This document shows, piece after piece, positions 1 to 64,000 of a stretch of DNA of 64,000 nucleotides. Numbering within the stretch: position 1 is the stretch's first letter; each line of letters starts with the position of its first letter. The notes under the pieces are model-generated. The model searched no databases. It was not told where the DNA came from and worked only from the letters and a program-made list of their open reading frames with translations. Origin of the DNA: Escherichia coli (lineage in GTDB: Bacteria > Pseudomonadota > Gammaproteobacteria > Enterobacterales > Enterobacteriaceae). Location: NCBI RefSeq assembly GCF_013315695.1, contig NZ_CP054356.1; one strand, written 5' to 3'. Both the position numbers and the translations under genes were made by a program.

Positions 1-858
1 GTGACTGATCTTCACCAAACGTATTACCGCCAGGTAAAGAACCCGAATCCGGTGTTTACACCCCGTGAAGGTGCAGGAACGCTGAAGTTCTGCGAAAAAC
101 TGATGGAAAAGGCGGTGGGCTTCACTTCCCGTTTTGATTTCGCCATTCATGTGGCGCATGCCCGTTCGCGTGGTCTGCGTCGACGCATGCCACCAGTGCT
201 GCGTCGACGGGCTATTGATGCGCTCCTGCAGGGGCTGTGTTTCCACTATGACCCGCTGGCCAACCGCGTCCAGTGCTCCATCACCACGCTGGCCATTGAG
301 TGCGGACTGGCGACGGAGTCTGCTGCCGGAAAACTCTCCATCACCCGTGCCACCCGGGCCCTGACGTTCCTGTCAGAGCTGGGACTGATTACCTACCAGA
401 CGGAATATGACCCGCTTATCGGGTGCTACATTCCGACCGATATCACGTTCACATCTGCACTGTTTGCTGCCCTCGATGTATCAGAGGAGGCAGTGGCCGC
501 CGCGCGCCGCAGCCGTGTGGTATGGGAAAACAAACAACGCAAAAAGCAGGGGCTGGATACCCTGGGCATGGATGAACTGATAGCGAAAGCCTGGCGTTTT
601 GTTCGTGAGCGTTTTCGCAGTTATCAGACAGAGCTTAAGTCCCGGGGAATAAAGCGTGCCCGTGCGCGTCGTGATGCGGACAGGGAACGTCAGGATATTG
701 TCACCCTGGTGAAACGGCAGCTGACGCGCGAAATCGCGGAAGGGCGCTTCACTGCCAATCGTGAGGCGGTAAAACGCGAAGTTGAGCGTCGTGTGAAGGA
801 GCGCATGATTCTGTCACGTAACCGCAATTACAGCCGGCTGGCCACCGCTTCCCCCTGA
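1..858 (+). CDS. repA1: IncFII replication initiator RepA1 (285 aa, GTG start at window base 1)
   Basis: Translation [37 protein letters not shown]... matches the recalled R100/NR1 RepA1 along its length; upstream copA/repA2 lie outside the window. Confidence 0.9.
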
Positions 859-949
859 AAGTGACCTCCTCAGAATAATCCGGCCTGCGCCGGAGGAATC
901 CGCACGTCTGAAGCCCGCCAGTACAGAAAAAAACAGCACCACATACAAA

Positions 950-1250
950 AAACAACCTCATCATCCACTTTCAGATGCATCCGGTTCTCTCTGTTTTTGA
1001 TACAAAACACGCCTCACAGACGGGGAATTTTGCTTATCCACATTAAACTGCAAGGGACTTCCCCATAAGGTTACAACCGTTCATGTCATAAAGCGCCATC
1101 CGCCAGCGTTACAGGGTGCAATGTATCTTTTAAACACCTGTTTATATCTCCTTTAAACTACTTAATTACATTCATTTAAAAAGAAAACCTGTTCACTGCC
1201 TGTCCTGTGGACAGACAGATATGCACCTCCCACCGCAAGCGGCGGGCCCC
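950..1250. other. oriR: oriR, IncFII vegetative origin region (approximate bounds), with DnaA box TTATCCACA at 1034-1042
   Basis: Consensus DnaA box seen just downstream of repA1 with an AT-rich stretch, the expected position of the IncFII origin. Boundaries not determined. Confidence 0.45.
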
Positions 1251-1577
1251 AACCGGAGCCATTTTAGTTACAACACTCAAATACAAGCACCGGGAAAACC
1301 CCAGTCCAGCGCAGAACTGAAACCACAAAGCCCCTCCTCATAACTGAAAAGCGGCCCCGCCCCGGCCCGAAGGGCCGGAACAGAGTCGCTTTTAATTATG
1401 AATGTTGTAACTATACTCCGTCATCGCTGTCAGTGTTCTGGCTGGAAGTCCTCAGTACACGCTCGTAAGCGGCCCTGACGGCCCGCTAACGCGGAGATAC
1501 GCCCCGACTTCGGGTAAACCCTCGTCGGGACCACTCCGACCGCGCACAGAAGCTCTCTCATGGCTGAAAACAGGTAT

Positions 1578-1700
1578 GGTCTGGCAGGGCAAGGGATGGG
1601 TAAGGTGAAATCTATCAATCAGTACCGGCTGACGCCGGGCTTCGGCGGTTTTACTCCGGTATCACATGTAACCACAGCGTGCCGCCTTCCATGCCGCTGG
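1578..1700. repeat. Imperfect direct repeat, copy A (matches 17983-18068; 3' end also matches 36845-36880)
   Basis: Shared blocks tggtctggcagggc...gggtaaggtgaaa...tcaatcagtaccggct.acgccgg...gtgccgccttccat read directly in both copies; copy A carries a 7-bp stem hairpin atgccgc-tggc-gcggcat. Confidence 0.5.
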
Positions 1701-1926
1701 CGCGGCATAAGCATATGTTGGTGGCTGTGTCTGAAAGGTTATATACTCTGCATAAAACCTGACAACACGCAGATTGCCAGGCAAATGAGCATTATGCATC
1801 CGGTTATCGCCTGCCTGTGAAACAATATCACCGGGGCGAATATCGATACTCTGACTCGTTATACCCATGCGTGTGGCATCAAAAAACCTGCAATTGCCCT
1901 TTATTGAATGAAAGGGGGAGTCAATT

Positions 1927-2190
1927 ATGAATAGCACCACACATTACGAAAACGCCAATTTCCTGCGCGAGCTGGCCGAAAGCCTGCCTCGTATTTTTCC
2001 AGAAGGCAGTACAGACAAGTCTGCACTATTGCAACGCCTCGCTAATGAAGAACTGGCACGGGCGGAATACGACGAACAGATCCGAGCGAAAGTTGCCGCT
2101 GCCCGCGCCGATAAGCGGCCGGGAATGAGTTCCGCGCAACTGCGCCAGCAACTACAGGGACGTTATCAGGAACTGCGCAATGAGTTATGA
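1927..2190 (+). CDS. Putative type II antitoxin (ParD/RelB-like), 87 aa
   Basis: Small ORF immediately upstream of and overlapping by 11 nt a ParE/RelE-like ORF; RBS-like gggggag upstream. Family assignment is by context only. Confidence 0.5.
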   Translation: MNSTTHYENANFLRELAESLPRIFPEGSTDKSALLQRLANEELARAEYDEQIRAKVAAARADKRPGMSSAQLRQQLQGRYQELRNEL

Positions 2191-2479
2191 AATAGAATGG
2201 CGACCAGGTGCGATTGAGGATATAACGGCGTTGTTTGAATATCTGGTCGAGAATGCATCTCTTTGGGATGCAAGGAACGTGACAGAGCGTCTGATCACTG
2301 CAACCGATCGCCTGGCTGATTACCCCAGGCTGTATGAAACGGATGAACGCTATGGTGAAGGGGTTCGCCGTATTAGCTTACTTGGACAGCATGTACTTTA
2401 TGAAGTGAATGATGAGGCCAGTCGTGTCAATATCCTGGCGGTTGTAGGCCAGCGTCAGAATCCCCGATTCATTCTTTGA
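2180..2479 (+). CDS. Putative type II toxin, ParE/RelE family, 99 aa
   Basis: About 100 aa with size and sequence features typical of ParE/RelE toxins, overlapping the upstream antitoxin; sits where F-like plasmids carry pem/vag-type TA loci. Confidence 0.6.
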   Translation: MSYEIEWRPGAIEDITALFEYLVENASLWDARNVTERLITATDRLADYPRLYETDERYGEGVRRISLLGQHVLYEVNDEASRVNILAVVGQRQNPRFIL

Positions 2480-2514
2480 GTGTCCGGCTTGGAACTCCAT
2501 CTTCAGAGAATCGA

Positions 2515-2948
2515 TCAACGTTCTTTAGCTCCTTCCACTAACAGCCGACCTATCTCAAACACCGCAGCTGACCGTCCCGACTTCACCGCTTCGGCTTTCT
2601 GTCCCTCAACAAACCAGTTATTACCGTCCGTTCGGACCAACTCAAACATCCATGACATATCGTAAACGTGTTCCGGGATCAGCGACCCTTCTCCGGCCAG
2701 AATACCCGCCGTTATGGAGTGGTTGCCCCCGTGCACAAAGCCAATACGCCAGGGCAACCACAGGTCAACATAGTGGTTGTTTTTATCTTGCTTCCACGGC
2801 TTCCCCTTATGGGTTCCAATGCGTGAAACGTTATCGATATAGCGTGGTAGGCTCCAAGGCCACGGCAGCACTATGTCGCTTGCCAGCGACAACGGATAAT
2901 CAGCGCCGTTCATCTCACACTCTTTCATCTTTTCGTAAGATTGTATTT
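2515..2948 (-). pseudogene. 3' portion of an unknown gene interrupted by the Tn5403-like insertion (5' portion at 6829-7060)
   Basis: After removing 2949-6828 (element plus one TATTT copy) the minus-strand frame runs continuously from a GTG start at 7060 to the stop at 2515, about 221 aa; hand-translated junction ...KGLTQIQSYEKMKECEMNG.... Confidence 0.55.
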
Positions 2949-2981
2949 GGGCTCCGTTTGGGAAACGGAAAATATTGTACG

Positions 2982-5969
2982 TTAAGGCTGTTTTTTGTAC
3001 TGACTGACATCAACTGCTCGCAAAGGACGATACTTCCCTTCAGCCAGCTTCTTATTGTTTTTCCAGATATAGTCCCCTGTCAGATTAATGTGCTCCCAGC
3101 CCAGCGGAGACAAATGTGACAACAATTGCTCATTAATATGTAGCCCTTTCTTTTTCAGCAGGTTAATGGCGTTTTCTATATATACGGTATTCCACAAAGT
3201 GATTGCGGCAGTGAGCAGCGTAAGCCCACTGGCGCGGTAACTCTGGTTTTCAATACCACGATCCCTTATTTCTCCCAGACGATGCATGAAGACAGCTCTG
3301 GCAAGGGCATTCCGGGCTTCCCCTTTGTTCAGACCTGCCTGAACCCTACGACGAAGCGCCGGATCGCGGAACCAGTCCAGCATGAACAGTGTTCGCTCAA
3401 TACGACCAATTTCTCTTAACGCCTTAGCAAGGCCATTCTGTTTCGGATAACTGGTCAATTTTTTCAGCATCAGAGAAGCGGTCACTGTTCCCTGTTTTAT
3501 TGAGGTCGCCAGTCTCAGAATTTCATTCCAGTGTATTTTTATCTCTTTGATATTCAGGGGGGTTGTGGAGATAATTGACTGTAGAGCAGGATAGTTATCA
3601 GCTTTACCTTGAATAAACAAACGTTTGTCATGCAGATCCCGGATCCTTGGGGCAAAAGCGAATCCCAGCAGATGCATTAGTGCAAAAACATGCTCCGTGA
3701 AACCTGCTGTATCGGTGTAATGTTCCGTTATATCAAGGTCACTTTCGTGATACAGAAGACCATCAAGTACGTGGGTGGAATCACGAACACGACTGATTAC
3801 TTTGGTATAAAACGGACTATATTGATCTGAGATATGCGTATAAAACTGCACCCCAGGTTCCTGACCGTACTTCAAATTAACCTGACCGGCATAGCGCCCA
3901 TGACTGCCAACCCTAAAATTCTGGCCGTCAGAGGATGAGGTGGAACCGTCTCCCCATAATGCCGCCAGCGGTCGTGACTTCTGGGCATTAACCAGTTCTG
4001 CCAGTGCAGCAGAGTACGTTTCATCACGGATGTACCATGCTTGTATGTTTTCCAGCGAAGCTCGTGTGGTTCCCGGACAGGACTCTGCCATTTTTTCCAA
4101 CCCTAGATTGATGCCGTCCGCCAGGATAGTGGTTAGTAGTAAACGATTATCCTGAGGACGGATTAGCGGATTCTTAAGATGAGTAAAATGTCGCGAGAAG
4201 GCAGTCCATCGCTCGACTTCATCAAGTATCTCTGTAATTTTGGGGTGCGGTAGCATGTTGTAAATCAGGTCGGCCAGGGGAGAGACTGTTGAAGGAACGC
4301 TGTTATCCAGTGGGGTGATCTTTACACCTTTATCTGAAATATCCACATCAGGAAGCTCCCCTGCGACAGCCATTGCGTTAACTTCCTCCAGACGGGAGGC
4401 CAGTAGAGTCAGTCTGGCATTAAGATAAGCCCCGCATTCTGTGCCAACAGGTAAATTTAATAGGTTATTATTTAATAACTTTTCGAAATCATCGTTAGGC
4501 ATAAGATAATCATCAAAGTTTTTGTAGCGCCGGGAGCCCCTGACCCAGATATCACCCGCCCGCAGCGCCCCCTTTAGCTCATTCATTGCGCAAATTTCAT
4601 AGTATTGTCGGTCAATGCCTGAGGGGGTGACCACCATCTTTCTCCAGCTCTCAGGAATGAAATCCAGTGGTGCCGATGCAGGAACCTTTCGTAGCTGTTT
4701 ACGGTACATATCACGAATAGTTTCAAGGGCATCATTAAGCGGCAACGCTGCCGAAGTGGCTCTCAGTTGCAGGGCCGATAGAAAACGAAAAGAATATTTG
4801 CGCAATGTACTGAATTTTTCGGTAATAAGATGAAGCGGCTCAAAATTATCCTTACGTGCAAGAAGCTTTGTTTCCTCCAGACTGGCGACAAAATCGTCCC
4901 ACGGTAACACTCGTTCAATAGCAGACAGAGGATCTTCGCCTGCATTGCGTGCATCCAGGATAGCCTGGCCAACAGAAACATACTGACGTAACTTTTGCTG
5001 TATCAACTTGCCCGTTTTCTGAAGACGCTCAGCCTGCTGATGTTTTGCCCGACTGAACATGCTGCCTAGAATACGTTCATGCAGTTCTATAATTTCATCA
5101 ATGATTGTGGCTCTGGCCTCAGTCAGTACACAGACCATCGTTGCGTATCGACGAGCAGGGGAAAAATCAGCCAGATCGCGACTGCTCATTTTGCGGCCCT
5201 CACGCGCGAGTTTCAGCAATCGGTTCTGGTGAACGGTTCTCTCCACTCCTTCCGGCAGCGCCAGAGCTTCAATAGCGTTAAGGCGGTCAATGTGTTGCAG
5301 GACATTCTTTCCATTGATTTTCCCTGGAGGTTGAAGCAGCCACGTCAAACGGGATATTTGTTTTTCATTTGTCACCAACAGGGCATCAAGCGCAGATTTA
5401 TGCGTGATATCAAGGTGCGCATTCAGCGTTGTATACACCGTTTTATCACCCAGTGTCATTGCTTCTGCACAGGTACGTTCCAGAACATCAATGCCTGGAA
5501 TAATAATTCGCTGTTGATGCAGGTACTTTAGTAACTCCTCTGCGATAAGTATGCCTCTGTCCGTTCTGGTAGACAGAGGGAGCAGATGCCGGATACATTC
5601 TTTCTGAAGTGCACCGTTAAAGGCTTTCAGTTCAAGATATCGATAAAGTTCCCTCATATGCTCACGTCTGGTGGTATCACGACCGGAAACGTATTCCTGC
5701 CAAAGTTCTGCTGATAACTTAAGTCGAGCGCCAATGGTTTTTAGCAATTTTGCGGGTGGGGATGATTTTTTATCCGGGGCAAACCCAATACTTTTCAGAT
5801 AACAGAGAAGAACGGCAAAACCAAACCGGCTGGCAGGTTTACGGTGAGCATTGATAATTGCCAGATCCTGCTCACTGAAATACGTCATTCGAGTCAGTGT
5901 TAACTCATCGTCTGGCAATGCCAGTAATGATTCTCTTTCCGATAGAGAAAGAATCTGCCTCCTTGCCAT
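2982..5969 (-). CDS. tnpA: Tn3-family transposase TnpA, 995 aa, intact
   Basis: Uninterrupted 995-aa ORF with Tn3-family transposase length and organisation, distinct in sequence from the Tn2/Tn3 TnpA at 9012-12017. Confidence 0.9.
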   Translation of the reverse strand: MARRQILSLSERESLLALPDDELTLTRMTYFSEQDLAIINAHRKPASRFGFAVLLCYLKSIGFAPDKKSSPPAKLLKTIGARLKLSAELWQEYVSGRDTTRREHMRELYRYLELKAFNGALQKECIRHLLPLSTRTDRGILIAEELLKYLHQQRIIIPGIDVLERTCAEAMTLGDKTVYTTLNAHLDITHKSALDALLVTNEKQISRLTWLLQPPGKINGKNVLQHIDRLNAIEALALPEGVERTVHQNRLLKLAREGRKMSSRDLADFSPARRYATMVCVLTEARATIIDEIIELHERILGSMFSRAKHQQAERLQKTGKLIQQKLRQYVSVGQAILDARNAGEDPLSAIERVLPWDDFVASLEETKLLARKDNFEPLHLITEKFSTLRKYSFRFLSALQLRATSAALPLNDALETIRDMYRKQLRKVPASAPLDFIPESWRKMVVTPSGIDRQYYEICAMNELKGALRAGDIWVRGSRRYKNFDDYLMPNDDFEKLLNNNLLNLPVGTECGAYLNARLTLLASRLEEVNAMAVAGELPDVDISDKGVKITPLDNSVPSTVSPLADLIYNMLPHPKITEILDEVERWTAFSRHFTHLKNPLIRPQDNRLLLTTILADGINLGLEKMAESCPGTTRASLENIQAWYIRDETYSAALAELVNAQKSRPLAALWGDGSTSSSDGQNFRVGSHGRYAGQVNLKYGQEPGVQFYTHISDQYSPFYTKVISRVRDSTHVLDGLLYHESDLDITEHYTDTAGFTEHVFALMHLLGFAFAPRIRDLHDKRLFIQGKADNYPALQSIISTTPLNIKEIKIHWNEILRLATSIKQGTVTASLMLKKLTSYPKQNGLAKALREIGRIERTLFMLDWFRDPALRRRVQAGLNKGEARNALARAVFMHRLGEIRDRGIENQSYRASGLTLLTAAITLWNTVYIENAINLLKKKGLHINEQLLSHLSPLGWEHINLTGDYIWKNNKKLAEGKYRPLRAVDVSQYKKQP

Positions 5970-6135
5970 ATAGTTATCCTTGTTAATTATTTAGTACGTT
6001 ATTTTTGATGAAAAGGTTATTGCATAAGGGTACACCCTGATGCGAGATATAAAATGTGACCTCATACAAATAATGACATAACCTATATGCGATAGAATAT
6101 ATGCAACAACCTAAATGCGACAATGCGGTGAAAAA
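5970..6135. promoter_or_regulatory. Putative res site and divergent promoters between tnpA and tnpR of the Tn5403-like element
   Basis: Intergenic position between divergently transcribed tnpA and tnpR, as in other Tn3-family elements; subsites not mapped. Confidence 0.35.
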
Positions 6136-6777
6136 ATGTTCATCAGAGCTTATTTAAGGGCGTCAACAGAAGATCAGTTTGCAGATCGAGCAAAAGAGAT
6201 GCTGGAACAGTTCGTCCAAGAACGGGGGCATAAAATTGCCAGTTATTATCGGGAGAACATAAGCGGTACAAAACTTGACCGTCCGGAACTGAAACGCTTA
6301 CTGATGGACAGTCACCGTAATGATATTTTGCTGGTCGAGCAGATAGACCGCCTGACCCGACTGAGTAACAGCGACTGGATAACGCTGAAAAAGCAGATAG
6401 AACAACACGAACTGCGGATTGTCAGTCTGGATGTTCCAACATCATGGCAAGCCCTGTCAGATAAAGATCCTTCACAATCAGATCCGATTACCCGCGCAGT
6501 GATAACTGCAATAAATAATATGCTTATAGACCTGATGGCCGCGATGTCGCATAAGGACTGGCTGAGTCGTCGCCAACGCCAAAAACAGGGAATTGAACGA
6601 GCTCATACGTTGGGTAAATACCGGGGAAAACAGGCCGATCAGGAACGTCATCAGAAAGTGTTGTACTACAGACAAGTAAAAAAACTCAGCATTAGAGAAA
6701 CAGCAGATGCAACGGGCTACAGCACTTCGCAGGTTTGTCGCATTCAGGCTCTCTATAAAGAGGTTAAACCTGATTAA
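6136..6777 (+). CDS. tnpR: Serine recombinase resolvase TnpR, about 213 aa
   Basis: N-terminal FIRAYLRASTEDQ motif with the catalytic serine region and a C-terminal HTH; start chosen at the internal ATG at 6136. Confidence 0.85.
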   Translation: MFIRAYLRASTEDQFADRAKEMLEQFVQERGHKIASYYRENISGTKLDRPELKRLLMDSHRNDILLVEQIDRLTRLSNSDWITLKKQIEQHELRIVSLDVPTSWQALSDKDPSQSDPITRAVITAINNMLIDLMAAMSHKDWLSRRQRQKQGIERAHTLGKYRGKQADQERHQKVLYYRQVKKLSIRETADATGYSTSQVCRIQALYKEVKPD

Positions 6778-6828
6778 AAAACAGCCTTAACGTACAATAT
6801 TTTCCGTTTCCCAAACGGAGCCCTATTT

Positions 6829-7060
6829 GGGTAAGTCCCTTAAAGAAGAACTCCTGCGGGGTCATATCCGGGCGGGCATCTGTTCCCTCCTCAGCTACCG
6901 CCAGCAAGAAATCACTCTGTACTGGCCGCACGATAGCGCGAATGAGATCTGGTAGCGCCTTAACGGGTAGTTTCTCTGCCACAGAAAGCAGATGATTGAA
7001 GCGTTTTTTTTCATTGGCTATAGTTGCTTTATCTTTCTTGTTTCGGTTCCAGAACATCAC
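6829..7060 (-). pseudogene. 5' portion of the unknown gene interrupted by the Tn5403-like insertion (continues at 2948)
   Basis: GTG start at 7060 with a GGAGGG Shine-Dalgarno about 9 nt upstream on the minus strand; reading frame enters the transposon IR at 6828. Confidence 0.55.
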
Positions 7061-7247
7061 TGTCTGTAGCCCTCCTTATCGTGATCAGGATGATGGTTTT
7101 GGGGTCTGACGCTCAGTGGAACGAAAACTCACGTTAAGGGATTTTGGTCATGAGATTATCAAAAAGGATCTTCACCTAGATCCTTTTAAATTAAAAATGA
7201 AGTTTTAAATCAATCTAAAGTATATATGAGTAAACTTGGTCTGACAG

Positions 7248-8120
<873 letters not shown>

Positions 8121-8290
8121 TCAATATTATTGAAGCATTTACCAGGGTTATTGTCTCATGAGCGGATACATATTTGAATGTATTTAGAAAAATAAACAAA
8201 TAGGGGTTCCGCGCACATTTCCCCGAAAAGTGCCACCTGACGTCTAAGAAACCATTATTATCATGACATTAACCTATAAAAATAGGCGTA

Positions 8291-9011
<721 letters not shown>

Positions 9012-12000
9012 ATGCCCGTTGACTTTCTGACCACTGAGCAGACTGAAAGCTATGGCAGATTCACCGGTGAACCGGATGAGCTTCAGCTGGCACGATATTT
9101 TCACCTTGATGAAGCAGACAAGGAATTTATCGGAAAAAGCAGAGGTGATCACAACCGTCTGGGCATTGCCCTGCAAATTGGATGTGTCCGTTTTCTGGGC
9201 ACCTTCCTCACCGATATGAATCATATTCCTTCCGGCGTCCGGCATTTTACCGCCAGACAGCTCGGGATTCGTGATATCACCGTTCTTGCAGAATACGGTC
9301 AGAGGGAAAATACCCGCCGTGAGCATGCAGCGCTGATACGTCAGCACTATCAGTATCGTGAATTTGCCTGGCCCTGGACATTTCGCCTTACCCGTCTTTT
9401 ATATACCCGGAGCTGGATAAGCAACGAACGTCCTGGCCTGCTTTTCGATCTGGCGACAGGGTGGCTTATGCAACATCGTATTATTCTCCCCGGAGCCACT
9501 ACGCTGACCCGGTTGATTTCAGAGGTAAGGGAAAAGGCGACGTTGCGCCTGTGGAACAAACTGGCACTGATACCGTCAGCCGAACAGCGTTCACAGCTGG
9601 AGATGCTGCTGGGGCCAACTGATTGCAGCCGCCTGTCTTTACTGGAATCACTGAAAAAGGGCCCTGTGACCATCAGTGGTCCGGCGTTTAATGAAGCAAT
9701 TGAACGCTGGAAAACTCTGAACGATTTTGGCCTGCATGCTGAAAACCTGAGTACACTCCCGGCTGTGCGCCTGAAAAATCTCGCACGTTATGCTGGTATG
9801 ACTTCGGTGTTCAATATTGCCAGGATGTCACCGCAGAAAAGGATGGCGGTTCTGGTTGCCTTTGTCCTTGCATGGGAAACGCTGGCGCTGGATGATGCAT
9901 TGGACGTTCTGGACGCCATGCTGGCCGTTATCATCCGTGACGCCAGAAAGATTGGGCAGAAAAAACGGCTCCGCTCGCTGAAGGATCTGGATAAATCTGC
10001 ATTGGCGCTCGCCAGCGCATGTTCGTACCTGCTGAAAGAAGAAACACCGGACGAATCGATTCGTGCTGAGGTGTTCAGCTACATCCCAAGGCAAAAGCTG
10101 GCTGAAATCATCACGCTTGTCCGTGAAATTGCCCGGCCCTCAGACGATAATTTTCATGAAGAAATGGTGGAGCAGTACGGGCGCGTTCGTCGTTTCCTGC
10201 CCCATCTGCTGAATACCGTTAAATTTTCATCCGCACCTGCCGGGGTTACCACTCTGAATGCCTGTGACTACCTCAGCCGGGAGTTCAGCTCATGGCGGCA
10301 GTTTTTTGACGACGCACCAACGGAAATTATCAGTCGGTCATGGAAACGGCTGGTGATTAACAAGGAAAAACATATCACCCGCAGGGGATACACGCTCTGC
10401 TTTCTCAGTAAACTGCAGGATAGTCTGAGGCGGAGGGATGTCTACGTTACCGGCAGTAACCGGTGGGGAGATCCTCGTGCAAGATTACTACAGGGTGCTG
10501 ACTGGCAGGCAAACCGGATTAAGGTTTATCGTTCTTTGGGGCACCCGACAGACCCGCAGGAAGCAATAAAATCTCTGGGTCATCAGCTTGATAGTCGTTA
10601 CAGACAGGTTGCTGCACGTCTTTGCGAAAATGAGGCTGTCGAACTCGATGTTTCTGGCCCGAAGCCCCGGTTGACAATTTCTCCCCTCGCCAGTCTTGAT
10701 GAGCCGGACAGTCTGAAACGACTGAGCAAAATGATCAGTGATCTACTCCCTCCGGTGGATTTAACGGAGTTGCTGCTCGAAATTAACGCCCATACCGGAT
10801 TTGCTGATGAGTTTTTCCATGCTAGTGAAGCCAGTGCCAGAGTTGATGATCTGCCCGTCAGCATCAGCGCCGTGCTGATGGCTGAAGCCTGCAATATCGG
10901 TCTGGAACCACTGATCAGATCAAATGTTCCTGCACTGACCCGACACCGGCTGAACTGGACAAAAGCGAACTATCTGCGGGCTGAAACTATCACCAGCGCT
11001 AATGCCAGACTGGTTGATTTTCAGGCAACGCTGCCACTGGCACAGATATGGGGTGGAGGAGAAGTGGCATCTGCAGATGGAATGCGCTTTGTTACGCCAG
11101 TCAGAACAATCAATGCCGGACCGAACCGCAAATACTTTGGTAATAACAGAGGGATCACCTGGTACAACTTTGTGTCCGATCAGTATTCCGGCTTTCATGG
11201 CATCGTTATACCGGGGACGCTGAGGGACTCTATCTTTGTGCTGGAAGGTCTTCTGGAACAGGAGACCGGGCTGAATCCAACCGAAATTATGACCGATACA
11301 GCAGGTGCCAGCGAACTTGTCTTTGGCCTTTTCTGGCTGCTGGGATACCAGTTTTCTCCACGCCTGGCTGATGCCGGTGCTTCGGTTTTCTGGCGAATGG
11401 ACCATGATGCCGACTATGGCGTGCTGAATGATATTGCCAGAGGGCAATCAGATCCCCGAAAAATAGTCCTTCAGTGGGACGAAATGATCCGGACCGCTGG
11501 CTCCCTGAAGCTGGGCAAAGTACAGGTTTCAGTGCTGGTCCGTTCATTGCTGAAAAGTGAACGTCCTTCCGGACTGACTCAGGCAATCATTGAAGTGGGG
11601 CGCATCAACAAAACGCTGTATCTGCTTAATTATATTGATGATGAAGATTACCGCCGGCGCATTCTGACCCAGCTTAATCGGGGAGAAAGTCGCCATGCCG
11701 TTGCCAGAGCCATCTGTCACGGTCAAAAAGGTGAGATAAGAAAACGATATACCGACGGTCAGGAAGATCAACTGGGCACACTGGGGCTGGTCACTAACGC
11801 CGTCGTGTTATGGAACACTATTTATATGCAGGCAGCCCTGGATCATCTCCGGGCGCAGGGTGAAACACTGAATGATGAAGATATCGCACGCCTCTCCCCG
11901 CTTTGCCACGGACATATCAATATGCTCGGCCATTATTCCTTCACGCTGGCAGAACTGGTGACCAAAGGACATCTGAGACCATTAAAAGAGGCGTCAGAGG

Positions 12001-12017
12001 CAGAAAACGTTGCTTAA
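9012..12017 (+). CDS. tnpA: Tn3-type transposase TnpA, about 1001 aa, intact
   Basis: Translation from MPVDFLTTEQTESYGRFTGEPDELQLARYFHLDEADKEF... matches the recalled Tn3 TnpA; ORF ends just inside the terminal IR. Confidence 0.9.
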   Translation: MPVDFLTTEQTESYGRFTGEPDELQLARYFHLDEADKEFIGKSRGDHNRLGIALQIGCVRFLGTFLTDMNHIPSGVRHFTARQLGIRDITVLAEYGQRENTRREHAALIRQHYQYREFAWPWTFRLTRLLYTRSWISNERPGLLFDLATGWLMQHRIILPGATTLTRLISEVREKATLRLWNKLALIPSAEQRSQLEMLLGPTDCSRLSLLESLKKGPVTISGPAFNEAIERWKTLNDFGLHAENLSTLPAVRLKNLARYAGMTSVFNIARMSPQKRMAVLVAFVLAWETLALDDALDVLDAMLAVIIRDARKIGQKKRLRSLKDLDKSALALASACSYLLKEETPDESIRAEVFSYIPRQKLAEIITLVREIARPSDDNFHEEMVEQYGRVRRFLPHLLNTVKFSSAPAGVTTLNACDYLSREFSSWRQFFDDAPTEIISRSWKRLVINKEKHITRRGYTLCFLSKLQDSLRRRDVYVTGSNRWGDPRARLLQGADWQANRIKVYRSLGHPTDPQEAIKSLGHQLDSRYRQVAARLCENEAVELDVSGPKPRLTISPLASLDEPDSLKRLSKMISDLLPPVDLTELLLEINAHTGFADEFFHASEASARVDDLPVSISAVLMAEACNIGLEPLIRSNVPALTRHRLNWTKANYLRAETITSANARLVDFQATLPLAQIWGGGEVASADGMRFVTPVRTINAGPNRKYFGNNRGITWYNFVSDQYSGFHGIVIPGTLRDSIFVLEGLLEQETGLNPTEIMTDTAGASELVFGLFWLLGYQFSPRLADAGASVFWRMDHDADYGVLNDIARGQSDPRKIVLQWDEMIRTAGSLKLGKVQVSVLVRSLLKSERPSGLTQAIIEVGRINKTLYLLNYIDDEDYRRRILTQLNRGESRHAVARAICHGQKGEIRKRYTDGQEDQLGTLGLVTNAVVLWNTIYMQAALDHLRAQGETLNDEDIARLSPLCHGHINMLGHYSFTLAELVTKGHLRPLKEASEAENVA

Positions 12018-12132
12018 CGTGAGTTTTCGTTCCACTGAGCGTCAGACCCCGTTTTCATTCTAATGGTGTAGTAGTTTCACGTCACGCGCACGTGCATATT
12101 CTTCGAAAGCTTCGGCGTTAGCCGGTCAACCA

Positions 12133-12388
12133 GGGGTTTGAGGCCCAACCGTACGAGATCGTACGCTAAGTTCATTTTTTGAGCAGAAGAGGTGAGTAAA
12201 GAAAACGAGGGTTTTATTTACTCTTCCCGTCAATGCCAGTAGCCATGCGGTTTCAGGGACTTTCAGTGTTAATAAACTCGGTAATCAAATCAACGTAAAC
12301 CTGCCTAACAACGCCACGACTTTATTGACTTAAAATCATATAGTTAGCTTCTTAGCGTACGTTTCCGCTCCATTGGGCTTCAAACCCC
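12133..12388. mobile_element. Tn3-derived inverted-repeat miniature element (TIME-like), 256 bp, no ORF
   Basis: Inverted 38-bp ends GGGGTTTGAGGCCCAACCGTACGAGATCGTACGCTAAG (12133-12170) and GGGGTTTGAAGCCCAATGGAGCGGAAACGTACGCTAAG (reverse strand, 12351-12388), both ending in the Tn3-family CGTACGCTAAG motif; about 180 bp AT-rich interior; no clear target duplication. Confidence 0.5.
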
Positions 12389-12584
12389 ACACCCAATGAC
12401 ATGAGAAAAGCTGGATCTGATTCTCAAAATGCTGGGATACCCATCGAGATGGAGAACTCAGTCAATGTTCCATTCTTTCTGAAATATGTGTGGGGACACT
12501 GATCTGTCGGGAGCCGGATGCGGTAGTTCCGCAGGTCCGGTTCTGAGGAGGGGCCCGTCCGGGCAACCGGCGGGTCTACTCACC

Positions 12585-13148
12585 TCATCCCCCTACAACC
12601 ACTCCCATTCGTTTAAGTATTTTTAAACCTGCTTCCTGTGGTATCTTTATAGATAAGATCCTGTTTATCTCAGGATTTATATCGAGACCTTCTGTCATTG
12701 AAAAATCACAGTGAGACAAATCAGAATGTCTGAACTCTGTATTATTAAACTCCGAACCAGTAAAATCAGATTTACGAAGGTCTGTTTCCTCAAATAAACA
12801 ATCACGGAAGCGACAGGATAAAAAAATAGATTTCTGTAACCGTAAACTAATAAAATCAACAAATCTCAAATCACAATTTACAAGAGAAAAAGTACAGGGA
12901 AACATAATGTCTGCTGCATTTACTCCTTGTAATAAACAATCTTTGAATTCACAGTCAATAAGTTTAAAAAAATTAAGTTTTAAATTCTTTATTGAGCAGT
13001 TTACGAAGCGACATTTTTCGAACTCACAATCGCGAAAGTTAAAGTTGTCAAGCTGTATTCGTTCAAATATACAATTGTAATAATTTACACCTGATAATTC
13101 ACTTTCACTGAGGTGTCGTTTTGTGATTCTTTTTTCTATTATATCCAT
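12585..13148 (-). CDS. mcbG: Microcin B17 immunity protein McbG (pentapeptide-repeat DNA gyrase protector), 187 aa
   Basis: Pentapeptide-repeat-rich 187-aa protein at the last position of the mcbABCDEFG array. Confidence 0.85.
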   Translation of the reverse strand: MDIIEKRITKRHLSESELSGVNYYNCIFERIQLDNFNFRDCEFEKCRFVNCSIKNLKLNFFKLIDCEFKDCLLQGVNAADIMFPCTFSLVNCDLRFVDFISLRLQKSIFLSCRFRDCLFEETDLRKSDFTGSEFNNTEFRHSDLSHCDFSMTEGLDINPEINRILSIKIPQEAGLKILKRMGVVVGG

Positions 13149-13151
13149 GTG

Positions 13152-13883
13152 TCAGTCTCCTGTTCCCATAACTTCTTTAATAAATGCCTTTTCTGGAGTT
13201 GTTTCATTATTGGATTGAATAAAATCACTCATATCAGAATAACGATTTATACTATTTTTTGAAAGCATATAGAAGGGGATTTTATCTCTTGTTAATTCAT
13301 CAAAAATATGAGTTGAGAAAAATACCGTTTTCCCGTCAGCGGTGATCTTATTTATCAGTTCCCATAACATCATTCTGTACTGAATATCAATGCCTACAGT
13401 TGGTTCATCCAGTAAAAATAAACGGGCATTTTTGCAAAGCGTTAGCATCAAAGATATGATAAGCCAACGCTTCTCTCCATAACTTACCGTGTAAGTCCTT
13501 TTACGTCTTATTTTATCATAGCGAATGAAAAAATTATCATTCCATTTATGATTAAGCTCTGTCCATGCCTGTTTTTTAGTTAACTTATTGAAGCAGCAAA
13601 TCAAATCAAGAACCTCCTCATTCCTTAGTGTACCTGAAAGATTTATGACTTGAGGTAGACTTACTAATTCTCCACCAGAGAAATTTCGCTTGAGGGTCCC
13701 TTCATAATTACTGACTCCGCCCCTGATAAGGTTAAAAAGAGTGGTCTTCCCGGCTCCATTTTCTCCAAGCAGACCTATCAACTCTCCCTGCTCAATCTTA
13801 AGCGACAGATTATTGAAAACAGGGGGTAAATTTACTTTATATGAAAAGCTCAGAGAGTTGATTTCTAAAAGAGGTATGGTCAT
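13152..13883 (-). CDS. mcbF: Microcin B17 export ABC transporter ATP-binding protein McbF
   Basis: Walker A motif GENGAGKTT and ABC signature region; operon position. Confidence 0.85.
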   Translation of the reverse strand: MTIPLLEINSLSFSYKVNLPPVFNNLSLKIEQGELIGLLGENGAGKTTLFNLIRGGVSNYEGTLKRNFSGGELVSLPQVINLSGTLRNEEVLDLICCFNKLTKKQAWTELNHKWNDNFFIRYDKIRRKRTYTVSYGEKRWLIISLMLTLCKNARLFLLDEPTVGIDIQYRMMLWELINKITADGKTVFFSTHIFDELTRDKIPFYMLSKNSINRYSDMSDFIQSNNETTPEKAFIKEVMGTGD

Positions 13884-14605
13884 TGAGAACTCCAGACTGG
13901 CTCAGTTTTGAAGGTTAGTGCTGAAATAATACTTATGATTAACATTATACTATAGAAAAATATCGTCATCAGAGACAACTCCTGGTCTGACTGGAGTATT
14001 GTAGAATAGATGGCGATAGGATTAACCTGATTTATCCAGTAAACGATCCCCTCATTATATTTTAATGATACAATTCCTGATACCATACAGACAGTTATTA
14101 ATACAGAATAGATAGTGCTGGCTGTTTGGAATGTGACTCTGAACGATGCCATGAAAGTGAGTGAAACCATCATAAATGCATTTATGTATATCGATTTTAA
14201 AATAATCATTACTATTTGATAATCTGGACTTGCCTGGAATCCTGTTAGTACGACTAAAATGAAAAAAAACACATACAAAATAGACATGATAAGTGAGGCT
14301 ATTAATTGAGAACGAATAAATAATAGTCGACCATCCATATTATGCACGAAGGTAGCAATAAAACCACTTTCTCTTCTTCCGACCAGATACAGACAGTAAT
14401 TAAACAGAACAACAGAAAAAGAAATGTAGCCTACAAACCATGATATTTGTTTTCCGAGCCATGCTGTATCACCATAATGAAGTTCAATTTCATTGAAATG
14501 AAGGAAAAAGAACAACACTGTAGGTGACATAATTGTCCATATTAAGCTGAAAGGGGTTCTGATTTGTTCCATCAGAAAAATTATCGCCATTTTTAATGTA
14601 ACCAT
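13880..14605 (-). CDS. mcbE: Microcin B17 export permease McbE, 241 aa
   Basis: Polytopic hydrophobic protein, start overlapping the mcbF neighbour; operon position. Confidence 0.85.
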   Translation of the reverse strand: MVTLKMAIIFLMEQIRTPFSLIWTIMSPTVLFFFLHFNEIELHYGDTAWLGKQISWFVGYISFSVVLFNYCLYLVGRRESGFIATFVHNMDGRLLFIRSQLIASLIMSILYVFFFILVVLTGFQASPDYQIVMIILKSIYINAFMMVSLTFMASFRVTFQTASTIYSVLITVCMVSGIVSLKYNEGIVYWINQVNPIAIYSTILQSDQELSLMTIFFYSIMLIISIISALTFKTEPVWSSQ

Positions 14606-14614
14606 TTGTTATCC

Positions 14615-15805
14615 TTATGGGAATGGTACCATCTTTGATTCTCTGACTTTAATACCGTCCCCGGTATGGTAAATTTTATTATTAATGTTTATTGCACCTG
14701 AGTTATTCATATGAAGGAAAAAATCAGGGCTTACTATTTTTGTGTACCAGACAAGGCTGTTACTTACTCTTTCCCTGGCATAGTAAACAAAAATATTATC
14801 AGAAATTTGTTGAAGATAGTTTAATAAATTTGTGTCTGACGTAATATTTTCCTCAAGCGTTAACTTGACATCATCAGACAGTAGTACCGTATTTTCACAC
14901 AAATCCGTAAACGACTCGTACTTGTTGCATGACATAAAGTGACGCTGGTAACTATCAATAATGTCATCATCAGTATAACCGCCAATAAGAAAGTTGTGCA
15001 GGCATATATACGATTGCCACAATTCCACTACGGATTTACAAAGTGCTTTTTTCAGACTATTAGCATAGGATAATCCGGTACTGTATTTTATTCGACTGAT
15101 TTTGTTTTTTGTGCCATACAGGGTTAGTACTGCGTGTCCAGGAGCTCCGGGCAGGGTGATATCGAAAATCCTGATATCTCCTTCTGACCTGAGAGCCAGT
15201 AAAATCTCATCTATATGATTTATGCCTGTTACTATTTCACTGGATATTTCAGTATTGGCTTTTCCCTGTAACCAGTAAAGAAGGAGGGACTGTCTCTCCA
15301 TAAATTCACACAAGGAACCTTCTATGGCATCGTTCAAACTACCATGAAAGCTACATCCGCATGTATCTCTGTCAGGATAAAATTTCAGATCATCTGCAGC
15401 GGTTATATTGTCGAGTGCAATTATGACTGCAGGTATTTCTTGTTGTTCAAGGCTAAACAGATTAAAGGCTCTGACCGTTTTAAATTTATGGGTTATGATT
15501 TCATCGCGGGTCAGTGATGAGATCTGAAAAAATGCTTCGGTAAAAGCCTTTGCAGCAGATGGAGGCATCATCTCATATAATGTTTTCTGACCACCGGTGA
15601 CTATCTCATTAAAAAAATGACGGCGTTCAAAATATTCACCTATTGCCCCCTGAATTGACTTCAGAGTTTCACCGGCCGCGCTGGCTGGTGTAATACGCTC
15701 ATAGTCCCATATCTGAGAAAACGTTGGCATATTTCTGTTCAGTTTTGGACTCATGGCCATTGTGGCCGGCCATGCGGACATAAGGTTACTGTAGACATTT
15801 ATCAT
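14615..15805 (-). CDS. mcbD: Microcin B17 synthetase McbD (YcaO-type cyclodehydratase), 396 aa
   Basis: Size and position match McbD in the canonical operon. Confidence 0.85.
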   Translation of the reverse strand: MINVYSNLMSAWPATMAMSPKLNRNMPTFSQIWDYERITPASAAGETLKSIQGAIGEYFERRHFFNEIVTGGQKTLYEMMPPSAAKAFTEAFFQISSLTRDEIITHKFKTVRAFNLFSLEQQEIPAVIIALDNITAADDLKFYPDRDTCGCSFHGSLNDAIEGSLCEFMERQSLLLYWLQGKANTEISSEIVTGINHIDEILLALRSEGDIRIFDITLPGAPGHAVLTLYGTKNKISRIKYSTGLSYANSLKKALCKSVVELWQSYICLHNFLIGGYTDDDIIDSYQRHFMSCNKYESFTDLCENTVLLSDDVKLTLEENITSDTNLLNYLQQISDNIFVYYARERVSNSLVWYTKIVSPDFFLHMNNSGAININNKIYHTGDGIKVRESKMVPFP

Positions 15806-16604
15806 CGTTTACATCTCCAAAAAACTGAACGATCAGTGGCGCTACAGTCCTCTGATCCAGATTCATTGTTTTTGCTACGTATGAATCGGTATATCCCGCC
15901 CATACCCGGTTTTTCAGTCCTATTTGATCTGCAACCAATACTGCGTTCTGATACATCGAACCTGTTTCCATTAAGGCCATCCGGTATCCTCTGTAGCGAT
16001 ATTTGAACAAAGCTTTTTCAAAAATAATGCAATAGACGAGAGCAAAATGGGGTTTACCAAGACGTTCCGAATCCCCACCGGACAGGCTTCGGTAGAGTGA
16101 CTGAGTATTACATGTAGCAACAGGTTCCAGTGCCTGACTTAGCGGCAGGTAGTGATAAACATTAGTTCCTGCCTGCCAGTTTTCTGTATTTTCAGATAAT
16201 CTGCATAAAAAAACTTCAATCGGGTACAATGCCCCCCCAGAAGGATAAGGTCTTCTTACAGAGCCAGGATCAGGTGAGCTGAATGCATTGACTAATAACT
16301 TTTCAATAGTACGAATGGAAAGTTTATTTTTGTCGCAAAAGTTTATTCCTGATGGGAGCCTTTCACGACTAAAATTATGTGATGAGGATATGTTTATTAC
16401 GGAGCTGAAACCTGGCCTGAAGAGAACTTCTTTATTTTCAAATTTCTCCAGATGGGCAAGAGGTACCGCGGACACGAAAGTTCGTTCAGCAAATTCGGGG
16501 AGGGAAGCAAAGTTACCTCTGACATGAAAATCTTTAACAATGGCCAGAACTTCAGGATCTGTGTAATGCGTTACTTCCACTAAAGAGAGTTCGTGTTTTG
16601 ACAT
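15786..16604 (-). CDS. mcbC: Microcin B17 synthetase McbC (FMN-dependent dehydrogenase), 272 aa
   Basis: Size and position match McbC. Confidence 0.85.
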   Translation of the reverse strand: MSKHELSLVEVTHYTDPEVLAIVKDFHVRGNFASLPEFAERTFVSAVPLAHLEKFENKEVLFRPGFSSVINISSSHNFSRERLPSGINFCDKNKLSIRTIEKLLVNAFSSPDPGSVRRPYPSGGALYPIEVFLCRLSENTENWQAGTNVYHYLPLSQALEPVATCNTQSLYRSLSGGDSERLGKPHFALVYCIIFEKALFKYRYRGYRMALMETGSMYQNAVLVADQIGLKNRVWAGYTDSYVAKTMNLDQRTVAPLIVQFFGDVNDDKCLQ

Positions 16605-16605
16605 G

Positions 16606-17493
16606 TTATCTCTCCAGACAGCTGCAAGCCTGCCAGTGAATTACCGGCTCTTTACATAAAATACAGGTGATTAAATCAGCGCTAACAGATGACATAAAGT
16701 TATCGACATGACTTTTAACCAGTGAAGTACCTGTCAACTCCTGAAGTCGCCGTTTTATTAAATGATAGCTGAATCCTCTTTCTGATTCGCCTAAAGCCAA
16801 TGCTGGTAGTGTCATTTGGTATTTTTTCAGTAACTGAAGTAAGTTTGCCCAGGACATTTCGTTACGTCTGAAGCTTTTTTCTTCCCTGCTCAGCCATCTC
16901 TCTATATGACAAAAATGGCAGGGAGTACCAAGATCAGGTGAATATACTCCATCTATCCTGAATGACTCCTTTAGGTAGTAGCTTTGGATGAAGGCAACAC
17001 CAGGGTTACTTTCAAATTTTGAATAGATTCTTTTTACAATGTCTGAATGATAGTTTTCGAGATGTAACCAGATTAGTGTTGAATCGCTCACATTAATATT
17101 ATTATCTTTTATATCAATGATATGAGAAACAAAAACACCATCAGATTTCCATTGTTCCCGGGCATTACTGAAAAGATGTGGAACATCGCTTATTATGACT
17201 GAGTTTACCCAGAGAGGTGATGTTTTCGTTTTATTTATCACGCCTGTGGTAATAAGAAACTCTTTGCCCTTGTCTTTATCAATAAGCGATTCGTCCAGTA
17301 GTTTATCAAGGAGGTATTCAGAAATAATACCCTGTTTGGATCGTAGGCTTTCGAGTACTTTTTTCATTCCCTCATGTGTAATGTCTACTGAAGAAATGTA
17401 GGTAATAAGCAGGGTCTTTGTATTTCTGGAAATTATCTCAAACGGCAGAATATTGATCATATCTTTTCCTTTTTTAATATCAGGGAGCACCAT
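16606..17493 (-). CDS. mcbB: Microcin B17 synthetase McbB (zinc-binding scaffold/cyclodehydratase subunit), 295 aa
   Basis: Size and position match McbB; Cys-containing C-terminus. Confidence 0.85.
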   Translation of the reverse strand: MVLPDIKKGKDMINILPFEIISRNTKTLLITYISSVDITHEGMKKVLESLRSKQGIISEYLLDKLLDESLIDKDKGKEFLITTGVINKTKTSPLWVNSVIISDVPHLFSNAREQWKSDGVFVSHIIDIKDNNINVSDSTLIWLHLENYHSDIVKRIYSKFESNPGVAFIQSYYLKESFRIDGVYSPDLGTPCHFCHIERWLSREEKSFRRNEMSWANLLQLLKKYQMTLPALALGESERGFSYHLIKRRLQELTGTSLVKSHVDNFMSSVSADLITCILCKEPVIHWQACSCLER

Positions 17494-17519
17494 GCTCCCT
17501 GAACGGTTAATTCAACGTA

Positions 17520-17729
17520 TCAGATATGTGAACCACTTCCGCCGCTGCCACCGTTTCCACCACTACAACCGTTGCTGCAACCACCACAACCGCCACCTTG
17601 ACCACCGCAGCTACCGCCGCCGCCGCCGCCGCCACCACCACCAATGCCAACACCTAATGGAGACTGGCGTGATAATTTAAGAGCATCAACGGACAAAACT
17701 ACACCAAATTCACTCGCTTTTAATTCCAT
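17520..17729 (-). CDS. mcbA: Microcin B17 precursor peptide McbA, 69 aa
   Basis: Translation MELKASEFGVVLSVDALKLSRQSPLGVGIGGGGGGGGGGSCGGQGGGCGGCSNGCSGGNGGSGGSGSHI is the recalled pro-MccB17 (leader plus Gly/Ser/Cys core). Confidence 0.95.
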   Translation of the reverse strand: MELKASEFGVVLSVDALKLSRQSPLGVGIGGGGGGGGGGSCGGQGGGCGGCSNGCSGGNGGSGGSGSHI

Positions 17730-17982
17730 AAGGACTCCTTTTTTAAGGGAAATTAATGCTTATGACATCTGAATAGTATGTTGGCCAACACTAGTTACTT
17801 GCCGTCATTAACTATATTTTGCAATGATAATTTGAACTAAATTTGTACGCCTGTTAAATATTTAATAATAATATCAGTTGGTTATGTTTATGCTGTTATT
17901 GTTTTTTTACAAAAATTAATATTGTGTTTACATTTTGCTTTCAGTTGCTGTCAGGATGTCACACTACCCCTTTAAGCCCCCA

Positions 17983-18068
17983 CTGGTCTGGCAGGGCCGG
18001 GGGTGGGTAAGGTGAAACCTGTCAATCAGTACCGGCTTACGCCGGTATCATATGCAACAACTGAGTGC
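17983..18068. repeat. Imperfect direct repeat, copy B (matches 1578-1700)
   Basis: About 85 bp alignable to copy A with one roughly 19-bp indel and scattered substitutions. Confidence 0.5.
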
Positions 18069-18228
18069 CGCCTTCCATATCATATCATTTGCCCGTTTCC
18101 CGCCGTGCAGATCCGGTTTCCGGCTGAAGTGGATCCAGACCTGATTTGTTGCTGAGTATCGGTAAAAGAGCGGCTTATAATCTATTCTGAAACATGGCAA
18201 GTGAATCTGGGCTGTATAATTCCGGCAA

Positions 18229-18711
18229 GTGTCATCTGTATTTAAAGGTCGTGTGAGTATGAAATTTATGGAATGTGCTGTCCGGGATGTGATTTATGGG
18301 ACCAATGTCCGTATTGTCAAACCGGTCAACATTTATGAATGTGAACTCAGGGACAATGTGTTTGTCGGCCCCTTCGTTGAGATACAGAAAGGCTGTGTCA
18401 TTGGTAGTGGAAGCCGGATACAGTCGCACACGTTTATTTGTGAGAACGTAACACTGGGGGAGAACTGCTTCATTGGTCATAACGTGACGTTCGCCAACGA
18501 TCTGTTTCGTTCAGGAGCACCAGATCCGTCACCGGATAACTGGATCAGCATTACCCTGGGGGATTCGGTTACTGTTGGCAGTGGAGCCATTATTCTGTCT
18601 CCGTATATATGCAGCGGAGCTGTTATTGGTGCGGGGGCAGTTGTAGTAAAACCGATTGAGAACAAAGGCATTTATGCAGGAAACCCGGCAAGACTGATCA
18701 GAATATTATGA
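18229..18711 (+). CDS. Hexapeptide-repeat (left-handed beta-helix) acyl/acetyltransferase, about 150-160 aa; start uncertain (18229, 18259 or 18268)
   Basis: Repeated [LIV]-G-x-x-x-x hexapeptide units (IGSGSRI, IGHNVTF, VGSGAIIL, IGAGAVVV) and a C-terminal YAGNPARLI motif typical of this acetyltransferase family. Confidence 0.6.
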   Translation: MSSVFKGRVSMKFMECAVRDVIYGTNVRIVKPVNIYECELRDNVFVGPFVEIQKGCVIGSGSRIQSHTFICENVTLGENCFIGHNVTFANDLFRSGAPDPSPDNWISITLGDSVTVGSGAIILSPYICSGAVIGAGAVVVKPIENKGIYAGNPARLIRIL

Positions 18712-19113
18712 AAAAGAAAAGGGCCGTTACTGGCCCTTTTTATCAGAGGTAGGTCTGTGAATACGGCAGGTGTACAGAAATCGACTGCCGGGGATCGATT
18801 TCCAGGGCCGCCCGGTATTCTGCGTCAGTGATATCACCTTTTTTCAGTAAATAACCGAGAGCATCGTTTCCCAGCCCTGACAGTATGCGTATTCTGGCGA
18901 TCCGGACTGGCAAATAACCCATCAAAAACGTTATTGCCAGACATTGCGAACTCACCAATTTTGATTATTGGAGCCACTTTTTCATAAGTTCCGTGAAATT
19001 ATTTCATAATAACGACCCTGTTTATTTTATGTAATGACTGGCAATAAAATAACTTGATTAAGTTCCCTTTATCCAGCCTGATAGTGGATAAAGGAAACTC
19101 AATCATAATTTAA

Positions 19114-19467
19114 TTAGTTTATTAACTTCATCGCATTCTTTTTTGTCTCCTCATCACTTTTTTGCTCCGATTGTGAAGAGGACTGAATGATTGTTGAAGA
19201 ATTTAAATCGGCCATCTCTTTTGGAAATAGCGATCTCAATATATTCACGATATCTGAAAATGTGGTTTCTTTCGTCAGCAGTTCACATAAAAGGAAAGGG
19301 GCCCTGGGATCTTGTCTGTATAAGGCCAGACCTGCCGTCAGTGCAGCCCGGTTAAGGCGGCTGCGTTCCCCTTGCGGGATACTGTCCAGTGTATCACAAA
19401 CAATTTTATCTGTTTGATTTACATCTGGATTTAGCTTAAAGGCAATGGTTCTGCGCTTGTCCATCAT
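19114..19467 (-). CDS. parR: Plasmid partition centromere-binding protein ParR (StbB), 117 aa
   Basis: Translation [55 protein letters not shown]... matches the recalled R1/R100 ParR. Confidence 0.85.
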   Translation of the reverse strand: MMDKRRTIAFKLNPDVNQTDKIVCDTLDSIPQGERSRLNRAALTAGLALYRQDPRAPFLLCELLTKETTFSDIVNILRSLFPKEMADLNSSTIIQSSSQSEQKSDEETKKNAMKLIN

Positions 19468-20429
19468 TAATTACCTATGAGATACATACCGTTAACTAAA
19501 TCATATTGAGAGTTATTGGTTTTAAAAAAACGTTCATCACGAATCTGTGTGTGTTTTTTTACTGCATCGCATATTAATTCTGCGCCACCACCTATAACCA
19601 TAACATGAGTATAACCAGAAAATTCATTGAGTGTATTTAATACACGTTGCTCAAGTTTACGAAGTGCTTCATTCATTGCTTCGGTGACTATTGATATTTT
19701 ATTCTCATCATTAATTCGTTGCTTCAGATAGTTATTATCTTTTCTGTGAATAATTATATCGTCAGCAAGATAGCTACTTCCTTTTGTTCTCGCAAGAGAA
19801 AGGGCATCTTTTACTGCAGATGTGACCAGAGATACACCAAGAGATGAGTCTCCGTATATTTTACTGATTCCCGATAATTTCCCCATTACCTGAGAAATAT
19901 CTAATGTGGTGCCCCCGAGATCTATAATTAATAAAGAATCTAACTCATCCAGTTCTTGTAGAACTTCATAACCTGCCGGTATAGATTCAGGCATGACTTT
20001 TACATCTTTTATTGTGAATGTATCCCCACCATTTAATGTAATTTTTTTCCGGAAGTTTGCTTTCTTACGCTCAATATTTTCCGTATTGGGTTGGTTATTC
20101 CTGTCGTAATACTCTGTCAGAGGAAGTGTGCAAACAATATCCACTTCGCTTACCGGCAGACCACTGGTCAGTAAGGCGTGGTGCACCGCAACGACATTAA
20201 CGTCGCTGTATTGCCATGCGATATTGGTTGTGACTACAGCATCCGGGCTGATTGGATCAAATGAATACTGTTCGCCGTTCAGTGTGTAGTTAAAGACCTT
20301 TTTATCACCAAAAGAAACTGCCCACTCGCGTTTGAAGCTGTTCGGGCTAATGTGCTGTTTAATTGTTCCGTCGCTTTCCTGCCACTGTAGTTTGATGTTT
20401 GTTGAACCGTCATCAATGAATACCAACAT
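19467..20429 (-). CDS. parM: Actin-like partition ATPase ParM (StbA), 320 aa
   Basis: Translation [42 protein letters not shown]... matches the recalled R1 ParM; stop of parM abuts the parR start. Confidence 0.9.
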
Positions 20430-20600
20430 TTATAAAACTCCTTATGGTGTTTTTTTTGGTGTTTGTTTGGGTGTGTTTTGGGTTTTAAGTGGGTTTATTT
20501 GTCAAGTTTACCCCATTTTAACTATCAATCAATGATTATTTGTCTTGTTTTGGTGTTTTATTGGGTTTGGAGTGGGTTGTTTTTGGGTTTTGTTTGGCGG
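20430..20600. promoter_or_regulatory. parC: parC centromere/promoter region with tandem gggttt/ggtgttt-type iterons
   Basis: Immediately upstream of parM: repeated short units ttttggtgtttgtttgggtgtgttttgggtttt...ttggtgttttattgggtttggagtgggttgtttttgggttttgtttgg. Confidence 0.55.
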
Positions 20601-20610
20601 ATAACAAAAG

Positions 20611-20920
20611 ATGTCGCCGGGCTCCTCTTTTTACTGCGCCGGCTGACGCGGCGCGGCAGGAACGCTGCCTGTGGTCAGTGTCCCGCGTCCGGCCGGGCAC
20701 GGGACGGGCGCTTTTACCGCTCCCGGCTGGCGTCGGTGACAGTGTACGCCAGCCCGTCGCCCTTTTCTGATGAGCGCCCTTCAAGCCGCTTTCGCGGCAT
20801 AGCCTTGCCGTCAAAAAGACGACGGCTGCGGTATTCCACGGTCGGCCTGACCCGTTACCGGGCGCGGTGAACAGCCCACAGGCAGCGGGGAACGGGCGCC
20901 ACAGGGGCGCCCTCCCGATG
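20611..20920. repeat. Leading-region repeat family R1, copy a (about 310 bp, GC-rich, hairpin-rich)
   Basis: Near-identical to 21916-22230; each copy sits directly upstream of a plus-strand ORF; a short partial match occurs at 24473-24510. Confidence 0.5.
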
Positions 20921-20940
20921 CTCCTGTGAGGATAATTCCC

Positions 20941-21867
20941 ATGCCAAACTGGTGCTCGAATCGTATGTATTTTTCTGGTGAACCGGCACAGATCGCTGAG
21001 ATTAAACGACTGGCCAGCGGTGCAGTCACACCGTTTTATCGCCGCGCCACAAATGAAGGTATTCAGCTGTTTCTGGCCGGAAGTGCCGGACTTCTGCAGA
21101 CCACTGAAGATGTGCGGTTTGAACCATGCCCCGGACTGACGGCTGCCGGACGTGGTGTTTTATCGCCGGAGAATATCACGTTCACCCGCTGGCTGAAGCA
21201 CCTGCAGGACGGTGTACTGCTGGATGAGCAAAACTGCCTGATGCTGCATGAACTCTGGCTGCAGAGCGGTACTGGACAGCGTCGCTGGGAAGGGTTACCG
21301 GATGATGTCAGGGAAACTATCACTGTGCATTTCACCGCAAAAAGAGGTGACTGGTGTGACATCTGGGGTAACGAGGATGTATCGGTGTGGTGGAACCGTC
21401 TGTGTGACAACGTACTGCCGGAAAAAACCATGCCGTTTGACCTGCTGACGGTTTTGCCGACCCGCCTGGATATTGAAGTGAATGGCTTTAACGGCGGTGT
21501 TCTGAACGGTGTTCCTTCTGCATATCACTGGTATACAGAACGGTATGGCGTGAAGTGGCCTTGTGGGTATGACCTGAATATCAGCAGTCAGGGGGAAAAC
21601 TTCATTCAGGTAGATTTCGACACGCCGTGGTGTCAGCCGGAAAGCGACGTTGTTGCAGAATTAAGCCGCCGTTTCGGCTGCACGCTGGAGCACTGGTACG
21701 CCGAACAGGGCTGCAATTTCTGTGGCTGGCAGTTGTATGAGCGCGGAGAGCTTGTTGATGTGCTGTGGGGGGAACTGGAATGGTCTTCCCCGACAGATGA
21801 CGATGAGCTGCCGGAAGTCACCGGACCTGCGTGGATAGTCGACAATGTGGCGCATTATGGCGGATGA
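20941..21867 (+). CDS. Conserved leading-region protein of unknown function, about 308 aa (N-terminus MPNWCSNRMYFSGEP)
   Basis: ORF with a GAGG Shine-Dalgarno about 10 nt upstream of the ATG at 20941; family not confidently recognised. Confidence 0.55.
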   Translation: MPNWCSNRMYFSGEPAQIAEIKRLASGAVTPFYRRATNEGIQLFLAGSAGLLQTTEDVRFEPCPGLTAAGRGVLSPENITFTRWLKHLQDGVLLDEQNCLMLHELWLQSGTGQRRWEGLPDDVRETITVHFTAKRGDWCDIWGNEDVSVWWNRLCDNVLPEKTMPFDLLTVLPTRLDIEVNGFNGGVLNGVPSAYHWYTERYGVKWPCGYDLNISSQGENFIQVDFDTPWCQPESDVVAELSRRFGCTLEHWYAEQGCNFCGWQLYERGELVDVLWGELEWSSPTDDDELPEVTGPAWIVDNVAHYGG

Positions 21868-21915
21868 AGTATGACGGAGACGGGCGGGCAACCGCCCGTT
21901 TCTTTTCCGGTAAAG

Positions 21916-22230
21916 GATGTCGCCGTGCTCCTCTTTTTACTGCGCCGGCTGACGCGGCGCGGCATAAACGCTGCCTGTGGTCAGTGTCCCGCGTCCGGTG
22001 GGCACGGGACGGGCGCTTTTACCGCTCCCGGCTGGCGTCGGTGACAGTGTACGCCAGCCTGTCGCCCTTTTCTGATGAACGCCCTTCAAGCCGCTTTCGC
22101 GGCATAGCCTTGCCGTCAGAAAGACGACGGCTGCGGTATTCCACGGTCGGCCTGACCCGTTACCGGACGCGGTGAACAGCCCACAGGCAGCGGGGAACGG
22201 GCACCACAGGGGTGCCCTCCCGGTGCCCTC
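21916..22230. repeat. Leading-region repeat family R1, copy b
   Basis: See copy a; ends at the AAGGAG RBS of the methyltransferase gene. Confidence 0.5.
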
Positions 22231-22250
22231 TGTAAGAGAAGGAGTTTTGT

Positions 22251-22934
22251 ATGTCCCGTTTTGTCCTCGGTAACTGCATCGATGTTATGGCCCGTATTCC
22301 TGATAACGCCATTGATTTCATACTGACTGACCCGCCGTACCTCGTCGGTTTCCGTGACCGTTCCGGGCGCACCATTGCCGGTGATGTTAATGATGACTGG
22401 CTGCAACCTGCCAGCAATGAGATGTACCGCGTACTCAAAAAAGACGCGCTGATGGTCAGCTTCTACGGCTGGAACCGTGTCGATCGCTTTATGGCCGCCT
22501 GGAAACGCGCCGGATTCAGCGTGGCAGGGCACCTCGTGTTCACCAAAAACTACACATCCAAATCTGCGTATGTCGCGTACCGTCACGAATGCGCTTACAT
22601 CCTGGCAAAGGGCAGTCCGGCCCGGCCCCGTAACCCTCTGCCGGATGTGCTGGGCTGGAAATATTCAGGCAATCGTCATCACCCGACGGAAAAGCCCGTT
22701 ACCAGCCTGCAACCACTGATTGAGAGCTTCACACATCCGAACGCGATTGTGCTGGACCCGTTTGCAGGCAGCGGCTCAACCTGCGTCGCTGCCCTCCAGT
22801 CCGGACGCCGGTATATCGGTATCGAGCTGCTTGAACAGTATCACCGTGCCGGACAGCAACGACTGGCCGCCGTGCAACGGGCCATGCAGCAGGGGGCCGC
22901 GAATGATAACTGGTTTGAACCGGAGGCTGCGTAA
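22251..22934 (+). CDS. Orphan DNA N6-adenine methyltransferase (DPPY motif), 227 aa
   Basis: Motif ILTDPPYLVGF and a C-terminal DPFAGSGST SAM-binding motif (permuted order typical of beta-class N6/N4 MTases); no adjacent restriction endonuclease gene. Confidence 0.8.
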   Translation: MSRFVLGNCIDVMARIPDNAIDFILTDPPYLVGFRDRSGRTIAGDVNDDWLQPASNEMYRVLKKDALMVSFYGWNRVDRFMAAWKRAGFSVAGHLVFTKNYTSKSAYVAYRHECAYILAKGSPARPRNPLPDVLGWKYSGNRHHPTEKPVTSLQPLIESFTHPNAIVLDPFAGSGSTCVAALQSGRRYIGIELLEQYHRAGQQRLAAVQRAMQQGAANDNWFEPEAA

Positions 22935-23156
22935 ATGAACTATGCCGGACACGAAAAACTTCGCGCCGACGTGGCGGAGGTGGCCAACACCATGTGTGAC
23001 CTTCGGGCCAGGCTGAACGATATGGAGCATCGCTGTCGCTTTGATTCCGATGTGCTTGTTGAACGCCTGACACGCCAGACGCTGTATCGCGCCAATCGCC
23101 TGTTCATGGAGGCGTATACCGAAATTCTGGAACTGGATTCCTGCTTCAAAGATTGA
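22935..23156 (+). CDS. Small hypothetical protein, 73 aa
   Basis: ORF abutting the methyltransferase stop; no recognised motif. Confidence 0.35.
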   Translation: MNYAGHEKLRADVAEVANTMCDLRARLNDMEHRCRFDSDVLVERLTRQTLYRANRLFMEAYTEILELDSCFKD

Positions 23157-23169
23157 GAAGGAGACGAGA

Positions 23170-23604
23170 ATGTACGGAACATGCGAAACGCTATGCCGGG
23201 AGCTGGCAGCAAAGTATTCGGGAGACACGCCACTGATGCTGGTTATCTGGTCCCCGGAAGAAATTCAGGCCCTCTCTGACGGAATGGATATTGCCCTGAC
23301 CGATCATGAAATCAGGACTGTCCTGGCGCGCCTGGAGGACATCCCGGAAGACCAGCGGACTGAATCCGGTATTTCTTCCGGCGTGGCGATGGAGATCATC
23401 AATAACGTGAGCGAAAACCGCCAGGTGACTGTCCCTGCTGAACTGCTGGCGTCCCTGATTCAGACCGCTGAACAGGCATTGTGGAAACGTGAATGGGCCG
23501 CCCGGGATCATGGCCTCGCCGTCCCGGAATGCGTCACCCGCCGTCAGGCGGTGGTTAATCAGGTCCGCATCCTGCTGAAAAACAACACACACGAAAACGA
23601 CTGA
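23170..23604 (+). CDS. Hypothetical leading-region protein, 144 aa (paralogous to 25307-25726)
   Basis: Shares an MY.T start, an LTD.E..TV..RL.D block and a VTVPA.LL block with the ORF at 25307-25726. Confidence 0.5.
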   Translation: MYGTCETLCRELAAKYSGDTPLMLVIWSPEEIQALSDGMDIALTDHEIRTVLARLEDIPEDQRTESGISSGVAMEIINNVSENRQVTVPAELLASLIQTAEQALWKREWAARDHGLAVPECVTRRQAVVNQVRILLKNNTHEND

Positions 23605-23648
23605 TGTTATCGCCGCCTCCGGGCGGCGATACAGGGAGTTCATGAATT

Positions 23649-24419
23649 ATGAATGAAATGCTGAATGCACTGATTTATCGCCACGCCAGCAACCTGTTGC
23701 TGGCGCAGGGCTGGCCGGAAGAGACGGATGTTGACCAGCGTAACCCGAAGTATCCGGGCTGGATCAGCATTTACGTGCGGCTGGATGCGCCCCGGCTGGC
23801 GACGTTACTTATCAAGCGTCACGGCGGCGTACTGCCGCCGCTCCTGGCCTCTGCCATTCAGAAACTGACCGGAACCGGAGCGGAACTTGTTCTGTCCGGC
23901 AGTCAGTGGCAGTCGCTGCCGGTACTTCCGGCAGACGGAACGCAGGTGTCTTTCCCGTATGCCGGTGAGTGGCTGGCAGAGGACGAAATCAGGGCCGTTC
24001 TTGGTGCGGTACGCGATGCAGTATGCAGTGTCAGTTACCAGGTGGCAGAAGATGCGCGGCGTATCCGTGCGGCGCTGACCACCACCGGTCAGACGTTGCT
24101 GACCCGCCAGACGCGCCGCTTTCGCCTGGTGGTGAAGGAAAGCGATCACCCCTGCTGGCTCGATGAAGACGACGAAAACCTGCCCGTGGTGCTCGATGCC
24201 ATCCTGAACCGGGGCGCTCGTTTTTCGTCGGTGGAAATGTATCTGGTCAGTGAGTGTGTGGAGCATATCCTGTCCAGTGGGCTGGCCTGCGATATGCTGC
24301 GTATACCGGATGAACCGCCCCGCCGCTGGTTTGACCGTGGTGTTCTGCGGGAGGTGGTCCGGGAAGCCCGGAACGAAATCCGCAGCATGGCGGATGCCCT
24401 GGCAAAAATCCGGAAATGA
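23649..24419 (+). CDS. Hypothetical leading-region protein, 256 aa
   Basis: Uninterrupted ORF in the same orientation as neighbouring leading-region genes; no recognised motif. Confidence 0.5.
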
Positions 24420-24566
24420 TGACGCTGGCGGGGAAAAATCTCCGCCTTTTCCAGTCGGTCCCCGGAAAGAGCAAAAGGATGTCGCCGCAGGCTCCTCTTT
24501 ACCCGGCCATGTGGGGCATGGCCTTGTGGGTTTTCAGTTATGTGGCCTCAGCGTCGTGTGCGGGCT

Positions 24567-24792
24567 GTGCCGTGCCTCCATCGTAGCCGGGCTTCTGCGG
24601 GCGGGTTGCAAGGTAAGGTGAACCGCTGCGGTCACCCGGTCCCTCCTTCCCGTCTGCCGTGATTTTCCGGTCGTTCACCCGCTCAGATTTCGCGGTCTCA
24701 CCCTTCAACTCCCGTCAGCCGTGCGCGTCAGGCTGCGGCTTCCCTTGCGCCCTTGCAACCCTGCAGGCCCGGCAAAGATGGAGGCACGGCAC
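24567..24792. other. Long imperfect inverted repeat (about 45-bp arms at 24567-24612 and 24751-24792) upstream of klcA; candidate ssDNA hairpin (ssi/Frpo-like)
   Basis: Arm 1 gtgccgtgcctccatcgtagccgggcttctgcgggcgggttgcaagg and reverse complement of arm 2 gtgccgtgcctccatctttgccgggcctgcagggttgcaagg, read directly. Confidence 0.5.
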
Positions 24793-24834
24793 CGCCCGGT
24801 GTCGCGGAATATGTGAACAACGGAGGAAAACATC

Positions 24835-25260
24835 ATGCAATATGCGAAACCTGTCACTCTGAACGTTGAAGAGTGTGACCGTCTCTCCTTTCTGCCTTAC
24901 CTGTTTGGCAACGATTTTCTGTATGCCGAGGCGTATGTGTACGCGCTGGCGCAAAAAATGATGCCGGAATATCAGGGAGGCTTCTGGCATTTCATCCGCC
25001 TGCCGGACGGTGGCGGTTACATGATGCCGGATGGCGACCGTTTTCATCTGGTCAACGGTGAAAACTGGTTTGACCGCACTGTGAGTGCTGATGCCGCAGG
25101 TATCATCCTGACTTCCCTTGTGATTAACCGCCAGTTGTGGCTGTACCACGACAGCGGGGATGCGGGACTGACACACCTTTACCGGATGCGCGATGCGCAG
25201 TTGTGGAGCCACATCGAATTTCACCCCGAATGCAATGCGATTTACGCGGCACTTGACTGA
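24835..25260 (+). CDS. klcA: Antirestriction protein KlcA/ArdB family, 141 aa
   Basis: Translation [53 protein letters not shown]... matches recalled KlcA/ArdB proteins of F-like and IncP plasmids. Confidence 0.8.
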
Positions 25261-25306
25261 TTAACGGACGGGGCGGCGATGCCGCCCCTGTAAAGGAGAC
25301 GAGAAC

Positions 25307-25726
25307 ATGTACTGTACTGTTAAAGAAATTATCCGCGAAGTGCTGGATACAGACGTGCCGGACAGTGAATGCGTTTTTGCCGTGGTGCTGACCCGTGGGG
25401 ATGTGCGTCACATAGCCCAGGACTGGAGTCTGACAGACGATGAGCTGGAAACCGTCATGCAGCGGCTGGACGATGCCTTTGAGCATGGTGCTGATGTCAG
25501 CATTGTTCACGACGTTGTTCGTGAACTGATGGAGGAAAAGCGCGTAAACCGTCTTGTAACAGTCCCTGCGGTGCTGCTGGAAAAAGTGATGGTGATGGCT
25601 GGTAGTGAAATTTATCGCCTCCATGCTGTAGGGAGCGAGAACGGGGGCGACGGTGACGCATTTGTCAGGGAAGAACGTGAGATTATGCGGGTGATGCGTC
25701 AGGCGCTGGACGGGGAGAATGGGTAA
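25307..25726 (+). CDS. Hypothetical leading-region protein, 139 aa (paralogous to 23170-23604)
   Basis: See 23170-23604. Confidence 0.5.
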   Translation: MYCTVKEIIREVLDTDVPDSECVFAVVLTRGDVRHIAQDWSLTDDELETVMQRLDDAFEHGADVSIVHDVVRELMEEKRVNRLVTVPAVLLEKVMVMAGSEIYRLHAVGSENGGDGDAFVREEREIMRVMRQALDGENG

Positions 25727-25917
25727 TGAATATCAGCAAGGAAACCCGCGAAATTCTGCGTAATTACAGGGCCGTGATTAATGCGCGGCGTCGTGAAATG
25801 GGGCAGAAACCGCTCACCACCGCGCAGATTGTTGATGAAATATGTGATTTTGTGGTGAATCAGCAGGCTGTTTTCCTCGGTGGTCACTACATCCTTCAGG
25901 GCAGCAGGCACAGGTGA
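25726..25917 (+). CDS. Small hypothetical protein, 63 aa
   Basis: ORF start overlapping the upstream stop (ATGA); basic N-terminal half. Confidence 0.3.
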   Translation: MNISKETREILRNYRAVINARRREMGQKPLTTAQIVDEICDFVVNQQAVFLGGHYILQGSRHR

Positions 25918-26109
25918 TACAGGGCAGGCGGTGGAGGCCGCCTGTCAGCCCGCGCGAAAACCCCTGGCAGGCTGGCGCCTGCCGGAAGGGAAGCGGGCCA
26001 CGCTGGCGCGTCGCCCGTTACCCTTCCCGTTTGTGATGTGTCCGGAATGTTTTTTCCTGATGTTATGTTTCTGTGGTTACTGTTCTTCTTCTTCCTCTTC
26101 TTTCCGTTC

Positions 26110-26650
26110 CTCTCCTGTTTATGCCTTTTCCGGGCGTCCCCCTGGCGGGGCGGGCTGTCGTGAACGGAGCCAGCGGAGCTGTCTCCGCCCTGGCGGGCTT
26201 CCATCCCTGACGCAAAACCCCGGGTTTGCAGCGACCGGAACGGTCGCGCCACCCCTGTCGCGCCGTGGCCTGCGCTCCCGGCATCCCGGCAAAAAGACGC
26301 CGGGATGTAAGGAGCAACGCCGTTTCGCAAACCGCGCTTCACGTCGTTGCAGCGGGTCCCTGCTCATTGCCTGCCGGGTGCCACACACCCGTATGAGTCC
26401 CTGTCGCCGGGGGCATAGACAGCCACAACCTGCCGCACTGACTGTCCAGGGTAAATGAACAGCCCACAAAATTTTTTACCTAAAACCCGGTAAAAAATTT
26501 TGCGTTCTGCCCAGGACAGGTGCGTCAGGCCGTGGCAGTGATGCCCCTTGCGGCGAAGGTTCTCAAACGGGTGAAGTTCATACCACAGGGAATACAGCAG
26601 CAGGTTCCCGCGAAACGTCAAAACCGCGGCTCCCGAAACTCAACGGGTGA
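26110..26650. repeat. Leading-region repeat family R2 (Frpo/ssi-like ssDNA promoter candidate), copy 1
   Basis: About 540 bp alignable to 29390-29935 and 34800-35370; shared core ggtaaatgaacagcccacaaaattttttacc.aaaacccggtaaaaaattttgcgttctgc...gtcaaaaccgcggctcccgaaactcaac; preceded by a TTC/CTC-rich simple tract. Confidence 0.5.
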
Positions 26651-26884
26651 TGTTCTTTAAAAATCAGGATTTATTTCAGGCTCCGGCAATACGCATTTAT
26701 GTGTTCTGTCAGTCATCCGGCTGGCAGGTAATGAAAACGCAGGAACAGAAGGAGGAAAACACCGGAAAGCGTCAGATGCAGATATGAAAAAAAGCAGGTC
26801 AGGGACCTGCTTAATCCACGCCGTAAGAATTGTGCGACCAATTTTGACGGCATTGTTAACCAATTTGTCATAAGGAATCCATTT

Positions 26885-27115
26885 ATGACTGTAAGCATTG
26901 TTTCACCTTCCGCAGCGGCTGTAAAGCCCCGCCGTCATCCCCGTTTCAGACGCGAAGACATCCCCGCGCCGGAACTTGACCCCGTGCTGAAAGCCTTCGG
27001 GCGACACATTGCCCGGAGTTTTCGCCGGGGGCGTGGTGTACACATCCCCGCCATGAAAAACACGGCCTTCGGGCAGGTGCTCCGCACACTCGAACTGAAA
27101 CGCGCTTTTAACTGA
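26885..27115 (+). CDS. Small basic hypothetical protein, 76 aa
   Basis: Arg-rich ORF downstream of R2 copy 1. Confidence 0.3.
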   Translation: MTVSIVSPSAAAVKPRRHPRFRREDIPAPELDPVLKAFGRHIARSFRRGRGVHIPAMKNTAFGQVLRTLELKRAFN

Positions 27116-27166
27116 TGAGGTGAGCCGCCCCGCGAGGGGCGGCAACAGACGGAAGGAGAACATTTT

Positions 27167-28528
27167 ATGACATTAGCAGCAATCACCATGACCGCCCCGG
27201 AAGCCGCCAGCCCTGTGCAGATGTACCGCGCGACCTACTCACCGGATGACAACAAACTGCGCCTGTATGCCGTGTCACGTCTTGACCCGGAGACGTATAA
27301 AAAAGTGCATGATGCCGGTTTTCGCTGGGCACCAGAACAGGCGCTGTTTGTGGCTCCAGCCTGGACACCGGGCCGGGAAGACGTGCTCCTCTCACTTGCC
27401 GGAGAGATTGAGGATGAAGACAGCACGCTCGCTGAACGTCAGGAAGCACGGGCGGAGCGGTTTACCGGATACAGCGGAAAGCGGGCCAGTGAATCCGCAC
27501 AGGCACTTGATGAAGTGGAAAGACTGGCCGCGATGATCCCGCCCGGTCAGCCCATTCTTGTGGGGCATCACAGCGAACGCCGCGCCCGTCGTGATGCGCA
27601 GCGTATTGAAAACGGCATGAAACGTGCCGTGATGCTCTTTGAACGTGCGGAATACTGGGAAGAACGTGCGCGGTCGGCACTGCTTCACGCGAAGTATAAA
27701 GAACGTCCGGACGTTCGCTGGCGTCGTATCAAAAAAATCGAAGCTGATTTGCGCAAGGCTGAAAAGACCATCGCACAGTCGCAGAAATATCTGACGATGT
27801 GGCGGGCTGAATCGCTGGATCTGAATATGGCAAAACTCATCAGCAGTCATGACCATATCAGCGCCTGTTTCCCGCTGGATACGTATCCGCGCCCGGCAGA
27901 AAAAAGCCAGTATGAAGGAAGTCGATCGTTATGGTCGGCCCTGGATGATGACATCATCACCACGGAGCAGGCCCGCGAAATTGCGATCCGCTGTCATGAA
28001 CGGCAGATTCAGCATCAGCAACGCTGGGTTAACCACTATCAGAACCGCCTGATCTATGAGCGTGCCATGCTGGACGAAAGCGGCGGCGTGGTTACCCGGA
28101 CACAGGATTTTGAGCCGGGCGGACAGGTTTTCAGCCGGGGCGAGTGGCTGACCATCATCCGCGTGAACAAAAGCAACGGGGCGGTGAGTTCAGTCACAAC
28201 GCCGAATTACAGTTTTCTCGGGTACAGCGGCACGATGAAAGTGACGCCCGATCGCATCACGGACTACAAAGCACCATCGGCAGAAGAGGCTGCCGTCGCC
28301 AGCCAGGCCGCGAAGCGTCCGCCGGTAGTCAACTATCCGGGGGAAGGTTTCCGGGAAATGACAAAGGCGCAGTGGGCCGCCCTGCCCCGGGACTGTAAGG
28401 CCGTGCGCAGTGTGGCAGAGACAGAAGACCACGGGGCATACCGCTACCGCCGCACAATGGACAATAATTTCCGCCTGGTGAATGTGTATATCACCGACAT
28501 GAAAATCACGGAAATCCCGCAGAAATAA
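27167..28528 (+). CDS. Conserved leading-region protein of unknown function, 453 aa
   Basis: Long uninterrupted ORF with a GGAGAA RBS; no catalytic motif recognised. Confidence 0.6.
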   Translation: MTLAAITMTAPEAASPVQMYRATYSPDDNKLRLYAVSRLDPETYKKVHDAGFRWAPEQALFVAPAWTPGREDVLLSLAGEIEDEDSTLAERQEARAERFTGYSGKRASESAQALDEVERLAAMIPPGQPILVGHHSERRARRDAQRIENGMKRAVMLFERAEYWEERARSALLHAKYKERPDVRWRRIKKIEADLRKAEKTIAQSQKYLTMWRAESLDLNMAKLISSHDHISACFPLDTYPRPAEKSQYEGSRSLWSALDDDIITTEQAREIAIRCHERQIQHQQRWVNHYQNRLIYERAMLDESGGVVTRTQDFEPGGQVFSRGEWLTIIRVNKSNGAVSSVTTPNYSFLGYSGTMKVTPDRITDYKAPSAEEAAVASQAAKRPPVVNYPGEGFREMTKAQWAALPRDCKAVRSVAETEDHGAYRYRRTMDNNFRLVNVYITDMKITEIPQK

Positions 28529-28574
28529 GGTATATCCCCCCGGGAAATCCCCGGGGGATGACGGAGATAATGAT

Positions 28575-29138
28575 ATGCACAGTCAGTTAAAAGAACGTAT
28601 CCGGCTGATGCGCGCAAGGCTGGATAACGCCGCGCCGGTTGCTGAAATCCGGGCTGAATCTCAGCTTTTTGTGACTCCTGCCCCGGTCTGTGATCGCCTG
28701 GTGACGCTGGCGGAGATCAGCAACCGTGATCACATTCTGGAACCCTCTGCCGGCACCGGGGCCATACTGCGGGCGATTCGTCATGTCGCGCCGGGGGCCA
28801 TGTGTGATGCGGTGGAGATTAACAGCGGGCTGGTCCGGTATCTGCGGGATAATTTTAACGGTGTCAGGGTTCAGTGTGGCGACTTCATGGAATGGCAGCC
28901 GGTGCAGTATTACAGCCGGATTATCATGAATCCGCCGTTCAGTCACGGGCAGGATATCCGGCATATCCTGCGGGCTTTTTCCCTGTTGCGTCCGGGTGGT
29001 GTGCTGGTTGCCGTCTGTCTGAACGGGCCGCGCCAGCAGGAGAAGCTGTTACCGTTTTCTGATGTCCGCGAGGTGCTGCCGTGCGGCACATTTGCTTATA
29101 CCCGTGTTCCGACGATGATTATTCGTCTGCGTGCCTGA
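28575..29138 (+). CDS. SAM-dependent methyltransferase (NPPF motif), 187 aa; second orphan MTase
   Basis: GTG-containing SAM-binding region LEPSAGTGAIL and motif IV IIMNPPFS, typical of N6-adenine/N-methyltransferases. Confidence 0.7.
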   Translation: MHSQLKERIRLMRARLDNAAPVAEIRAESQLFVTPAPVCDRLVTLAEISNRDHILEPSAGTGAILRAIRHVAPGAMCDAVEINSGLVRYLRDNFNGVRVQCGDFMEWQPVQYYSRIIMNPPFSHGQDIRHILRAFSLLRPGGVLVAVCLNGPRQQEKLLPFSDVREVLPCGTFAYTRVPTMIIRLRA

Positions 29139-29389
29139 TGACTCCGGGCAGGCGGGAGGATAAATGCCCGTCTGCCCGCGCCGGGAAAAGACCGCGCGCC
29201 GGTGGCGCTGAAAGGGGCCGCGCTTACGCGCCGCCCCTTTCATTACGCGGACGTTCTGCTGTGGGCTTCTGTCTTTTCAGACCTGTCATTTGCCTGTTAC
29301 TGATGATGTTGTTGTTCCTGCTACTGCTACTGCTACTGCTACTGCTACTGTTCTTCTTTTTTCTGCTGCTCTGATTACTGTCTGTTTTG

Positions 29390-29935
29390 TTGTTCTCCTG
29401 CTTATGCCTTTTCCGGGCGTCCCCCTGGCGGGGCGGGCTGTCGTGAACGGAGCCAGCGGAGCTGTCTCCGCCCTGGCGGGCTTCCATCCCTGACGCAAAA
29501 ACCCGGGTTTGCAGCGACCGGAACGGTCGCGCCACCCTTGTCGCGCCGTGGCCTGCGCTCCCGGCATCCCGGCAAAAGACGCCGGGATGTAAGGAGCAAC
29601 GCTGTTTCGCAAACCGCGCTTCACGTCGTTGCGGCGGGTCCCTGCCCGTTGTTCTGTCCGGTGCCATTCACCTGTTTAAGCCCCTGTCGCCGGGGGCTGA
29701 TACAGCCACAACCTGCCGCACTGACTGTCCAGGGTAAATGAACAGCCCACAAAATTTTTTACCCAAAACCCGGTAAAAAATTTTGCGTTCTGCCCAGGAC
29801 AGGTGCGTCAGGCCGTGGCAGTGATGCCCCATGCGGCGAAGGTTCTCAAACAGGTGATGGTGAATACCGGAGGGAACAAAAGGCAGGTCCCCGCAAAACG
29901 TCAAAACCGCGGCTCCCGAAACTCAACAGATGATG
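29390..29935. repeat. Leading-region repeat family R2 (Frpo/ssi-like), copy 2, directly upstream of ssb; preceded by a (CTGCTA)5 microsatellite at 29318-29350
   Basis: See copy 1; microsatellite read directly. Confidence 0.5.
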
Positions 29936-29968
29936 GGGGCTGAAAACATCAACAGAAGGAGACACATC

Positions 29969-30496
29969 ATGGCAGTTCGTGGCATTAACAAGGTCATTCT
30001 TGTCGGTCGTCTGGGAAAAGATCCGGAAGTCCGTTACATCCCCAACGGGGGCGCAGTGGCAAACCTGCAGGTGGCCACGTCAGAAACCTGGCGCGACAAA
30101 CAGACGGGGGAAATGAAGGAGCAGACGGAATGGCACCGCGTGGTGCTGTTCGGCAAGCTCGCGGAAGTGGCAGGTGAATATCTGCGTAAGGGGGCGCAGG
30201 TCTACATTGAAGGCCAGCTTCGCACCCGTAGCTGGGAAGATAACGGTATTACCCGTTACGTCACCGAAATCCTTGTTAAAACCACGGGCACCATGCAGAT
30301 GCTGGGGAGTGCACCACAGCAGAACGCTCAGGTGCAACCGCAGCCTCAGCAGAATGGTCAGTCACAGAGTGCTGACGCGACGAAAAAAGGGAGCGCGAAA
30401 ACGAAAGGCCGTGGACGTAAGGCTGCGCAGCCGGAGCCTCAGCCGCAACCACCGGAGGGGGAGGATTACGGGTTTTCAGACGATATCCCGTTCTGA
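29969..30496 (+). CDS. ssb: Plasmid single-stranded DNA-binding protein SSB, 175 aa
   Basis: Translation [48 protein letters not shown]... with the C-terminal acidic tail DDIPF. Confidence 0.92.
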
Positions 30497-30514
30497 CTGG
30501 CCTGACTGTGATAA

Positions 30515-30787
<273 letters not shown>

Positions 30788-30847
30788 GAGAGGTGCCGGA
30801 CGGGGATCACGTCCGGCAGACATTAACTACACAATAAGGGGATAGTC

Positions 30848-32812
30848 ATGTCAGTAACAAAGTCTGAACCAAAATCTACCCGTAAAGCAAGCCGTAAACC
30901 TGCAAAAACGCAGGAAACTGTCCTGTCTGCCCTGCTGGCGCAGACGGAGGAAGTGAGCGTGCCGCTGGCCTCGCTGATTAAGTCACCACTGAATGTGCGC
31001 ACGGTGCCGTATTCTGCGGAGTCCGTCAGCGAACTGGCTGATTCCATTAAGGGGGTCGGCCTGCTGCAGAATCTGGTTGTTCATGCCCTGCCAGGTGACC
31101 GCCACGGTGTCGCCGCAGGTGGTCGCCGACTGGCAGCACTCAACATGCTGGCAGAGCGTGGCATCATTCCGGCTGACTGGCCTGTCCGCGTGAAAATTAT
31201 TCCGCAGGAACTGGCGACGGCCGCATCGATGACCGAGAACGGTCATCGTCGGGATATGCACCCAGCCGAACAGATTGCCGGATTCTGTGCAATGGCGCAG
31301 GAAGGCAAAACACCTGCACAAATCGGTGATTTGCTGGGCTATTCACCCCGCCACGTTCAGCGAATGCTGAAACTGGCTGACCTTGCGCCTGTCATCCTCG
31401 ATGCGCTGGCAGAAGACCTCATCACCACCGAGCACTGTCAGGCGCTGGCGCTGGAGAACGACACCGCGCGTCAGGTGCAGGTGTTTGAAGCCGCCTGTCA
31501 GTCGGGATGGGGCGGTAAACCGGAAGTACAGACCATTCGTCGTCTGGTGACCGAAAGTGAAGTGGCGGTGGCAGGGAACAGTAAATTCCGCTTCGTGGGG
31601 GCTGATGCCTTCTCGCCAGATGAACTGCGCACTGACCTGTTCAGCGACGACGAGGGTGGCTATGTGGACTGCGTGGCGCTCGATGCCGCCCTGCTGGAAA
31701 AACTCCAGGCTGTTGCTGAACACCTTCGGGAAGCCGAAGGCTGGGGATGGTGCGCCGGACGCATGGAGCCTGTCGGTGAGTGCCGTGAGGATGCCGGAAC
31801 ATACCGCTGTCTGCCGGAGCCGGAAGCGGTGCTGACGGAGGCGGAAGAAGAACGTCTGAACGAACTGATGACGCGTTACGACGCGCTGGAAAACCAGTGT
31901 GAGGAATCTGACCTGCTGGAAGCAGAAATGAAGCTGATGCGCTGCATGGCGAAGGTCAGGGCGTGGACGCCGGAGATGCGTGCCGGAAGCGGTGTGGTGG
32001 TGTCCTGGCGTTATGGCAACGTGTGTGTCCAGCGTGGTGTGCAGTTGCGCAGCGAGGATGATGCGGCTGACGACGCTGACCGCACGGAACAGGTGCAGGA
32101 GAAAGCGCCCGTGGAGGAAATCAGTCTGCCACTGCTGACGAAAATGTCTTCCGAACGCACGCTGGCAGTCCAGGCAGCACTGATGCAGCAACCGGACAAA
32201 TCCCTGGCACTGCTGGCATGGACGCTCTGCCTGAATGTGTTTGGCAGCGGAGCGTACAGTAAACCAGCACAAATCAGCCTGGAATGTAAACATTATTCGC
32301 TGACCAGCGATGCGCCATCGGGGAAGGACGGTGCCGCATTCCTGGCGCTGATGGCAGAAAAAGCCCGTCTTGCAGCCCTGTTACCGGAGGGATGGTCACG
32401 GGATATGACGACGTTCCTGTCACTCAGCCAGGAGGTACTGTTATCCCTGCTCAGTTTCTGCACCGCGTGCAGCATCCACGGCGTTCAGACCCGCGAGCAT
32501 GGTCACACGTCACGCAGTCCGCTGGACTCGCTGGAGAGCGCTATCGGATTCCACATGCGCGACTGGTGGCAGCCGACGAAAGCAAACTTCTTCGGACACC
32601 TGCAAAAGCCGCAGATTATCGATGCCCTGAATGATGCCGGACTGTCCGGTGCTGCGCGGGACGCGGAGAAAATGAAGAAAGGCGATGCCGCTGAACATGC
32701 AGAGTTCCACATGAAAGACAACCGCTGGGTGCCTGGCTGGATGTGTACACCACGTCCACAGGCAGAGACGGAAACCACGGAGTACCGTGACGACCAGGCA
32801 GAAGCCGCCTGA
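30848..32812 (+). CDS. ParB-like nuclease-domain protein of the leading region, 654 aa
   Basis: N-terminal ParB/Srx-like region (...[30 protein letters not shown]...) and large acidic C-terminal extension; position between ssb and psiB as in F-like plasmids. Confidence 0.7.
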
Positions 32813-32880
32813 CCGCCAGTCATAAACCATTTATCACGCCGCCCTGCCGGAGACGGGGCGGCAGCAAGGGAGATACCGTG

Positions 32881-33315
32881 ATGAAAACTGAACTGACCCT
32901 GAATGTATTACAGACCATGAGCGCACAGGAATATGAAGATATCCGGGCTGCCGGAAGTGATGAACGTCGTGAACTCACACATGCCGTGATGCGGGAGCTG
33001 GATGCGCCGGATAACTGGACGATGAACGGCGAGTATGGCAGCGAGTTCGGCGGCTTTTTCCCCGTCCAGGTCCGTTTCACGCCTGCCCACGAACGTTTTC
33101 ACCTGGCGTTATGTTCACCGGGCGATGTCTCTCAGGTCTGGGTGCTGGTTCTGGTGAATGCCGGTGGTGAGCCGTTTGCGGTGGTTCAGGTACAGCGGCG
33201 GTTTGCACCGGAAGCCGTCAGCCATTCACTGGCACTGGCGGCGTCACTGGACGCGCAGGGGTACAGCGTCAGTGACATCATCCATATCCTGATGGCGGAA
33301 GGAGGTCAGGCATGA
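32881..33315 (+). CDS. psiB: Plasmid SOS inhibition protein PsiB, 144 aa
   Basis: Translation [46 protein letters not shown]... matches the recalled F PsiB. Confidence 0.9.
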
Positions 33316-34031
33316 GCGCACGTTCACAGGCACTGGTTCCCCTCAGCGCAGAGCAACAGGCCGCATGGCGGGCGGTGGCGGAGACAGAAAAACGCCGCCA
33401 CCAGGGAAACACGCTGGCGGAATATCCGTATGCGGGGGCGTTTTTCCGCTGTCTGAACGGAAGCCGCAGGATATCGCTGTCTGACCTGCGATTTTTCATG
33501 CCGTCCCTGACCGCAGAAGAACTGCGCGGCAACCGTTCTCAGTGGCTGTATGCCGTCGATGTGCTGATTGAAACTCAGGGCGAGGTCTGCCTTCTTCCCC
33601 TTCCCGGCGATGCAGCAGAGCGGCTGTTCCCGTCGGTGCGGTTCCGTGTCAGGGAGCGCAGTCGCCACAAATCCGCACTGGTCATGCAAAAGTACAGCCG
33701 CCAGCAGGCGAGGGAGGCAGAGCAGAAAGCCCGTGCGTACCAGGCGCTGGTCGCTCAGGCTGAAATCGAACTGGCATTCCATTCGCCGGAAACAGTCGGA
33801 AGCTGGCATGCCCGCTGGAGTGACCGGGTGGCAGAGCATGACCTGGAAACCCTGTTCTGGCAGTGGGGTGAGCGTTTTCCGTCACTGGCCGGAATGGAAC
33901 GCTGGCAGTGGCAGGATATGCCGTTCTGGCAGGTTATTGCGGAAGCCAGTCTTGCAGCAAGAGAGGCCGGTCACGCTGTCCGTGAGATGGAGCGGTGGAT
34001 GGTGCCGAACAAACTCCGGGAGGCGGCGTGA
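33312..34031 (+). CDS. psiA: Plasmid SOS inhibition protein PsiA, 239 aa
   Basis: Overlaps the psiB stop (ATGA); translation [32 protein letters not shown]... matches recalled PsiA. Confidence 0.88.
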
Positions 34032-34194
34032 TGCGGCAACAATCGCACAGATTACCCGTAAACAGCCTGAATGAGCGGGTTATTTTCAGGAAAAGTGAGT
34101 GTGGTCAGCGTGCAGGTATATGGGCTATGATGTGCCCGGCGCTTGAGGCTTTCTGCCTCATGACGTGAAGGTGGTTTGTTACCGTGTTGTGTGG

Positions 34195-34265
34195 CAGAAA
34201 GAAGATAGCCCCGTAGTAAGTTAATTTTCATTAACCACCACGAGGCATCCCTATGTCTAGTCCAC
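34195..34265 (-). ncRNA. sok: Putative Sok antisense RNA of the hok/sok (flm) locus; coordinates approximate
   Basis: Inferred from the position complementary to the hok/mok mRNA leader; ends not mapped. Confidence 0.3.
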
Positions 34266-34465
34266 ATCAGGATAGCCTCTTACCGCGCTTTGCGCAAGGA
34301 GAAGAAGGCCATGAAACTACCACGAAGTTCCCTTGTCTGGTGTGTGTTGATCGTGTGTCTCACACTGTTGATATTCACTTATCTGACACGAAAATCGCTG
34401 TGCGAGATTCGTTACAGAGACGGACACAGGGAGGTGGCGGCTTTCATGGCTTACGAATCCGGTAA
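34253..34465 (+). CDS. mok: Mok (modulator of killing) overlapping reading frame, 70 aa
   Basis: Translation [52 protein letters not shown]... overlapping hok in another frame. Confidence 0.6.
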
Positions 34466-34469
34466 GTAG
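34311..34469 (+). CDS. hok: Hok/FlmA post-segregational killing toxin, 52 aa
   Basis: Hand translation [52 protein letters not shown] matches recalled Hok; the downstream fold-back region ...cttttcagggctgatgctggtctgactgc... is present. Confidence 0.85.
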
Positions 34470-34799
34470 CAACCTGGAGGCGGGCGCAGGCCCGCCTTTT
34501 CAGGGCTGATGCTGGTCTGACTGCACTGAAGCGCCTTTATAAAGGGGCTGCTGGTTCGCCGGTGGCCCCTTTCTCCTTGCTGGCATTGTACGGGCATGAA
34601 CAACCAGACTGCCAGGAAGGCCGTTTCCCTCCGGGAACGGGGATGAACGTGCGCCTGCGGCGCCCGTTCTTTTCCCCCGCCTTCTCTGTTTATGACTTAC
34701 CAGAAATCACATCACCTTCCCTTTGATTATTCTCTTTTTCCTCCTGCTCTGACTCTGATTACTGCTCTGACTCTGATTACTGCTGCCCTGATTATTGTC

Positions 34800-35370
34800 T
34801 GTTTTGTTGTTCTCCTGCTTATGCCTTTTCCGGGCGTCCCCCTGGCGGGGCGGGCTGTCGTGAACGGAGCCAGCGAAGCTGTCTCCGCCCTGGCGGGCTT
34901 CCATCCCTGACGCAAAACCCCCGGCTTGCAGCGACTGTTCCGGTCGCGCCGCCTCTGTCGCGCCGTGGCCTGCGCTCCTGGCATCCCGGCAAAAGGCCGC
35001 CGGGATGTAAGGCGCAACGCCGTTTCGCAAACCGCGCTTCACGTCGTTGCGGCGGGTCCCTGCCCGTTGTTGTGTCCGGTGCCATTCACCTGTTTAAGCC
35101 CTGTCGCCGGGGCTGATAGTTGATACAACCTGCCGCACTGACTGTCCGGTAAAATGAACAGCCCACAAAATTTTTTACCCAAAACCCGGTAAAAATTTTG
35201 CGTTCTGCTCCAGACAGGTGCGTCAGGCCGTGGCAGGTGATGCCCCTGCGGCGAAGGTTCTCAAACAGGTGATGGTGAATACCGGAGGAACAAAAGGCAG
35301 GTCCCCGCAAAACGTCAAAACCGCGGCTCCCGAAACTCAACAGATGATGGGGGCTGAAAACATCAGATAC
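34800..35370. repeat. Leading-region repeat family R2 (Frpo/ssi-like), copy 3; preceded by a tandem 18-bp unit (ctgactctgattactgct x2) at 34748-34783
   Basis: See copy 1; ends at the RBS (caggagga) of the ORF at 35381. Confidence 0.5.
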
Positions 35371-35380
35371 AGGAGGAATT

Positions 35381-35677
35381 ATGAGCGCATTTTCTTTTAA
35401 CACCACTTATCAGCCAACAGGCGATCAGCAGAAAGACGCAATCGCACAAATCGGGATCATGCAGAATCGTGCTGTTCAGGCAAATCTTGCATATCAGAGC
35501 TGCCGGGATTCTGGTGCACTCTTTAAGGTGCTCCACCAGGTCAATAATGAGCTGCATGACTTACTGGATAGCCTGGAGAATCATACTCCTCTTGTCAGAA
35601 AAAACGCTGATGAGTTGATCGCGCTGTTACTGCTTTTCACTCGGCAGGTTGGTCAGTCCCGAACTGACCTGATTTGA
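35381..35677 (+). CDS. Hypothetical protein, 98 aa; first ORF downstream of the oriT-proximal R2 copy
   Basis: Strong RBS AGGAGGA 7 nt upstream of the ATG; no recognised motif. Confidence 0.5.
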   Translation: MSAFSFNTTYQPTGDQQKDAIAQIGIMQNRAVQANLAYQSCRDSGALFKVLHQVNNELHDLLDSLENHTPLVRKNADELIALLLLFTRQVGQSRTDLI

Positions 35678-35787
35678 TGGTCCTTCCCCTCGGAATTGTT
35701 GTCTTTTTGTTAACGATAACCGAGGGGGGATGATATTAAGCGAAAAAACTTTTATTAATTTTATGCCTTCATAAAGGAGTTACTGTT

Positions 35788-36609
35788 ATGCGATTAGCTT
35801 CCCGTTTTGGTCGATATAATTCTATTCGCCGTGAGCGCCCGTTAACGGATGACGAATTAATGCAGTTTGTTCCATCTGTCTTTTCTGGTGATAAACATGA
35901 ATCCCGGAGTGAGCGTTATACATATATCCCAACCATCAATATCATCAATAAGTTACGTGATGAAGGTTTCCAGCCATTCTTTGCCTGTCAGAGTCGGGTT
36001 CGTGATTTGGGACGCCGCGAATACAGTAAACATATGTTACGTCTTCGCAGGGAAGGGCATATTAACGGGAAAGAAGTTCCTGAAATTATCCTGCTTAATT
36101 CACATGATGGTTCATCCAGTTATCAGATGATCCCAGGAATTTTTCGTTTTGTCTGCACAAATGGCCTGGTGTGTGGGAATAATTTTGGCGAAATCCGCGT
36201 TCCACATAAAGGTGATATTGTCGGGCAGGTTATTGAGGGAGCGTATGAAGTGCTCGGTGTCTTTGATAAAGTCACTGAAAATATGGAGACAATGAAAGAG
36301 ATACATCTTAACAGTGACGAACAACATTTATTTGGCAGAGCTGCATTGATGGCCAGGTACGAAGATGAAAATAAAACGCCAGTGACGCCAGAACAAATAA
36401 TTACTCCCCGCCGTTGGGAGGATAAACAGAACGATCTCTGGACAACCTGGCAGCGGGTTCAGGAGAATATGATAAAAGGTGGATTATCGGGGCGAAGTGC
36501 CTCCGGTAAAAATACCAGAACAAGAGCCATTACAGGCATTGACGGTGATATCCGAATCAACAAAGCATTATGGATGATTGCCGAACAGTTCAGGGAGTGG
36601 AAGTCATGA
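35788..36609 (+). CDS. Conserved leading-region protein (orf273/YubP-like), 273 aa
   Basis: Size and position match the 273-aa ORF found between hok and gene X in F-like plasmids; assignment by synteny and recall. Confidence 0.55.
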   Translation: MRLASRFGRYNSIRRERPLTDDELMQFVPSVFSGDKHESRSERYTYIPTINIINKLRDEGFQPFFACQSRVRDLGRREYSKHMLRLRREGHINGKEVPEIILLNSHDGSSSYQMIPGIFRFVCTNGLVCGNNFGEIRVPHKGDIVGQVIEGAYEVLGVFDKVTENMETMKEIHLNSDEQHLFGRAALMARYEDENKTPVTPEQIITPRRWEDKQNDLWTTWQRVQENMIKGGLSGRSASGKNTRTRAITGIDGDIRINKALWMIAEQFREWKS

Positions 36610-36905
36610 TAATATAAGTAAAGCCCCGAAAAATTTTTCGGGGCTTTACTTATATTATCATCCTGCGGCATTGCTGTGTCGTCTGATATGCCTCAATTTC
36701 ATCAACTGGCTTTTCGGTAGTCTGTAAATATTGTGCCCGCGAAAAATGGTCTGGCAGGAGGCTGCACAGTTACCGGATATATATAAGATGGGATCCCGCT
36801 TTGCGGGGCTTCGGCCAGTCAGCATTATCACTCATATGATATTTTTGTGTGTGGCCTTCCATGCCGCTGTCGCGGCATAACCGGTATTTGACAATGTATA
36901 CAATA

Positions 36906-37415
36906 TTAATTTTTCTGCACACTGTTAATTTGGGAAAGTGATTTCTTCGTGGTCGGAACCCGGATGCCTTTACTGCTCTTTATCCAGGTATAAATCCGGT
37001 AAACCTCTGATGCGTAGGCAAGACGTCTCTGGTTCTGGCGTTCGGTCTTCCTGAATCCGGCATTGTATGCACCAACGGCCTCCCAGGAGACGCCCCATTT
37101 TTTAAAGGCTATTGCCAGATAATAAGCACCGGTATAAATGTTCATGCAGGGATCTGTTGTCAGATGTTCCGGCTTAATTCCATAGCGGGCCAGTTCGTTA
37201 AAATGCTGGGAATCTACCTGCATCAGTCCGCTGCCATATCCCGTTACCGGATTAATACCGATGGCATTAACCCGGTAACGGGATTCTTTCCATGATATCG
37301 CTCTCAGTAAATCCGGGTCTATTTTGTAATCCCGACCTGCAAGATCAAAGCAATCGGCGGCTTCGCAGATCCCATTTATAAACATCAGGCAGATTGCTAA
37401 CATCCATTTTTTCAT
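36906..37415 (-). CDS. Lytic transglycosylase (gene X / orf169 / P19 family), 169 aa
   Basis: Signal peptide, then the lytic transglycosylase catalytic region ...[32 protein letters not shown]... (catalytic Glu in the WKES motif) and AYNAG motif. Confidence 0.85.
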
Positions 37416-37439
37416 TTTTCCACCTCTGGTGACTTTATC

Positions 37440-37810
37440 CGTAAATAATTTAACCTACTCCACAAAAAGGCTCAACAGGTTGGTGGTTCTCACCACCAAA
37501 AGCACCACACCCCACGCAAAAACAATTTTTTGCTGATTTTTCTTTATAAATAGAGTGTTATGAAAAATTAGTTTCTCTTACTCTCTTTATGATATTTAAA
37601 AAAGCGGTGTCGGCGCGGCTACAACAACGCGCCGACACCGCTTTGTAGGGGTGGTACTGACTATTTTTATAAAAAACATCATTTTATATTAGGGGCGCTG
37701 CTAGCGGCGCGGTGTGTTTTTTTATAGGATACCGCTAGGGGCGCTGCTAGCGGTGCGTCCCTGTTTGTATTATGAATTTTAGTGTTCCGAAATTAACTTT
37801 ATTTTATGTT
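37440..37810. other. oriT: oriT (origin of transfer): F-type nic sequence on the minus strand (GGGGTGT^GGTGCT, nick between 37507 and 37506), with TraM-binding repeats near traM
   Basis: Reverse complement of 37490-37520 reads gcgtggggtgtggtgcttttggtggtgag, the recalled F/R100 nic region; ctagcggcgcg/cgctaggggcgctgctagcgg repeats upstream of traM resemble sbm sites. Transfer would proceed from 37506 toward lower coordinates, so the leading region enters first. Confidence 0.8.
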
Positions 37811-37828
37811 CAAAAAAGGTAATCTCTA

Positions 37829-38212
37829 ATGGCTAAGGTGAACCTGTATATCAGCAATGATGCCTATGAAAAAATAAATTCGATTATTGAGAAGCGTCGA
37901 CAGGAAGGGGCAAGGGAAAAAGATGTCAGTTTTTCAGCAACAGCTTCAATGCTTCTTGAACTGGGGCTTCGTGTATATGAGGCTCAGATGGAGCGTAAAG
38001 AGTCTGCATTTAATCAGACTGAGTTTAATAAATTGCTTCTTGAATGCGTTGTAAAAACACAATCATCAGTAGCGAAAATTTTGGGTATTGAGTCTCTCAG
38101 TCCTCATGTCTCCGGAAATCCAAAGTTTGAATATGCCAATATGGTTGAAGATATCAGGGAGAAGGTATCATCTGAGATGGAACGATTTTTTCCAAAAAAT
38201 GATGATGAATAA
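37829..38212 (+). CDS. traM: Relaxosome protein TraM, 127 aa
   Basis: Translation MAKVNLYISNDAYEKINSIIEKRRQEGAREKDVSFSATASMLLELGLRVYE... matches recalled F TraM. Confidence 0.92.
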   Translation: MAKVNLYISNDAYEKINSIIEKRRQEGAREKDVSFSATASMLLELGLRVYEAQMERKESAFNQTEFNKLLLECVVKTQSSVAKILGIESLSPHVSGNPKFEYANMVEDIREKVSSEMERFFPKNDDE

Positions 38213-38304
38213 AAGAAATTTGACTTCGTTCAAATATCAGAGTTTTTATGATTTAAAAAGGTGACAGTACGAAAGATAATTAGTATATTAATTACGTGGT
38301 TAAT

Positions 38305-38395
38305 GCCACGTTAAAATTTGAATTTGAAAATCGCCGATGCAGGGAGTTCTCTCCTCCCCGCATCGACTGTCCATAGAATCCTTTGTGAGGAGGTT
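38305..38395 (-). ncRNA. finP: Putative FinP antisense RNA (fertility inhibition); coordinates approximate
   Basis: Expected antisense to the traJ leader between traM and traJ; ends not mapped from sequence. Confidence 0.35.
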
Positions 38396-39088
38396 CCTAT
38401 GTATCCGATGGATCGTATTCAACAAAAACATGCTCGTCAAATAGATCTGCTGGAAAATCTGACGGCAGTTATTCAGGATTATCCAAATCCAGCCTGTATC
38501 AGGGACGAAACTGGAAAATTTATTTTTTGCAATACGCTGTTTCATGAGTCATTTCTTACACAAGATCAAAGTGCTGAAAAATGGCTTCTGTCGCAGAGAG
38601 ATTTTTATGAATTGATCTCTGTCACAGAGATGGAAGCATACAGGAATGAGCATACGCATCTTAATCTTGTAGAGGATGTTTTTATTCAGAACAGATTCTG
38701 GACAATATCTGTCCAGTCATTTCTTAATGGACACAGAAATATTATTCTGTGGCAATTTTATGATGCTGCTCATGTTCGTCATAAAGACAGTTATAATCAA
38801 AAAACGATTGTCAGTGATGATATCAGAAATATAATCAGAAGAATGAGTGATGATTCTTCTGTATCATCATATGTAAATGATGTATTTTACTTATATAGCA
38901 CCGGAATCAGTCATAATGCTATAGCAAGAATATTAAACATATCCATCTCCACATCAAAGAAACACGCATCTCTGATATGCGACTACTTCTCTGTTTCTAA
39001 TAAAGATGAGTTAATCATCTTACTCTACAATAAAAAGTTTATTCATTATTTATACGAGAAGGCTATGTGTATCATAAATATGCGTTAA
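38396..39088 (+). CDS. traJ: Transfer operon activator TraJ, about 230 aa
   Basis: Translation from MYPMDRIQQKHARQIDLLENLTAVIQDYPNPACIRDETGK... matches recalled F TraJ; the longer upstream ORF is probably not translated. Confidence 0.85.
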   Translation, partial: PMYPMDRIQQKHARQIDLLENLTAVIQDYPNPACIRDETGKFIFCNTLFHESFLTQDQSAEKWLLSQRDFYELISVTEMEAYRNEHTHLNLVEDVFIQNRFWTISVQSFLNGHRNIILWQFYDAAHVRHKDSYNQKTIVSDDIRNIIRRMSDDSSVSSYVNDVFYLYSTGISHNAIARILNISISTSKKHASLICDYFSVSNKDELIILLYNKKFIHYLYEKAMCIINMR

Positions 39089-39180
39089 TAAAGTGTTAAT
39101 AAAATATAGACTTTCCGTCTATTTACCTTTTCTGATTATTCTGCAAACATAAGTGGTAACCAGAAGATAAACAGCGGGAG

Positions 39181-39582
39181 GTGTTATTGAAAAGATTTGG
39201 TACACGTTCTGCAACAGGTAAGATGGTAAAACTAAAATTACCTGTAGATGTGGAAAGTCTATTAATTGAGGCAAGTAACAGAAGCGGAAGAAGTCGATCG
39301 TTTGAGGCAGTAATAAGACTTAAAGATCATCTTCACCGCTATCCAAAGTTTAACAGGGCAGGAAATATCTATGGTAAGTCGCTGGTTAAGTATCTGACAA
39401 TGCGTCTGGATGATGAAACTAACCAGCTACTTATTGCAGCAAAAAATCGTAGTGGATGGTGTAAAACAGATGAGGCTGCAGACAGAGTTATTGATCATTT
39501 GATCAAGTTTCCTGATTTTTATAACTCGGAGATATTCAGGGAGGCAGATAAAGAGGAAGATATAACATTTAATACACTCTAG
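39181..39582 (+). CDS. traY: Relaxosome accessory protein TraY (ribbon-helix-helix), about 131-133 aa
   Basis: Translation ...KRFGTRSATGKMVKLKLPVDVESLLIEASNRSGRSRSFEAVIRLKDHL... with duplicated RHH modules; non-ATG start likely. Confidence 0.85.
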   Translation: MLLKRFGTRSATGKMVKLKLPVDVESLLIEASNRSGRSRSFEAVIRLKDHLHRYPKFNRAGNIYGKSLVKYLTMRLDDETNQLLIAAKNRSGWCKTDEAADRVIDHLIKFPDFYNSEIFREADKEEDITFNTL

Positions 39583-39614
39583 TTTTATTCATTTATCCGA
39601 AATTGAGGTAACTT

Positions 39615-39974
39615 ATGAATACTGTTTTAAGTGTTCAGGGTGCTTCTGCGCCCGTCAAAAAGAAATCGTTTTTTTCTAAATTCACTCGTCTGAATATGCT
39701 TCGCCTGGTTCGTGCAGTGATCCCGGTTGCTGTTCTGATGATGTTGTTCCCTGAGTTAGCTATGGCTGCTGGTAAAGGCGACCTGATGGCTAAAGGTAAC
39801 GATACGGTTAAGGCGACCTTCGGTAAGGACTCCAGTATCGTTAAATGGGTTGTTCTGGCTGAGGTGCTGGTCGGTGCGGTCATGTACATGATGACCAAAA
39901 ACGTCAAGTTCCTGGTCGGCTTTGCCATCATCTCTGTATTTATTGCTGTGGGTATGAGCGTCGTTGGCCTCTGA
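39615..39974 (+). CDS. traA: Propilin TraA, 119 aa
   Basis: Long leader peptide ending ...LAMA, then mature pilin ending [23 protein letters not shown]; N-terminal mature region differs from the F type ([13 protein letters not shown]). Confidence 0.9.
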
Positions 39975-39988
39975 CAGGAAATAAAACG

Positions 39989-40300
39989 ATGTCGGGAGAC
40001 GAGAATAAACTTAAGAAATATCGTTTCCCGGAAACACTGACCAACCAGAGCCGCTGGTTTGGCCTGCCACTGGATGAACTGATCCCCGCAGCAATCTGTG
40101 TTGGCTGGGGTATCACAACATCGAAATATCTGTTCGGTATTGGTGCAGCGGTTCTGGTTTATTTCGGGATTAAAAAACTGAAAAAAGGGCGGGGCAGTTC
40201 CTGGTTACGTGACCTGATTTACTGGTATATGCCAACAGCCCTGCTGCGCGGTATTTTTCATAATGTTCCCGATTCGTGTTTCCGGCAGTGGATTAAATAG
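39989..40300 (+). CDS. traL: Pilus assembly protein TraL
   Basis: Position and size in the tra operon; membrane-spanning segment. Confidence 0.8.
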
Positions 40301-40321
40301 AACTGATACCAGGATTGTTAT

Positions 40322-40888
40322 ATGGAACACGGTGCCCGTTTAAGTACCAGTCGTGTAATGGCCATCGCCTTTATATTTATGTCAGTGCTTATTGTTCTCA
40401 GCCTCTCTGTTAACGTCATTCAGGGGGTGAATAACTACCGCCTTCAGAATGAGCAACGCACTGCCGTGACGCCAATGGGATTTAATGTGCCCTTTGCCGT
40501 GTCACAGAACAGTGCCGATGCCTCTTATTTGCAGCAGATGGCGCTGTCATTTATTGCCCTCCGTCTGAATGTCTCACCGGAAATCGTCGATGCCTCACAT
40601 CAGGCGCTTCTGCAATATATCCGCCCGGGCGCACAGAACCAGATGAAAGTTATTCTGGCTGAAGAAGCGAAACTCATTAAAAAAGATAACGTGAATTCTG
40701 CTTTTTTCCAGACCAGTGTCCGTGTCTGGCCTCAGTATGGTCGTGTGGAAATCCGTGGAATTCGGAAAACATGGATTGGTAACTCCGAACCTTTTACTGA
40801 TATCAAACATTACATCCTTATTCTGAAGCGGGAAAACGGGGTGACCTGGCTGGATAATTTCGGGGAAACAGACGATGAGAAAAAATAA
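40322..40888 (+). CDS. traE: Pilus assembly protein TraE, 188 aa
   Basis: Position, size, N-terminal TM anchor. Confidence 0.88.
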
Positions 40889-41603
40889 TACGGCAATAAT
40901 ATTCGGCGGCCTGTTTTTTTCCTGCAGCGTGATGGCCGCAAACGGTACGCTGGCCCCCACTGTGGTGCCAATGGTGAACGGTGGTCAGGCCAGTATTGCC
41001 ATCAGCAATACCAGCCCGAATCTGTTTACCGTTCCCGGTGACCGGATTATCGCCGTGAACAGTCTGGATGGTGCCCTGACCAATAATGAGCAGACCGCCT
41101 CCGGCGGTGTGGTGGTGGCCACCGTCAACAAAAAGCCCTTTACGTTCATTCTGGAAACAGAGCGTGGTCTGAACCTTTCCATTCAGGCTGTTCCCCGTGA
41201 AGGCGCGGGGCGTACCATTCAGCTGGTCAGTGACCTGCGCGGAACCGGAGAAGAAGCCGGAGCGTGGGAAACGTCCACGCCTTACGAATCCCTGCTTGTG
41301 ACCATCAGCCAGGCTGTCCGTGGCGGAAAATTACCTGCAGGCTGGTATCAGGTTCCTGTGACAAAGGAAACCCTGCAGGCCCCGGCGGGGCTGTCTTCAG
41401 TGGCAGATTCCGTATGGACGGGGAATCACCTGAAGATGGTCCGCTTTGCCGTGGAAAATAAAACGCTGTCTGCCCTGAATATCCGGGAAAGTGATTTCTG
41501 GCAGCCGGGAACCCGTGCCGTGATGTTCAGCCAGCCTGCCAGCCAGTTACTGGCAGGTGCGCGCATGGATGTGTATGTCATCCGTGACGGGGAGGGCAAC
41601 TGA
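40875..41603 (+). CDS. traK: Secretin-like transfer protein TraK, 242 aa
   Basis: Signal peptide, position and size. Confidence 0.88.
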
Positions 41604-43054
41604 TGGCCAGTATCAATACCATTGTGAAACGCAAGCAGTACCTGTGGCTGGGGATTGTGGTTGTCGGTGCAGCCTCCGCGATTGGTGGGGTACTGTATCT
41701 GTCTGATGTGGACATGTCCGGTAACGGTGAGGCGGTGGCTGAACAGGAGCCTGTGCCGGATATGACAGGTGTGGTGGATACGACCTTTGATGACAAGGTG
41801 CGTCAGCATGCCACCACAGAGATGCAGGTGACGGCAGCGCAGATGCAGAAGCAGTATGAGGAAATCCGTCGTGAACTGGATGTCCTGAACAAACAGCGCG
41901 GTGATGACCAGCGTCGTATTGAAAAGCTGGGACAGGACAATGCCGCCCTGGCAGAGCAGGTAAAAGCCCTGGGTGCTAATCCCGTCACGGCGACCGGTGA
42001 GCCTGTACCTCAGATGCCTGCCTCACCGCCCGGGCCGGAAGGCGAACCACAGCCAGGAAACACCCCCGTATCCTTCCCGCCGCAGGGCAGCGTTGCTGTT
42101 CCACCGCCGACGGCGTTTTATCCCGGGAATGGTGTCACGCCACCACCACAGGTGACGTACCAGTCTGTGCCGGTGCCTAACCGGATACAGCGTAAGGTGT
42201 TTACCCGTAATGAGGGAAAACAGGGACCATCGCTGCCGTACATTCCGTCAGGAAGTTTTGCGAAAGCCATGCTGATTGAAGGGGCGGATGCCAATGCCTC
42301 AGTCACCGGTAATGAATCCACGGTGCCGATGCAGTTGCGTATCACCGGCCTGGTGGAAATGCCGAACAGCAAGACGTATGACGCAACGGGATGTTTTGTG
42401 GGGCTGGAAGCCTGGGGGGATGTGTCCAGTGAACGTGCCATTGTACGCACCCGCAATATCAGTTGCCTGAAGGACGGCAAAACTATTGATATGCCGATTA
42501 AGGGGCATGTCAGCTTCCGGGGTAAAAACGGTATCAAGGGCGAAGTGGTGATGCGTAACGGCAAAATCCTCGGCTGGGCATGGGGCGCGGGATTTGTTGA
42601 CGGTATCGGTCAGGGAATGGAGCGCGCCTCCCAACCGGCTGTCGGGCTGGGTGCCACAGCCGCTTACGGGGCTGGTGATGTCCTGAAAATGGGTATCGGT
42701 GGCGGCGCATCGAAAGCCGCACAGACGCTCAGTGACTACTACATCAAACGTGCCGAACAGTATCACCCGGTGATACCGATTGGTGCGGGCAACGAAGTGA
42801 CCGTGGTGTTCCAGGACGGCTTCCAGCTGAAAACCGTGGAGGAAATGGCGCTGGAGCAGTCACAGAGTACAGCGGAAGAGGGTAACCCGGAAAGCCCGGT
42901 GCCGAATCCTCCCTCGGCAGAAAGCCACCTGAACGGTTTTAACACCGACCAGATGCTGAAACAGCTGGGCAATCTGAATCCGCAGCAGTTTATGTCCGGA
43001 GACAAGAACCCGCTGGGCGGGGATGCCGGCAAGGAGGGCGGAAATGGCGGGTGA
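41603..43054 (+). CDS. traB: Transfer protein TraB (VirB10-like), 483 aa
   Basis: N-terminal TM, Pro-rich linker, C-terminal VirB10-like domain. Confidence 0.9.
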   Translation: MASINTIVKRKQYLWLGIVVVGAASAIGGVLYLSDVDMSGNGEAVAEQEPVPDMTGVVDTTFDDKVRQHATTEMQVTAAQMQKQYEEIRRELDVLNKQRGDDQRRIEKLGQDNAALAEQVKALGANPVTATGEPVPQMPASPPGPEGEPQPGNTPVSFPPQGSVAVPPPTAFYPGNGVTPPPQVTYQSVPVPNRIQRKVFTRNEGKQGPSLPYIPSGSFAKAMLIEGADANASVTGNESTVPMQLRITGLVEMPNSKTYDATGCFVGLEAWGDVSSERAIVRTRNISCLKDGKTIDMPIKGHVSFRGKNGIKGEVVMRNGKILGWAWGAGFVDGIGQGMERASQPAVGLGATAAYGAGDVLKMGIGGGASKAAQTLSDYYIKRAEQYHPVIPIGAGNEVTVVFQDGFQLKTVEEMALEQSQSTAEEGNPESPVPNPPSAESHLNGFNTDQMLKQLGNLNPQQFMSGDKNPLGGDAGKEGGNGG

Positions 43055-43610
43055 TGCACTGACATTCCGTGTGGCGTTTGTCGTTCGCTGGCTGCTGTGG
43101 GTCGTCAGGTTTGTGGTTATCTGGCCGCTGGCCACAATGGCCCTGATGGCTCTGTTTGTTTTATGGAAGGACAACACCACGCCGGGGAAATTACTGGTTA
43201 AGGAGATTAACTTCGTAAGACAAACAGCACCTGCCGGACAGTTCCCGGTCAGTGAATGCTGGTTTTCTTCCTCTGATTCTTCAGGCAGATCAGAAATACA
43301 GGATATCTGCCATTACCGCGCGGCTGATGCTGCAGATTATGTCAGGGAGACTGACCGGTCACTGATGCAACTGGTCACCGCATTCTGGGCAACGCTGGCA
43401 CTGATGTATATGTCGTTTGCGGCAGGCACCGGGAAATATCCGATGTGGCCCGGAAAAATGAAATGTGTCCGGGTGGGAACCGCAGATGAACATCTGAAGG
43501 AAGTTTATACGGAAGACGCTTCCCTGCCGGAAAAAATCAGGAAATGCCCTGTTTATTTCCATGATGACAGAACAAACAGAAGCAACGGAGATAAAAATGA
43601 ACATGCGTAA
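43023..43610 (+). CDS. traP: Transfer protein TraP, 195 aa
   Basis: Position and size in the tra operon. Confidence 0.8.
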   Translation: MPARRAEMAGDALTFRVAFVVRWLLWVVRFVVIWPLATMALMALFVLWKDNTTPGKLLVKEINFVRQTAPAGQFPVSECWFSSSDSSGRSEIQDICHYRAADAADYVRETDRSLMQLVTAFWATLALMYMSFAAGTGKYPMWPGKMKCVRVGTADEHLKEVYTEDASLPEKIRKCPVYFHDDRTNRSNGDKNEHA

Positions 43611-43914
43611 TATTAATGTTATTACTGCCCGCGCTGTGCCGGATAAAAACGTATCAGATGATTTTATGCATGCTGTTCTCAGTAACTGCACCACAAGAAT
43701 CGCACTTCCTGCGCCGAAGAAATTCAGTTCTGAATCATTGCCGCACAATTTTAATATGGCTGCTGTCGGAGTGATGAAGAAGGGTATGTCGATGAGTTTA
43801 TTTTCTTCTCCGGGAAATACAGTAGTCTCCGGACAACCCTGTGCAGGAAAAACAAATCTGACAGTAGAGTTAATTTCTGCTGTTGTGGAGAGTAATAAAA
43901 AAGGAGAAGGGTAA
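43597..43914 (+). CDS. TrbD/TrbG region ORF (start uncertain)
   Basis: Small ORF between traP and traV where F carries trbD and trbG; exact gene boundaries not resolved. Confidence 0.45.
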   Translation: MNMRNINVITARAVPDKNVSDDFMHAVLSNCTTRIALPAPKKFSSESLPHNFNMAAVGVMKKGMSMSLFSSPGNTVVSGQPCAGKTNLTVELISAVVESNKKGEG

Positions 43915-44429
43915 TGAAACAGATTTCTTTATTTATTCCTCTGCTGGGAACCTTATTACTTTCCGGCTGTGCAGGAACGAACTCTGATTTTGAGTGTGAT
44001 GCCACCACGTCAGATACCTGTATGACGATGGAGCAGGCTAATGAGAAGGCCAAAAAACTGGAGCAGTCCTCAGAAGCAAAGCCGGTTGCGGCATCACTGC
44101 CGCGCCTGGCTGAAGGGAACTTCCGGACCACGTCGGTGCAGGCCGTTGCGGCGACAACGCCGTCCCGCAGCAGGCCTGCGGTGACAGCACATCCGGAGCA
44201 GAAACTGCTGGCACCACGCCCGCTGTTTACCGCTGCCCGGGAAGTGAAAACGGTTGTTCCGGTCAGTTCAGTTGCGCCGGTAACACCTCCCCGTCCGCTA
44301 AGAACGGGTGAGCAGACGGCTGCATTATGGATAGCGCCTTATATTGATAATCAGGATGTTTATCATCAGCCATCCAGTGTGTTTTTTGTTATTAAACCGT
44401 CTGCGTGGGGAAAACCACGTATTAATTAA
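43914..44429 (+). CDS. traV: Outer-membrane lipoprotein TraV, 171 aa
   Basis: Lipobox LLSGC at the N-terminus; position and size. Confidence 0.9.
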   Translation: MKQISLFIPLLGTLLLSGCAGTNSDFECDATTSDTCMTMEQANEKAKKLEQSSEAKPVAASLPRLAEGNFRTTSVQAVAATTPSRSRPAVTAHPEQKLLAPRPLFTAAREVKTVVPVSSVAPVTPPRPLRTGEQTAALWIAPYIDNQDVYHQPSSVFFVIKPSAWGKPRIN

Positions 44430-44563
44430 CTGGCCCTGAAGTTGTATATCAGCCGGCAATGCCGGCGGGCTTTCTGTATTCAAAATCTGCCTGTAAAACG
44501 AGTGCCCTGTGCGTGAAAAGGGATGGGCGGTAGCGTGTCAGAACATGTCGGGAGGAATATTCC

Positions 44564-44785
44564 GTGAGTGATGAAGCCGATGAAGCATATTCAGTGACAG
44601 AACAACTGACCATGACAGGAATAAACCGGATACGCCAGAAAATAAATGTTCATGGTATTCCTGTTTATCTCTGTGAAGCATGCGGAAATCCTATTCCGGA
44701 AGCCCGGAGGAAAATATTTCCCGGTGTGACGTTGTGCGTTGAATGTCAGGCGTATCAGGAAAGGCAGAGGAAACACTATGCATAA
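44564..44785 (+). CDS. traR: TraR (DksA/TraR-family C4 zinc finger), 73 aa
   Basis: Motifs CEACGNPIPEARRK...CVEC. Confidence 0.9.
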   Translation: MSDEADEAYSVTEQLTMTGINRIRQKINVHGIPVYLCEACGNPIPEARRKIFPGVTLCVECQAYQERQRKHYA

Positions 44786-44793
44786 ATCAGAAA

Positions 44794-45255
44794 ATGAAAA
44801 AAATAGATTTTATTCTGGATGAGCATGAGCAGATATTCAGAAAACAGGGTTCTTTGTGTATGGCACTGGGTAAGGGCTTTTTAGTTATAGCTATTCTTTG
44901 TGGTGTTGCCACATTCTGTGTTTCTGGCCTGTATCTGAAATCCCTGTGCCTGTCCGTTGCCTGCTGTTGTGGGGTATTCAGTCGTATTTTTAATTATTAC
45001 AGCGTACCGGAGGAATCACGCATGGTACTCAGTCGTCAGGAATTACTCCGGCTTATGCGTCTGACTGAAGACGTACCAGATGTGAGACAGGAACTGCTTA
45101 ACCGTTTGTTGTCCGGTAAAAAACTGACTGGTCGGGATGAACAGGATATCCGGCGTCTCTGGCAGGAGAAAGTGGATGCAATGCAGGAGTCTGCCACCCG
45201 TCAGCGTGAACAGGATACTATTCGGAAGTTTACTGAAGGGAATAAATCCGAATGA
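44794..45255 (+). CDS. Hypothetical membrane protein, about 153 aa (insert between traR and traC); start uncertain
   Basis: Cys-rich hydrophobic segment, then a charged helical C-terminus; AT-rich relative to the flanking tra genes. Confidence 0.4.
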   Translation: MKKIDFILDEHEQIFRKQGSLCMALGKGFLVIAILCGVATFCVSGLYLKSLCLSVACCCGVFSRIFNYYSVPEESRMVLSRQELLRLMRLTEDVPDVRQELLNRLLSGKKLTGRDEQDIRRLWQEKVDAMQESATRQREQDTIRKFTEGNKSE

Positions 45256-45334
45256 GAATCTGCAGTGTTTTATGACCTCATAAGTTAACTGAAGGGATAT
45301 TCAGTGATTAATATACAAGCGGAGATAATAAAGA

Positions 45335-45553
45335 ATGCATACCTTTATTTTTCTTGTGCTGATAAAAAATATTAACGGTGGCGGAAGCTGGAATATTACA
45401 CCCATGCCAAATACGGACGTATGCGTGCAGGTTCTTCGGACAATCGAAGCACATGGCGGCAGGGGCTTTGGAAATACAGGGGAGTGTATTGAAGTTAAAA
45501 CAAATGAACCTTTGAACAGCGTGATGGAAACACTAAATGGTGGTGGGCAATGA
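45335..45553 (+). CDS. Small hypothetical protein, 72 aa (insert between traR and traC)
   Basis: GGAGA RBS about 10 nt upstream; hydrophobic N-terminus. Confidence 0.3.
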   Translation: MHTFIFLVLIKNINGGGSWNITPMPNTDVCVQVLRTIEAHGGRGFGNTGECIEVKTNEPLNSVMETLNGGGQ

Positions 45554-45580
45554 GTGCTTACTGCTTCGAAGGAAAATGAA

Positions 45581-45928
45581 ATGAAGTCGATATATTTAAA
45601 ATCTGTTCTGGCTTTTATATTTGTTGGCGTTATGGCTATGATTGTATGTATTCCTTTTTACATCGTTTACCTTGCGCAACAACCTGCAACACCAGAACAA
45701 CTGACAGAGATTTTACAGGAAACTCCCTGTGCAGCAGAAGCATTTCAGGAGACACTTAATTATCAGTCTGAACCTTTAACACTTGGTAAGGCAAATAAAA
45801 TCGCATCAGAATGCAGAAAAAGAAACGAAATGGCAGAGGTGAAACGTGTAAGAGAAAATGAGCGCAATAAGATTCGCGAAAAACAAATTCAGGCATTAAA
45901 TGATGCTCATTCAGTAAAGGAACGTTAA
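45581..45928 (+). CDS. Hypothetical membrane-anchored protein, about 115 aa (insert between traR and traC)
   Basis: AAGGA RBS; N-terminal TM helix then a charged C-terminal tail. Confidence 0.4.
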   Translation: MKSIYLKSVLAFIFVGVMAMIVCIPFYIVYLAQQPATPEQLTEILQETPCAAEAFQETLNYQSEPLTLGKANKIASECRKRNEMAEVKRVRENERNKIREKQIQALNDAHSVKER

Positions 45929-46053
45929 TCCTGGTTTCCTGTTAAAAGCCTCCATCTCTTATTTGTGCTGTGGTTTCAGGAATGGCACTGCGTGATATAT
46001 CCACGGCCACAGACTGATATTTTCCTTTTTTAAACGCACTAAGGAATACTCAT

Positions 46054-48684
46054 ATGAGTAATAACCCACTTGAGGCCGTCACTCAGGCGGTTAACTCCCT
46101 CGTCACAGCACTGAAACTGCCTGACGAATCCGCAAAGGCCAATGAAGTTCTGGGCGAAATGAGCTTCCCGCAGTTCAGCCGTCTGCTGCCGTACCGTGAT
46201 TACAACCAGGAATCCGGTCTGTTCATGAATGACACCACGATGGGCTTTATGCTGGAAGCCATTCCCATCAATGGGGCGAATAAGTCCATTGTGGAGGCAC
46301 TCGATCACATGCTGCGCACCAAACTGCCGCGCGGTATTCCGTTGTGTATCCATCTGATGTCCAGTCAGCTGGTTGGTGACAGGATTGAATACGGGCTGCG
46401 TGAGTTCTCCTGGTCAGGTGAACAGGCTGAACGGTTTAACGCCATTACCCGTGCCTATTATATGAAAGCGGCAGCGACACAGTTCCCGCTGCCGGAGGGG
46501 ATGAATCTGCCCCTGACCCTGCGCCATTACCGGGTGTTTATCTCGTACTGTTCTCCCTCGAAGAAAAAAAGCCGGGCTGACATTCTGGAAATGGAAAATC
46601 TGGTGAAAATCATCCGTGCCTCTTTTCACGGCGCAAAAATCACCACACAGACAGTGGATGCACAGGCTTTCATCGAGATTGTCGGGGAGATGATTAACCA
46701 TAATCCGGACTCTCTGTACCCGAAAAGACGTCAGCTGGACCCGTATTCTGATCTGAATTATCAGTGTGTGGAGGACAGTTTTGACCTGAATGTCCGGGCT
46801 GATTACCTGACGCTGGGCCTGCGTGAGAACGGCAGGAACAGCACGGCCCGCATCCTGAATTTCCATCTGGCCCGTAACCCGGAAATCGCCTTCCTGTGGA
46901 ACATGGCCGACAACTACAGCAATCTGCTGAACCCGGAAATGTCCATTTCCTGCCCGTTCATCCTGACGCTGACTCTGGTGGTGGAAGACCAGGTGAAAAC
47001 CCACAGCGAAGCCAACCTGAAGTACATGGACCTGGAGAAGAAGTCGAAGACCTCCTATGCCAAATGGTTTCCGTCCGTGGAGAAAGAGGCGAAGGAGTGG
47101 GGGGAACTGCGCCAGCGGCTGGGCTCCGGCCAGTCTTCTGTCGTGTCCTACTTCCTCAACATCACAGCCTTCTGCAAGGACAATAATGAAACGGCACTGG
47201 AAGTGGAGCAGGACATCCTGAACAGCTTCCGTAAAAACGGTTTTGAGCTGATTTCACCGCGCTTTAACCACATGCGCAATTTCCTGACCTGCCTGCCCTT
47301 TATGGCCGGGAAAGGGCTGTTTAAACAGCTGAAAGAGGCCGGTGTGGTTCAGCGCGCAGAGAGCTTTAATGTGGCCAACCTGATGCCGTTAGTGGCGGAT
47401 AACCCCCTGACACCGGCAGGTCTGCTGGCGCCCACCTACCGTAACCAGCTGGCGTTTATCGATATCTTCTTTAAGGGGATGAATAACACCAACTACAACA
47501 TGGCGGTCTGTGGCACCTCCGGGGCCGGTAAAACCGGACTGATACAGCCACTTATCCGCAGCGTGCTGGACTCCGGGGGCTTTGCCGTGGTGTTCGACAT
47601 GGGGGATGGCTACAAGTCCCTGTGTGAGAACATGGGGGGCGTATATCTGGACGGTGAAACCCTGCGTTTTAACCCGTTTGCGAACATCACCGATATCGAC
47701 CAGTCAGCGGAGCGTGTCCGCGACCAGTTGTCGGTGATGGCCAGCCCCAACGGTAACCTGGATGAAGTGCATGAAGGTCTGCTGCTGCAGGCGGTCAAAG
47801 CCTCCTGGCTGGCCAAAAAGAATCAGGCGCGCATTGATGATGTGGTGAATTTCCTGAAAAACGCCAGTGACAGCGAGCAGTATGCCGGGTCACCGACCAT
47901 CCGCAGCCGTCTGGATGAAATGATTGTGCTGCTTGACCAGTACACTGCCAACGGCACTTATGGCCGGTATTTTAACTCTGATGAGCCGTCCCTGCGGGAT
48001 GATGCCAGAATGGTGGTGCTGGAGCTGGGTGGGCTGGAAGACCGTCCGTCCCTGCTTGTTGCGGTGATGTTCTCCCTTATTATCTACATCGAGAACAGGA
48101 TGTACCGCACGCCGCGTACTCTCAAGAAACTGAACGTCATTGATGAAGGCTGGCGTCTGCTGGACTTCAAAAATCGTAAAGTCGGTGAGTTTATTCAAAA
48201 AGGTTACCGCACCTGTCGCCGCCATACCGGTGCCTATATCACCATCACACAGAACATCGTCGACTTTGACTCTGACAAGGCCTCCAGTGCGGCCCGTGCG
48301 GCATGGGGTAACTCCTCCTACAAAATTATCCTCAAACAGAGTGCGAAGGAGTTCGCGAAATATAACCAGTTATTCCCGGATCAGTTCCAGCCACTGCAGC
48401 GCGACATGATTGGCAAGTTTGGTGCGGCCAAAGACCAGTGGTTCAGTTCCTTCCTGCTGCAGGTGGAAAACCATTCCTCCTGGCACCGTCTGTTTGTGGA
48501 CCCGTTAAGCCGCGCCATGTACAGCTCTGACGGCCCGGATTTTGAGTTTGTGCAGCAGAAACGCAGGGAGGGCCTGAGTATTCATGAGGCGGTGTGGCAG
48601 CTGGCGTGGAAGAAGTCAGGGCCGGAGATGGCTTCGCTGGAAGCCTGGCTGGAAGAACATGAGAAATACAGGAGTGTTGCATGA
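46054..48684 (+). CDS. traC: Type IV secretion ATPase TraC (VirB4-like), 876 aa
   Basis: Walker A GTSGAGKT; size and position. Confidence 0.95.
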   Translation: MSNNPLEAVTQAVNSLVTALKLPDESAKANEVLGEMSFPQFSRLLPYRDYNQESGLFMNDTTMGFMLEAIPINGANKSIVEALDHMLRTKLPRGIPLCIHLMSSQLVGDRIEYGLREFSWSGEQAERFNAITRAYYMKAAATQFPLPEGMNLPLTLRHYRVFISYCSPSKKKSRADILEMENLVKIIRASFHGAKITTQTVDAQAFIEIVGEMINHNPDSLYPKRRQLDPYSDLNYQCVEDSFDLNVRADYLTLGLRENGRNSTARILNFHLARNPEIAFLWNMADNYSNLLNPEMSISCPFILTLTLVVEDQVKTHSEANLKYMDLEKKSKTSYAKWFPSVEKEAKEWGELRQRLGSGQSSVVSYFLNITAFCKDNNETALEVEQDILNSFRKNGFELISPRFNHMRNFLTCLPFMAGKGLFKQLKEAGVVQRAESFNVANLMPLVADNPLTPAGLLAPTYRNQLAFIDIFFKGMNNTNYNMAVCGTSGAGKTGLIQPLIRSVLDSGGFAVVFDMGDGYKSLCENMGGVYLDGETLRFNPFANITDIDQSAERVRDQLSVMASPNGNLDEVHEGLLLQAVKASWLAKKNQARIDDVVNFLKNASDSEQYAGSPTIRSRLDEMIVLLDQYTANGTYGRYFNSDEPSLRDDARMVVLELGGLEDRPSLLVAVMFSLIIYIENRMYRTPRTLKKLNVIDEGWRLLDFKNRKVGEFIQKGYRTCRRHTGAYITITQNIVDFDSDKASSAARAAWGNSSYKIILKQSAKEFAKYNQLFPDQFQPLQRDMIGKFGAAKDQWFSSFLLQVENHSSWHRLFVDPLSRAMYSSDGPDFEFVQQKRREGLSIHEAVWQLAWKKSGPEMASLEAWLEEHEKYRSVA

Positions 48685-49067
48685 CCACAACGCAAAAAAC
48701 GACTGATGTTACAGCCCCCCGACGCAGCCACTGGTGGTGGACGGTGCCGGGATGCCTGGCAATGGTGTTACTGAACGCAGCCGTCAGTTACGGCATTGTC
48801 AGACTGAACGCACCGGTGACTGCCGCCTTCAACATGAAACAGACTGTGGATGCATTTTTTGACAGCGCCAGTCAGAAACAACTGTCAGAAGCACAGTCAA
48901 AAGCCCTTTCAGCGCGTTTTAACACGGCACTGGAAGCCAGCCTGCAGGCGTGGCAGCAGAAACACCACGCGGTCATTCTGGTGTCGCCTGCCGTGGTACA
49001 GGGGGCTCCGGATATCACCCGGGAAATCCAGCAGGATATTGCCCGGCGAATGAGAGCGGAACCATGA
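48681..49067 (+). CDS. trbI: Transfer protein TrbI, 128 aa
   Basis: Position and size. Confidence 0.85.
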   Translation: MTTTQKTTDVTAPRRSHWWWTVPGCLAMVLLNAAVSYGIVRLNAPVTAAFNMKQTVDAFFDSASQKQLSEAQSKALSARFNTALEASLQAWQQKHHAVILVSPAVVQGAPDITREIQQDIARRMRAEP

Positions 49068-49696
49068 GATGCCGGGGGCTGATTGCCCTGCTGATATGGG
49101 GGCAGAGTGTGGCCGCCGCCGATCTTGGCACCTGGGGCGATCTGTGGCCGGTAAAGGAGCCGGACATGCTGACGGTGATCATGCAGCGCCTGACGGCACT
49201 GGAGCAGTCCGGTGAGATGGGCCGGAAAATGGATGCCTTTAAGGAGCGGGTGATCCGCAACAGTCTGCGGCCCCCTGCCGTGCCCGGTATCGGACGCACG
49301 GAGAAATACGGCAGCCGGTTGTTTGACCCGTCCGTCAGACTGGCTGCGGATATCCGGGATAACGAAGGGCGGGTGTTTGCCCGTCAGGGTGAAGTGATGA
49401 ATCCGCTGCAGTATGTGCCTTTTAACCAGACGCTGTATTTCATCAATGGCGATGATCCGGCGCAGGTGGCCTGGATGAAACGCCAGACGCCGCCCACACT
49501 GGAGAGCAAAATTATCCTCGTGCAGGGCAGTATCCCGGAGATGCAGAAGTCTCTGGACAGCCGTGTTTACTTTGACCAGAACGGTGTGCTCTGCCAGCGC
49601 CTCGGCATTGATCAGGTCCCGGCACGGGTGAGCGCCGTTCCCGGCGATCGCTTCCTGAAGGTGGAATTTATTCCGGCAGAGGAGGGCAGAAAATGA
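49064..49696 (+). CDS. traW: Pilus assembly protein TraW, about 210 aa
   Basis: Start at MRCRGLIALLIWGQSVAA (signal peptide), overlapping the trbI stop. Confidence 0.85.
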   Translation: MRCRGLIALLIWGQSVAAADLGTWGDLWPVKEPDMLTVIMQRLTALEQSGEMGRKMDAFKERVIRNSLRPPAVPGIGRTEKYGSRLFDPSVRLAADIRDNEGRVFARQGEVMNPLQYVPFNQTLYFINGDDPAQVAWMKRQTPPTLESKIILVQGSIPEMQKSLDSRVYFDQNGVLCQRLGIDQVPARVSAVPGDRFLKVEFIPAEEGRK

Positions 49697-50685
49697 AGCG
49701 AAGCCTGTGGCTGCTGATGTTATTCCTTCTCGCCGGTCATGTCCCTGCAGCGTCTGCGGATTCTGCCTGTGAGGGGCGTTTTGTAAACCCGATCACGGAT
49801 ATCTGCTGGAGCTGTATTTTCCCGCTCTCGCTGGGCAGTGTCAAAGTCAGTCAGGGTAAGGTCCCCGACACGGCGAACCCGTCGATGCCCATTCAGATTT
49901 GTCCGGCACCGCCGCCGCTGTTCAGGCGTATCGGGCTGGCCATTGGTTACTGGGAGCCGATGGCGCTGACGGACGTCACCCGGTCACCGGGATGCATGGT
50001 TAACCTGGGCTTCAGCCTGCCGGCTTTTGGTAAAACGGCACAGGGAACGGCGAAAAAGGATGAGAAGCAGGTGAACGGGGCGTTCTATCACGTTCACTGG
50101 TACAAATACCCGCTGACGTACTGGCTGAACATCATCACATCGCTGGGCTGTCTGGAAGGTGGTGACCTGGATATCGCTTATCTTTCTGAAATTGACCCCA
50201 CCTGGACGGACAGCAGCCTGACCACCATTCTCAATCCGGAAGCTGTCATCTTTGCCAATCCGATAGCACAGGGGGCCTGTGCAGCAGATGCCATTGCCAG
50301 CGCCTTTAATATGCCTCTCGATGTTCTGTTCTGGTGTGCCGGTTCGCAGGGAAGTATGTACCCGTTCAATGGCTGGGTGAGTAATGAGTCCAGTCCGTTG
50401 CAGTCCTCCCTGCTGGTCAGTGAACGCATGGCGTTCAAACTACACCGTCAGGGCATGATTATGGAAACCATCGGGAAAAATAACGCCGTCTGTAATGAAT
50501 ATCCGTCCCCAATCCTGCCCAAAGAACGCTGGCGTTATCAGATGGTGAATATGTATCCGGACAGCGGGCAGTGCCATCCGTTCGGGCGCAGTGTGATGCG
50601 CTGGGAGACGGGAAAAAATCCGCCCAACACAAAGAAAAACTTCGGCTACCTGATGTGGCGTAAACGTAACTGTGTATTCCTGTAA
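49693..50685 (+). CDS. traU: Transfer protein TraU, 330 aa
   Basis: Signal peptide; size and position. Confidence 0.9.
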   Translation: MKRSLWLLMLFLLAGHVPAASADSACEGRFVNPITDICWSCIFPLSLGSVKVSQGKVPDTANPSMPIQICPAPPPLFRRIGLAIGYWEPMALTDVTRSPGCMVNLGFSLPAFGKTAQGTAKKDEKQVNGAFYHVHWYKYPLTYWLNIITSLGCLEGGDLDIAYLSEIDPTWTDSSLTTILNPEAVIFANPIAQGACAADAIASAFNMPLDVLFWCAGSQGSMYPFNGWVSNESSPLQSSLLVSERMAFKLHRQGMIMETIGKNNAVCNEYPSPILPKERWRYQMVNMYPDSGQCHPFGRSVMRWETGKNPPNTKKNFGYLMWRKRNCVFL

Positions 50686-50708
50686 ATCATTTTAATGAAT
50701 AAGAGGAA

Positions 50709-51020
50709 ATGAAAATGGCAACAATGGACAGTAAATATATTCAGCACCTCAGGAAAATAAGTGCTGTGCTGCTCAGGCTGATAAGCAGAACATTAAAATT
50801 ATTTCCTTTTGGTCTTGTAATGGTGCCCGTTATATTATTTTATTTTGCACCTGACAGTTTTCTCGCTGAAATTATTCATGAATGGAAGAAGGCAGATATA
50901 TCAGAACAAGTGACACTTGTCAGATTATATCTGAAGGTGACATTTACATGTGCGTTTATGGCTGTTTTTCTCAATTATCTTTTTTCTGATGAGTTCATGC
51001 CTGTAAATAGCAGAAAGTGA
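50709..51020 (+). CDS. Hypothetical membrane protein, 103 aa (between traU and trbC)
   Basis: GAGGA RBS; two predicted hydrophobic helices; AT-rich. Confidence 0.4.
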   Translation: MKMATMDSKYIQHLRKISAVLLRLISRTLKLFPFGLVMVPVILFYFAPDSFLAEIIHEWKKADISEQVTLVRLYLKVTFTCAFMAVFLNYLFSDEFMPVNSRK

Positions 51021-51667
51021 GAAATATCATGAACCGGAAAATATTTGCACTTTTTGCTCTGACAGCAGGGATGCATCTTGCTGTTCATGCTTCAGAAAAT
51101 GTGAACACACCTGAAAACCGCCAGTTCCTGAAGCAGCAGGAAAATTTAAGCAGACAACTGCGAGAGAAACCTGACCATCAGCTGAAAGCCTGGGCGGAGA
51201 AACAGGTGCTGGAAAACCCCCTTCAGCGTTCAGATAACCATTTTCTGGATGAGCTGGTTCGTAAACAGCAGGCTTCGCAGGACGGGAAACCCCGGCAGGG
51301 TGCCCTGTATTTTGTGTCGTTTTCCATTCCCGAAGAGGGGCTGAAACGGATGCTGGGCGAAACCCGGCACTACGGTATTCCGGCCACACTGCGGGGCATG
51401 GTGAACAATGACCTGAAGACCACCGCTGAAGCCGTGCTGTCCCTGGTGAAAGACGGCGCGACTGATGGTGTTCAGATCGACCCGACGCTGTTTTCACAGT
51501 ACGGCATTCGCAGTGTACCGGCACTGGTGGTGTTCTGCAGTCAGGGATACGACATCATCCGGGGAAACCTGCGGGTCGGCCTGGCGCTGGAGAAAGTGGC
51601 CGCCACGGGTGACTGCCGGCAGGTGGCTCATGATTTACTGGCAGGGAAAGGAGATTCCGGGAAATGA
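51017..51667 (+). CDS. trbC: Transfer protein TrbC, 216 aa
   Basis: Signal peptide; position and size. Confidence 0.85.
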   Translation: MRNIMNRKIFALFALTAGMHLAVHASENVNTPENRQFLKQQENLSRQLREKPDHQLKAWAEKQVLENPLQRSDNHFLDELVRKQQASQDGKPRQGALYFVSFSIPEEGLKRMLGETRHYGIPATLRGMVNNDLKTTAEAVLSLVKDGATDGVQIDPTLFSQYGIRSVPALVVFCSQGYDIIRGNLRVGLALEKVAATGDCRQVAHDLLAGKGDSGK

Positions 51668-53514
51668 AACGTATTTTACCTCTGATACTGGCTCTGGTTG
51701 CCGGCATGGCACAGGCTGACAGCAACAGTGATTACCGGGCCGGTTCTGATTTTGCCCGTCAGATTCAGGGGCAGGGTACAGGCAGTATTCAGGGCTTTAA
51801 GCCACAGGAGAGTATCCCCAGCTATAACGCGAATCCGGACGAGACAAAATATTACGGTGGCGTGACTGCCGGCGGGGATGGCGGCCTGAAAAATGACGGC
51901 ACCACGGAATGGGCGACCGGTGAAACCGGAAAAACCATCACAGAGTCCTTCATGAACAAGCCGAAAGACATTCTGTCACCGGATGCACCGTTCATTCAGA
52001 CCGGCAGGGATGTGGTGAACCGGGCTGACAGCATTGTGGGAAACACCGGGCAGCAGTGCAGTGCGCAGCAGATAAACCGCAGTGAGTTCACAAACTATAC
52101 CTGTGAGCGGGACACGATGGTGGAGGAGTACTGCACACGGACTGCCAGTATCACCGGGGACTGGAAATACACGGATGAATATCGTGAAGTGACGATACCG
52201 CACTCACAGTTCCGGTTCAGTATGAACGGGCTGAAACTGGTGTTCAGTGTCACGGCTCCGGTAACCGGTACAGTGGAAAGTGCATCATTGTCTGTATACG
52301 CCGCTTTTTTCTTCCTGAACTCCCGTTATACCTTCATGAATACAACCTTTAATGTCGGCCTGGCAAACGGGCAGTCGGATACTTACCCCCTGTCCGGGGC
52401 GACAGGTTTGCAGGTGACACAGGGGCAGGTTCTGACCGGTAGTGGCTGTACTGCTAACGGTAATTGCCTCCCGCACGGGAATGGTGACAGGAAAGTCTAT
52501 GAATCGCTTGTCAGTGGTGCTTCCACCTTTACGCTGAAACTCAGGATGAAGGTCCGTGATAAAGAATGGGTTCCCCGGGTGGAGTGGGTGGAGAGTTGTC
52601 CGTTTAATAAAGCGGATGGCGTGCTGACAGGCACTGAGTGTTCAGAGCCGGGTGGTACGAAAACCGGAGTGATGGAAGGTAAACCCTGGAACATCACACA
52701 GGCATGCTGGGCATACCGGGATAAATATGTCACTCAGTCCGCAGATAACGGCACCTGTCAGAAATATGTCGATAATCCGGCCTGTACGCTGGCCTCACGT
52801 CAGTGCGCGTTTTATTCCGATGAGGGAACCTGTCTGCATGAGTACGCCACGTACTCCTGCGAGTCCAGAACATCAGGAAAAGTGATGGTCTGTGGTGGTG
52901 ATGTCTTCTGCCTTGACGGTGAATGCGATAAGGCACAGAGCGGAAAAAACAGTGATTTTGGTGAAGCAGTATCACAGCTGGCTGCGCTTGCCGCCGCAGG
53001 TAAGGATGTTGCCGCCCTGAATGGTGTGGATGTCAGGGCTTTCACGGGTGAGGCGAAATTCTGCCGTAAGGCCGCAGCCGGCTTCAGTAACTGCTGTAAG
53101 GATGGCGGCTGGGGTCAGGATGTGGGGCTGGCGAAGTGCAACAGTGAAGAAAAGGCGCTGGGAAAGGCAAAGGACAACAAACTGACGGTGAGTGTGGGCG
53201 AGTTCTGCTCCCGGAAAGTGCTGGGTGTCTGTCTGCAGAAAAAGCGCAGCTACTGCCAGTTTGATTCGAAGCTGGCGCAGATAGTCCAGCAGCAGGGGCG
53301 TAACGGGCAGTTGCGTATCAGTTTTGGCAGTGCGAAGCATCCTGACTGTCGGGGGATTACGGTTGATGAGCTGCAGAAAATTCAGTTCGACAGACTGGAT
53401 TTCACTAACTTCTACGAAGACCTGATGAATAACCAGAAAATCCCGGACAGTGGCGTTCTGACGCAGAAAGTGAAAGAGCAGATTGCTGACCAGCTGAAAC
53501 AGGCAGGACAGTAA
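51664..53514 (+). CDS. traN: Mating-pair stabilisation outer-membrane protein TraN, 616 aa
   Basis: Signal peptide, many conserved Cys in the C-terminal third; size and position. Confidence 0.9.
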   Translation: MKRILPLILALVAGMAQADSNSDYRAGSDFARQIQGQGTGSIQGFKPQESIPSYNANPDETKYYGGVTAGGDGGLKNDGTTEWATGETGKTITESFMNKPKDILSPDAPFIQTGRDVVNRADSIVGNTGQQCSAQQINRSEFTNYTCERDTMVEEYCTRTASITGDWKYTDEYREVTIPHSQFRFSMNGLKLVFSVTAPVTGTVESASLSVYAAFFFLNSRYTFMNTTFNVGLANGQSDTYPLSGATGLQVTQGQVLTGSGCTANGNCLPHGNGDRKVYESLVSGASTFTLKLRMKVRDKEWVPRVEWVESCPFNKADGVLTGTECSEPGGTKTGVMEGKPWNITQACWAYRDKYVTQSADNGTCQKYVDNPACTLASRQCAFYSDEGTCLHEYATYSCESRTSGKVMVCGGDVFCLDGECDKAQSGKNSDFGEAVSQLAALAAAGKDVAALNGVDVRAFTGEAKFCRKAAAGFSNCCKDGGWGQDVGLAKCNSEEKALGKAKDNKLTVSVGEFCSRKVLGVCLQKKRSYCQFDSKLAQIVQQQGRNGQLRISFGSAKHPDCRGITVDELQKIQFDRLDFTNFYEDLMNNQKIPDSGVLTQKVKEQIADQLKQAGQ

Positions 53515-53537
53515 GGTATGGAAAATAACCGGGGGAA

Positions 53538-53798
53538 ATGATGAAAGTCATATTCACGTCGAACCGTTTTATTGATTTTCTTATCCGGCTTTTGATTACA
53601 GCGATTGTCATTTCCCCGGTAATTATCTGGTCGTGGGATACGGTAAAAGAAACCACTGCAGGTGAGATGCTTGCTGCTTGTTTTGTTATTTTTTACTCCG
53701 GTGTGCTCCTGTTTATTCTGTATTTTTGTTTTTCTGCCCTGACTGGCCTGCAGAAAGATGATGAAAGAAAAAATGATGAAAGGAATGAAGATGAATAA
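53538..53798 (+). CDS. trbE: Transfer protein TrbE, 86 aa
   Basis: Position and size. Confidence 0.7.
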   Translation: MMKVIFTSNRFIDFLIRLLITAIVISPVIIWSWDTVKETTAGEMLAACFVIFYSGVLLFILYFCFSALTGLQKDDERKNDERNEDE

Positions 53799-54534
53799 AG
53801 CATTACTGCCACTGTTACTCTGCTGCTTTATTTTTCCGGCGTCAGGGAAAGATGCAGGCTGGCAGTGGTATAACGAGAAAATAAATCCGAAGGAAAAAGA
53901 AAATAAACCTGTACCTGCAGCCCCCCGTCAGGAGCCGGATATTATGCAGAAACTGGCCGCGCTGCAGACGGCAACAAAGCGGGCGCTGTACGAAGCCATT
54001 CTGTATCCCGGCGTGGATAATTTTGTGAAATATTTCCGGCTGCAGAATTACTGGACTCAGCAGGCCGGGCTTTTCACCATGAGTGCTAAAAAGGCCATGC
54101 TGGCACATCCCGAACTGGACTATAACCTGCAGTACAGCCATTACAACGGCACGGTACGGAACCAGCTGGCGGCAGACCAGGCGCAGCAGCGACAGGCCAT
54201 TGCGAAACTGGCTGAACACTACGGCATCATGTTTTTTTACCGGGGGCAGGACCCCATCGACGGGCAACTGGCGCAGGTCATTAATGGCTTCCGGGATACG
54301 TATGGTCTGAGTGTTATTCCCGTTTCCGTGGATGGCGTGATTAATCCGCTGTTGCCGGATTCCCGGACTGACCAGGGGCAGGCGCAGCGCCTCGGCGTGA
54401 AATATTTCCCGGCCATGATGCTGGTTGACCCGAAACAGGGCAGTGTTCGCCCGTTATCATACGGCTTTATTTCGCAGGACGACCTGGCAAAACAATTCCT
54501 GAACGTTTCTGAAGATTTTAAACCGAATTTTTAA
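53791..54534 (+). CDS. traF: Pilus assembly protein TraF (thioredoxin-like fold), 247 aa
   Basis: Start at MNKALLPLLLCCFIFPASG; position and size. Confidence 0.88.
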   Translation: MNKALLPLLLCCFIFPASGKDAGWQWYNEKINPKEKENKPVPAAPRQEPDIMQKLAALQTATKRALYEAILYPGVDNFVKYFRLQNYWTQQAGLFTMSAKKAMLAHPELDYNLQYSHYNGTVRNQLAADQAQQRQAIAKLAEHYGIMFFYRGQDPIDGQLAQVINGFRDTYGLSVIPVSVDGVINPLLPDSRTDQGQAQRLGVKYFPAMMLVDPKQGSVRPLSYGFISQDDLAKQFLNVSEDFKPNF

Positions 54535-54547
54535 CCAAAGGTTATAT

Positions 54548-54892
54548 ATGCATACAGGGGATTTGTGTTTTTTTACAGGTGCCAGCCTGTTTATCGTGGG
54601 GGTTGTTGGTTATTTCTTTACAGGACCAAATAATAAAGGAGTTTATCTGCTGAGCTCGTTTGTCTTCTTTGTAGTAAATGTCATAAGTGTATGTATGCTG
54701 CCAGATAATTTCTTGTTTCTTTGTGGTGCGGTTATGAATCAGTGTGCCGTACCGGTTGTTTCAATGGCAGTCAGTACCATACCGGTTATCACGAAGTTTG
54801 ACAGTTTCAGAAGGATGTTTGTTTGTATTATGTTGTCATCAGCATGGTCCGGAGTGATGTGGTTTTTTATAAGGGGGCTTATGACAGGCTAA
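54548..54892 (+). CDS. trbA: Transfer protein TrbA, 114 aa
   Basis: Hydrophobic small protein at the expected position. Confidence 0.6.
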   Translation: MHTGDLCFFTGASLFIVGVVGYFFTGPNNKGVYLLSSFVFFVVNVISVCMLPDNFLFLCGAVMNQCAVPVVSMAVSTIPVITKFDSFRRMFVCIMLSSAWSGVMWFFIRGLMTG

Positions 54893-55010
54893 GTCATATA
54901 AAACGGTAATAAAAACCATACAAAATAATGAGGTTGATCTGATTAATATCACACAAACGCGAATATTACAGACATGAATACTCTCATGTAAATAATAACC
55001 GGAGTTTAAC

Positions 55011-55295
55011 ATGATAAGTAAACGCAGATTCTCTTTACCACGGCTTGATATTACGGGAATGTGGGTATTTTCCCTGGGTGTCTGGTTTCATATCGTCGCC
55101 CGTCTTGTTTACAGCAAACCCTGGATGGCTTTTTTTCTGGCGGAGTTGATTGCGGCCATCCTTGTGCTGTTCGGCGCATACCAGGTGCTGGATGCATGGA
55201 TTGCACGTGTCAGCCTGGAAGAGCGTGAGGCACTGGAAGCCAGGCAACAGGCCATGATGGAAGGGCAGCAGGAGGGCGGACATGTCTCTCACTAA
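55011..55295 (+). CDS. traQ: Pilin chaperone TraQ, 94 aa
   Basis: Position and size; membrane segment. Confidence 0.85.
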   Translation: MISKRRFSLPRLDITGMWVFSLGVWFHIVARLVYSKPWMAFFLAELIAAILVLFGAYQVLDAWIARVSLEEREALEARQQAMMEGQQEGGHVSH

Positions 55296-55827
55296 ATTAC
55301 TGCCGGTCATTTTGTTGATGATGGCCACAGGTGTGCAGGCCTCCACCCGGGATGAAATTGAACGACTCTGGAATCCGCAGGGTATGGCCGTGCAGCCTGC
55401 ACAACCGGCAGCAGACACATCAGCCAGAACAGAAAAGCCGGCTCCCCGCTGGTTCCGCCTCAGCAACGGCAGGCAGGTTAACCTGGCCGACTGGAAGGTG
55501 GTGCTGTTTATGCAGGGGCATTGCCCTTACTGTCACCAGTTTGACCCGGTACTGAAACAGCTGGCACAGCAGTACGGCTTTTCCGTTTTTCCCTACACCC
55601 TGGATGGTCAGGGGGATACCGCCTTTCCGGAAGCATTACCGGTGCCACCGGACGTGATGCAGACCTTCTTCCCGAATATCCCGGTGGCCACACCGACCAC
55701 CTTCCTGGTCAACGTCAACACACTTGAGGCATTACCGCTTTTGCAGGGGGCAACGGATGCCGCCAGTTTTATGGCGCGGATGGATACCGTTCTGCAGATG
55801 TACGGAGAGGAAAAAGGTACGAAATAA
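55282..55827 (+). CDS. trbB: Periplasmic thioredoxin-like disulfide isomerase TrbB, 181 aa
   Basis: Signal peptide and CPYC active-site motif. Confidence 0.88.
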   Translation: MSLTKLLPVILLMMATGVQASTRDEIERLWNPQGMAVQPAQPAADTSARTEKPAPRWFRLSNGRQVNLADWKVVLFMQGHCPYCHQFDPVLKQLAQQYGFSVFPYTLDGQGDTAFPEALPVPPDVMQTFFPNIPVATPTTFLVNVNTLEALPLLQGATDAASFMARMDTVLQMYGEEKGTK

Positions 55828-55831
55828 GCAG

Positions 55832-56104
55832 GTGGTGTTACTCATTGCCGGAATATCCGGCATCGCGACGGGAATAATCGTCAGCCTGAATATCCCCTTT
55901 ATCCGTCAGGGGCTTTTTTATCCCGCCAGCCCTGTGGAAATTGTCGTTTCGCTGTGTCTTACCTTTTCTGTTTCTGTTGTGTTTTTTGTGGGGGCAATTG
56001 TGGGATGGATTTCGGTGTCTGAAATATATTACAGCCGCATGAACGGCCTGAATGAATCATCGGAAATATCAGAGGAAACTTATAATGAAAGAAAAAAGAA
56101 ATGA
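55832..56104 (+). CDS. trbJ: Transfer protein TrbJ, about 90 aa (probable GTG start)
   Basis: Hydrophobic ORF overlapping the trbB stop; start codon assignment tentative. Confidence 0.5.
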   Translation: MVLLIAGISGIATGIIVSLNIPFIRQGLFYPASPVEIVVSLCLTFSVSVVFFVGAIVGWISVSEIYYSRMNGLNESSEISEETYNERKKK

Positions 56105-56477
56105 TGCGGAACTAAAAAACAGAAAAACTAAACGGGATTATGATTATGAACGCAGGGTTTCTGATATATATTTTGATCTGTTTTTTGTGTTCGTTGCTGC
56201 CGGAACTTTTTTATGGGTGATTATGCATAGTATTTTTGATGCCTGTATTGATTCGTGGAAAGCTGACCCGGAATTAAATAATTTTCGTTATATGTGGAAC
56301 ATCCTGATGTATGTCATTCCGTATACGTTATGGGCGTTTGCAGGTGGATTTCTTATCGTATACGTCAGGAACCCTTTAAATGAATTAATAAACGGGGGGA
56401 TCAGAATATTCCGGCTGAAACGCCGTATGCGCCGGGAGAACAAATTAAGGGAGGGTGGCAATAATGCTTCGCATTAA
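56085..56477 (+). CDS. trbF: Transfer protein TrbF, about 130 aa
   Basis: Position and size; start chosen at the internal ATG. Confidence 0.55.
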   Translation: MKEKRNDAELKNRKTKRDYDYERRVSDIYFDLFFVFVAAGTFLWVIMHSIFDACIDSWKADPELNNFRYMWNILMYVIPYTLWAFAGGFLIVYVRNPLNELINGGIRIFRLKRRMRRENKLREGGNNASH

Positions 56478-57837
56478 ACCTCTTCTGGTTCTTTGTGCCG
56501 CTTTACTGACGGTCACACCCGCAGCGTCAGCGGATGTGAACAGCGACATGAATCAGTTCTTTAATAAGCTGGGATTTGCTTCCAATACCACACAACCGGG
56601 CGTCTGGCAGGGGCAGGCCGCCGGGTATGCCTATGGTGGCTCCCTGTATGCCCGCACCCAGGTCAAAAATATCCAGCTGATTTCCATGACGCTGCCGGAT
56701 ATCAATGCCGGATGTGGCGGCATCGACGCCTATCTCGGCTCGTTCAGTTTTATTAATGGCGATCAGTTGCAGCGTTTTGTTAAGCAGATTATGAGCAACG
56801 CTGCCGGTTACTTTTTTGACCTTGCCCTGCAGGCAACGGTGCCGGAAATCAAAACCGCAAAAGACTTCCTGCAGAAAATGGCAAGCGACATTAACAGTAT
56901 GAACCTCAGCTCCTGTCAGGTGGCGCAGGGGATTGTCGGAGGATTATTTCCTCAGACTCAGGTGTCACAGCAGAAGGTCTGTCAGGACATTGCCGGTGAG
57001 AGCAATATTTTTGCTGACTGGGCCGCGTCCCGTCAGGGCTGCACGGTCGGAGGACAGTCATCGTCTGTTCGTGACAAGGCCAGTGACAAAGATAAGGAAC
57101 GGGTGCTGAAGAACATCAATATCATCTGGGACTCGCTGTCCAAAAACAGGATGCTTGATGGTAACAAAGAACTGAAAGAATTTATTATGACGCTCACCGG
57201 TACGCTGATTTTTGGGGAAGACAGCGAGATTACCCCCCTGCCGGCGCGTACCACTGACCGCGATATCCTCCGGGCGATTATGGAGGGGGGAACGGCAAAA
57301 GTTTATCACTGCAACGATTCGGACAAGTGTCTGAAGGTGGTGGCGGATGCAAATGTGACCATCGCCCGGGATAAAGCCCTGAAATCACAGATTACAAAAC
57401 TGCTCACCAGTATTCAGAATAAAGCGGTGAGTGATACTCCACTGGATGACAGGGAAAAAGGCTTCATTTCCAGCACCACCGTCCCCGTCTTTAAATATCT
57501 TATTGACCCGCAGATGCTCGGTGTGTCCAGCAGCGTGGTTTACCAGCTGACGGACTATATCGGCTACGACATCATGCTCCAGTACATTCAGGAACTGCTT
57601 CAGCAGGCCCGGGCCATGATTGCCACCGGGAACTATCCACAGACCGTGCTGGACAGTGTGCTGGAGAATCTGAATCAGGCACAGCAACAGATTGCGGTTT
57701 TCCAGGGGCAGGTAAAGGTCCAGCAGGATGCATTGCTGGTTGTTGACCGTCAGATGAGCTACATGCGCCAGCAGCTTTCCGCCCGCATGCTCAGCCGTTA
57801 CCAGAACAACTATCACTTCGGAGGGAGCACGCTGTGA
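56455..57837 (+). CDS. traH: Pilus assembly protein TraH, about 460 aa
   Basis: Signal peptide; size and position. Confidence 0.9.
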   Translation: MAIMLRIKPLLVLCAALLTVTPAASADVNSDMNQFFNKLGFASNTTQPGVWQGQAAGYAYGGSLYARTQVKNIQLISMTLPDINAGCGGIDAYLGSFSFINGDQLQRFVKQIMSNAAGYFFDLALQATVPEIKTAKDFLQKMASDINSMNLSSCQVAQGIVGGLFPQTQVSQQKVCQDIAGESNIFADWAASRQGCTVGGQSSSVRDKASDKDKERVLKNINIIWDSLSKNRMLDGNKELKEFIMTLTGTLIFGEDSEITPLPARTTDRDILRAIMEGGTAKVYHCNDSDKCLKVVADANVTIARDKALKSQITKLLTSIQNKAVSDTPLDDREKGFISSTTVPVFKYLIDPQMLGVSSSVVYQLTDYIGYDIMLQYIQELLQQARAMIATGNYPQTVLDSVLENLNQAQQQIAVFQGQVKVQQDALLVVDRQMSYMRQQLSARMLSRYQNNYHFGGSTL

Positions 57838-60656
57838 ATGAAGTCTATGTGATTGCCGGTGGTGAGTGGTTAAGCAATAACCTGAACGCCATTGCCGCCT
57901 TTATGGGGACCCGGACGTGGGATTCCATCGAAAAAATTGCGCTCACATTGTCTGTTCTCGCGGTGGCCGTGATGTGGGTACAGCGGCACAACGTGATGGA
58001 TTTGCTGGGCTGGGTGGCCGTGTTTGTGCTTATCAGCCTGCTGGTTAATGTCCGTACATCGGTGCAGATTATTGATAACAGTGACCTGGTCAAAGTTCAC
58101 CGGGTGGATAATGTGCCGGTCGGACTGGCGATGCCACTTTCACTGACGACCCGTATCGGGCATGCAATGGTGGCCAGTTACGAGATGATATTCACCCAGC
58201 CGGACAGTGTCACCTACAGCAAAACGGGGATGCTGTTCGGCGCAGAACTGGTATCAAAAAGCACCGACTTTTTGTCCCGCAATCCGGAAATCGCCAATCT
58301 TTTTCAGGATTATGTGCAGAACTGTGTGATGGGGGATATTTACCTGAACCACAAATACACGCTGGAGGAGCTGATGGCCTCCGCTGATCCCTACACGCTG
58401 ATTTTTTCCCGCCCCAGTCCGCTGCGGGGCGTTTACGACAGCAATAATAATTTCGTGACCTGTAAGGACGCGTCGGTTTCGCTGAAAGACAAGCTGAATC
58501 TGGACACACAGAGTGGCGGAAAAACCTGGCATTATTATGCCCAGCAGTTATTTGGTGGTCGCCCTGATCCGAACCTGTTGTTCAGTACGCTGATTGGCGA
58601 CAGTTACAGTTACTTCTATGGCTCAAGTAAATCAGCCAGCCAGATCATCCGCCAGAATGTCACCATCAATGCGCTGAAGGAGGGGATCACCAGTTATGCC
58701 GCACGTAATGGTGATTCGGCCAGCCTGGTGAATCTGGCCACCACATCATCGATGGAGAAGCAACGTCTGGCACATGTCTCCATCGGTCATGTGGCGATGC
58801 GGACACTGCCCATGACGCAGACCATCCTGACGGGGATCGCCATCGGTATTTTCCCGCTCCTGGTACTGGCGGCTGTCTTCAACAAACTGACGCTGTCCGT
58901 CCTGAAAGGCTATGTGTTTGCCCTGATGTGGTTGCAGTCATGGCCAATGTTGTACGCCATTCTGAACAGTGCCATGACATTTTATGCGAAGCAGAACGGT
59001 GCACCGGTGGTGCTCTCAGAAATTTCACAGATACAGCTGAAATACTCCGATCTGGCTTCCACTGCCGGGTATCTTTCCATGATGATCCCGCCATTATCCT
59101 GGATGATGGTCAGGGGACTCGGGGCCGGATTTTCCAGTGTGTACAGCCATTTCGCTTCCTCTGCTATCAGCCCGACCGCCAGTGCGGCAGGCAGTGTGGT
59201 TGACGGTAATTACTCCTACGGCAACATGCAGACGGAAAACGTGAACGGCTTCAGCTGGAGCACCAACAGCACCACGTCGTTTGGTCAGATGATGTACCAG
59301 ACCGGCAGTGGCGCAACTGCCACACAGACCCGTGACGGTAATATGGTGATGGATGCGAGCGGGGCGATGTCCCGGTTACCGGTTGGTATCAATGCAACGC
59401 GTCAGATTGCAGCGGCACAACAGGAAATGGCCCGGGAGGCGTCGAACAGAGCAGAAAGCGCCCTGCATGGGTTCAGCAGCAGTATTGCCAGTGCCTGGAA
59501 CTCGCTCAGCCAGTTTGGTTCTAACCGGGGGAGCAGTGATTCTGTCACAGGTGGTGCTGACAGCACGATGAGCGCACAGGACTCCATGATGGCCAGCCGT
59601 ATGCGCAGTGCAGTGGAAAGCTATGCGAAGGCGCATAATATCAGTAATGAGCAGGCGACTCAGGAACTGGCATCCAGAAGTACGAGAACTTCTGCCGGGA
59701 TGTATGGAGATGCTCATGCTGAATGGGGGGTTAAACCTAAAATTCTTGGTGTTGGTGGAGGATTAGGCGTTAGAGGTGGTGGTCGGGCTGGTATTGATTG
59801 GGAAGATAATGATGCGCATACGGCAAGTAGTAATACTCAGTCGAGCCATAATGCTCGTCATGATATCGATGCCAGAGCTACACAAGACTTTAAAGAGGCC
59901 AGCGATTACTTTACCAGTCGCAAGGTCAGTGAGTCCGGCAGCCATACTGACAATAATGCTGATTCCCGTGTGGATCAGTTGTCTGCAGCCCTGAATTCAG
60001 CGAAGCAGAGTTACGACCAGTACACGACGAATATGACCCGCAGCCATGAATATGCTGAAATGGCATCCCGTACTGAAAGCATGAGTGGGCAGATGAGTGA
60101 AGACCTGTCGCAACAGTTTGCACAGTATGTAATGAAACACGCGCCACAGGATGCAGAAGCTATTCTGACAAACACCAGTTCACCGGAGATTGCAGAACGT
60201 CGTCGGGCGATGGCCTGGTCTTTTGTGCAGGAACAGGTACAGCCTGGTGTTGATAATGCCTGGCGGGAATCCCGTGGTGATATTGGTAAAGGAATGGAGA
60301 GCGTACCTTCGGGTGGTGGCAGTCAGGATATTATTGCTGACCATCAGGGACATCAGGCCATTATTGAGCAAAGAACGCAGGACAGTAATATCCGTAATGA
60401 TGTAAAACATCAGGTTGATAATATGGTCACAGAATATAAAGGGAATATAGGTGATACTCAGAACAGCGTACGTGGCGAGGAAAATATTGTAAGAGGACAG
60501 TATTCTGAACTGCAGAATCACCATAAAACAGAGGCATTATCTCAGAATAATAAATATAATGAAGAAAAGTCGGCTCAGGAAAGAATGCCCGGGGCTGACA
60601 GTCCACAGGAACTTATGAAAAGGGCAAAGGAATATCAGGATAAGTATAAGCAATAA
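57834..60656 (+). CDS. traG: Mating-pair stabilisation / entry-exclusion specificity protein TraG, 940 aa
   Basis: N-terminal polytopic membrane region and large periplasmic C-terminus; size and position. Confidence 0.9.
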   Translation: MNEVYVIAGGEWLSNNLNAIAAFMGTRTWDSIEKIALTLSVLAVAVMWVQRHNVMDLLGWVAVFVLISLLVNVRTSVQIIDNSDLVKVHRVDNVPVGLAMPLSLTTRIGHAMVASYEMIFTQPDSVTYSKTGMLFGAELVSKSTDFLSRNPEIANLFQDYVQNCVMGDIYLNHKYTLEELMASADPYTLIFSRPSPLRGVYDSNNNFVTCKDASVSLKDKLNLDTQSGGKTWHYYAQQLFGGRPDPNLLFSTLIGDSYSYFYGSSKSASQIIRQNVTINALKEGITSYAARNGDSASLVNLATTSSMEKQRLAHVSIGHVAMRTLPMTQTILTGIAIGIFPLLVLAAVFNKLTLSVLKGYVFALMWLQSWPMLYAILNSAMTFYAKQNGAPVVLSEISQIQLKYSDLASTAGYLSMMIPPLSWMMVRGLGAGFSSVYSHFASSAISPTASAAGSVVDGNYSYGNMQTENVNGFSWSTNSTTSFGQMMYQTGSGATATQTRDGNMVMDASGAMSRLPVGINATRQIAAAQQEMAREASNRAESALHGFSSSIASAWNSLSQFGSNRGSSDSVTGGADSTMSAQDSMMASRMRSAVESYAKAHNISNEQATQELASRSTRTSAGMYGDAHAEWGVKPKILGVGGGLGVRGGGRAGIDWEDNDAHTASSNTQSSHNARHDIDARATQDFKEASDYFTSRKVSESGSHTDNNADSRVDQLSAALNSAKQSYDQYTTNMTRSHEYAEMASRTESMSGQMSEDLSQQFAQYVMKHAPQDAEAILTNTSSPEIAERRRAMAWSFVQEQVQPGVDNAWRESRGDIGKGMESVPSGGGSQDIIADHQGHQAIIEQRTQDSNIRNDVKHQVDNMVTEYKGNIGDTQNSVRGEENIVRGQYSELQNHHKTEALSQNNKYNEEKSAQERMPGADSPQELMKRAKEYQDKYKQ

Positions 60657-60671
60657 TGCTGTTTTTGGGAG

Positions 60672-61157
60672 ATGATAATGAGATGTTTAACCCATATTAC
60701 TCTGGTAACGGTGATACAGTTTATCGCCTGTTATCTGGCTGGTTGGGGGAATGCCGAAACAATTTTTATGCTGTTCTTCATAGTACTATGGCAGGGACTG
60801 TTTATATGGTTGTTCTCTCAAATACGAAAAAAACGGAATGTGTCGGATGAGTTTAAGTTTAGTAAAGGCGTTTGGTATATAACGATGCCAGTATCTTCCT
60901 TACTCTCTCCATTATTAAGCCTGATGGTTTTTATCATTGGTACACTATACGAATTAAGGCGAGTTAGTGGTTGTGTAAGCGTAAGAGAATGGATGCAATC
61001 TCAGGTAAATGAACAAACTAATGAAGATTTGCATCTGGATTTTGATAATATGGATTTTCATCGTACTAATCCTGCAACAGGGTTACCTATGTCAGGTATT
61101 GGTGTGGATATCGGTGGTAATTCATATGGTTATAGTTCAAAACGATATGATGAGTGA
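60672..61157 (+). CDS. traS: Entry exclusion inner-membrane protein TraS (divergent), about 150-161 aa
   Basis: Hydrophobic ORF between traG and traT; assignment by synteny, since TraS is poorly conserved. Confidence 0.6.
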   Translation: MIMRCLTHITLVTVIQFIACYLAGWGNAETIFMLFFIVLWQGLFIWLFSQIRKKRNVSDEFKFSKGVWYITMPVSSLLSPLLSLMVFIIGTLYELRRVSGCVSVREWMQSQVNEQTNEDLHLDFDNMDFHRTNPATGLPMSGIGVDIGGNSYGYSSKRYDE

Positions 61158-61202
61158 ATCTTAATTTGTATATTATGACGTTTTATTCAATATGAAGGAA
61201 CA

Positions 61203-61937
61203 TTGATGAAAATGAAAAAATTGATGATGGTTGCACTGGTCAGTTCCACTCTGGCCCTTTCAGGGTGTGGTGCGATGAGCACAGCAATCAAGAAGCGTAA
61301 CCTTGAGGTGAAGACTCAGATGAGTGAGACCATCTGGCTTGAACCCGCCAGCGAACGCACGGTATTTCTGCAGATCAAAAACACGTCTGATAAAGACATG
61401 AGTGGGCTGCAGGGCAAAATTGCTGATGCTGTGAAAGCAAAAGGATATCAGGTGGTGACTTCTCCGGATAAAGCCTACTACTGGATTCAGGCGAATGTGC
61501 TGAAGGCTGATAAGATGGATCTGCGGGAGTCTCAGGGATGGCTGAACCGTGGTTATGAAGGCGCAGCTGTTGGTGCAGCGTTAGGTGCCGGTATTACCGG
61601 CTATAACTCAAATTCTGCCGGTGCCACACTCGGTGTAGGCCTTGCTGCTGGTCTGGTGGGTATGGCTGCAGATGCGATGGTGGAAGATGTGAACTATACC
61701 ATGATCACGGATGTACAGATTGCAGAGCGTACTAAGGCAACGGTGACAACGGATAATGTTGCCGCCCTGCGTCAGGGCACATCAGGTGCGAAAATTCAGA
61801 CCAGTACTGAAACAGGTAACCAGCATAAATACCAGACCCGTGTGGTTTCAAATGCGAACAAGGTTAACCTGAAATTTGAAGAGGCGAAGCCTGTTCTCGA
61901 AGACCAACTGGCCAAATCAATCGCAAATATTCTCTGA
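61203..61937 (+). CDS. traT: Surface exclusion / serum-resistance lipoprotein TraT, about 243 aa
   Basis: Translation [42 protein letters not shown]... matches recalled TraT; a stem-loop follows the stop. Confidence 0.92.
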
Positions 61938-62139
61938 ACCTCGTCAGGAGGCTGATCTGACCGGCCTCCTTGCTGACGCCTCGCGTTGCTCGTTGTCCAA
62001 CCCCGGGATGTAACAAAATAAATTTTGTCACCTCCCGGCGTTTCCGAAATAAATATGAAAACACTGAGCGGTTGTGCAAATTCTTTGTGCGACCGTGAAG
62101 TGTTGCCGGCGAAGCCGGGATCTTCCGGAGAAAGTCATT

Positions 62140-62877
62140 ATGACATCAGACAATATCGCTGAATATGTTGGTGAGAATAATCAATTTACTGAGAAGCCTG
62201 TAACTGAATACCCCCCGGTGATACAGGATAATACAGTGACCACTAAAGACTATCTGTACAGCAATAATATTGATACTGACCTTTTAGTGGTTATCGGAGG
62301 GCTTATTGTTATATTGTTTCTCATGATGCTTATCATGTACTTTATTAATTCTCTCAGGCATAAGGAATTAACTGAAATACTGGAAAAAATATCTTTTCCT
62401 GAAAAATCCGGGAGCAATTTGCTTAAACCGGAGGCGGTCAGCTGTAATTTGTTGTCCCTGTGTGTGCTGGCACCGGTACTCTGTACACCCAGAAAGCTGG
62501 CAGAAGTCTCCAGGGAGATCATCGTGGCGAGTGCGCAGGAAATTGCATGGACGCCGGGGAGCAGTCGTATTGATGGTCATCAGGGCGAAAATATTACCTG
62601 GTCTCTGTCATCGCAGTCTCCTGCCGATAAGTATGATCTCATCAATAAAACCTCCCGTGTTTCTCCTGACAGTGGCCGTTTTTATGAACCGGACACAGTT
62701 CTGGATCACCGTGAACGGGTACGCCTTTTTATTCAGATCCAGTTTCCGCACGGGAGTGACTGGTCTGAAGTATTGCGACTGACTGACATTGTTACAGAGA
62801 AGGTCTCTTCCGGCAGGGCTGCAGGCGGGTATCACCACCGGCATACAGGGTACACCTGGTCTGTTTCTGTGAATTAA
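62140..62877 (+). CDS. Hypothetical single-pass membrane protein, about 245 aa, inserted between traT and traD
   Basis: GGAGA RBS 9 nt upstream; one predicted TM helix ([22 protein letters not shown]) and a roughly 180-aa C-terminal domain; lies downstream of the traT stem-loop. Confidence 0.45.
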
Positions 62878-62927
62878 CCCCACATCATCCTTTTCTGCCC
62901 TGTTCCAGATTTTCCCGGAGTTTCATC

Positions 62928-64000
62928 ATGAGTTTTAACGCAAAGGATATGACCCAGGGCGGTCAGATTGCGTCCATGCGTATCCGCATGTTCAGCCAGA
63001 TCGCCAATATCATGCTTTACTGCCTGTTTATTTTTTTCTGGATACTCGTTGGTCTGATTTTATGGGTAAAAATAAGCTGGCAGACGTTTGTGAACGGCTG
63101 TATTTACTGGTGGTGTACCACGCTGGAAGGCATGCGGGATTTAATCAAGTCCCAGCCAGTATATGAGATCCAGTATTACGGCAAAACCTTCCGGATGAAC
63201 GCTGCCCAGGTACTGCATGATAAATATATGATCTGGTGCGGAGAGCAGCTATGGTCCGCATTCGTTCTGGCCACAGTTGTGGCACTGGTTATTTGCCTGA
63301 TCACCTTCTTTGTTGTCTCCTGGATTCTGGGGCGTCAGGGTAAACAACAGAGCGAAAATGAAGTCACAGGTGGTCGTCAGCTGACAGACAATCCGAAAGA
63401 CGTTGCCCGGATGCTGAAAAAAGACGGCAAGGACTCCGATATCCGGATTGGCGACCTGCCGATTATCCGGGATTCCGAAATCCAGAACTTCTGTCTGCAC
63501 GGCACGGTCGGGGCCGGTAAGTCGGAGGTTATCCGTCGTCTGGCCAACTATGCCCGTCAGCGCGGTGATATGGTGGTGATTTATGACCGTTCAGGGGAAT
63601 TTGTTAAAAGTTACTATGATCCCTCCATCGATAAAATCCTGAATCCGCTGGATGCCCGCTGTGCCGCATGGGATTTGTGGAAGGAGTGCCTGACACAGCC
63701 GGATTTTGATAATACCGCAAATACTCTGATCCCTATGGGTACAAAAGAGGACCCGTTCTGGCAGGGTTCAGGACGTACCATTTTTGCGGAAGCGGCGTAC
63801 CTGATGCGTAATGACCCCAACCGCAGCTACAGCAAACTGGTGGACACACTGCTTTCCATCAAAATTGAAAAACTGCGTACCTTCCTGCGTAATTCACCGG
63901 CAGCCAACCTGGTGGAAGAGAAAATTGAGAAAACGGCGATTTCCATCCGTGCTGTGCTGACCAACTACGTGAAAGCCATCCGTTACCTGCAGGGGATTGA
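62928..64000 (+). CDS. traD: Coupling protein TraD (VirD4-like), 5' portion only; continues beyond the window
   Basis: Translation [34 protein letters not shown]... with Walker A GTVGAGKS; no stop within the window. Confidence 0.9.

What the first reader, a model, noticed from the sequence alone, without database searches (positions are those of the whole stretch)
35381..35677. First gene behind the oriT-proximal ssDNA-promoter-like repeat is an unassigned 98-aa protein
Given the transfer polarity inferred from the nic site, R2 copy 3 is the first such element to enter the recipient, and this ORF with a strong AGGAGGA ribosome-binding site is the first gene it would drive. That makes it potentially the earliest plasmid protein made in a new host, yet I cannot assign a function.
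Basis: inference. Interest (0 to 1): 0.4.

Follow-up and report, generated by a model that had tools for sequence, protein, structure and literature searches.

The report
Early plasmid leading gene, function unknown
This is a real 98-residue gene, identical to one in the classic resistance plasmid R100. It is the first gene behind the single-stranded-DNA promoter nearest the transfer origin, so it is probably made within minutes of plasmid entry, but its function is still unknown.

Summary
**Observation:** confirmed. The ORF (35381-35677, AGGAGGA at 35371-35377) is a real, conserved gene.

**Context.** The window is an IncF plasmid leading region. The nick site lies on the minus strand at 37507/37506, so the minus strand is transferred and serves as template for the ORF. 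Directly upstream is copy 3 of a ~600-nt repeat. Its arms are 96% and 88% identical to F-plasmid Frpo1, an experimentally validated ssDNA promoter.

**Identity.** The protein is identical to R100's WP_001272251 ("YeiA") and occurs in about 1,775 of 72,556 plasmid records. A 2024 survey already lists it as an uncharacterised family enriched in leading regions.

**The F counterpart is unrelated.**
- F carries an unrelated 95-residue gene (ygeA/yubO) in exactly this slot.
- The swap is precise: both flanks are conserved.
- F YgeA is made early, depends on Frpo1, and matters for conjugation.
- The two proteins have different predicted folds: acidic three-helix bundle here, basic alpha/beta in F.

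**Function.** No family, structure or fold match assigns one. The gene is under purifying selection (dN/dS 0.17-0.30). Its protein changes about 25 times faster than the DUF932 gene next to it.

**Best guess:** a transient, stoichiometric binder of a recipient-cell factor, such as an anti-defence or establishment protein. This is inferred, not shown.

**Verdict:** ordinary known biology with a known unknown.

The parts
37498..37520 (-). oriT nick region, F-type sequence tttgcgtggggtgt|ggtgcttt. The nick is between 37507 and 37506 on the minus strand. It defines the minus strand as the T-strand, whose 5' end enters first and runs towards lower coordinates.
   Evidence: sequence. The nick consensus is from my own knowledge of F oriT. 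Flanked by SLT/orf169 (36906-37415, -) and traM (37829, +).
34771..35365 (-). Copy 3 of the ~600-nt repeat, equivalent to F Frpo1 (class-1 ssDNA promoter, ssp1a). It acts as a hairpin in the transferred minus strand. Transcription would run towards higher coordinates.
   Evidence: Repeat family. Identity to F: arm A 95.8%, apex 64%, arm B 88%. Minus-strand DNA fold -137.1 kcal/mol, z = -7.64, 0 of 100 shuffles as good. Candidate -35 TTGACG on the minus-strand arm; the start site was not determined here.
35371..35377 (+). Shine-Dalgarno sequence AGGAGGA, 3 nt before the ATG.
35381..35677 (+). 98-aa ORF (the finding): YeiA-family protein, identical to R100 WP_001272251.1. Acidic (pI 5.8). Predicted three-helix bundle (H14-41, H44-64, H70-89) with an invariant but low-confidence N-terminus, M-x-A-F-x-F.
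35686..35727 (+). Intergenic hairpin (CCCCTCGG, 26 nt, CCGAGGGG) between the ORF and the DUF932 gene. F has a hairpin at the same place with different stem bases. It is not followed by a T-run, so the two genes are probably one transcript.
   Evidence: Weak statistics: z = -1.8 here, -2.8 in F.
35788..36609 (+). Second gene of the putative operon: 273-aa DUF932 protein, equivalent to F YgeB/YubP/ORF273. It is 97% identical to the F protein even though the upstream gene is unrelated.
   Evidence: Pfam PF06067, E = 3e-53. Identity and dN/dS 0.04.
36606..36661 (.). Perfect 28+28-nt palindrome beginning at the DUF932 stop codon. Probably a bidirectional terminator that closes the operon against the convergent SLT gene.
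   Evidence: RNA fold -49 kcal/mol, z = -9.3.
29354..29951 (-). Copy 2 of the repeat (Frpo2 equivalent), directly upstream of ssb, DUF905, the ParB-like gene (YfjB/HerB), psiB and psiA.
26071..26668 (-). Copy 1 of the repeat, upstream of a 76-aa ORF, a DUF3560 protein and a SAM-methyltransferase gene.

Best explanation
**Shown by sequence or homology.** The ORF is the R100-type ('YeiA') occupant of the first gene slot behind the oriT-proximal class-1 single-stranded-DNA promoter (Frpo1 equivalent) of an IncF plasmid. It forms a two-gene unit with the DUF932 gene and ends at a perfect palindrome.

**Inferred by analogy with F.** After the T-strand (minus strand) enters the recipient, the repeat folds into a hairpin that host RNA polymerase reads as a promoter. 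The ORF is then transcribed directly from the incoming single strand. It is translated from its strong ribosome-binding site within minutes. Expression stops when the complementary strand is made.

**Inferred, and the least secure step.** The product is a small, mildly acidic three-helix bundle with no catalytic motif and an invariant N-terminal peptide. It most likely works stoichiometrically, by binding a recipient-cell protein such as a defence or DNA-surveillance factor, rather than as an enzyme or a DNA binder. The slot behaves like an exchangeable cassette: F carries an unrelated basic alpha/beta protein there. That fits a host-facing function under diversifying pressure.
For: **Position, polarity and promoter homology:**

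**F experiments** (PMC9849209; gene order Frpo1-ygeA-ygeB from the strain names):
- YgeA-sfGFP appears before dsDNA conversion and is absent in donors.
- It is lost when Frpo1 is deleted.
- Transconjugant frequency: wild type 92.6%, delta-ygeA 3.9%.
- RNA-seq also shows enrichment of Frpo1-regulated transcripts in recipients (PMC12672017).

**Real coding gene:** dN/dS 0.17-0.30 and a confident AlphaFold2 model.

**Narrow, plasmid-only family:**
- Only 50 hits among 1.84 billion representative proteins, nearly all members or fragments of this same family, plus one spurious repeat-protein hit.
- All 1,775 plasmid records are from Enterobacteriaceae.
- No match in phages.

**Cassette behaviour:**
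- The swap with F ygeA has exact boundaries.
- The two predicted folds differ: all-alpha versus beta-beta-alpha-beta-beta-alpha.
- pI is 5.8 here and 9.7 in F.
- Against one allele, dN is 0.205 for this gene and 0.008 for the adjacent DUF932 gene. dS is also higher, 0.69 against 0.19.

**Independent of DUF932 and of Frpo:** a member at 45% identity sits on 24-kb MOBC/MPF_T plasmids. It has an ordinary operator-bearing promoter and no DUF932 among the 23 features shown.

**Already catalogued:** Samuel et al. 2024 list the family as leading-region-enriched and T-strand-oriented.
Against: - There are no expression data for this gene in any R100-type plasmid. The promoter's -35/-10 elements and start site were not mapped here.
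- The binding or anti-defence role rests only on size, fold, lack of motifs, genomic company and evolutionary rate.
- Truncated and frameshifted alleles occur. The gene is not essential for every plasmid.
- The F delta-ygeA phenotype cannot be transferred to a non-homologous protein. It may also partly reflect effects on ygeB: delta-Frpo1 delta-ygeAB is milder (32.7%) than delta-ygeA alone.
Confidence: 0.5

Rival explanations
1. The 98-aa protein is a dedicated partner of the co-transcribed DUF932 protein (adaptor, chaperone or antidote). It has no target of its own in the host.
For: - The two genes are adjacent and on the same strand, with no terminator between them. This arrangement holds in F-like plasmids down to a member at 43% identity.
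- In F, deleting ygeA alone (3.9%) is worse than deleting Frpo1 with ygeA and ygeB (32.7%). ygeB alone could not be deleted. This hints at a balance between the two products.
Against: - DUF932 is 97-98% identical whether the upstream gene is R100-type, its 70%-identical allele, or the unrelated F type. There is no co-variation.
- A family member exists on MOBC/MPF_T plasmids with no DUF932 gene among the 23 features shown across 14.8 of 24.3 kb.
- Natural F-type plasmids keep DUF932 intact with a truncated upstream gene (L009, L011).
Confidence: 0.2
2. The protein acts on processing of the incoming DNA rather than on defence. For example, it could interfere with or recruit nucleotide-excision-repair or helicase factors. 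Its N-terminal 40 residues would be derived from, or mimic, the N-terminus of UvrB.
For: - Residues 4-40 align with E. coli UvrB residues 5-36: FxxN[ST]x[YF][QK]P[TS]GDQ..AI...LA[YH]Q[ST].
- A metagenome scaffold joins a foreign uvrB-like 5' end to this gene exactly at CTTATCAGCCAACAGGCGATCAG.
- The N-terminal part of that chimeric protein weakly hits Bacillus UvrB in the PDB (E = 1.6).
- Host UvrD is needed for ssDNA-to-dsDNA conversion of the leading region.
Against: - A family profile search of the PDB did not retrieve UvrB. The E-values are not significant once the search space is counted.
- G14, D15 and Q16 are not invariant in distant members; M1, A3, F4, F6 and Q17 are.
- In UvrB this segment is buried in the ATPase core (my own knowledge) and is not a known interaction surface.
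- The scaffold is most simply an assembly chimera.
Confidence: 0.08
3. The ORF has no function of its own. It would be a decaying or neutral passenger, or it would serve only as a translated leader that keeps the DUF932 message open and translationally coupled.
For: - Many truncated or frameshifted alleles occur.
- The slot tolerates complete replacement by an unrelated sequence of nearly the same length.
- No detectable relatives exist outside a narrow plasmid group.
Against: - dN/dS is 0.17-0.30.
- Length, helices and 13 invariant residues are kept down to 37-45% identity, and on a different plasmid backbone.
- The fold prediction is confident.
- About 1,430 records are >=99% identical.
- The ORF stop and the DUF932 start are 110 nt apart, so there is no direct coupling.
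Confidence: 0.1

Closest known systems
F plasmid Frpo1-ygeA-ygeB early operon (YgeA = YubO = ORF95; YgeB = YubP = ORF273)
   Same: - Same place relative to the nick, the SLT gene and hok/sok.
- Same ssDNA promoter: arms 96% and 88% identical.
- Same second gene: DUF932, 97% identical.
- Nearly the same slot length, 751-756 bp between the flanks.

   Different: - The first gene is not homologous: BLASTP finds no alignment.
- Different predicted fold and charge: acidic all-alpha bundle versus basic alpha/beta.
- All experimental data (early expression, Frpo1 dependence, conjugation defect) exist only for the F version.
R100 / IncFII 'YeiA' hypothetical protein (WP_001272251.1; family 48 of Samuel et al. 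2024)
   Same: Identical sequence, found in 1,775 plasmid records. It lies in the leading region, in T-strand orientation, at median ORF position 2 from oriT.
   Different: Nothing differs. This is the same gene. It has never been characterised.
Small early leading-region effectors that act by binding host proteins (PsiB on RecA; ArdA, ArdB/KlcA and anti-CRISPRs on defence systems)
   Same: It is small and non-enzymatic, templated by the T-strand, and lies behind an ssDNA promoter. It shares the island with psiB, ssb, an antirestriction gene, methylases and hok/sok.
   Different: No sequence or structural similarity to any of them. It is not strongly acidic like the DNA mimics (pI 5.8). No target is known.

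Membership tests
Frpo/ssi class-1 ssDNA-promoter-driven leading-region gene | The gene lies on the leading side of the oriT nick, and the transferred strand is its template. | tested here: met
   The nick is on the minus strand at 37507/37506. The ORF is on the plus strand, 2.1 kb to the leading side.
Frpo/ssi class-1 ssDNA-promoter-driven leading-region gene | The gene is directly preceded by a sequence homologous to a validated Frpo, and that sequence folds as a long hairpin in the T-strand. | tested here: met
   Arms 95.8% and 88% identical to F Frpo1. Fold of -137 kcal/mol, z = -7.6. The repeat ends 16 nt before the ATG.
Frpo/ssi class-1 ssDNA-promoter-driven leading-region gene | -35 and -10 boxes are reconstituted in the stem, with a mapped start site upstream of the gene. 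| tested here: inconclusive
   A candidate TTGACG, 17 nt, TTTTGT lies on the minus-strand arm, read off the sequence. No published coordinates were available to me. The dsDNA promoter scan finds nothing upstream of the ORF on the plus strand.
Frpo/ssi class-1 ssDNA-promoter-driven leading-region gene | Early, transient expression in transconjugants that depends on the promoter. | not testable with these tools
   Shown only for the F slot occupant YgeA (PMC9849209).
YubO/YgeA (F ORF95) protein family | Sequence similarity to F YgeA. | tested here: not met
   BLASTP finds no alignment with E <= 100. DNA identity across the ORF is 37.5%, against 88-96% in the promoter arms.
YubO/YgeA (F ORF95) protein family | Same fold. 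| tested here: not met
   Three helices here. The F model is beta-beta-alpha-beta-beta-alpha at lower confidence, pLDDT 70.
YeiA family (R100 WP_001272251; Samuel 2024 family 48) | Sequence identity or clear homology. | tested here: met
   100% nucleotide identity to R100. The exact sequence is in a cluster that UniRef names 'YeiA'.
Known anti-defence / SOS-inhibitor families (ArdA, ArdB/KlcA, PsiB, anti-CRISPR) and any Pfam, NCBIfam or PHROG family | A profile match. | tested here: not met
   No family hit in Pfam, NCBIfam or PHROGs. No PDB sequence match below E = 0.7. Samuel 2024 found no anti-CRISPR or anti-restriction match for the family.
UvrB N-terminal segment | Significant similarity to the UvrB N-terminus, conserved across the family. 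| tested here: inconclusive
   Pairwise E = 0.007 over 37 residues. The profile search does not find UvrB. The GDQ motif is not invariant in distant members.

The most novel reading that the evidence does not exclude
The first gene slot behind the oriT-proximal ssDNA promoter would be a recombination-exchangeable 'first-strike' cassette. At least two unrelated proteins (F-type YubO/YgeA and R100-type YeiA) would each neutralise a different recipient barrier, and which one a plasmid carries would help set which strains it can establish in. On this reading the 98-aa protein is a new anti-defence or DNA-surveillance inhibitor, possibly acting through its invariant N-terminal peptide.
Probability: 0.2. 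Interest if true: 0.65.

Novelty: already known. Interest (0 to 1): 0.3.

Why it matters
IncF plasmids are the main carriers of resistance genes in E. coli and Klebsiella. What they express in the first minutes in a new host helps decide whether they establish.

In F, the gene in this slot has a stronger effect on conjugation than ssb or the whole Frpo2 regulon. About 1,775 sequenced plasmids, R100 included, carry this unrelated protein there instead, and nobody knows what either protein does.

The precise, same-length swap gives a clean experiment: exchange the two alleles and compare them. As it stands, though, the finding restates known leading-region biology and a catalogued hypothetical protein.

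Tried and rejected
**Searches that assigned no function**
- Pfam, NCBIfam and PHROGs scans: no family (weak noise only for distant members).
- PDB sequence and profile searches: nothing below E = 0.7.
- Exhaustive HMM search of 1.84 billion representatives: only the family itself, plus one spurious repeat protein, P0127.
- The afdb50 library was not available.
- Phage genomes: no match.
- Rfam: no RNA family overlaps the ORF. It found only sok, FinP and the traJ 5' UTR nearby.

**Ideas tested and set aside**
- The UvrB-mimic idea was followed and kept only as a low-probability lead.
- The idea of a dedicated DUF932 partner was weakened by the lack of co-variation and by a DUF932-free context.
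- Using the flank-to-flank distance to count cassette types failed, because the F-type and R100-type slots have almost the same length.
- A co-fold with DUF932 was not attempted, because the structure tool reports no interface metrics.

**Literature**
- Searches for DUF932 with conjugation, and for yubO/yubP, gave nothing useful.
- No text source gave the Frpo1 start-site coordinates.

Full report
**1. What is at the coordinates**

The ORF runs 35381-35677 on the plus strand, has an ATG start and encodes 98 residues. AGGAGGA lies at 35371-35377, three bases before the ATG.

An ORF of this size is weak evidence on its own. The same 12 kb holds 98 ORFs of at least 40 residues, most of them spurious. 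Several independent results show that this one is a gene:
- The identical protein (WP_001272251.1) is annotated in R100. The DNA matches 1,775 of 72,556 plasmid records, 1,430 of them at 99% identity or more.
- dN/dS is 0.17 against an allele with 95% protein identity and 0.30 against one with 70%.
- Relatives at 43-45% identity keep the same length, helices and motifs.
- AlphaFold2 gives a confident model, pLDDT 82 and pTM 0.72.

**2. Genomic setting**

The window is the leading region and the start of the tra operon of an IncF plasmid. All genes below are on the plus strand except the SLT gene:

| Feature | Position |
|---|---|
| ssb | 29969 |
| DUF905 gene | 30548 |
| ParB-like gene (YfjB/HerB) | 30848 |
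| psiB | 32878 |
| psiA | 33312 |
| hok/sok | 34137-34469 |
| the repeat (copy 3) | 34771-35365 |
| the 98-aa ORF | 35381-35677 |
| DUF932 gene, 273 aa | 35788-36609 |
| SLT gene, minus strand | 36906-37415 |
| oriT | between the SLT gene and traM |
| traM, followed by traJ/FinP, traY and traA | from 37829 |

The F-type nick sequence tttgcgtggggtgt|ggtgcttt lies on the minus strand, with the nick between 37507 and 37506 (the consensus is from my knowledge of F oriT). The minus strand is therefore the transferred strand. Its 5' end enters first and runs towards lower coordinates, and it is the template for every plus-strand leading gene.

**3. The repeat is an Frpo-type ssDNA promoter**

Three copies of a roughly 600-nt repeat lie at 26071-26668, 29354-29951 and 34771-35365. 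Copy 3 was aligned to the F plasmid (NC_002483). It is 95.8% identical in the 5' arm, 64% at the hairpin apex and 88% in the 3' arm.

In F that region is Frpo1. It is the 328-nt element shown in vitro to fold into a stem-loop that RNA polymerase uses as a promoter (Masai and Arai 1997, as summarised in PMC7690428). The minus strand of copy 3 folds to -137 kcal/mol, and none of 100 shuffles does as well (z = -7.6). I could not confirm the -35/-10 boxes or the start site; a candidate TTGACG sits in the minus-strand arm. No credible gene and no Rfam family lies between the repeat and the ORF.

**4. Operon structure**

The gap between the ORF and the DUF932 gene is 110 nt. It holds a modest hairpin with no T-run. 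The DUF932 gene has its own AAGGAG ribosome-binding site. A perfect 28+28-nt palindrome starts at the DUF932 stop codon. The simplest reading is one unit: repeat, ORF, DUF932 gene, terminator. That matches the F arrangement Frpo1-ygeA-ygeB.

**5. Experimental knowledge about this slot**

Couturier et al. 2023 (PMC9849209) worked with the F plasmid and reported the following:
- YgeA-sfGFP appears before ssDNA-to-dsDNA conversion. It peaks at about 5 minutes, is absent in donors and is abolished by deleting Frpo1.
- Transconjugant frequencies were:

| Plasmid | Transconjugant frequency |
|---|---|
| wild type | 92.6% |
| delta-Frpo1 | 25.2% |
| delta-ygeA | 3.9% |
| delta-Frpo1 delta-ygeA | 14.5% |
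| delta-Frpo1 delta-ygeAB | 32.7% |

- ygeB alone could not be deleted.

RNA-seq after donor elimination confirmed enrichment of transcripts from Frpo1- and Frpo2-regulated genes (PMC12672017).

**6. The F gene and this gene are unrelated**

- BLASTP finds no alignment between the 98-aa protein and F's 95-aa YgeA/YubO.
- In the DNA alignment, similarity stops at the end of the repeat (GATGATGGGGGCTGAAAAC). It resumes around the stop codon.
- The flank-to-flank distance is 751-756 bp for both types.
- F-type ygeA occurs in 2,925 plasmid records and the R100 type in 1,775.
- The predicted proteins differ in kind. This one is acidic (pI 5.8) and all-alpha, with helices at 14-41, 44-64 and 70-89 and a low-confidence N-terminus. 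F YgeA is basic (pI 9.7) and beta-beta-alpha-beta-beta-alpha, at pLDDT 70.
- The neighbouring DUF932 protein is 97% identical between the two plasmids.

**7. Evolution of the family**

- An exhaustive profile search of 1.84 billion representative proteins found 50 hits. Apart from one spurious repeat-protein hit (P0127), they are members or fragments of this one family.
- All plasmid hits are from Enterobacteriaceae, and there are none in phages.
- A member at 43% identity (P0121) occupies the same slot: Frpo-end motif, ORF, DUF932, SLT, traM.
- A member at 45% identity (hhalign probability 99.7%) sits on 24-kb MOBC/MPF_T conjugative plasmids. It has an ordinary promoter carrying a palindromic operator. 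There is no Frpo similarity, and no DUF932 gene among the features shown. The protein is therefore not tied to DUF932 or to Frpo.
- Thirteen positions are invariant across the family: M1, A3, F4, F6, Q17, I24, A31, V32, A34, E57, L58, H68 and K74.
- Against one allele, dN is 0.205 for this gene and 0.008 for DUF932. dS is 0.69 against 0.19. The cassette has both a faster protein clock and a separate recombination history.
- Truncated and frameshifted alleles also exist.

**8. Function**

No library or structure search assigns one. Samuel et al. 2024 list the family (number 48, 'YeiA', 1,062 members, FDR p of 0, median position 2 from oriT, T-strand orientation) as 'Uncharacterized', with no anti-CRISPR or anti-restriction match. 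The DUF932 family is their number 3, at position 1.

My best inference is that the protein acts transiently and stoichiometrically by binding a recipient-cell factor. The grounds are:
- its small size and helical-bundle fold;
- the lack of any catalytic or DNA-binding signature;
- the company it keeps (psiB, ssb, an antirestriction gene, methylases);
- the exchangeable, fast-evolving slot it occupies.

This is not shown. I give the expression mechanism about 0.8 and the binder or anti-defence role about 0.35.

Three rivals remain: a dedicated DUF932 partner, a DNA-processing role, and no function at all. The first is weakened by the lack of co-variation and by the DUF932-free context. The second includes a weak resemblance of residues 4-40 to the UvrB N-terminus. 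The third is weakened by purifying selection and by conservation across plasmid backbones.

**9. On 'earliest protein'**

Copy 3 ends 2.7 kb from the nick. Copies 2 and 1 lie 5.4 and 8.7 kb further in. Transfer runs at several hundred nucleotides per second; F is internalised in about 3 minutes. The head start is therefore a matter of seconds. In F the Frpo1- and Frpo2-driven proteins appeared synchronously at the resolution used. 'First gene behind the first promoter' is right. 'Earliest protein' is not resolvable and probably not meaningful.

**10. Verdict**

The object is already known: it is R100's hypothetical YeiA, in a well-described kind of system. The one point I did not find stated in the papers I read is the precise non-homologous allele swap at this slot. 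That point makes a tractable experiment, but it does not change the category.

Noticed in passing
window 36606-36661: A perfect 28+28-nt palindrome (ATGATAATATAAGTAAAGCCCCGAAAAA / TTTTTCGGGGCTTTACTTATATTATCAT) begins at the DUF932 stop codon. It lies between the convergent DUF932 and SLT genes. RNA fold -49 kcal/mol, z = -9.3. Probably a bidirectional terminator; it could also form a hairpin in the T-strand.
   Followed up: partly
window 35390-35500 (residues 4-40 of the ORF); locus L012 2990-3060: The N-terminus FSFNTTYQPTGDQQKDAI...LAYQS resembles the first 36 residues of UvrB (pairwise E = 0.007, not significant database-wide). A metagenome scaffold joins a foreign AT-rich uvrB-like start (MSEEKIFKLEAPYQPTGDQ) to this gene exactly at CTTATCAGCCAACAGGCGATCAG. 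This is most likely an assembly chimera through a shared k-mer.
   Followed up: partly
locus L015 5860-6221 (NZ_CP101228.1, 24-kb MOBC/MPF_T plasmid): A family member at 45% identity sits behind an ordinary sigma-70-type promoter with a palindromic operator (TTGCAATACCTGCATATGCAGGTATAAT). It heads a run of small same-strand genes that includes a J-domain protein. There is no Frpo and no DUF932 gene. The same protein may be delivered early by repressor-free 'zygotic' expression in another plasmid type.
   Followed up: partly
window 20606-20921 and 21912-22226: A second repeat pair (95-97% identical) lies directly upstream of a DUF1281 gene (20926) and a DNA methylase gene (22251). These are candidates for the class 2/3 ssDNA promoters described for pESBL and F by Wen et al. 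2025.
   Followed up: no
window 35686-35727; locus L002 6335-6380: A hairpin lies between the small ORF and the DUF932 gene. It is present in both the R100-type and F-type plasmids, with different stem sequences, and sits right at the downstream boundary of the swapped cassette.
   Followed up: partly
window 35111-35215: The apex of the Frpo hairpin is only 64% identical to F, while the arms are 88-96% identical. The loop-proximal part of the ssDNA promoter is free to vary, or it differs between plasmid lineages.
   Followed up: no
loci L009 and L011 (E. albertii and Salmonella plasmids): The F-type ygeA is reduced to a 46-codon remnant while the DUF932 gene stays intact. The first-slot gene can be lost in nature, despite the strong delta-ygeA phenotype reported for F.
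   Followed up: partly
window 30848-32812: The 654-aa ParB-like gene downstream of ssb corresponds to F YfjB. A July 2026 preprint (PMC13370423) renames it HerB and describes it as a host-transcription reprogrammer.
   Followed up: no

What the first reader, a model, noticed from the sequence alone, without database searches (positions are those of the whole stretch)
39615..39974. TraA pilin differs from the F type in the N-terminal region of the mature pilin
The mature pilin begins [19 protein letters not shown], which differs from the F-type sequence I recall at the same position. This region affects pilus serotype and sensitivity to pilus-specific phages. TraS is also highly diverged, as expected for exclusion specificity.
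Basis: partly seen in the sequence, partly recalled or inferred. Interest (0 to 1): 0.2.

Follow-up and report, generated by a model that had tools for sequence, protein, structure and literature searches.

The report
Ordinary R100-type F-like conjugative pilin
The gene is an intact conjugative pilin gene whose mature product is identical to the long-known pilin of the resistance plasmid R100, so its difference from the F-plasmid pilin is real but not new.

Summary
The ORF at 39615..39974 (+) is a genuine traA gene of 119 aa. It scores 225 bits against NCBIfam NF010294 and 203 bits against Pfam TraA, and it sits between traY and traL. By alignment to F, the mature pilin starts [19 protein letters not shown], where F has AGSSGQDLMASGNTTVKATFG.

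The gene differs from traA of plasmid R100 (NC_002134.1) at only two adjacent bases. These change one residue, K15 instead of E15, in the cleaved leader. All 68 mature residues are identical to R100, in DNA as well as protein.

The exact protein is on at least 1000 public contigs, and 533 plasmid records carry traA at 99% DNA identity or more. TraS is unrelated to F TraS (22% identity) but matches R100 TraS at 160 of 161 residues. The TraG region that recognises TraS is also R100-type.

One extra point is a recombinant tra region. An F-type block runs from the oriT nick site through traM, traJ and traY. It joins R100-type genes within 16 bases around the traA start codon. About 35 complete E. 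coli records hold the same joint.

Verdict: already known, low interest.

The parts
39615..39974 (+). traA, the propilin gene (119 codons plus stop)
   Evidence: ORF listing and sequence. NCBIfam NF010294 at 225 bits and Pfam PF05513 at 203 bits. 100% DNA identity in at least 18 E. coli plasmids annotated traA.
39605..39608 (+). GAGG ribosome-binding site of traA, 6 nt upstream of the ATG
   Evidence: Read directly from the sequence. Its function is inferred.
39615..39767 (+). 51-residue leader peptide ending ...PELAMA. It contains the only difference from R100 (K15 versus E15, bases 39656-39657).
   Evidence: Alignment to the R100 and F genes. The cleavage point is inferred from F (alignment; PMC10516633 states that the 121-aa F propilin gives a 70-aa pilin).
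39768..39971 (+). Mature pilin, 68 residues, identical to the R100 pilin in protein and DNA
   Evidence: The R100 sequence carries the UniProt name PIL5_ECOLX.
39768..39806 (+). Type-determining N-terminal segment [13 protein letters not shown] (F has AGSSGQDLMASGNTT)
   Evidence: The same N-terminus is found in 7 cluster representatives standing for at least 505 member sequences.
39605..39620 (.). Interval holding the right-hand recombination joint. Upstream is F-type (last R100-discriminating site at 39604). Downstream is R100-type (first F-discriminating site at 39621).
   Evidence: Three-way alignment of window, F and R100.
37511..39604 (+). F-type block holding the oriT nick region, traM, FinP/traJ and traY
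   Evidence: Informative-site scan, sliding identity and protein identities. TraM, TraJ and TraY are 97.6%, 98.7% and 100% identical to F, against 90%, 24% and 26% to R100. The F-type nick-site sequence is at 37499-37520. FinP and the traJ 5' UTR are at 38294-38405.
55011..55295 (+). traQ, the pilin chaperone needed for propilin insertion and processing
   Evidence: tblastn gives 98.9% identity to TraQ of both F and R100. The role is described in PMC7555446.
60672..61157 (+). traS, the entry-exclusion gene, R100 allele
   Evidence: 160 of 161 residues identical to R100, 22% to F. Pfam TraS PF10624 at 313 bits. 686 plasmid records at 99% protein identity or more.
59661..59852 (+). TraG residues 610-673, the segment that recognises the cognate TraS. 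It is R100-type here.
   Evidence: Four-way TraG alignment. The role of residues 610-673 is stated in PMC9797247.

Best explanation
This is the structural gene for the pilus subunit of an F-like (MPF-F) conjugation system, and it is the R100 (R100-1) allele.

Shown here:
- The ORF is intact, with a ribosome-binding site.
- It matches the TraA family models and lies in the canonical position traY-traA-traL.
- Its mature part is identical to R100 TraA.
- The tra genes found in the window are intact: traL, E, K, B, P, V, R, C, W, U, N, F, Q, H and G, and trbC, trbB and trbI.

Inferred from established knowledge of F-like systems:
- The 119-aa propilin is inserted into the inner membrane with the help of TraQ.
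- Its 51-residue leader is cut after Ala51 by the host leader peptidase.
- The new N-terminal Ala is acetylated by TraX, which is encoded beyond the end of the window.
- The 68-residue pilin is stored in the membrane and polymerised by the Tra machinery into a phospholipid-containing helical filament.

The pilus should therefore have the serotype and male-specific phage sensitivity of R100-1 pili, not of F pili. The same backbone carries the R100 alleles of TraS and of the TraS-recognition segment of TraG. The plasmid should therefore also fall in the R100 entry-exclusion group.
For: - Family membership.
- Gene order and annotation in near-identical plasmids.
- Identity to R100: two adjacent base differences in 360, both in the leader.
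- Comparison with F: 107 of 121 residues identical; the differences are listed.
- Exact protein already public on at least 1000 contigs, named TraA pilin. The R100 sequence sits in the same 90% cluster under the name PIL5_ECOLX.
- 533 plasmid records at 99% DNA identity or more and 496 at 99% protein identity or more.
- Solved F-pilus structures match residues 56-119 (5LER, E = 1.9e-31).
- The other tra genes are present at 92-100% identity to R100.
- TraS is 160/161 identical to R100 and the TraG 610-673 region is R100-type.
- Literature: five known pilin types including R100-1 (PMC3245843). R100 differs from F in pilus serology, phage sensitivity and exclusion (PMC9797247).
Against: Nothing in the data contradicts it. 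The caveats are these.
- The cleavage site, acetylation, serotype and phage sensitivity are inferred from homology and were not measured.
- traX and finO lie beyond the window, so expression state and acetylation cannot be checked.
- The comparison used the R100 record, while the published pilin type is named after its derepressed derivative R100-1. I assumed from general knowledge that the two have the same traA.
- The primary papers (Frost 1985 and 1994, Anthony 1999) were not available to read.
Confidence: 0.96

Rival explanations
1. The gene encodes a new pilin serotype that has not been described. This is the reading the first reader left open.
For: The N-terminus differs from F at the type-determining segment.
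Against: The mature sequence is identical to R100. R100-1 is one of the five described types (PMC3245843). The exact protein is on at least 1000 contigs.
Confidence: 0.01
2. The single leader change (K15 here, E15 in R100) alters propilin insertion or processing, so the pilin behaves differently despite the identical mature sequence.
For: The change reverses a charge in the N-terminal part of the leader.
Against: K15 is also the state in F TraA and in other abundant alleles such as P0035, so both states occur in working systems. The leader is removed before assembly.
Confidence: 0.02
3. The gene is intact, but the system is a non-functional recombinant. F-type regulators and relaxosome genes were fused to R100-type pilus genes, so the pilin is not made or not used.
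For: The tra region is a recombinant, with the joint at the traA start.
Against: - The PY promoter region, traJ, FinP and traY all lie together in the F-type block, so regulator and target stay matched.
- The nick site is F-type. In the sister plasmid p5505-2 the TraI relaxase domain is also F-type at residues 193 and 201.
- All assembly genes are intact.
- The same joint is kept at 99% identity or more in 35 complete E. coli records, and the nearly identical plasmids are typed as conjugative.
Confidence: 0.03

Closest known systems
TraA pilin of plasmid R100 / R100-1 (NC_002134.1, WP_001098992.1; UniProt name PIL5_ECOLX)
   Same: All 68 mature residues are identical, and the DNA encoding them is identical. 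Length is the same (119 aa), the leader is the same apart from one residue, and the downstream neighbours are the same (traL 100%, traE 99.5%, traK 99.6%, traB 99.2%).
   Different: Leader residue 15 is K instead of E (bases 39656-39657). The upstream genes traY, traJ and traM are F-type, not R100-type.
TraA pilin of the F plasmid (NC_002483.1, WP_000994779.1; structures 5LER, 5LFB, 6NM5)
   Same: Same family, same leader architecture and cleavage motif (AMA|A), and the same hydrophobic core. Identity is 107 of 121 residues.
   Different: The mature N-terminal tail is AGKG instead of AGSSGQ. There are also S11K, T14D, V26I, A52V and A66S, plus five differences in the leader (T3A, V32A, V38A, L44F, E47Q, window residue first). 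The deposited 5LER chain has 65 residues and aligns only from the DLMA motif onward, so the solved F structure gives no view of the variable tail.
Other natural F-like pilin N-terminal variants (e.g. [52 protein letters not shown])
   Same: Same family, and the same pattern: a conserved core with a hypervariable first ~15 mature residues.
   Different: The N-terminal sequences differ. From memory only, AQGQDLMASGNTT is the ColB2 type; I could not check this against the primary paper.
R100 entry-exclusion pair TraS / TraG
   Same: TraS is identical at 160 of 161 residues. TraG residues 610-673 differ from R100 at one position only.
   Different: The N-terminal half of TraG (about window 58001-59500) is only 82-92% identical in DNA to F, R100 and p5505-2.

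Membership tests
F-type conjugative pilin TraA (Pfam PF05513; NCBIfam NF010294 / TIGR02758) | Full-length match to the family profiles above the curated cut-offs | tested here: met
   NF010294 at 225.3 bits (cut-off 150), TIGR02758 at 126.6 bits (cut-off 76.55) and PF05513 at 203 bits (cut-off 22.6).
F-type conjugative pilin TraA (Pfam PF05513; NCBIfam NF010294 / TIGR02758) | Long leader of about 51 residues ending in an Ala-X-Ala motif, followed by an N-terminal Ala on the mature pilin | tested here: met
   The leader aligns residue for residue with the F leader and ends LAMA|AG. The cleavage itself was not measured.
F-type conjugative pilin TraA (Pfam PF05513; NCBIfam NF010294 / TIGR02758) | Position in the tra operon between traY and traL, with the pilus-assembly genes downstream | tested here: met
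   ORF map, annotation of the near-identical plasmid and the tblastn gene table.
F-type conjugative pilin TraA (Pfam PF05513; NCBIfam NF010294 / TIGR02758) | Maturation partners: TraQ chaperone and TraX N-acetylase | tested here: inconclusive
   traQ is present and intact (55011-55295, 98.9% to F and R100). traX lies beyond the end of the window and could not be examined.
F-type conjugative pilin TraA (Pfam PF05513; NCBIfam NF010294 / TIGR02758) | Polymerises into a conjugative pilus | not testable with these tools
   Needs electron microscopy or phage and mating assays. The closest solved filament is F (5LER), which matches residues 56-119.
R100-1 pilin type (one of the five described F-like pilin types) | Mature pilin sequence equal to that encoded by R100 | tested here: met
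   68 of 68 residues and 204 of 204 bases are identical.
R100-1 pilin type (one of the five described F-like pilin types) | R100-1 pilus serology and pattern of sensitivity to male-specific phages | not testable with these tools
   This is a phenotype. It is expected from the sequence identity but was not measured.
F pilin type in the strict sense | Mature N-terminus AGSSGQDLMASGNTT | tested here: not met
   The window has [13 protein letters not shown].
R100 entry-exclusion specificity group (TraS with cognate TraG) | TraS of the R100 allele | tested here: met
   160 of 161 residues identical to R100 and 22% to F. Pfam TraS at 313 bits.
R100 entry-exclusion specificity group (TraS with cognate TraG) | TraG residues 610-673 of the R100 type | tested here: met
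   One difference from R100 in this segment, and many from F and from p5505-2. The segment's role is stated in PMC9797247.

The most novel reading that the evidence does not exclude
The most novel reading left open concerns the pilin's context, not the pilin. This plasmid lineage carries a hybrid transfer region. An F-type DNA-processing and regulatory module runs from the nick site through traM, FinP/traJ and traY, and the sister plasmid also has an F-type TraI relaxase domain. This module is joined, within 16 bases at the traA ribosome-binding site and start codon, to an R100-type pilus, mating-pair and exclusion module. Such a plasmid would be regulated and nicked like F. It would be seen by phages, antisera and exclusion systems like R100. 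If this exact module swap has not been described, it would be a tidy natural example of modular exchange at a gene boundary.
Probability: 0.25. Interest if true: 0.2.

Novelty: already known. Interest (0 to 1): 0.05.

Why it matters
It matters little. The pilin allele predicts that hosts of this plasmid make R100-type pili. That implies R100-type serology and phage sensitivity, and R100-type entry exclusion. This is useful for typing the plasmid and for anyone choosing pilus-specific phages against it. It adds no new biology, because the allele has been known since the 1980s and is common in sequenced Enterobacteriaceae plasmids. The F/R100 recombinant structure illustrates the well-known mosaicism of F-like transfer regions.

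Tried and rejected
- I tried to read the primary papers: Frost et al. 1985 (PMC219321), Frost, Ippen-Ihler and Skurray 1994 (PMC372961) and Anthony et al. 1999 (PMC94017). None is held. The link between the R100 record and the published 'R100-1 type' therefore rests on a secondary statement in PMC3245843, the UniProt name seen, and general knowledge that R100-1 is a derepressed R100.
- One literature search failed on term syntax and I did not repeat it.
- I considered the 98-aa ORF on the opposite strand (39635..39931). I rejected it as a shadow of traA, because it has no support and lies wholly inside a strongly supported gene.
- I considered p5505-2 (NZ_CP095528.1) as the same plasmid. It is 100% identical over most 500-base windows from 30 to 54 kb, but it diverges in traG and traS, so it is only a sister.
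- I did not fetch R1, ColB2, pED208 or pSLT records for a formal five-type alignment, because identity to R100 already settles the question. The clustered database variants served as the diversity panel instead.

Full report
**Observation**

It spans 39615..39974 on the + strand, with an ATG start, 119 codons and a stop. A GAGG ribosome-binding site lies six bases upstream.

It is a real gene. It scores 225.3 bits against NCBIfam NF010294, 'F-type conjugative transfer system pilin TraA' (cut-off 150), and 203 bits against Pfam PF05513 (cut-off 22.6). It sits in the canonical order traM-traJ-traY-traA-traL-traE-traK-traB.

Aligned with F TraA, the leader ends ...LAMA at residue 51. The mature protein begins [19 protein letters not shown], where F has AGSSGQDLMASGNTTVKATFG. 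Relative to F the mature pilin differs as follows:
- The N-terminal tail is two residues shorter: AGKG instead of AGSSGQ.
- There are five substitutions, in F numbering: S11K, T14D, V26I, A52V and A66S.

The cleavage site is inferred from homology to F.

**What it is**

A megablast of the gene against 72,556 plasmid records found 533 records at 99% identity or more. At least 18 E. coli plasmids were 100% identical, all annotated traA. Among the near-identical hits was NC_002134.1, the classical resistance plasmid R100.

I fetched that record and aligned the genes. They differ at two adjacent bases out of 360 (window 39656-39657). This changes leader residue 15 from E in R100 to K here. K is also the residue in F.

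The 204 bases that encode the mature pilin are identical to R100, so all 68 mature residues are identical. An exact-sequence look-up shows that the window protein is already public on at least 1000 contigs under the name 'type IV conjugative transfer system pilin TraA'. The R100 sequence lies in the same 90% cluster under the UniProt name PIL5_ECOLX.

It does.

**Diversity context**

A database search with the protein returned 374 relatives at E <= 1e-20, of which the best 120 were listed. I tabulated the first mature residues of the cluster representatives held. The result is a conserved core with a hypervariable N-terminus that has many natural variants.

The [13 protein letters not shown] form occurs in seven representatives standing for at least 505 member sequences. 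Other common forms include [26 protein letters not shown] and AQGQDLMASGNTT. The window's form is therefore one ordinary, frequent allele among many.

The solved F-pilus structure matches residues 56-119 (5LER, E = 1.9e-31). The deposited chain has 65 residues and aligns only from the DLMA motif onward. The solved F structure therefore gives no view of how the variable tail is displayed.

**How it works**

Shown here:
- The traA gene is intact.
- traQ, the pilin chaperone gene, is intact.
- The tra genes found in the window are intact: traL, E, K, B, P, V, R, C, W, U, N, F, H and G, and trbC, trbB and trbI. Those with an annotated R100 counterpart are 92-100% identical to it. R100 traN is not in the annotation table used. 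The traN DNA (window 51664-53511) is 97.4-99.8% identical to R100 in 500-base windows.

Inferred from established knowledge of F-like systems (summarised in PMC7555446 and PMC10516633):
- The propilin is inserted into the inner membrane with TraQ.
- The 51-residue leader is removed by the host leader peptidase.
- The new N-terminal alanine is acetylated by TraX.
- The subunit is polymerised with phospholipid into the pilus.

traX lies beyond the end of the window and could not be checked. Because the mature sequence equals that of R100, the pilus should have R100-1 serology and R100-1 sensitivity to male-specific phages. That is a prediction, not a measurement.

**The TraS remark**

TraS at 60672..61157 matches Pfam TraS at 313 bits. 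It is indeed unrelated to F TraS at the sequence level, with 22% global identity and no tblastn hit. It is, however, identical to R100 TraS at 160 of 161 residues, and 686 plasmid records hold it at 99% identity or more.

Entry exclusion in these plasmids depends on donor TraG recognising the cognate TraS. Specificity resides in TraG residues 610-673, which are only 17% identical between F and R100 (PMC9797247). In the window that TraG segment is R100-type, with a single difference. Pilin, TraS and the TraG recognition segment are therefore all R100 alleles, and they are mutually consistent.

**Recombinant tra region (outside the finding)**

The tra region is a recombinant of F-type and R100-type sequence.

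| Gene product | Identity to F | Identity to R100 |
|---|---|---|
| TraM | 97.6% | 90% |
| TraJ | 98.7% | 24% |
| TraY | 100% | 26% |
| TraA | 88.4% | 99.2% |
| TraL | 99.0% | 100% |

From TraA onward the genes are R100-type.

A three-way alignment places the right-hand joint between 39605 and 39620, that is, at the traA ribosome-binding site and start codon. The left-hand joint lies between 37299 and 37511.

The oriT nick-site sequence at 37499-37520 has the F form (TTTGCGTGGGGTGTGGTGCTTT on the other strand), not the R100 form. FinP and the traJ 5' UTR lie inside the F block.

The window ends inside traD, so traI cannot be read. In the sister plasmid p5505-2 the TraI relaxase domain is F-type, including Q193 and R201. 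That plasmid is 100% identical to the window over most 500-base windows from 30 to 54 kb. From memory, residues 193 and 201 govern nick-site specificity.

The hybrid therefore keeps each specificity pair within one parental type. A query spanning the joint finds 35 records at 99% identity or more among 5,426 complete E. coli genomes. This is a recurring lineage, not a one-off. Mosaicism of F-like plasmids is well known, and I did not find or rule out a paper describing this particular joint.

**Identity of the window**

The window starts at an IncFII-type repA. By comparison with pSCU-108-2 (NZ_CP051737.1) it carries a Tn3 with blaTEM-1, the microcin B17 operon, parM, a leading region with ssb, psiB and hok/sok, and then the tra region.

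Relative to that relative, it has an extra 3875-bp Tn3-family element at 2949-6823. This element has perfect 48-bp terminal inverted repeats, a 5-bp target duplication, a 995-aa Tn3-type transposase and a resolvase. It is inserted in a DUF6710 gene.

**Verdict**

This is the R100-type pilin, already described, with an exact sequence that is common in public data. Interest is low. The only mildly interesting point is the clean F/R100 module joint at the traA start, and it too is present in many sequenced plasmids.

Noticed in passing
window 37299-39620: The tra region is a recombinant. An F-type block (oriT nick site, traM, FinP/traJ, traY) is flanked by R100-type sequence. The right joint lies within 39605-39620, at the traA ribosome-binding site and start codon. 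The left joint lies within 37299-37511. The sister plasmid p5505-2 has an F-type TraI relaxase domain (Q193, R201) that matches the F-type nick site. The same joint is in 35 complete E. coli records at 99% identity or more.
   Followed up: yes
window 39656-39657: The only difference from R100 traA is K15 versus E15 in the leader, and the window base pair is the F state inside an otherwise R100-type gene. This could be a tiny second recombination patch, or a change private to the R100 branch. Both K15 and E15 occur among abundant alleles.
   Followed up: partly
window 58001-59500 (traG N-terminal half): This stretch of traG is only 82-92% identical in DNA to F, R100 and the sister plasmid p5505-2, while the flanks are about 99-100% R100-like. 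It looks like a third parental source within traG. An Rfam 'AS-traG' antisense RNA match lies inside it, at 58553-58638 on the minus strand.
   Followed up: partly
L002 (NZ_CP095528.1) 40616-43947 versus window 57834-61157: The sister plasmid p5505-2 is identical to the window over most of the 24 kb compared (30-54 kb). It nevertheless carries a different TraS (169 aa, WP_000628099.1) and a different TraG 610-673 segment. The exclusion module has therefore been swapped between otherwise near-identical plasmids.
   Followed up: partly
window 2949-6823: A 3875-bp Tn3-family transposon that is absent from the closest relatives. It has perfect 48-bp terminal inverted repeats and a 5-bp target duplication (2944-2948 = 6824-6828). 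It encodes a 995-aa Tn3 DDE transposase (minus strand) and a 220-aa resolvase, and it is inserted in a DUF6710 gene.
   Followed up: partly
window 1-25000: By comparison with pSCU-108-2, the window begins at an IncFII repA. It carries a RelE/ParE toxin gene, Tn3 with blaTEM-1 (about 7250-8110 after the insertion offset), the microcin B17 operon mcbA-G (about 12585-17730) and parM/parR.
   Followed up: partly
window 34137-34313 and 26789-26890: Rfam matches to the sok antitoxin RNA (+ strand, 88.9 bits) and to 'AS-pc01', an antisense RNA (minus strand, 79.4 bits against a gathering score of 79), both in the leading region.
   Followed up: no
protein P0043: A 137-aa TraA that is 97% identical to the window pilin is labelled 'F-pilin [Streptococcus pneumoniae]' in NCBI. 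This is most likely contamination or a mislabelled assembly, since the gene is otherwise confined to Enterobacterales.
   Followed up: no
E. coli genome collection: 40 of the 3260 traA-containing places in complete E. coli genomes lie on chromosomes rather than plasmids. This suggests integrated F-like elements.
   Followed up: no

Follow-up and report, generated by a model that had tools for sequence, protein, structure and literature searches.

Three open reading frames (ORFs) of 153, 72 and 115 aa lie on the + strand between traR and traC at positions 44794-45928 of the window, the stretch of 64,000 nucleotides of Escherichia coli DNA that was analyzed as a whole. Their location and sizes are those that a preliminary description of this DNA had given. 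The surrounding genes belong to an F-like transfer operon: traB occupies 41603-43054, and traP, trbD and traV (43914-44429) precede traR. Within 43561-44429, trbD (117 aa, DUF2689) directly adjoins traV, trbG being missing here as it is in R100; trbG is present in F and in several IncFII plasmids (loci L006, L007, and L010), so the trbD-traV site varies too. Just after traV, a GC-rich hairpin (GCCGGCAATGCCGGC, 44452-44467) is followed by a T-rich stretch, and folding of this region is not better than that of shuffled sequences (z -0.49). The gene traR (44564-44785, + strand) encodes a 73-aa protein with a DksA/TraR zinc finger (Pfam PF01258 zf-dskA_traR, E 1.7e-13) and is also annotated in plasmids identical to the window.

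The genes that follow traR are called yfiA, yfiB and yfiC here; yfiA is found as a name in annotation and "YfiC protein" in UniRef. The body of yfiA (44794-45255, + strand) encodes 153 aa from an internal ATG at 44794, compared with 158 aa in the allele described below, and its frame extends upstream without a stop as far as an ATG at 44743, within traR (170 aa). The second gene, yfiB (45335-45553, + strand, 72 aa), is preceded by the Shine-Dalgarno motif GGAG at 45321-45324, and its product is identical to that of R100 and pC15-1a (WP_000556745). The third, yfiC (45581-45928, + strand), encodes 115 aa from the ATG at 45581, or 124 aa if begun at the GTG at 45554; it is preceded by AGGA at 45570-45573, and its product is identical to that of R100 (WP_000836682). 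A spacer (45929-46053, + strand), of which only the last ~10 bases in the region of the traC ribosome-binding site are common to F, leads to the downstream neighbor traC (46054-48684, + strand), which encodes a VirB4-type ATPase of 876 aa. Each yfi ORF has hundreds to thousands of homologues; together with an overall dN/dS below 1 and the Shine-Dalgarno motifs of yfiB and yfiC, this confirms, as far as sequence criteria reach, that the ORFs are more than chance.

The interval is AT-rich, with a GC content of 0.413 in 44786-46053 against 0.498 for the whole window and 0.54 for traC. The lower GC that had been attributed to the ORFs holds relative to traB, traC and the window mean, but traR (0.446) and trbD (0.410) are similarly low, and AT-richness is not peculiar to the yfi ORFs. 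A scan of the interval for promoters and terminators gave hits at or below chance, with no excess, and all three ORFs share the strand of the operon, in keeping with their earlier placement inside the long tra transcript. An Rfam search of the interval gave no match, folding of the yfiC-traC spacer was no better than that of shuffles, and the window holds no second copy of the YfiA family.

The start of yfiA departs from that of its relatives. The native ATG (44778-44780) overlaps the traR stop codon in ATGCATAA, downstream of a Shine-Dalgarno motif GAGG at 44767-44770, and the same overlap occurs in pSLT, R100 and F. In the window, the frame opened by this ATG (44778-44822, + strand) runs for only 14 codons, MHKSENEKNRFYSG, before a stop, owing to an extra A. 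The extra base lies in a run of seven adenines (A7, 44797-44803, + strand) that is A6 in all seven comparators; the alignment of the start region included pC15-1a, R100, pSLT, F and two further plasmids. This +1 change shifts the first 7 codons of yfiA out of frame with the gene body. Over 59 aligned bases, the A7 sequence is matched exactly by 23 of 1,087 plasmids, a minority allele of ~2%, and 989 differ at one position. Plasmids identical to the window have only two hypothetical CDS annotated in the interval, which fits an annotation pipeline calling their yfiA a pseudogene, and the internal ATG of the 153-aa ORF has no Shine-Dalgarno motif. The yfiA of the window thus reads as a frameshift allele of the family member, and A7 could be either a genuine variant of low frequency or a sequencing error in the homopolymer. 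The 153-aa ORF listed earlier is the remainder of a 158-aa gene, and the frameshift at its start had been overlooked.

A megablast search with 44500-46100 gave 100% matches in many E. coli plasmids of ~70 kb and a 99.6% match in pC15-1a (IncFII). At least 80% of this query is held by 1,166 PLSDB plasmids, and the block is present in about 1,100. YfiB and YfiC match their R100 counterparts at 100% identity, and YfiA shares 97.6-98.7% identity with YfiA of pC15-1a and with the first copy in R100. The name YfhA has been given to the ORF that immediately follows traR in R100 and pEntH10407, a similar ORF being absent from F (PMC2762410). With this naming and the two tandem yfiA relatives, the R100 order becomes traR, yfhA, yfiA, yfiB, yfiC, traC. 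The blocks of R100 and pC15-1a have the same position between traR and traC and the same strand as that of the window, and are likewise annotated as hypothetical. The window therefore has the near-identical proteins and the traR-traC position on the tra strand that mark the block, but departs from it in yfiA, where an in-frame start on the traR stop and a product of 157-158 aa are lost; it also differs from R100 in carrying a single copy, with the A7 frameshift, in place of two tandem yfiA-type genes. The reading favored here, with a probability of roughly 0.6, takes the segment as the accessory block yfiA-yfiB-yfiC that is native to F-like transfer operons of the R100/IncFII type, encoding dispensable modulators that act in the donor. 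The block is already known and annotated, so far without a function, and there is no sign of a new kind of system. A search of the accessible literature on yfiA, yfiB, yfiC, the protein accessions and the traR-traC interval found no functional study, the remark on YfhA being the one relevant mention, which agrees with the earlier remark that the proteins are uncharacterized.

In F, traC follows traR closely, as had been stated, with a spacer of 159 bp. Homology to the window runs through the traR stop and ~110 bp into yfiA, and is found again in the last ~10 bases before traC. The remnant opens with ATGCATAA and translates to MHKSVAEHSDLIPDEHEWIFRKQ, which matches the N-terminus of the YfiA family, before going out of frame. 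Because a frameshifted piece of yfiA is kept in the spacer, F is a deletion derivative that has lost ~1.1 kb. The F-type junction is common: a 261-bp probe spanning it is matched over no less than 80% of its length in 2,229 plasmids, mostly typed as conjugative, and 1,864 of these reach 99% identity or better. Almost the whole interval has been deleted in F and in about two thirds of F-like plasmids. The expectation that F-like plasmids vary at this site is borne out by comparing the traR-traC interval across plasmids, in which both presence/absence differences and rearrangements are seen.

The smaller rearrangements show an interval that is eroding piecemeal in different lineages. A gene for a multi-pass membrane protein of 103-107 aa lies between yfiB and yfiC in CP122453, CP148534 and Klebsiella IncFIIK plasmids (2664-2975 in L006, 2116-2439 in L007 and 2770-3081 in the Klebsiella locus L008, where its start overlaps the yfiB stop). 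The window has lost the 103-aa gene and lacks exactly the 373-bp piece that carries it; the junction lies at 45551-45572 (+ strand), with blastn breaks at 45550|45573 against 2663|3037 of L006. Neither the extra membrane gene nor the other small ORFs of Klebsiella and pSLT at this site have a Pfam match. Elsewhere, yfiC carries an internal deletion of 131 bp in two plasmids (L012 and L013), and yfiB is frameshifted in one (L006). In R100-type plasmids such as R100 itself (2699-3578 of L005), the first of the tandem yfiA genes is cut short and closes with QRKHYA, which is how TraR ends; this indicates that the duplicated unit included the 3′ end of traR. The duplication would therefore have arisen when yfiA, at about codon 128, crossed over with the 3′ end of traR. 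The second copy retains the ATGCATAA overlap and represents a different allele. The traV-traC interval of Klebsiella IncFIIK plasmids holds six or seven small ORFs. The first ORF after traV was considered as a YfiA relative and rejected (hhalign probability 1.4%). Two others, of 94 and 134 aa (2245-2529 and 3148-3552 of L008), share a cysteine-containing motif, HW..DC..LE.N...G.F.SP.N.L.C, and look like paralogues by eye.

Selection differs among the three genes. For yfiB, dN/dS is 0.07-0.28, similar to traV, traC and traR, and YfiB of E. coli and Klebsiella is 72% identical, compared with 52% for TraV and 60% for the N-terminus of TraC. Homologues of yfiB occur in 3,599 plasmids. No other gene of the interval is as well conserved, and yfiB is under clear purifying selection that equals in strength the selection on core transfer genes. 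Values are higher for yfiC (0.23-0.68). The whole-gene range for yfiA (0.23-0.81) hides a mosaic: between allele classes, the membrane hairpin (residues 20-72) has a dN/dS of about 1.2 at a dS of about 0.6, and the C-terminal part a dN/dS of 0.26-0.49 at a dS of about 0.1. The hairpin resembles an anchor that is exchanged or drifts freely, set between conserved cytoplasmic parts homogenized by recombination. Its alleles show no obvious pattern with the presence of trbG in the few loci compared. Low GC, frequent loss, a dN/dS on the high side for yfiC and the frameshift in the yfiA of the window fit weak or conditional selection.

These observations also bear on the idea that the ORFs are decaying and non-functional, the leftovers of an older and larger accessory block that is being lost by drift. 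Repeated independent losses are what such decay would leave (the F-type deletion in 2,229 plasmids, the 103-aa gene missing here, the 131-bp deletion in yfiC of L012 and L013), as are the frameshifts in yfiB of L006 and at the start of yfiA in the window and a yfiC dN/dS reaching 0.68. However, the low dN/dS of yfiB over saturated dS and its 72% identity between E. coli and Klebsiella cannot be drift, conservation of the cytoplasmic parts of YfiA extends to relatives of ~30% identity, and intact copies exist in thousands of plasmids. As an account of the whole block, decay is unlikely. Confined to the yfiA of the window, and not extended to the family, it has somewhat less than an even chance of being right.

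The predicted products correspond only in part to the three membrane or secreted proteins with hydrophobic N-termini that had been described. The model of YfiA (AF2 pLDDT 79) shows a long N-terminal helix, predicted to be cytoplasmic, running into membrane helix 1, then helix 2 and a three-helix domain. The membrane hairpin, at about residues 22-68, follows a hydrophilic N-terminus and would expose a loop of only a few residues in the periplasm; the cytoplasmic helical domain contains the conserved motif RLLSGKKLTGRDE. YfiB is modeled (AF2 pLDDT 80) as a beta-beta-alpha-beta-alpha fold with two conserved cysteines (C30 and C51). Its hydrophobic start spans ~8 residues and is modeled as a core beta-strand (pLDDT 89), and the protein is probably small, soluble and cytoplasmic, of the alpha/beta class and not a membrane protein. 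By hydropathy, YfiC has a membrane helix at about residues 8-31, with two lysines before it and an acidic stretch after it, and the alignment reveals invariant C50 and C78, a motif QQPATPEQL..TPCAAEAF and a basic helical tail. This suggests a single-pass protein with its N-terminus in the cytoplasm and a disulfide-bearing domain in the periplasm. A membrane location thus agrees with hydropathy and models for YfiA and YfiC but probably not for YfiB, and a hydrophobic N-terminus is found in YfiC, the hairpin of YfiA coming after a hydrophilic start and the short hydrophobic start of YfiB being modeled as a core strand.

Searches for function were uninformative. The three proteins had no significant match in Pfam or NCBIfam, none among the 5,027 defense models of PADLOC (best E 0.012) and none in PHROGs (best E 0.011), and sequence-profile searches of the PDB and fold searches gave no informative match. 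The roles previously proposed, exclusion, immunity, phage-receptor masking or pilus modification, find no support in these family databases or in the fold searches.

Such roles were tied to the picture of the segment as an insert carrying cargo, in which foreign, moron-like genes ride on the tra transcript and confer exclusion, immunity or resistance to pilus-specific phages. A GC content below that of traB and traC and presence/absence variation among F-like plasmids are consistent with this picture, and the high variability of the YfiA hairpin, with a dN/dS of about 1.2, is of a kind known from specificity determinants as well. The position and divergence of the genes argue against it. In pSLT, yfiA occupies the same position with the same start/stop overlap. 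In Klebsiella IncFIIK plasmids, where traR is missing, yfiB (~72% identical) and a relative of yfiC (~46% identical) are found between traV and traC. Against pSLT, dS is 0.97 for yfiA, compared with 0.74 for traR, 1.03 for traV and 0.92 for traC; against Klebsiella, it is 0.9-1.8 for yfiB, compared with 1.96 for traV and 1.35 for traC. The similarity of yfi and flanking tra values points to co-divergence with the operon, across distant F-like lineages. Mobility left no mark either: 44400-46200 contains no inverted repeats and only short direct repeats at chance level, the ORFs of the interval include no transposase, integrase or other mobility gene, and the "empty" site of F is not empty, since it keeps ~110 bp of yfiA. 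The remnant in F makes absence secondary, so the direction implied by the word insert is wrong and it is F that deleted the block. The equal AT-richness of traR and trbD, the missing match to defense models or PHROGs, and a periplasmic loop of YfiA that offers little for a donor or phage to recognize speak further against foreign cargo, which is rather improbable. Taken together, the remnant, the same-position homologues, the matching dS and the missing signs of mobility indicate that the block has long belonged to the operon and is no cargo. By these comparisons, the yfi genes are old residents of the traV/traR-traC interval that co-diverged with the flanking tra genes.

The wider family of YfiA is small: searching 1.84 billion representative proteins with a profile gave only 94 matches. 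Distant relatives keep the architecture and a motif of the RLLSGKxLTGRDE type. In divergent F-type operons, relatives again follow traR, with start/stop overlaps of 8 nt and 14 nt. In IncX-like operons, a YfiA relative comes after the NusG-like actX and before pilX1, with VirB3 and VirB4 further downstream. The loci L018 (5179-7446) and L022 (1894-3914) have the order actX, a small ORF (74 and 88 aa, respectively), the YfiA relative and pilX1, a lytic transglycosylase. The small ORFs have no family match; the 74-aa ORF of L018 was considered as TraR-like and rejected, having no cysteine, and by eye resembles a ribbon-helix-helix protein. PixR of IncX4 plasmids was also considered as a relative and rejected as unrelated. 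In IncI/IncK and ColIa-type plasmids, a YfiA paralogue adjoins a gene of the ProQ/FinO family, and one context is near HicAB. In L028 (3325-4477) and L029 (3325-4492), the paralogue is 164-169 aa long and 34-39% identical, starts 55 bp after the ProQ/FinO-family gene and is found near yagA and colicin Ia, or near repA. The YfiA family is thus a backbone gene of enterobacterial conjugative plasmids, often in the transfer operon and often beside a regulator. Some relatives lie outside transfer operons, and a role in the transfer apparatus is therefore not required.

A further proposal is that YfiA is a membrane tether that holds or releases TraR and so links assembly of the apparatus to the action of TraR on RNA polymerase, yfiB and yfiC being separate accessory genes. 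The overlap of the yfiA start with the traR stop in the window, R100, pSLT, the F remnant and two divergent operons would suit such a link, as would the R100 duplication carrying the traR 3′ end with the second copy, the cytoplasmic location of the conserved YfiA parts, and the retention of yfiB and yfiC in Klebsiella IncFIIK plasmids, from which traR and yfiA are both missing; but about 2,200 plasmids have traR without yfiA, the relatives on IncX-like and IncI/IncK plasmids have no adjacent TraR, and the overlap may reflect only the compact structure of the operon, so that the tether is very doubtful. The broader conjecture that YfiB is a cytoplasmic component or regulator of transfer, that YfiA is a tether controlling a regulator such as TraR, and that natural F-like operons have working parts overlooked because F, the laboratory model, deleted the block, is a long shot.

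For the native accessory block, as favored here, the following mode of action is proposed. The yfi genes would be transcribed within the long tra transcript, translation of native yfiA may be coupled to that of traR through the overlapping ATGCATAA, and yfiB and yfiC would be translated from their own Shine-Dalgarno sites. YfiA would be anchored in the inner membrane by its hairpin, with two conserved parts exposed to the cytoplasm, YfiC would be a single-pass protein with a disulfide-bearing periplasmic domain, and YfiB would be a cytoplasmic alpha/beta protein. These proteins may act in the donor, tuning either the assembly of the transfer apparatus or the handling of tra expression by the cell, and would provide neither a core step of transfer nor a foreign trait. 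That the genes are dispensable for transfer follows from the conjugative nature of F and the other plasmids that lack them.

CTX-M and other resistance genes are carried to a large extent by plasmids of the IncFII/R100 type, yet the model of transfer was built on F, which lacks the yfi genes. The yfi genes offer a short list of candidate modulators of transfer, or of plasmid cost, in clinically relevant plasmids. To the existing picture, the analysis adds that F is a deletion derivative at this site, that selection on yfiB resembles that on core genes and that the YfiA family occurs on several kinds of conjugative plasmids.

Comparable genes are known from F itself, in which trbD, trbG, trbI, traP and traR are dispensable for laboratory transfer. 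Like the yfi genes, these are short, often encode membrane proteins, lie in the pilus-assembly part of the operon, are AT-richer than the core genes and are variably present. In contrast, no sequence or fold relationship to them was found, and the yfi genes have no reported mutant phenotype. The YfiA paralogues of IncI/IncK, ColIa-type and IncX-like plasmids share with YfiA the architecture, the motif and the setting on conjugative plasmids of Enterobacteriaceae, but are only 26-39% identical and do not follow traR. TraS, the entry-exclusion protein of F-like plasmids, resembles YfiA in size, inner-membrane location and strong allelic divergence. However, TraS lies between traG and traT and no homology was detected, and YfiA differs from it in having conserved cytoplasmic ends, variation restricted to the hairpin and a minimal periplasmic loop.

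Follow-up and report, generated by a model that had tools for sequence, protein, structure and literature searches.

Resistance and virulence genes in E. coli, Klebsiella and Salmonella are carried mainly by F-like plasmids, whose transfer operons are usually interpreted from the F prototype, which assembles pili and transfers DNA. The small proteins of these operons described so far offer three points of comparison for the open reading frame (ORF) reported here. The inner-membrane proteins TrbI and TraQ assist F-pilus retraction and pilin insertion as accessory factors; like them, the ORF product is small and predicted to lie in the inner membrane, with its gene among pilus-assembly genes, but there is no homology, and both proteins are present in F and, besides the ORF, in the DNA studied here. 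The TraS-type exclusion proteins share with the ORF product a predicted inner-membrane location, a low GC content and divergent alleles that are exchanged between related backbones, but they are encoded at another locus (TraS after traG), and the ORF product is shorter, dissimilar in sequence and has a core that is conserved across plasmid types. Similar in kind are TrbE, TrbA, ArtA, TrbD, TrbF and TrbJ of F, which, like the ORF, are encoded by short, hydrophobic, low-GC islets inside the tra operon; they are dispensable or their role is not known, and their presence varies among F-like plasmids (PMC5102898). Unlike these, the ORF is absent from F, is present also in IncX-type regions and shows no homology to any of them.

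The window (the whole stretch of 64,000 nucleotides of E. coli DNA that was analysed) contains an R100-like F-type transfer operon on a conjugative plasmid, with the gene order traC, trbI, traW, traU, ORF, trbC, traN, trbE, traF, trbA; its positions 40000–64000 match the E. coli plasmid pSCU-124-2 at 98.9% identity. The ORF lies between traU (49693..50685, plus strand), the conserved backbone on its left flank, and trbC, and its stop codon is separated from the trbC ATG by a gap of 8 nt. The initial annotation had described it as a 103-aa ORF between two genes that are adjacent in F, and both statements are correct: counted from the first ATG, the ORF spans 50709..51020 (plus strand) and encodes 103 aa, and in plasmid F (NC_002483) only 8 bp separate the traU stop from the trbC start, and no ORF lies there. 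Two further low-GC islets in this operon of about 0.55 GC are trbE (53538-53798, GC 0.38) and trbA (54548-54892, GC 0.41), as is the ORF at 0.36. Comparison of the family profile with TraL, TraE, TraP, TrbD, TraR, TrbI, TrbE, TrbA, TraQ, TrbJ and TrbF of the window using hhalign gave probabilities of at most 0.8%, a BLAST comparison of the ORF product with TrbE and TrbA returned nothing, and the NCBIfam type-F models did not match the ORF.

The ribosome-binding site that had been proposed for the ORF is indeed there, as a Shine-Dalgarno GAGGA at 50703..50707 (plus strand, read from the sequence), but its spacing suits a different start codon than the first ATG. Specifically, GAGGA ends 1 nt upstream of the ATG at 50709 and 7 nt upstream of an in-frame ATG at 50715, and on the strength of this spacing the latter is the likely start, giving a CDS of 101 aa at 50715..51020 (plus strand) for a predicted small inner-membrane protein. 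The same start is used by PGAP/RefSeq for WP_000224418.1, while the 103-aa form has been called by some depositors. WP_000224418.1, a “hypothetical protein” to which the ORF product is identical, is annotated in pUTI89, pSCU-124-2 and many other plasmids and occurs on at least 1000 contigs; the allele of the classical plasmid R100 (WP_000224416.1) differs from the window ORF by 4 nt and 3 aa (97% identical). With both records already in RefSeq, the suggestion that this may be an unannotated small tra protein does not hold.

Several observations argue that the ORF is a real coding gene. More specifically, (i) when the 343-nt traU-trbC insert was shuffled 5000 times with dinucleotides preserved, an ORF of 103 aa or longer arose only three times, (ii) homologues are found at the same position in other plasmids (see below), (iii) F-like alleles have a Nei-Gojobori dN/dS of 0.2–0.57 and IncX-type alleles one of 0.10–0.16 (traU, by comparison, has 0.03–0.09 and trbC 0.13–0.3), (iv) a GAGG-like site has been retained in almost every member of the family, 5–9 nt ahead of the start, although nucleotide divergence is saturated, and (v) this allele is intact in all nine copies sampled. 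The dN/dS values imply that selection is purifying but relaxed, and within this allele the ratio of seven nonsynonymous to four synonymous variant sites indicates, on small numbers, only weak constraint. Taken together, these comparisons show that the ORF is a true coding gene, an accessory member of the tra operon with its own Shine-Dalgarno site.

That the ORF is instead a chance or decaying frame in AT-rich filler between traU and trbC, with no function, is highly improbable. The insert is certainly AT-rich (GC 35–36%, with 0.36 for the ORF, versus 0.55 for traU and trbC), the product has no known domain, F does without the gene and nonsynonymous differences are in excess among the closest alleles. 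Against this, the length of the ORF is significant when compared to the shuffles, the frame is intact in every copy examined, the protein is conserved down to 26-34% identity at saturated synonymous sites with dN/dS well below 1, and both motifs and Shine-Dalgarno sites are conserved. An RNA gene was considered as a further alternative and rejected, with no Rfam match in 50686-51028 and no opposite-strand ORF of at least 40 aa inside the ORF. Neither within the ORF nor next to it did a scan find a site resembling a promoter or terminator; the scan's single terminator-like match lies inside trbC (51295–51308) and is within the number expected by chance. The ORF would thus share the tra operon promoter with the pilus-assembly genes.

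A comparison of the traU–trbC junction across F-like plasmids, as the initial annotation had proposed, recovers homologues directly after traU that are 100–111 aa long and 26–60% identical to the window protein, with BLAST E values of 2e-19 to 2e-39 between it and other members. These include proteins of E. albertii pEA16-3_1, pF1140-2, pGSH8M-2-2, plasmid C of strain M11, Salmonella Poona pATCCBAA1673_01 and plasmids of the pSLT type, and representative records are WP_000224418.1, WP_000224416.1 (R100), WP_000224413.1, WP_010999945.1 (pSLT) and WP_015256850.1 (IncX5 pBK31567), of which the pSLT homologue appears in UniProt as Q93GM9, ‘Conjugative transfer protein’. In an alignment of 23 members K28, F42, Y43, P46, W57 and D61 are invariant, and P31, F32, F44, L71, Y72 and L73 nearly so; W57 remains invariant even with the most distant (IncX-type) members included. 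Conservation is higher in the core (residues 28–90) than at either terminus, and the core can be summarized as LK(L/W)FPF ... FYFxP(D/E) ... W ... D ... (V/I)RLY(L/M)K within a protein of about 100 aa with two hydrophobic helices. The window protein carries all of these core residues (K28, P31, F32, F42, Y43, F44, P46, W57, D61, L71, Y72 and L73), is similar to the other members over its full length, and has the same length, helices, core motif and position after traU in the transfer region; it is therefore a member of this unnamed family (WP_000224418/Q93GM9). In other words, a translation signal and conservation are both present, since Shine-Dalgarno sites as well as the protein core are conserved in the family.

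A profile search groups the family into 192 clusters at 90% identity, and 1.84 billion representative proteins, searched exhaustively with an HMM, yielded only 40 matches with no annotated distant relative among them; the family is therefore narrow. Searches of the ORF and the 23 family members against Pfam, NCBIfam and PADLOC gave no significant match, and none of the members matches the PADLOC-DB defence models at E up to 0.1. Likewise, a sequence-profile search of the PDB gave no matches at E up to 10, and the best hit of a Foldseek search of the PDB with the AlphaFold2 model of the protein (pLDDT 69) has a meaningless E value of 7. Similarity to phage shock protein G (PF09583) was rejected as noise: the window protein is unmatched, and five of the 23 members reach a best E of 0.045, far below the gathering threshold.

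No description of the ORF was found in the literature by gene context and accession, in a search that leaves aside Anthony et al. 1999, which reportedly compares R100-1 with F, and Cox & Schildbach 2017, which is said to give the R1 sequence. An unplaced hypothetical protein of 109 aa in the tra operon of a urinary E. coli may or may not belong to the family (PMC9465074). The family is thus unnamed but widely annotated, with no published function found, and the sequence itself is not new; the present contribution lies in placing the likely start, defining the family with its core, setting the boundaries of the cassette so as to include the TrbC signal peptide, and showing that the family occurs in IncX-type transfer regions.

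With respect to the protein itself, the initial annotation had proposed two hydrophobic helices, and Kyte-Doolittle hydropathy (19-residue window) bears this out, with the second segment marginal. The first segment (residues ~28-46, KLFPFGLVMVPVILFYFAP, 50796..50852, plus strand) peaks at 2.02 and contains the conserved P31, F32, F42, Y43, F44 and P46, and the second (residues ~67-90, 50913..50984, plus strand) peaks at 1.74, opens with the (V/I)RLYLK motif, includes R70 and K74 and contains the conserved L71, Y72 and L73. Between them lies a net acidic stretch with a short amphipathic helix, predicted to be periplasmic (residues ~47-66, 50853..50912, plus strand), which holds the invariant W57 and the conserved D61, and ahead of the first segment the N-terminal residues 1-28 carry charges of +6/-1. 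By the positive-inside rule, this difference between a basic N-terminus and an acidic loop predicts an N-in/C-in helical hairpin, in which the N-terminus would be cytoplasmic and the short loop periplasmic. The topology is uncertain because the second segment is marginal, with R70 and K74 in it, and because the IncX-type members may have a third hydrophobic segment. The AlphaFold2 model, built on the 23-sequence alignment, is all-helical (helices 5–44, 47–59 and 62–90; pLDDT 69).

Two transmembrane helices and a charged C-terminus are also found in class II holins, which are encoded beside an endolysin. A class II holin was considered for the ORF product and rejected: the two hydrophobic helices fit, but no lysin is adjacent, the neighbours being traU and trbC or, in IncX-type plasmids, a thermonuclease gene.

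How common the gene is among F-like plasmids can be estimated from PLSDB, where about 4400 plasmids have any match to the traU–trbC region and about 1150 have the contiguous single-ORF form of the window. A tblastn search for any family member finds 2013 plasmids, in 1155 of which the match is at least 95% identical and in 849 less than 60% identical. An evenly spaced sample of the match ranking gives approximate shares of the junction types: one third are empty as in F, one quarter have the form of the window, about 15% contain multi-gene cassettes and the rest are more distant. The family is found directly after traU in roughly half of F-like plasmids. The cassette occurs in 825 (15%) of 5426 complete E. 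coli genomes, with 894 of its 900 places on plasmids. The ORF is, therefore, a common accessory gene and ordinary tra-operon cargo. Since the gene is missing from F and from about one third of the F-like plasmids, it would not be needed for pilus assembly or DNA transfer.

The same slot is also occupied by other genes, namely those for a soluble hypothetical protein of 150 or 172 aa, a 154-aa protein with weak P-loop similarity and further uncharacterised ORFs, and in some plasmids by two family members in tandem (loci L002 and L021). In L002 (plasmid 4 of E. coli MS14385), the tandem members lie at 1113-1421 and 1937-2242 and share 42% identity; the second is the same as the window gene, and a stretch of about 500 nt between the two is unannotated.

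The variable unit at this junction extends beyond the ORF. In the window, a mosaic cargo cassette with a GC content of about 0.35-0.41 (50686..51091, plus strand) starts immediately behind the traU stop codon and extends as far as the cleavage site of the TrbC signal peptide, so that it includes the trbC start and a cargo-type signal peptide, MNRKIFALFALTAGMHLAVHA (51029..51091, plus strand), where F has MKLSMKSLAALLMMLNGAVMA instead. Mature trbC (51092..51667, plus strand), the conserved backbone on the right flank, is ~97-100% identical in nucleotide sequence between F and the window, whereas the two are unrelated over the 21-codon signal peptide and the insert; the right edge of the variable unit is thus the TrbC signal-peptide cleavage site. 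Conversely, the cassette (the ORF and the first 21 trbC codons) is 98.8-100% identical between plasmids in which mature trbC differs by 14-16%. All six cassette-bearing junction forms examined of the E. coli, E. albertii and Salmonella Poona types have a TrbC signal peptide of the MN(R/W)KIFALFALTAG type or the closely related MSRKIF type, and that of pSLT is different again. ORF dS exceeds 1 between plasmids whose traU/trbC dS is only 0.01-0.2, and therefore the alleles are old and have been exchanged by recombination, rather than having diverged in place. These alignments establish that the ORF travels as a recombination cassette which includes the trbC signal-peptide codons, and make the traU–trbC junction a recombination hotspot where small cargo cassettes are swapped along with the TrbC signal peptide.

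The initial annotation had suggested that the ORF may be lineage-specific tra cargo. Its low GC, its absence from F and its presence in only part of the F-like plasmids agree with cargo, but the cassette is not strictly lineage-specific: it occurs on diverged backbones, alternative alleles and other occupants are found in its slot, and it has distant IncX-type relatives. A transposon-like origin was also considered and rejected, as neither terminal inverted repeats nor a target duplication could be seen, but only short imperfect repeats. A 12-nt direct repeat, ATTCCTGTAAAT / ATGCCTGTAAAT, is found at 50676-50687 and 50997-51008, 321 nt apart; it covers the traU stop codon and a site near the ORF end and is probably due to chance, although a deletion could take place through it.

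Cassettes with more than one gene raise the possibility that the family is the membrane module of a two-part cargo system, together with the soluble 150-172-aa protein and sometimes also the 154-aa P-loop protein, and that the solo copy in the window is a remnant. Specifically, the 150/172-aa gene follows the family gene in pEA16-3_1, pF1140-2, pGSH8M-2-2, plasmid C of M11 and pKPTCM2-2, and the two genes overlap by 8 nt in pEA16-3_1 and pF1140-2. In addition, a 259-aa fusion, which joins a family member to the 172-aa soluble protein, recurs in L021 (3001-3780), in P0243 (on 73 contigs), in the P0153 cluster (335 members), in P0235 and in others. With so many alleles paired with or fused to a soluble protein, the solo window copy may be half a system, and the constraint within the solo allele is only weak. 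On the other hand, the solo form is the commonest single arrangement (~1150 plasmids) and is intact in all copies examined, members of the pSLT and IncX types also lack a soluble partner, and pAR13438_1 has the soluble partner with no membrane gene. The membrane module of the fusion, moreover, has lost the conserved Y43, P46 and D61, and therefore the fusion may be a decaying paralogue. This two-part reading of the window copy is, on balance, unlikely. RefSeq often calls only a 177-aa product of the fusion, from an internal Met; the AlphaFold2 model of the full 259-aa form has a pLDDT of 51 and was therefore left out of the fold search.

Some of the most distant family members are found outside F-type transfer regions, on VirB-type, MOBP, IncX-like plasmids, such as P0160 (E 3e-15), IncX5 pBK31567 (WP_015256850.1) and pDD521.3. 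Here the gene lies downstream of the genes for the coupling protein and for Cag12 or TrbM, and immediately upstream of a thermonuclease gene (L015 5001-5809; L019 2429-3231; L010 4001-4809). The two genes share a 4-nt ATGA-type overlap in L019 and L010 and are separated by a 2-nt gap in L015, which suggests that the family member and the thermonuclease gene, whose product bears a signal peptide, are translationally coupled. The link to the F-like members is reciprocal by tblastn (39% identity over 72 aa, E 5e-10), and the core common to both plasmid types is FYFAP[D/E]…W…[S/T][D/E]…[R/K][L/M][Y/F]LK. A close relative of these IncX-type plasmids does not have the family gene, and therefore the gene is accessory there too. 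A derivation of the cargo-type TrbC signal peptide from that of the IncX thermonuclease, by which ORF and signal peptide would have passed between plasmid types as a single unit, was considered and rejected, because there is no similarity between them.

The position of the ORF may also be read as a sign that its product is a specific modulator of the secretion system, a small inner-membrane partner of the TraW/TraU/TrbC/TrbI group, comparable in function to TrbI or the pilin chaperone TraQ, which would tune pilus assembly or retraction, or TrbC export, in those plasmids that have it. The gene is embedded among pilus-assembly genes and always directly after traU, the cassette brings its own trbC translation start and signal peptide with the ORF stop 8 nt from the trbC ATG, and the downstream neighbours of both kinds (TrbC and the IncX-type thermonuclease) are exported proteins with signal peptides. 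This reading is nonetheless improbable, given that F makes pili and transfers DNA with no such ORF, that the family is also present in VirB-type IncX plasmids, which lack TraU, TraW and TrbC and where it lies outside the pilus genes, that the same ORF allele is found beside trbC alleles 14-16% apart, and that the family has no profile similarity to the named small Tra/Trb proteins by hhalign. As the core is shared by two unrelated types of mating apparatus, the partner of the protein is more likely to be a host or general envelope component than an F-type subunit.

Entry exclusion or immunity is another function that could be served by a protein of this kind, in an allele-specific manner as for TraS and acting in plasmid-carrying cells when these are recipients. 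Such a role would be in keeping with a small, low-GC predicted inner-membrane protein whose alleles are deeply diverged on backbones that are nearly identical, and with the tandem divergent paralogues in L002 and L021. But F-like plasmids already have TraS and TraT, and exclusion genes as a rule remain expressed under tra repression, whereas a promoter of its own was not found for the ORF. Its location is not TraS-like either, being between traU and trbC, about 10 kb upstream of the traG/traS position. Furthermore, the termini of the protein are the most variable part and the core is conserved between IncF and IncX members, which argues against allele-specific recognition through the core. An exclusion determinant is, therefore, very doubtful. 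At the traS position of the window (~60670-61175), the coordinates of pSCU-124-2 give no open frame; the entry-exclusion region of the window is probably a different allele or carries an indel.

The best explanation overall, to which we would give somewhat less than an even chance, is that the ORF is an accessory gene of the tra operon, carried in a swappable cassette, whose product is an envelope-level accessory factor made together with the pilus. Confidence in the mechanism, i.e. in an envelope-level accessory factor, is low. Under this explanation the ORF product would be made only when the pilus is made; it would not be a builder of the secretion machine, and might help the donor by keeping out pilus-dependent phage or barring foreign entry or, alternatively, by buffering the membrane or envelope stress that comes from pilus assembly. 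Predicted expression restricted to an active tra operon is in keeping with a function connected to what piliation costs or to the risks it brings. A bolder form of the same idea, and a distinctly unlikely one, is that the family constitutes an unrecognised class of small inner-membrane factors associated with conjugation, found with both F-type and VirB-type (IncX) systems and produced only along with the mating apparatus, whose conserved periplasm-facing loop would act on a host envelope component and so offset the cost of being ‘male’, with the deeply diverged, recombining alleles as the product of an arms race. Examples of such action would be a block to the entry of pilus phages via the Tol pathway or a damped Cpx/Psp stress response.

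For the reading of natural plasmids, the consequence is that the F prototype lacks a component found in R100 and in about half of natural F-like plasmids. If the ORF product alters donor fitness, phage sensitivity or mating, it would help to explain natural plasmids as compared to laboratory F; if it has no measurable effect, the gene is one more dispensable passenger of the tra operon. The practical value is modest either way, and consists of a named family and a clean deletion target.

Cargo is also seen at other junctions of these operons. In other F-like plasmids the trbC-traN junction is a second cargo hotspot, with a 123-aa hypothetical protein (no Pfam match) and/or an HNH endonuclease (L003 3388-3759; L007 2173-2592; L008 2764-3400; L018 4049-4867; L023 4043-4862); in the window this junction is empty, and the two genes overlap by 4 nt (51664-51667). 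The gap between traR and traC in the window is filled by three uncharacterised ORFs at 44743-45255 (170 aa), 45335-45553 (72 aa) and 45581-45928 (115 aa). The closest plasmid, pSCU-124-2, has the first of these recorded as a frameshifted hypothetical protein; the 72- and 115-aa products have no Pfam match. A 245-aa hypothetical protein, also with no Pfam match, is encoded between traT and traD (62140-62877) and has an R100 counterpart at the same position. Finally, Rfam matches above the gathering threshold are found in the window at 38294-38405, 34137-34313, 26789-26890 and 58553-58638, and comprise the traJ 5′ UTR and FinP, the sok antitoxin RNA, AS-pc01 and an antisense RNA to traG.

Follow-up and report, generated by a model that had tools for sequence, protein, structure and literature searches.

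YhfA, an already catalogued membrane protein encoded between traT and traD of F-like plasmids: a possible accessory of the transfer apparatus

Introduction

In the window analysed here, a stretch of 64,000 nucleotides from Escherichia coli (GCF_013315695.1 NZ_CP054356.1), an open reading frame (ORF) of 245 codons stands between traT and traD. What is this ORF, is it a recent arrival or a long-standing resident of the transfer region, and what could its product do for an F-like plasmid? A preliminary description made from the sequence had taken it for an extra gene inserted between the two tra genes, encoding a single-pass membrane protein with a short cytoplasmic N-terminus and a C-terminal domain that was not recognised. 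It had further proposed that the gene was acquired later than its surroundings and that it could serve in exclusion, defence or modification of the cell surface. We weigh these proposals, and others, against the identity, selection, architecture, distribution and expression of the gene.

Results

The ORF and its place in the locus

The features of the locus are collected in Table 1. The ORF is as had been described, running from an ATG to a TAA with a good ribosome-binding site, GGAG, 9 nt upstream. The gap of about 990 bp between traT and traD, said to be short in F, was also recovered: going by the RefSeq annotation of pUTI89, which is identical here, traT ends at 61937 and traD starts at 62928, leaving 990 bp between them, compared with 252 bp and no ORF in F and 251-252 bp in two other F-like plasmids. 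The stop codon of the ORF is separated from the traD start by 50 nt. The locus belongs to an MPF_F/MOBF conjugative plasmid, and the ORF lies between traT and traD on the same strand, after the traT stem-loop (the hairpin at 61946-61970) and before traD as first noted. An alternative in-frame GTG start at 62074 would give a protein of 267 amino acids. This reading is unlikely, as the GTG falls in the hairpin-rich spacer that is also present in F, and every homologue aligns from the ATG at 62140.

Table 1. Coordinates of features in the traT-traD region, counted from the first nucleotide of the window.
Feature	Position	Strand	Basis or detail
traT, surface-exclusion / complement-resistance lipoprotein, upstream neighbour	61206..61937	+	RefSeq annotation of identical pUTI89 stretch; ORF listing
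184-bp spacer, common to F, R100 and pSLT-like plasmids	61938..62121	+	Alignments
Segment setting the plasmid apart from F	62122..62916	+	Alignment with F
yhfA ribosome-binding site GGAG, 9 nt 5' of ATG	62127..62130	+	Read from sequence
yhfA CDS	62140..62877	+	ATG 62140, TAA 62875-62877; 245 aa plus stop; intact
YhfA N-terminal tail, aa 1-47, acidic, predicted disordered and periplasmic	62140..62280	+	Composition; AlphaFold2 pLDDT below 40
YhfA single transmembrane helix, aa 48-69	62281..62346	+	Hydropathy; AlphaFold2
YhfA juxtamembrane linker, aa 70-98, basic start (RHK)	62347..62433	+	AlphaFold2; residue composition
YhfA conserved C-terminal alpha/beta domain, aa 99-245, predicted cytoplasmic	62434..62874	+	AlphaFold2; alignments; dN/dS
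traD ribosome-binding site GGAG, 7 nt 5' of ATG	62917..62920	+	Read from sequence
traD 5' part, type IV coupling protein, cut by window end	62928..64000	+	pUTI89 RefSeq annotation

Identity of the ORF

Across 1,051 bp around the ORF, the window shows 100% identity with pUTI89 and with many other E. coli IncF plasmids, and the pUTI89 copy is annotated in RefSeq as a CDS for the hypothetical protein WP_000199901.1. At the same position between traT and traD, R100 (NR1) carries an ORF of the same length, 245 amino acids (RefSeq WP_000199905.1), whose product is identical at 237 of 245 residues (97%) and shows no substantive difference beyond the eight substitutions. A protein of pEB3 annotated as "YhfA Protein in tra region of some IncF plasmids" is likewise 97% identical. 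The name YhfA was used for this ORF in the 2009 paper on pEntH10407, which recorded it as present in R100 and absent from F and cited the pUTI89 protein as the best match (PMC2762410). In our comparison of F with the plasmid, no similarity was found past the shared spacer, so F has no yhfA.

On sequence and position alike, the ORF is identifiable as yhfA, a gene already catalogued and not a new insertion. It is neither novel nor specific to one lineage: it is the yhfA of R100 and is identical to an annotated pUTI89 gene. Among searchable papers, none was found that reports a phenotype or function for yhfA, the plasmid gene being merely listed, and none that mentions WP_000199901 or describes a gene "between traT and traD".

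Selection on yhfA

Pairwise dN/dS over the whole gene ranges from 0.19 to 0.45. In the part encoding the C-terminal domain it is 0.14-0.26 in all pairs except two near-identical ones, and in the N-terminal module it is 0.4-0.55 in well-diverged pairs, rising to about 1 in a few close pairs, for which counts are small. yhfA is thus a real protein-coding gene under purifying selection.

It might be supposed that the ORF is a relic without function, or was annotated by mistake, in an expanded intergenic region. It is annotated only as a "hypothetical protein", and the databases hold many truncated or frameshifted variants of it. Most of these, however, are single sequences from short-read assemblies, and about 89% of plasmid matches are full length. 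Homologues with only 22-34% identity keep the length, the architecture and the invariant motifs, a confident fold model was obtained, and the low dN/dS of the C-terminal domain speaks against decay. This supposition is largely refuted already, and we regard it as highly improbable. The more specific possibility that the ORF is a frameshifted remnant of a known gene, which the preliminary description had named as a check, was set aside on the same kind of evidence: the 245-codon frame is intact and under purifying selection, and no known family was matched in any of the libraries searched.

Predicted architecture and topology

YhfA has one strong hydrophobic segment, at residues 48-69 (Kyte-Doolittle 3.2), which is also helical in the AlphaFold2 model, and the single transmembrane helix of the preliminary description is upheld on both counts. 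In that model, which was run with a family alignment of 26 sequences, the N-terminal tail (residues 1-43) is disordered, with pLDDT below 40. A long helix at residues 46-85 includes the transmembrane segment and runs into the linker, and residues ~86-99 have low confidence. The domain that follows (residues 100-245) is modelled with pLDDT mostly of 87-96, dipping to 54-67 in a loop at residues 161-180, and its elements are ordered strand-helix-strand-strand, loop, strand-helix-strand-strand. Alignments of the family show P139, G140, R143, D145, W154, G179, Q201, G229, G230, G237 and Y238 to be invariant in this domain. From these features YhfA is predicted to be a bitopic inner-membrane protein, with an N-terminal tail of ~47 residues, one transmembrane helix and a compact, cysteine-rich C-terminal domain of ~147 residues. 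Alignment of the two halves of the C-terminal domain by hhalign was end-to-end, with E = 0.018 and a probability of only 2.5%, and is suggestive of an ancient duplication.

The distribution of charge bears on the orientation of the protein. The N-terminal tail of YhfA contains 2 K/R against 9 D/E, and in all 26 homologues the tail is acidic, mostly with 1-3 K/R against 5-9 D/E. All 26 also have 3-5 K/R in the 15 residues after the transmembrane helix, and 3-7 cysteines in the C-terminal domain. Because of this positive-inside pattern across homologues, the N-terminal tail is predicted to be periplasmic and the C-terminal domain cytoplasmic, the reverse of the topology first described. The short cytoplasmic N-terminus proposed there is probably wrong. 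A surface-modifying role is also unlikely, as the charge and cysteine pattern of the 26 homologues places the conserved domain in the cytoplasm.

The two ends of the protein vary to different degrees. In plasmid L021, the first ~107 codons, which encode the N-terminal tail, transmembrane helix and linker, cannot be aligned with the window (35-50% nucleotide identity), whereas the flanks, including the C-terminal domain, traT and traD, are mostly 95-98% identical to it. The N-terminal tail and transmembrane module is thus swapped between plasmids as a block, by recombination, while the C-terminal domain is kept. Taken with the dN/dS values, the comparisons present the N-terminal tail, transmembrane helix and linker as a hypervariable, swappable module and the C-terminal domain as the constrained part of the protein.

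Searches for known families

The C-terminal domain could not be assigned to a known family, as the preliminary description had anticipated. No significant match was found in Pfam for YhfA and all 26 aligned homologues (ABM, PF03992, included), in NCBIfam for YhfA, or in PHROGs for four divergent family members. PADLOC (PADLOC-DB 2.0) returned no family for the window protein and no significant match for the same four divergent members, so that the suggested defence role finds no support there. The best score in PADLOC and PHROGs, a non-significant E = 0.006, fell in the N-terminal and transmembrane region of one homologue. A family profile compared with PDB sequences gave nothing significant either. 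Of the marks of a TraT-type lipoprotein, none was present: there is no Pfam PF05818 match, no signal peptide and no lipobox, and the N-terminus is acidic.

Foldseek against AFDB50 recovered YhfA itself, under the names "YhfA" or "conjugative transfer protein", together with twelve uncharacterised proteins from Pantoea, Enterobacter, Citrobacter, Kosakonia, Phytobacter and Pseudomonas (E ~1e-6 to 5e-4, 10-16% identity). The nearest candidate fold class is that of the ferredoxin-like alpha+beta sandwich domains (ABM/IsdG-type, NIPSNAP, ACT-like), and similarity to ABM/NIPSNAP ferredoxin-like domains was insignificant in Foldseek. The modelled C-terminal domain may best be classed as an alpha/beta sandwich of ferredoxin-like type, for which no relative with a known function could be identified. 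The homology and structure search that had been proposed thus yielded divergent homologues in the same slot and uncharacterised structural relatives, and no known function.

Distribution of yhfA

The protein was found by tblastn in 2,021 PLSDB plasmids, covering at least 80% of its length in 1,794 of them (~89%). Among 5,426 complete E. coli genomes, 1,209 (~22%) carry yhfA, 1,156 of them with a copy spanning 80% or more of the gene, and 1,397 of its 1,401 places in E. coli are on plasmids. The ORF is present in ~1,770 of ~4,000 plasmids that have the same traT and traD ends, and in the remainder homology breaks at window position 62121/62122. It is absent from F, from pSLT-like plasmids and from about half of E. 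coli F-like plasmids. The presence or absence of the gene in related plasmids, which the preliminary description had wished to see checked, is accordingly variable.

Its position is constant. At each of 15 loci examined, in E. coli, IncFIC-like and Klebsiella plasmids, yhfA lies directly upstream of traD on the same strand. The E. coli variants P0033 and P0103 also lie between traT and traD, and one lineage without traT (L012) still has a homologue upstream of traD. In every divergent IncF backbone whose context was examined, the slot holds a homologue with 22-34% identity; these include an IncFIC-like E. coli plasmid and a Klebsiella grimontii plasmid, and ~1,600 Klebsiella IncFII(K)-type plasmids have a divergent homologue there. 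The Klebsiella IncFII(K)-type and IncFIC-type hypothetical proteins (e.g., WP_074186016.1, WP_202395549.1 and QMR33273.1) share with YhfA, besides the slot, an acidic N-terminal tail, one transmembrane helix, a basic linker, a C-terminal domain of ~140 residues, and within it the PG..R.D, W, Q, GG and GY motifs. They differ in having 22-34% identity, a length of 221-230 residues and more cysteines.

Beyond these plasmids little was found. Among 1.84 billion representatives, searched exhaustively with phmmer, there were 53 matches, nearly all of them fragments of yhfA, and two profile searches of a set of 5.8 billion proteins found members only from E. coli, Salmonella, Klebsiella and Serratia. 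A scan of 100,044 species-representative genomes gave two loci, 99-100% identical, in a "Lachnospiraceae" MAG and an "Acinetobacter" assembly, both probably contamination. The YhfA family is therefore essentially absent outside F-like plasmids of Enterobacterales.

Residence and turnover in the traT-traD slot

Where F has ~56 unrelated bp, ~795 bp stand in the window. Homology with F ends right after the last spacer hairpin and restarts at the traD ribosome-binding site. Was the gene, then, acquired later than its neighbours? The lower GC content on which this view had been built is real (45.4% for yhfA, compared with 49.3% for traT, 50.0% for traD and 51.1% for traG). The adjacent traS-like ORF, however, has only 37% GC, so that a lower value is nothing out of the ordinary for this stretch of the operon. 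Moreover, the same slot is occupied by divergent homologues on backbones whose TraD is only 45-78% identical. Since homologues with 22-34% identity share the slot on such backbones, a long-standing resident is favoured, and long residence with repeated loss or replacement (in F, pSLT and relatives) explains the distribution better than later acquisition. The GC observation stands, and the conclusion drawn from it is probably wrong.

The slot remains active. Plasmid L002 has TraT and TraD 99% identical to those of the window, yet is without yhfA, and such differences between near-identical backbones indicate that recombinational gain or loss is still going on. The slot also holds a DUF2726 gene before traD (L005), an extra ORF of 203 residues (L014), an ORF of 86 residues (L012) and IS66/ISEc8 (L007 and pEntH10407). 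When the window is compared with Klebsiella plasmids, identity is 23-28% for YhfA, 83-86% for TraT and 77-78% for the first 357 residues of TraD. On these identities, YhfA evolves much faster than its neighbours TraT and TraD.

A slot of this kind could be a permissive site, and YhfA could be cargo that has nothing to do with DNA transfer, giving protection at the membrane against phages (including pilus-specific ones) or a benefit to the host. The collection of other genes and IS elements in the slot, a GC content somewhat below that of the flanks, and the dispensability of yhfA for conjugation in F are all consistent with this. However, the persistence of the gene in one position down to a TraD identity of 45% is unusual for mobile cargo, and it is almost never found off F-like plasmids, with only contaminant-like copies in the species-representative scan. 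No enzymatic or effector domain could be recognised in the protein, and the four divergent members compared with PADLOC and PHROGs gave no significant match. We consider a cargo role rather unlikely.

The spacer and the expression of yhfA

The spacer between traT and yhfA is strongly structured (RNA fold z = -6.2), with hairpins at ~61946-61970, 61999-62042, 62060-62104 and 62106-62118. The first of these, directly 3' of traT, is terminator-like. In alignments the spacer is 87-99% identical between plasmids, with or without yhfA downstream. An Rfam scan of positions 61800-63000 gave no match. A promoter scan of the + strand from traT to yhfA found no sigma-70-like site apart from one match that overlaps the yhfA start codon and is within chance expectation.

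Published RNA-seq of pBIC1a, an IncFII(K)-IncFIB plasmid, gives RPKM values of 8 for the ORF between traT and traD, 7 for traD, 10 for traI, 282 for traT and 231 for traS, in data that come from one plasmid in a heterologous host and with the ORF matched to YhfA by position alone (PMC6286996). In the three Klebsiella pneumoniae IncFII(K)-type plasmids sampled, the single annotated ORF before traD is a homologue of YhfA, both where traT is annotated (L009 and L011) and where the upstream DNA is unannotated (L010). The pBIC1a ORF thus tracks, on this indirect evidence, the repressed transfer genes and not the constitutive exclusion genes, and a level near those of traD and traI fits termination at the hairpins after traT.

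Relation to exclusion and to neighbouring Tra proteins

TraS recognises TraG, and YhfA resembles TraS in its traG-traS-traT-traD neighbourhood, in its predicted place in the inner membrane and in its extremely fast divergence between related plasmids. It is thus conceivable that YhfA is an extra determinant of exclusion or plasmid discrimination that acts in the plasmid-bearing cell as a potential recipient, where the N-terminal module would recognise parts of the donor apparatus and the cytoplasmic domain would block transfer or signal. YhfA adjoins the traS/traT neighbourhood and, like TraS, changes very rapidly by comparison with the backbone. Its periplasm-facing N-terminal module is hypervariable and has been replaced as a block between plasmids that are otherwise 95-98% identical, and the dN/dS of this module (0.4-0.55, and ~1 in some close pairs) is in keeping with such a role.

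Several observations nevertheless weigh against exclusion. First, exclusion genes need constitutive expression, and the ORF at the YhfA position in pBIC1a was expressed ~30-fold below traS and traT and level with traD and traI. Second, the R100-type, the F-type and a third type of TraS are each found with and without yhfA, one YhfA type occurs with different TraS types, and no family match between TraS and YhfA and no co-variation of yhfA with TraS type was seen. Finally, the constrained part of YhfA is a predicted cytoplasmic globular domain, and YhfA has no sequence similarity to TraS or TraT. The exclusion role put forward earlier is thereby weakened by independence from TraS type and by the pBIC1a expression levels, and we judge it unlikely, if still worth considering.

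With respect to other neighbours, the first 357 residues of TraD are 99% identical in L002, which lacks yhfA, and there is thus no sign that TraD has co-adapted to YhfA. A preprint reports a co-selection link between traC variation and yhfA variation in ST131 plasmids, which offers a weak lead.

Discussion

Since F conjugates without yhfA, the gene is dispensable there. YhfA diverges far faster than TraD and TraT, which is unusual for a core structural partner and better fits a role in specificity, competition or host interaction. We tentatively favour the possibility, to which we give somewhat less than an even chance, that YhfA is a dispensable accessory or modulator of the F-like transfer apparatus in the inner membrane, with its cytoplasmic domain near the secretion ATPases. 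On this account, yhfA would share transcription with traD and traI, within the repressible set of transfer genes, and YhfA would serve the donor as an auxiliary or modulating factor that transfer can do without. It would act at the cytoplasmic face of the inner membrane, beside the type IV secretion ATPases TraD and possibly TraC. What the gene is, that it is real and that it keeps its place beside traD are established here; the architecture is predicted from sequence and model, and the topology, joint transcription and site of action are inferred.

There is precedent for such a protein, in that F has several non-essential small inner-membrane Tra/Trb proteins, such as TraP and TrbI. Like them, YhfA can be dispensed with, is anchored in the membrane, has its gene within the tra operon and occurs only in some F-like plasmids. 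It differs in that no sequence relationship with them was found and in that YhfA is missing from F itself.

A location beside the coupling protein could also be read in another way. Foreign coupling proteins are the targets of PifC, Osa and FipA, and by analogy YhfA might be a weapon of fertility inhibition, whose tethered cytoplasmic domain would disturb the coupling protein or ATPases of rival conjugative plasmids in the same cell. YhfA is dispensable and fast-evolving, its domain is predicted to lie on the cytoplasmic side of the inner membrane, the site of coupling proteins, and its gene is next to the one for the plasmid's own coupling protein. However, YhfA resembles no known fertility-inhibition protein in sequence or fold, and no paper was found in which this region of R100 or R1 inhibits another plasmid. 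The case is argued purely from analogy, and we hold it to be very unlikely.

The accessory role favoured above could be extended further. It is conceivable, though distinctly doubtful, that YhfA represents a new class of type IV secretion accessory, in which the C-terminal domain binds TraD or TraC and the variable module discriminates between plasmids, so that YhfA, more than a passive aid to transfer, would be a third determinant of exclusion, competition or gating in IncF plasmids beside TraS and TraT.

In summary, yhfA was named when R100 was annotated and is listed in public records of thousands of resistance and virulence plasmids of the F-like type. As a sequence entity it is already known and ordinary, probably not recently acquired and its product probably not surface-exposed. 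At the same time, YhfA is a very widespread and structurally orphan member of the tra operon. The gene lies in the transfer operon of a sizeable part of the plasmids that matter most in the clinic, among them R100/R1-type plasmids, IncF plasmids of the pUTI89 type and F plasmids associated with ST131, and its family extends to Klebsiella IncFII(K) plasmids of the pKpQIL/pKPN3 kind. If YhfA were indeed the first member of a new accessory class, it could sway which IncF resistance plasmids spread or coexist.

Variation within yhfA and its slot

Part of yhfA itself is exchanged between plasmids. In the plasmid locus L021, the first ~107 codons of the gene (L021 4001-4320, corresponding to window 62140-62460) are exchanged for sequence that cannot be aligned (nucleotide identity 35-50%), whereas identity in the flanks is mostly 95-98%. 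The exchanged stretch covers the N-tail, the transmembrane helix and the linker, a module swap internal to yhfA. The E. coli variant P0103 (locus L022) has an alternative N-module that is related.

A possible trace of the gene was found in the pSLT-like plasmid L004, where the traT-traD gap is 376 bp, ~125 bp more than in F. The extra sequence (about 2720-2850) reads as a 37-codon relic, 'MPLSELLCHMTNGNPFS*LFAVLVVCAAVLYFLKKRK', made up of a short tail and a TM-like helix and ending in the basic residues KKRK; an in-frame TGA breaks it. This stretch may be what is left, in decayed form, of the 5' part of a yhfA-like gene, or it may represent a small membrane peptide. The yhfA copies in a 'Lachnospiraceae' MAG (L016, CAAGKF010000127.1) and in 'Acinetobacter idrijaensis' (L017, JQCU01000648.1), which are 99-100% identical, almost certainly reflect assembly or binning contamination and not real hosts.

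The traT-traD slot also gathers additional genes (L005, L014 and L012) and IS insertions (L007 and pEntH10407, the latter from the 2009 paper naming YhfA, PMC2762410), as listed in the table below. In L014 the extra ORF accompanies a frameshifted yhfA without annotation, and in both L007 and pEntH10407 the gene is truncated by an IS66-family insertion. None of the three extra slot ORFs was matched by NCBIfam.

Features in and around the traT-traD slot of the window and compared plasmids
Feature	Locus	Coordinates	Remarks
161-aa ORF	window	60672-61157	between traG and traT
Conserved structured spacer	window	61938-62121	184 bp, directly after traT
Spacer hairpins	window	about 61946-61970, 61999-62042, 62060-62104, 62106-62118	
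DUF2726-domain gene	L005	3936-4439	downstream of yhfA homologue
203-aa hypothetical ORF	L014	1655-2266	extra ORF
86-aa ORF	L012	3103-3363	plasmid without traT
IS66-family insertion	L007	2356-3380	truncates yhfA
vapBC toxin-antitoxin pair	L018 (F)	4967-5592	between traD and traI; strand opposite to tra genes

Neighboring genes and the conserved spacer

Downstream of traD, vapC starts just past the gene in L003, L004 and L014, and traI follows directly in the window's plasmid type, in R100 and in L002, which lacks yhfA. vapBC and intact yhfA were not observed together among the few plasmids sampled, a sample far too small to infer an association.

Upstream of traT, the 161-aa ORF is the counterpart of entry-exclusion protein TraS, of the R100 type. 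It shares 99% identity with the ORF in the matching position of R100, yet RefSeq labels it only 'hypothetical protein'. At 37%, its GC content is very low. When nine F-like plasmids were compared, their TraS proteins formed at least three types, with 19-31% identity between types.

The spacer after traT is 87-99% conserved across F, R100 and pSLT-like plasmids, with or without yhfA downstream, and a 39-nt core recurs at about 82% identity in two of the Klebsiella plasmids. Folding predicts four or five hairpins (MFE z-score of -6.2), and Rfam returned no match for it. This spacer may act in the termination or stabilisation of the abundant traS/traT transcripts.
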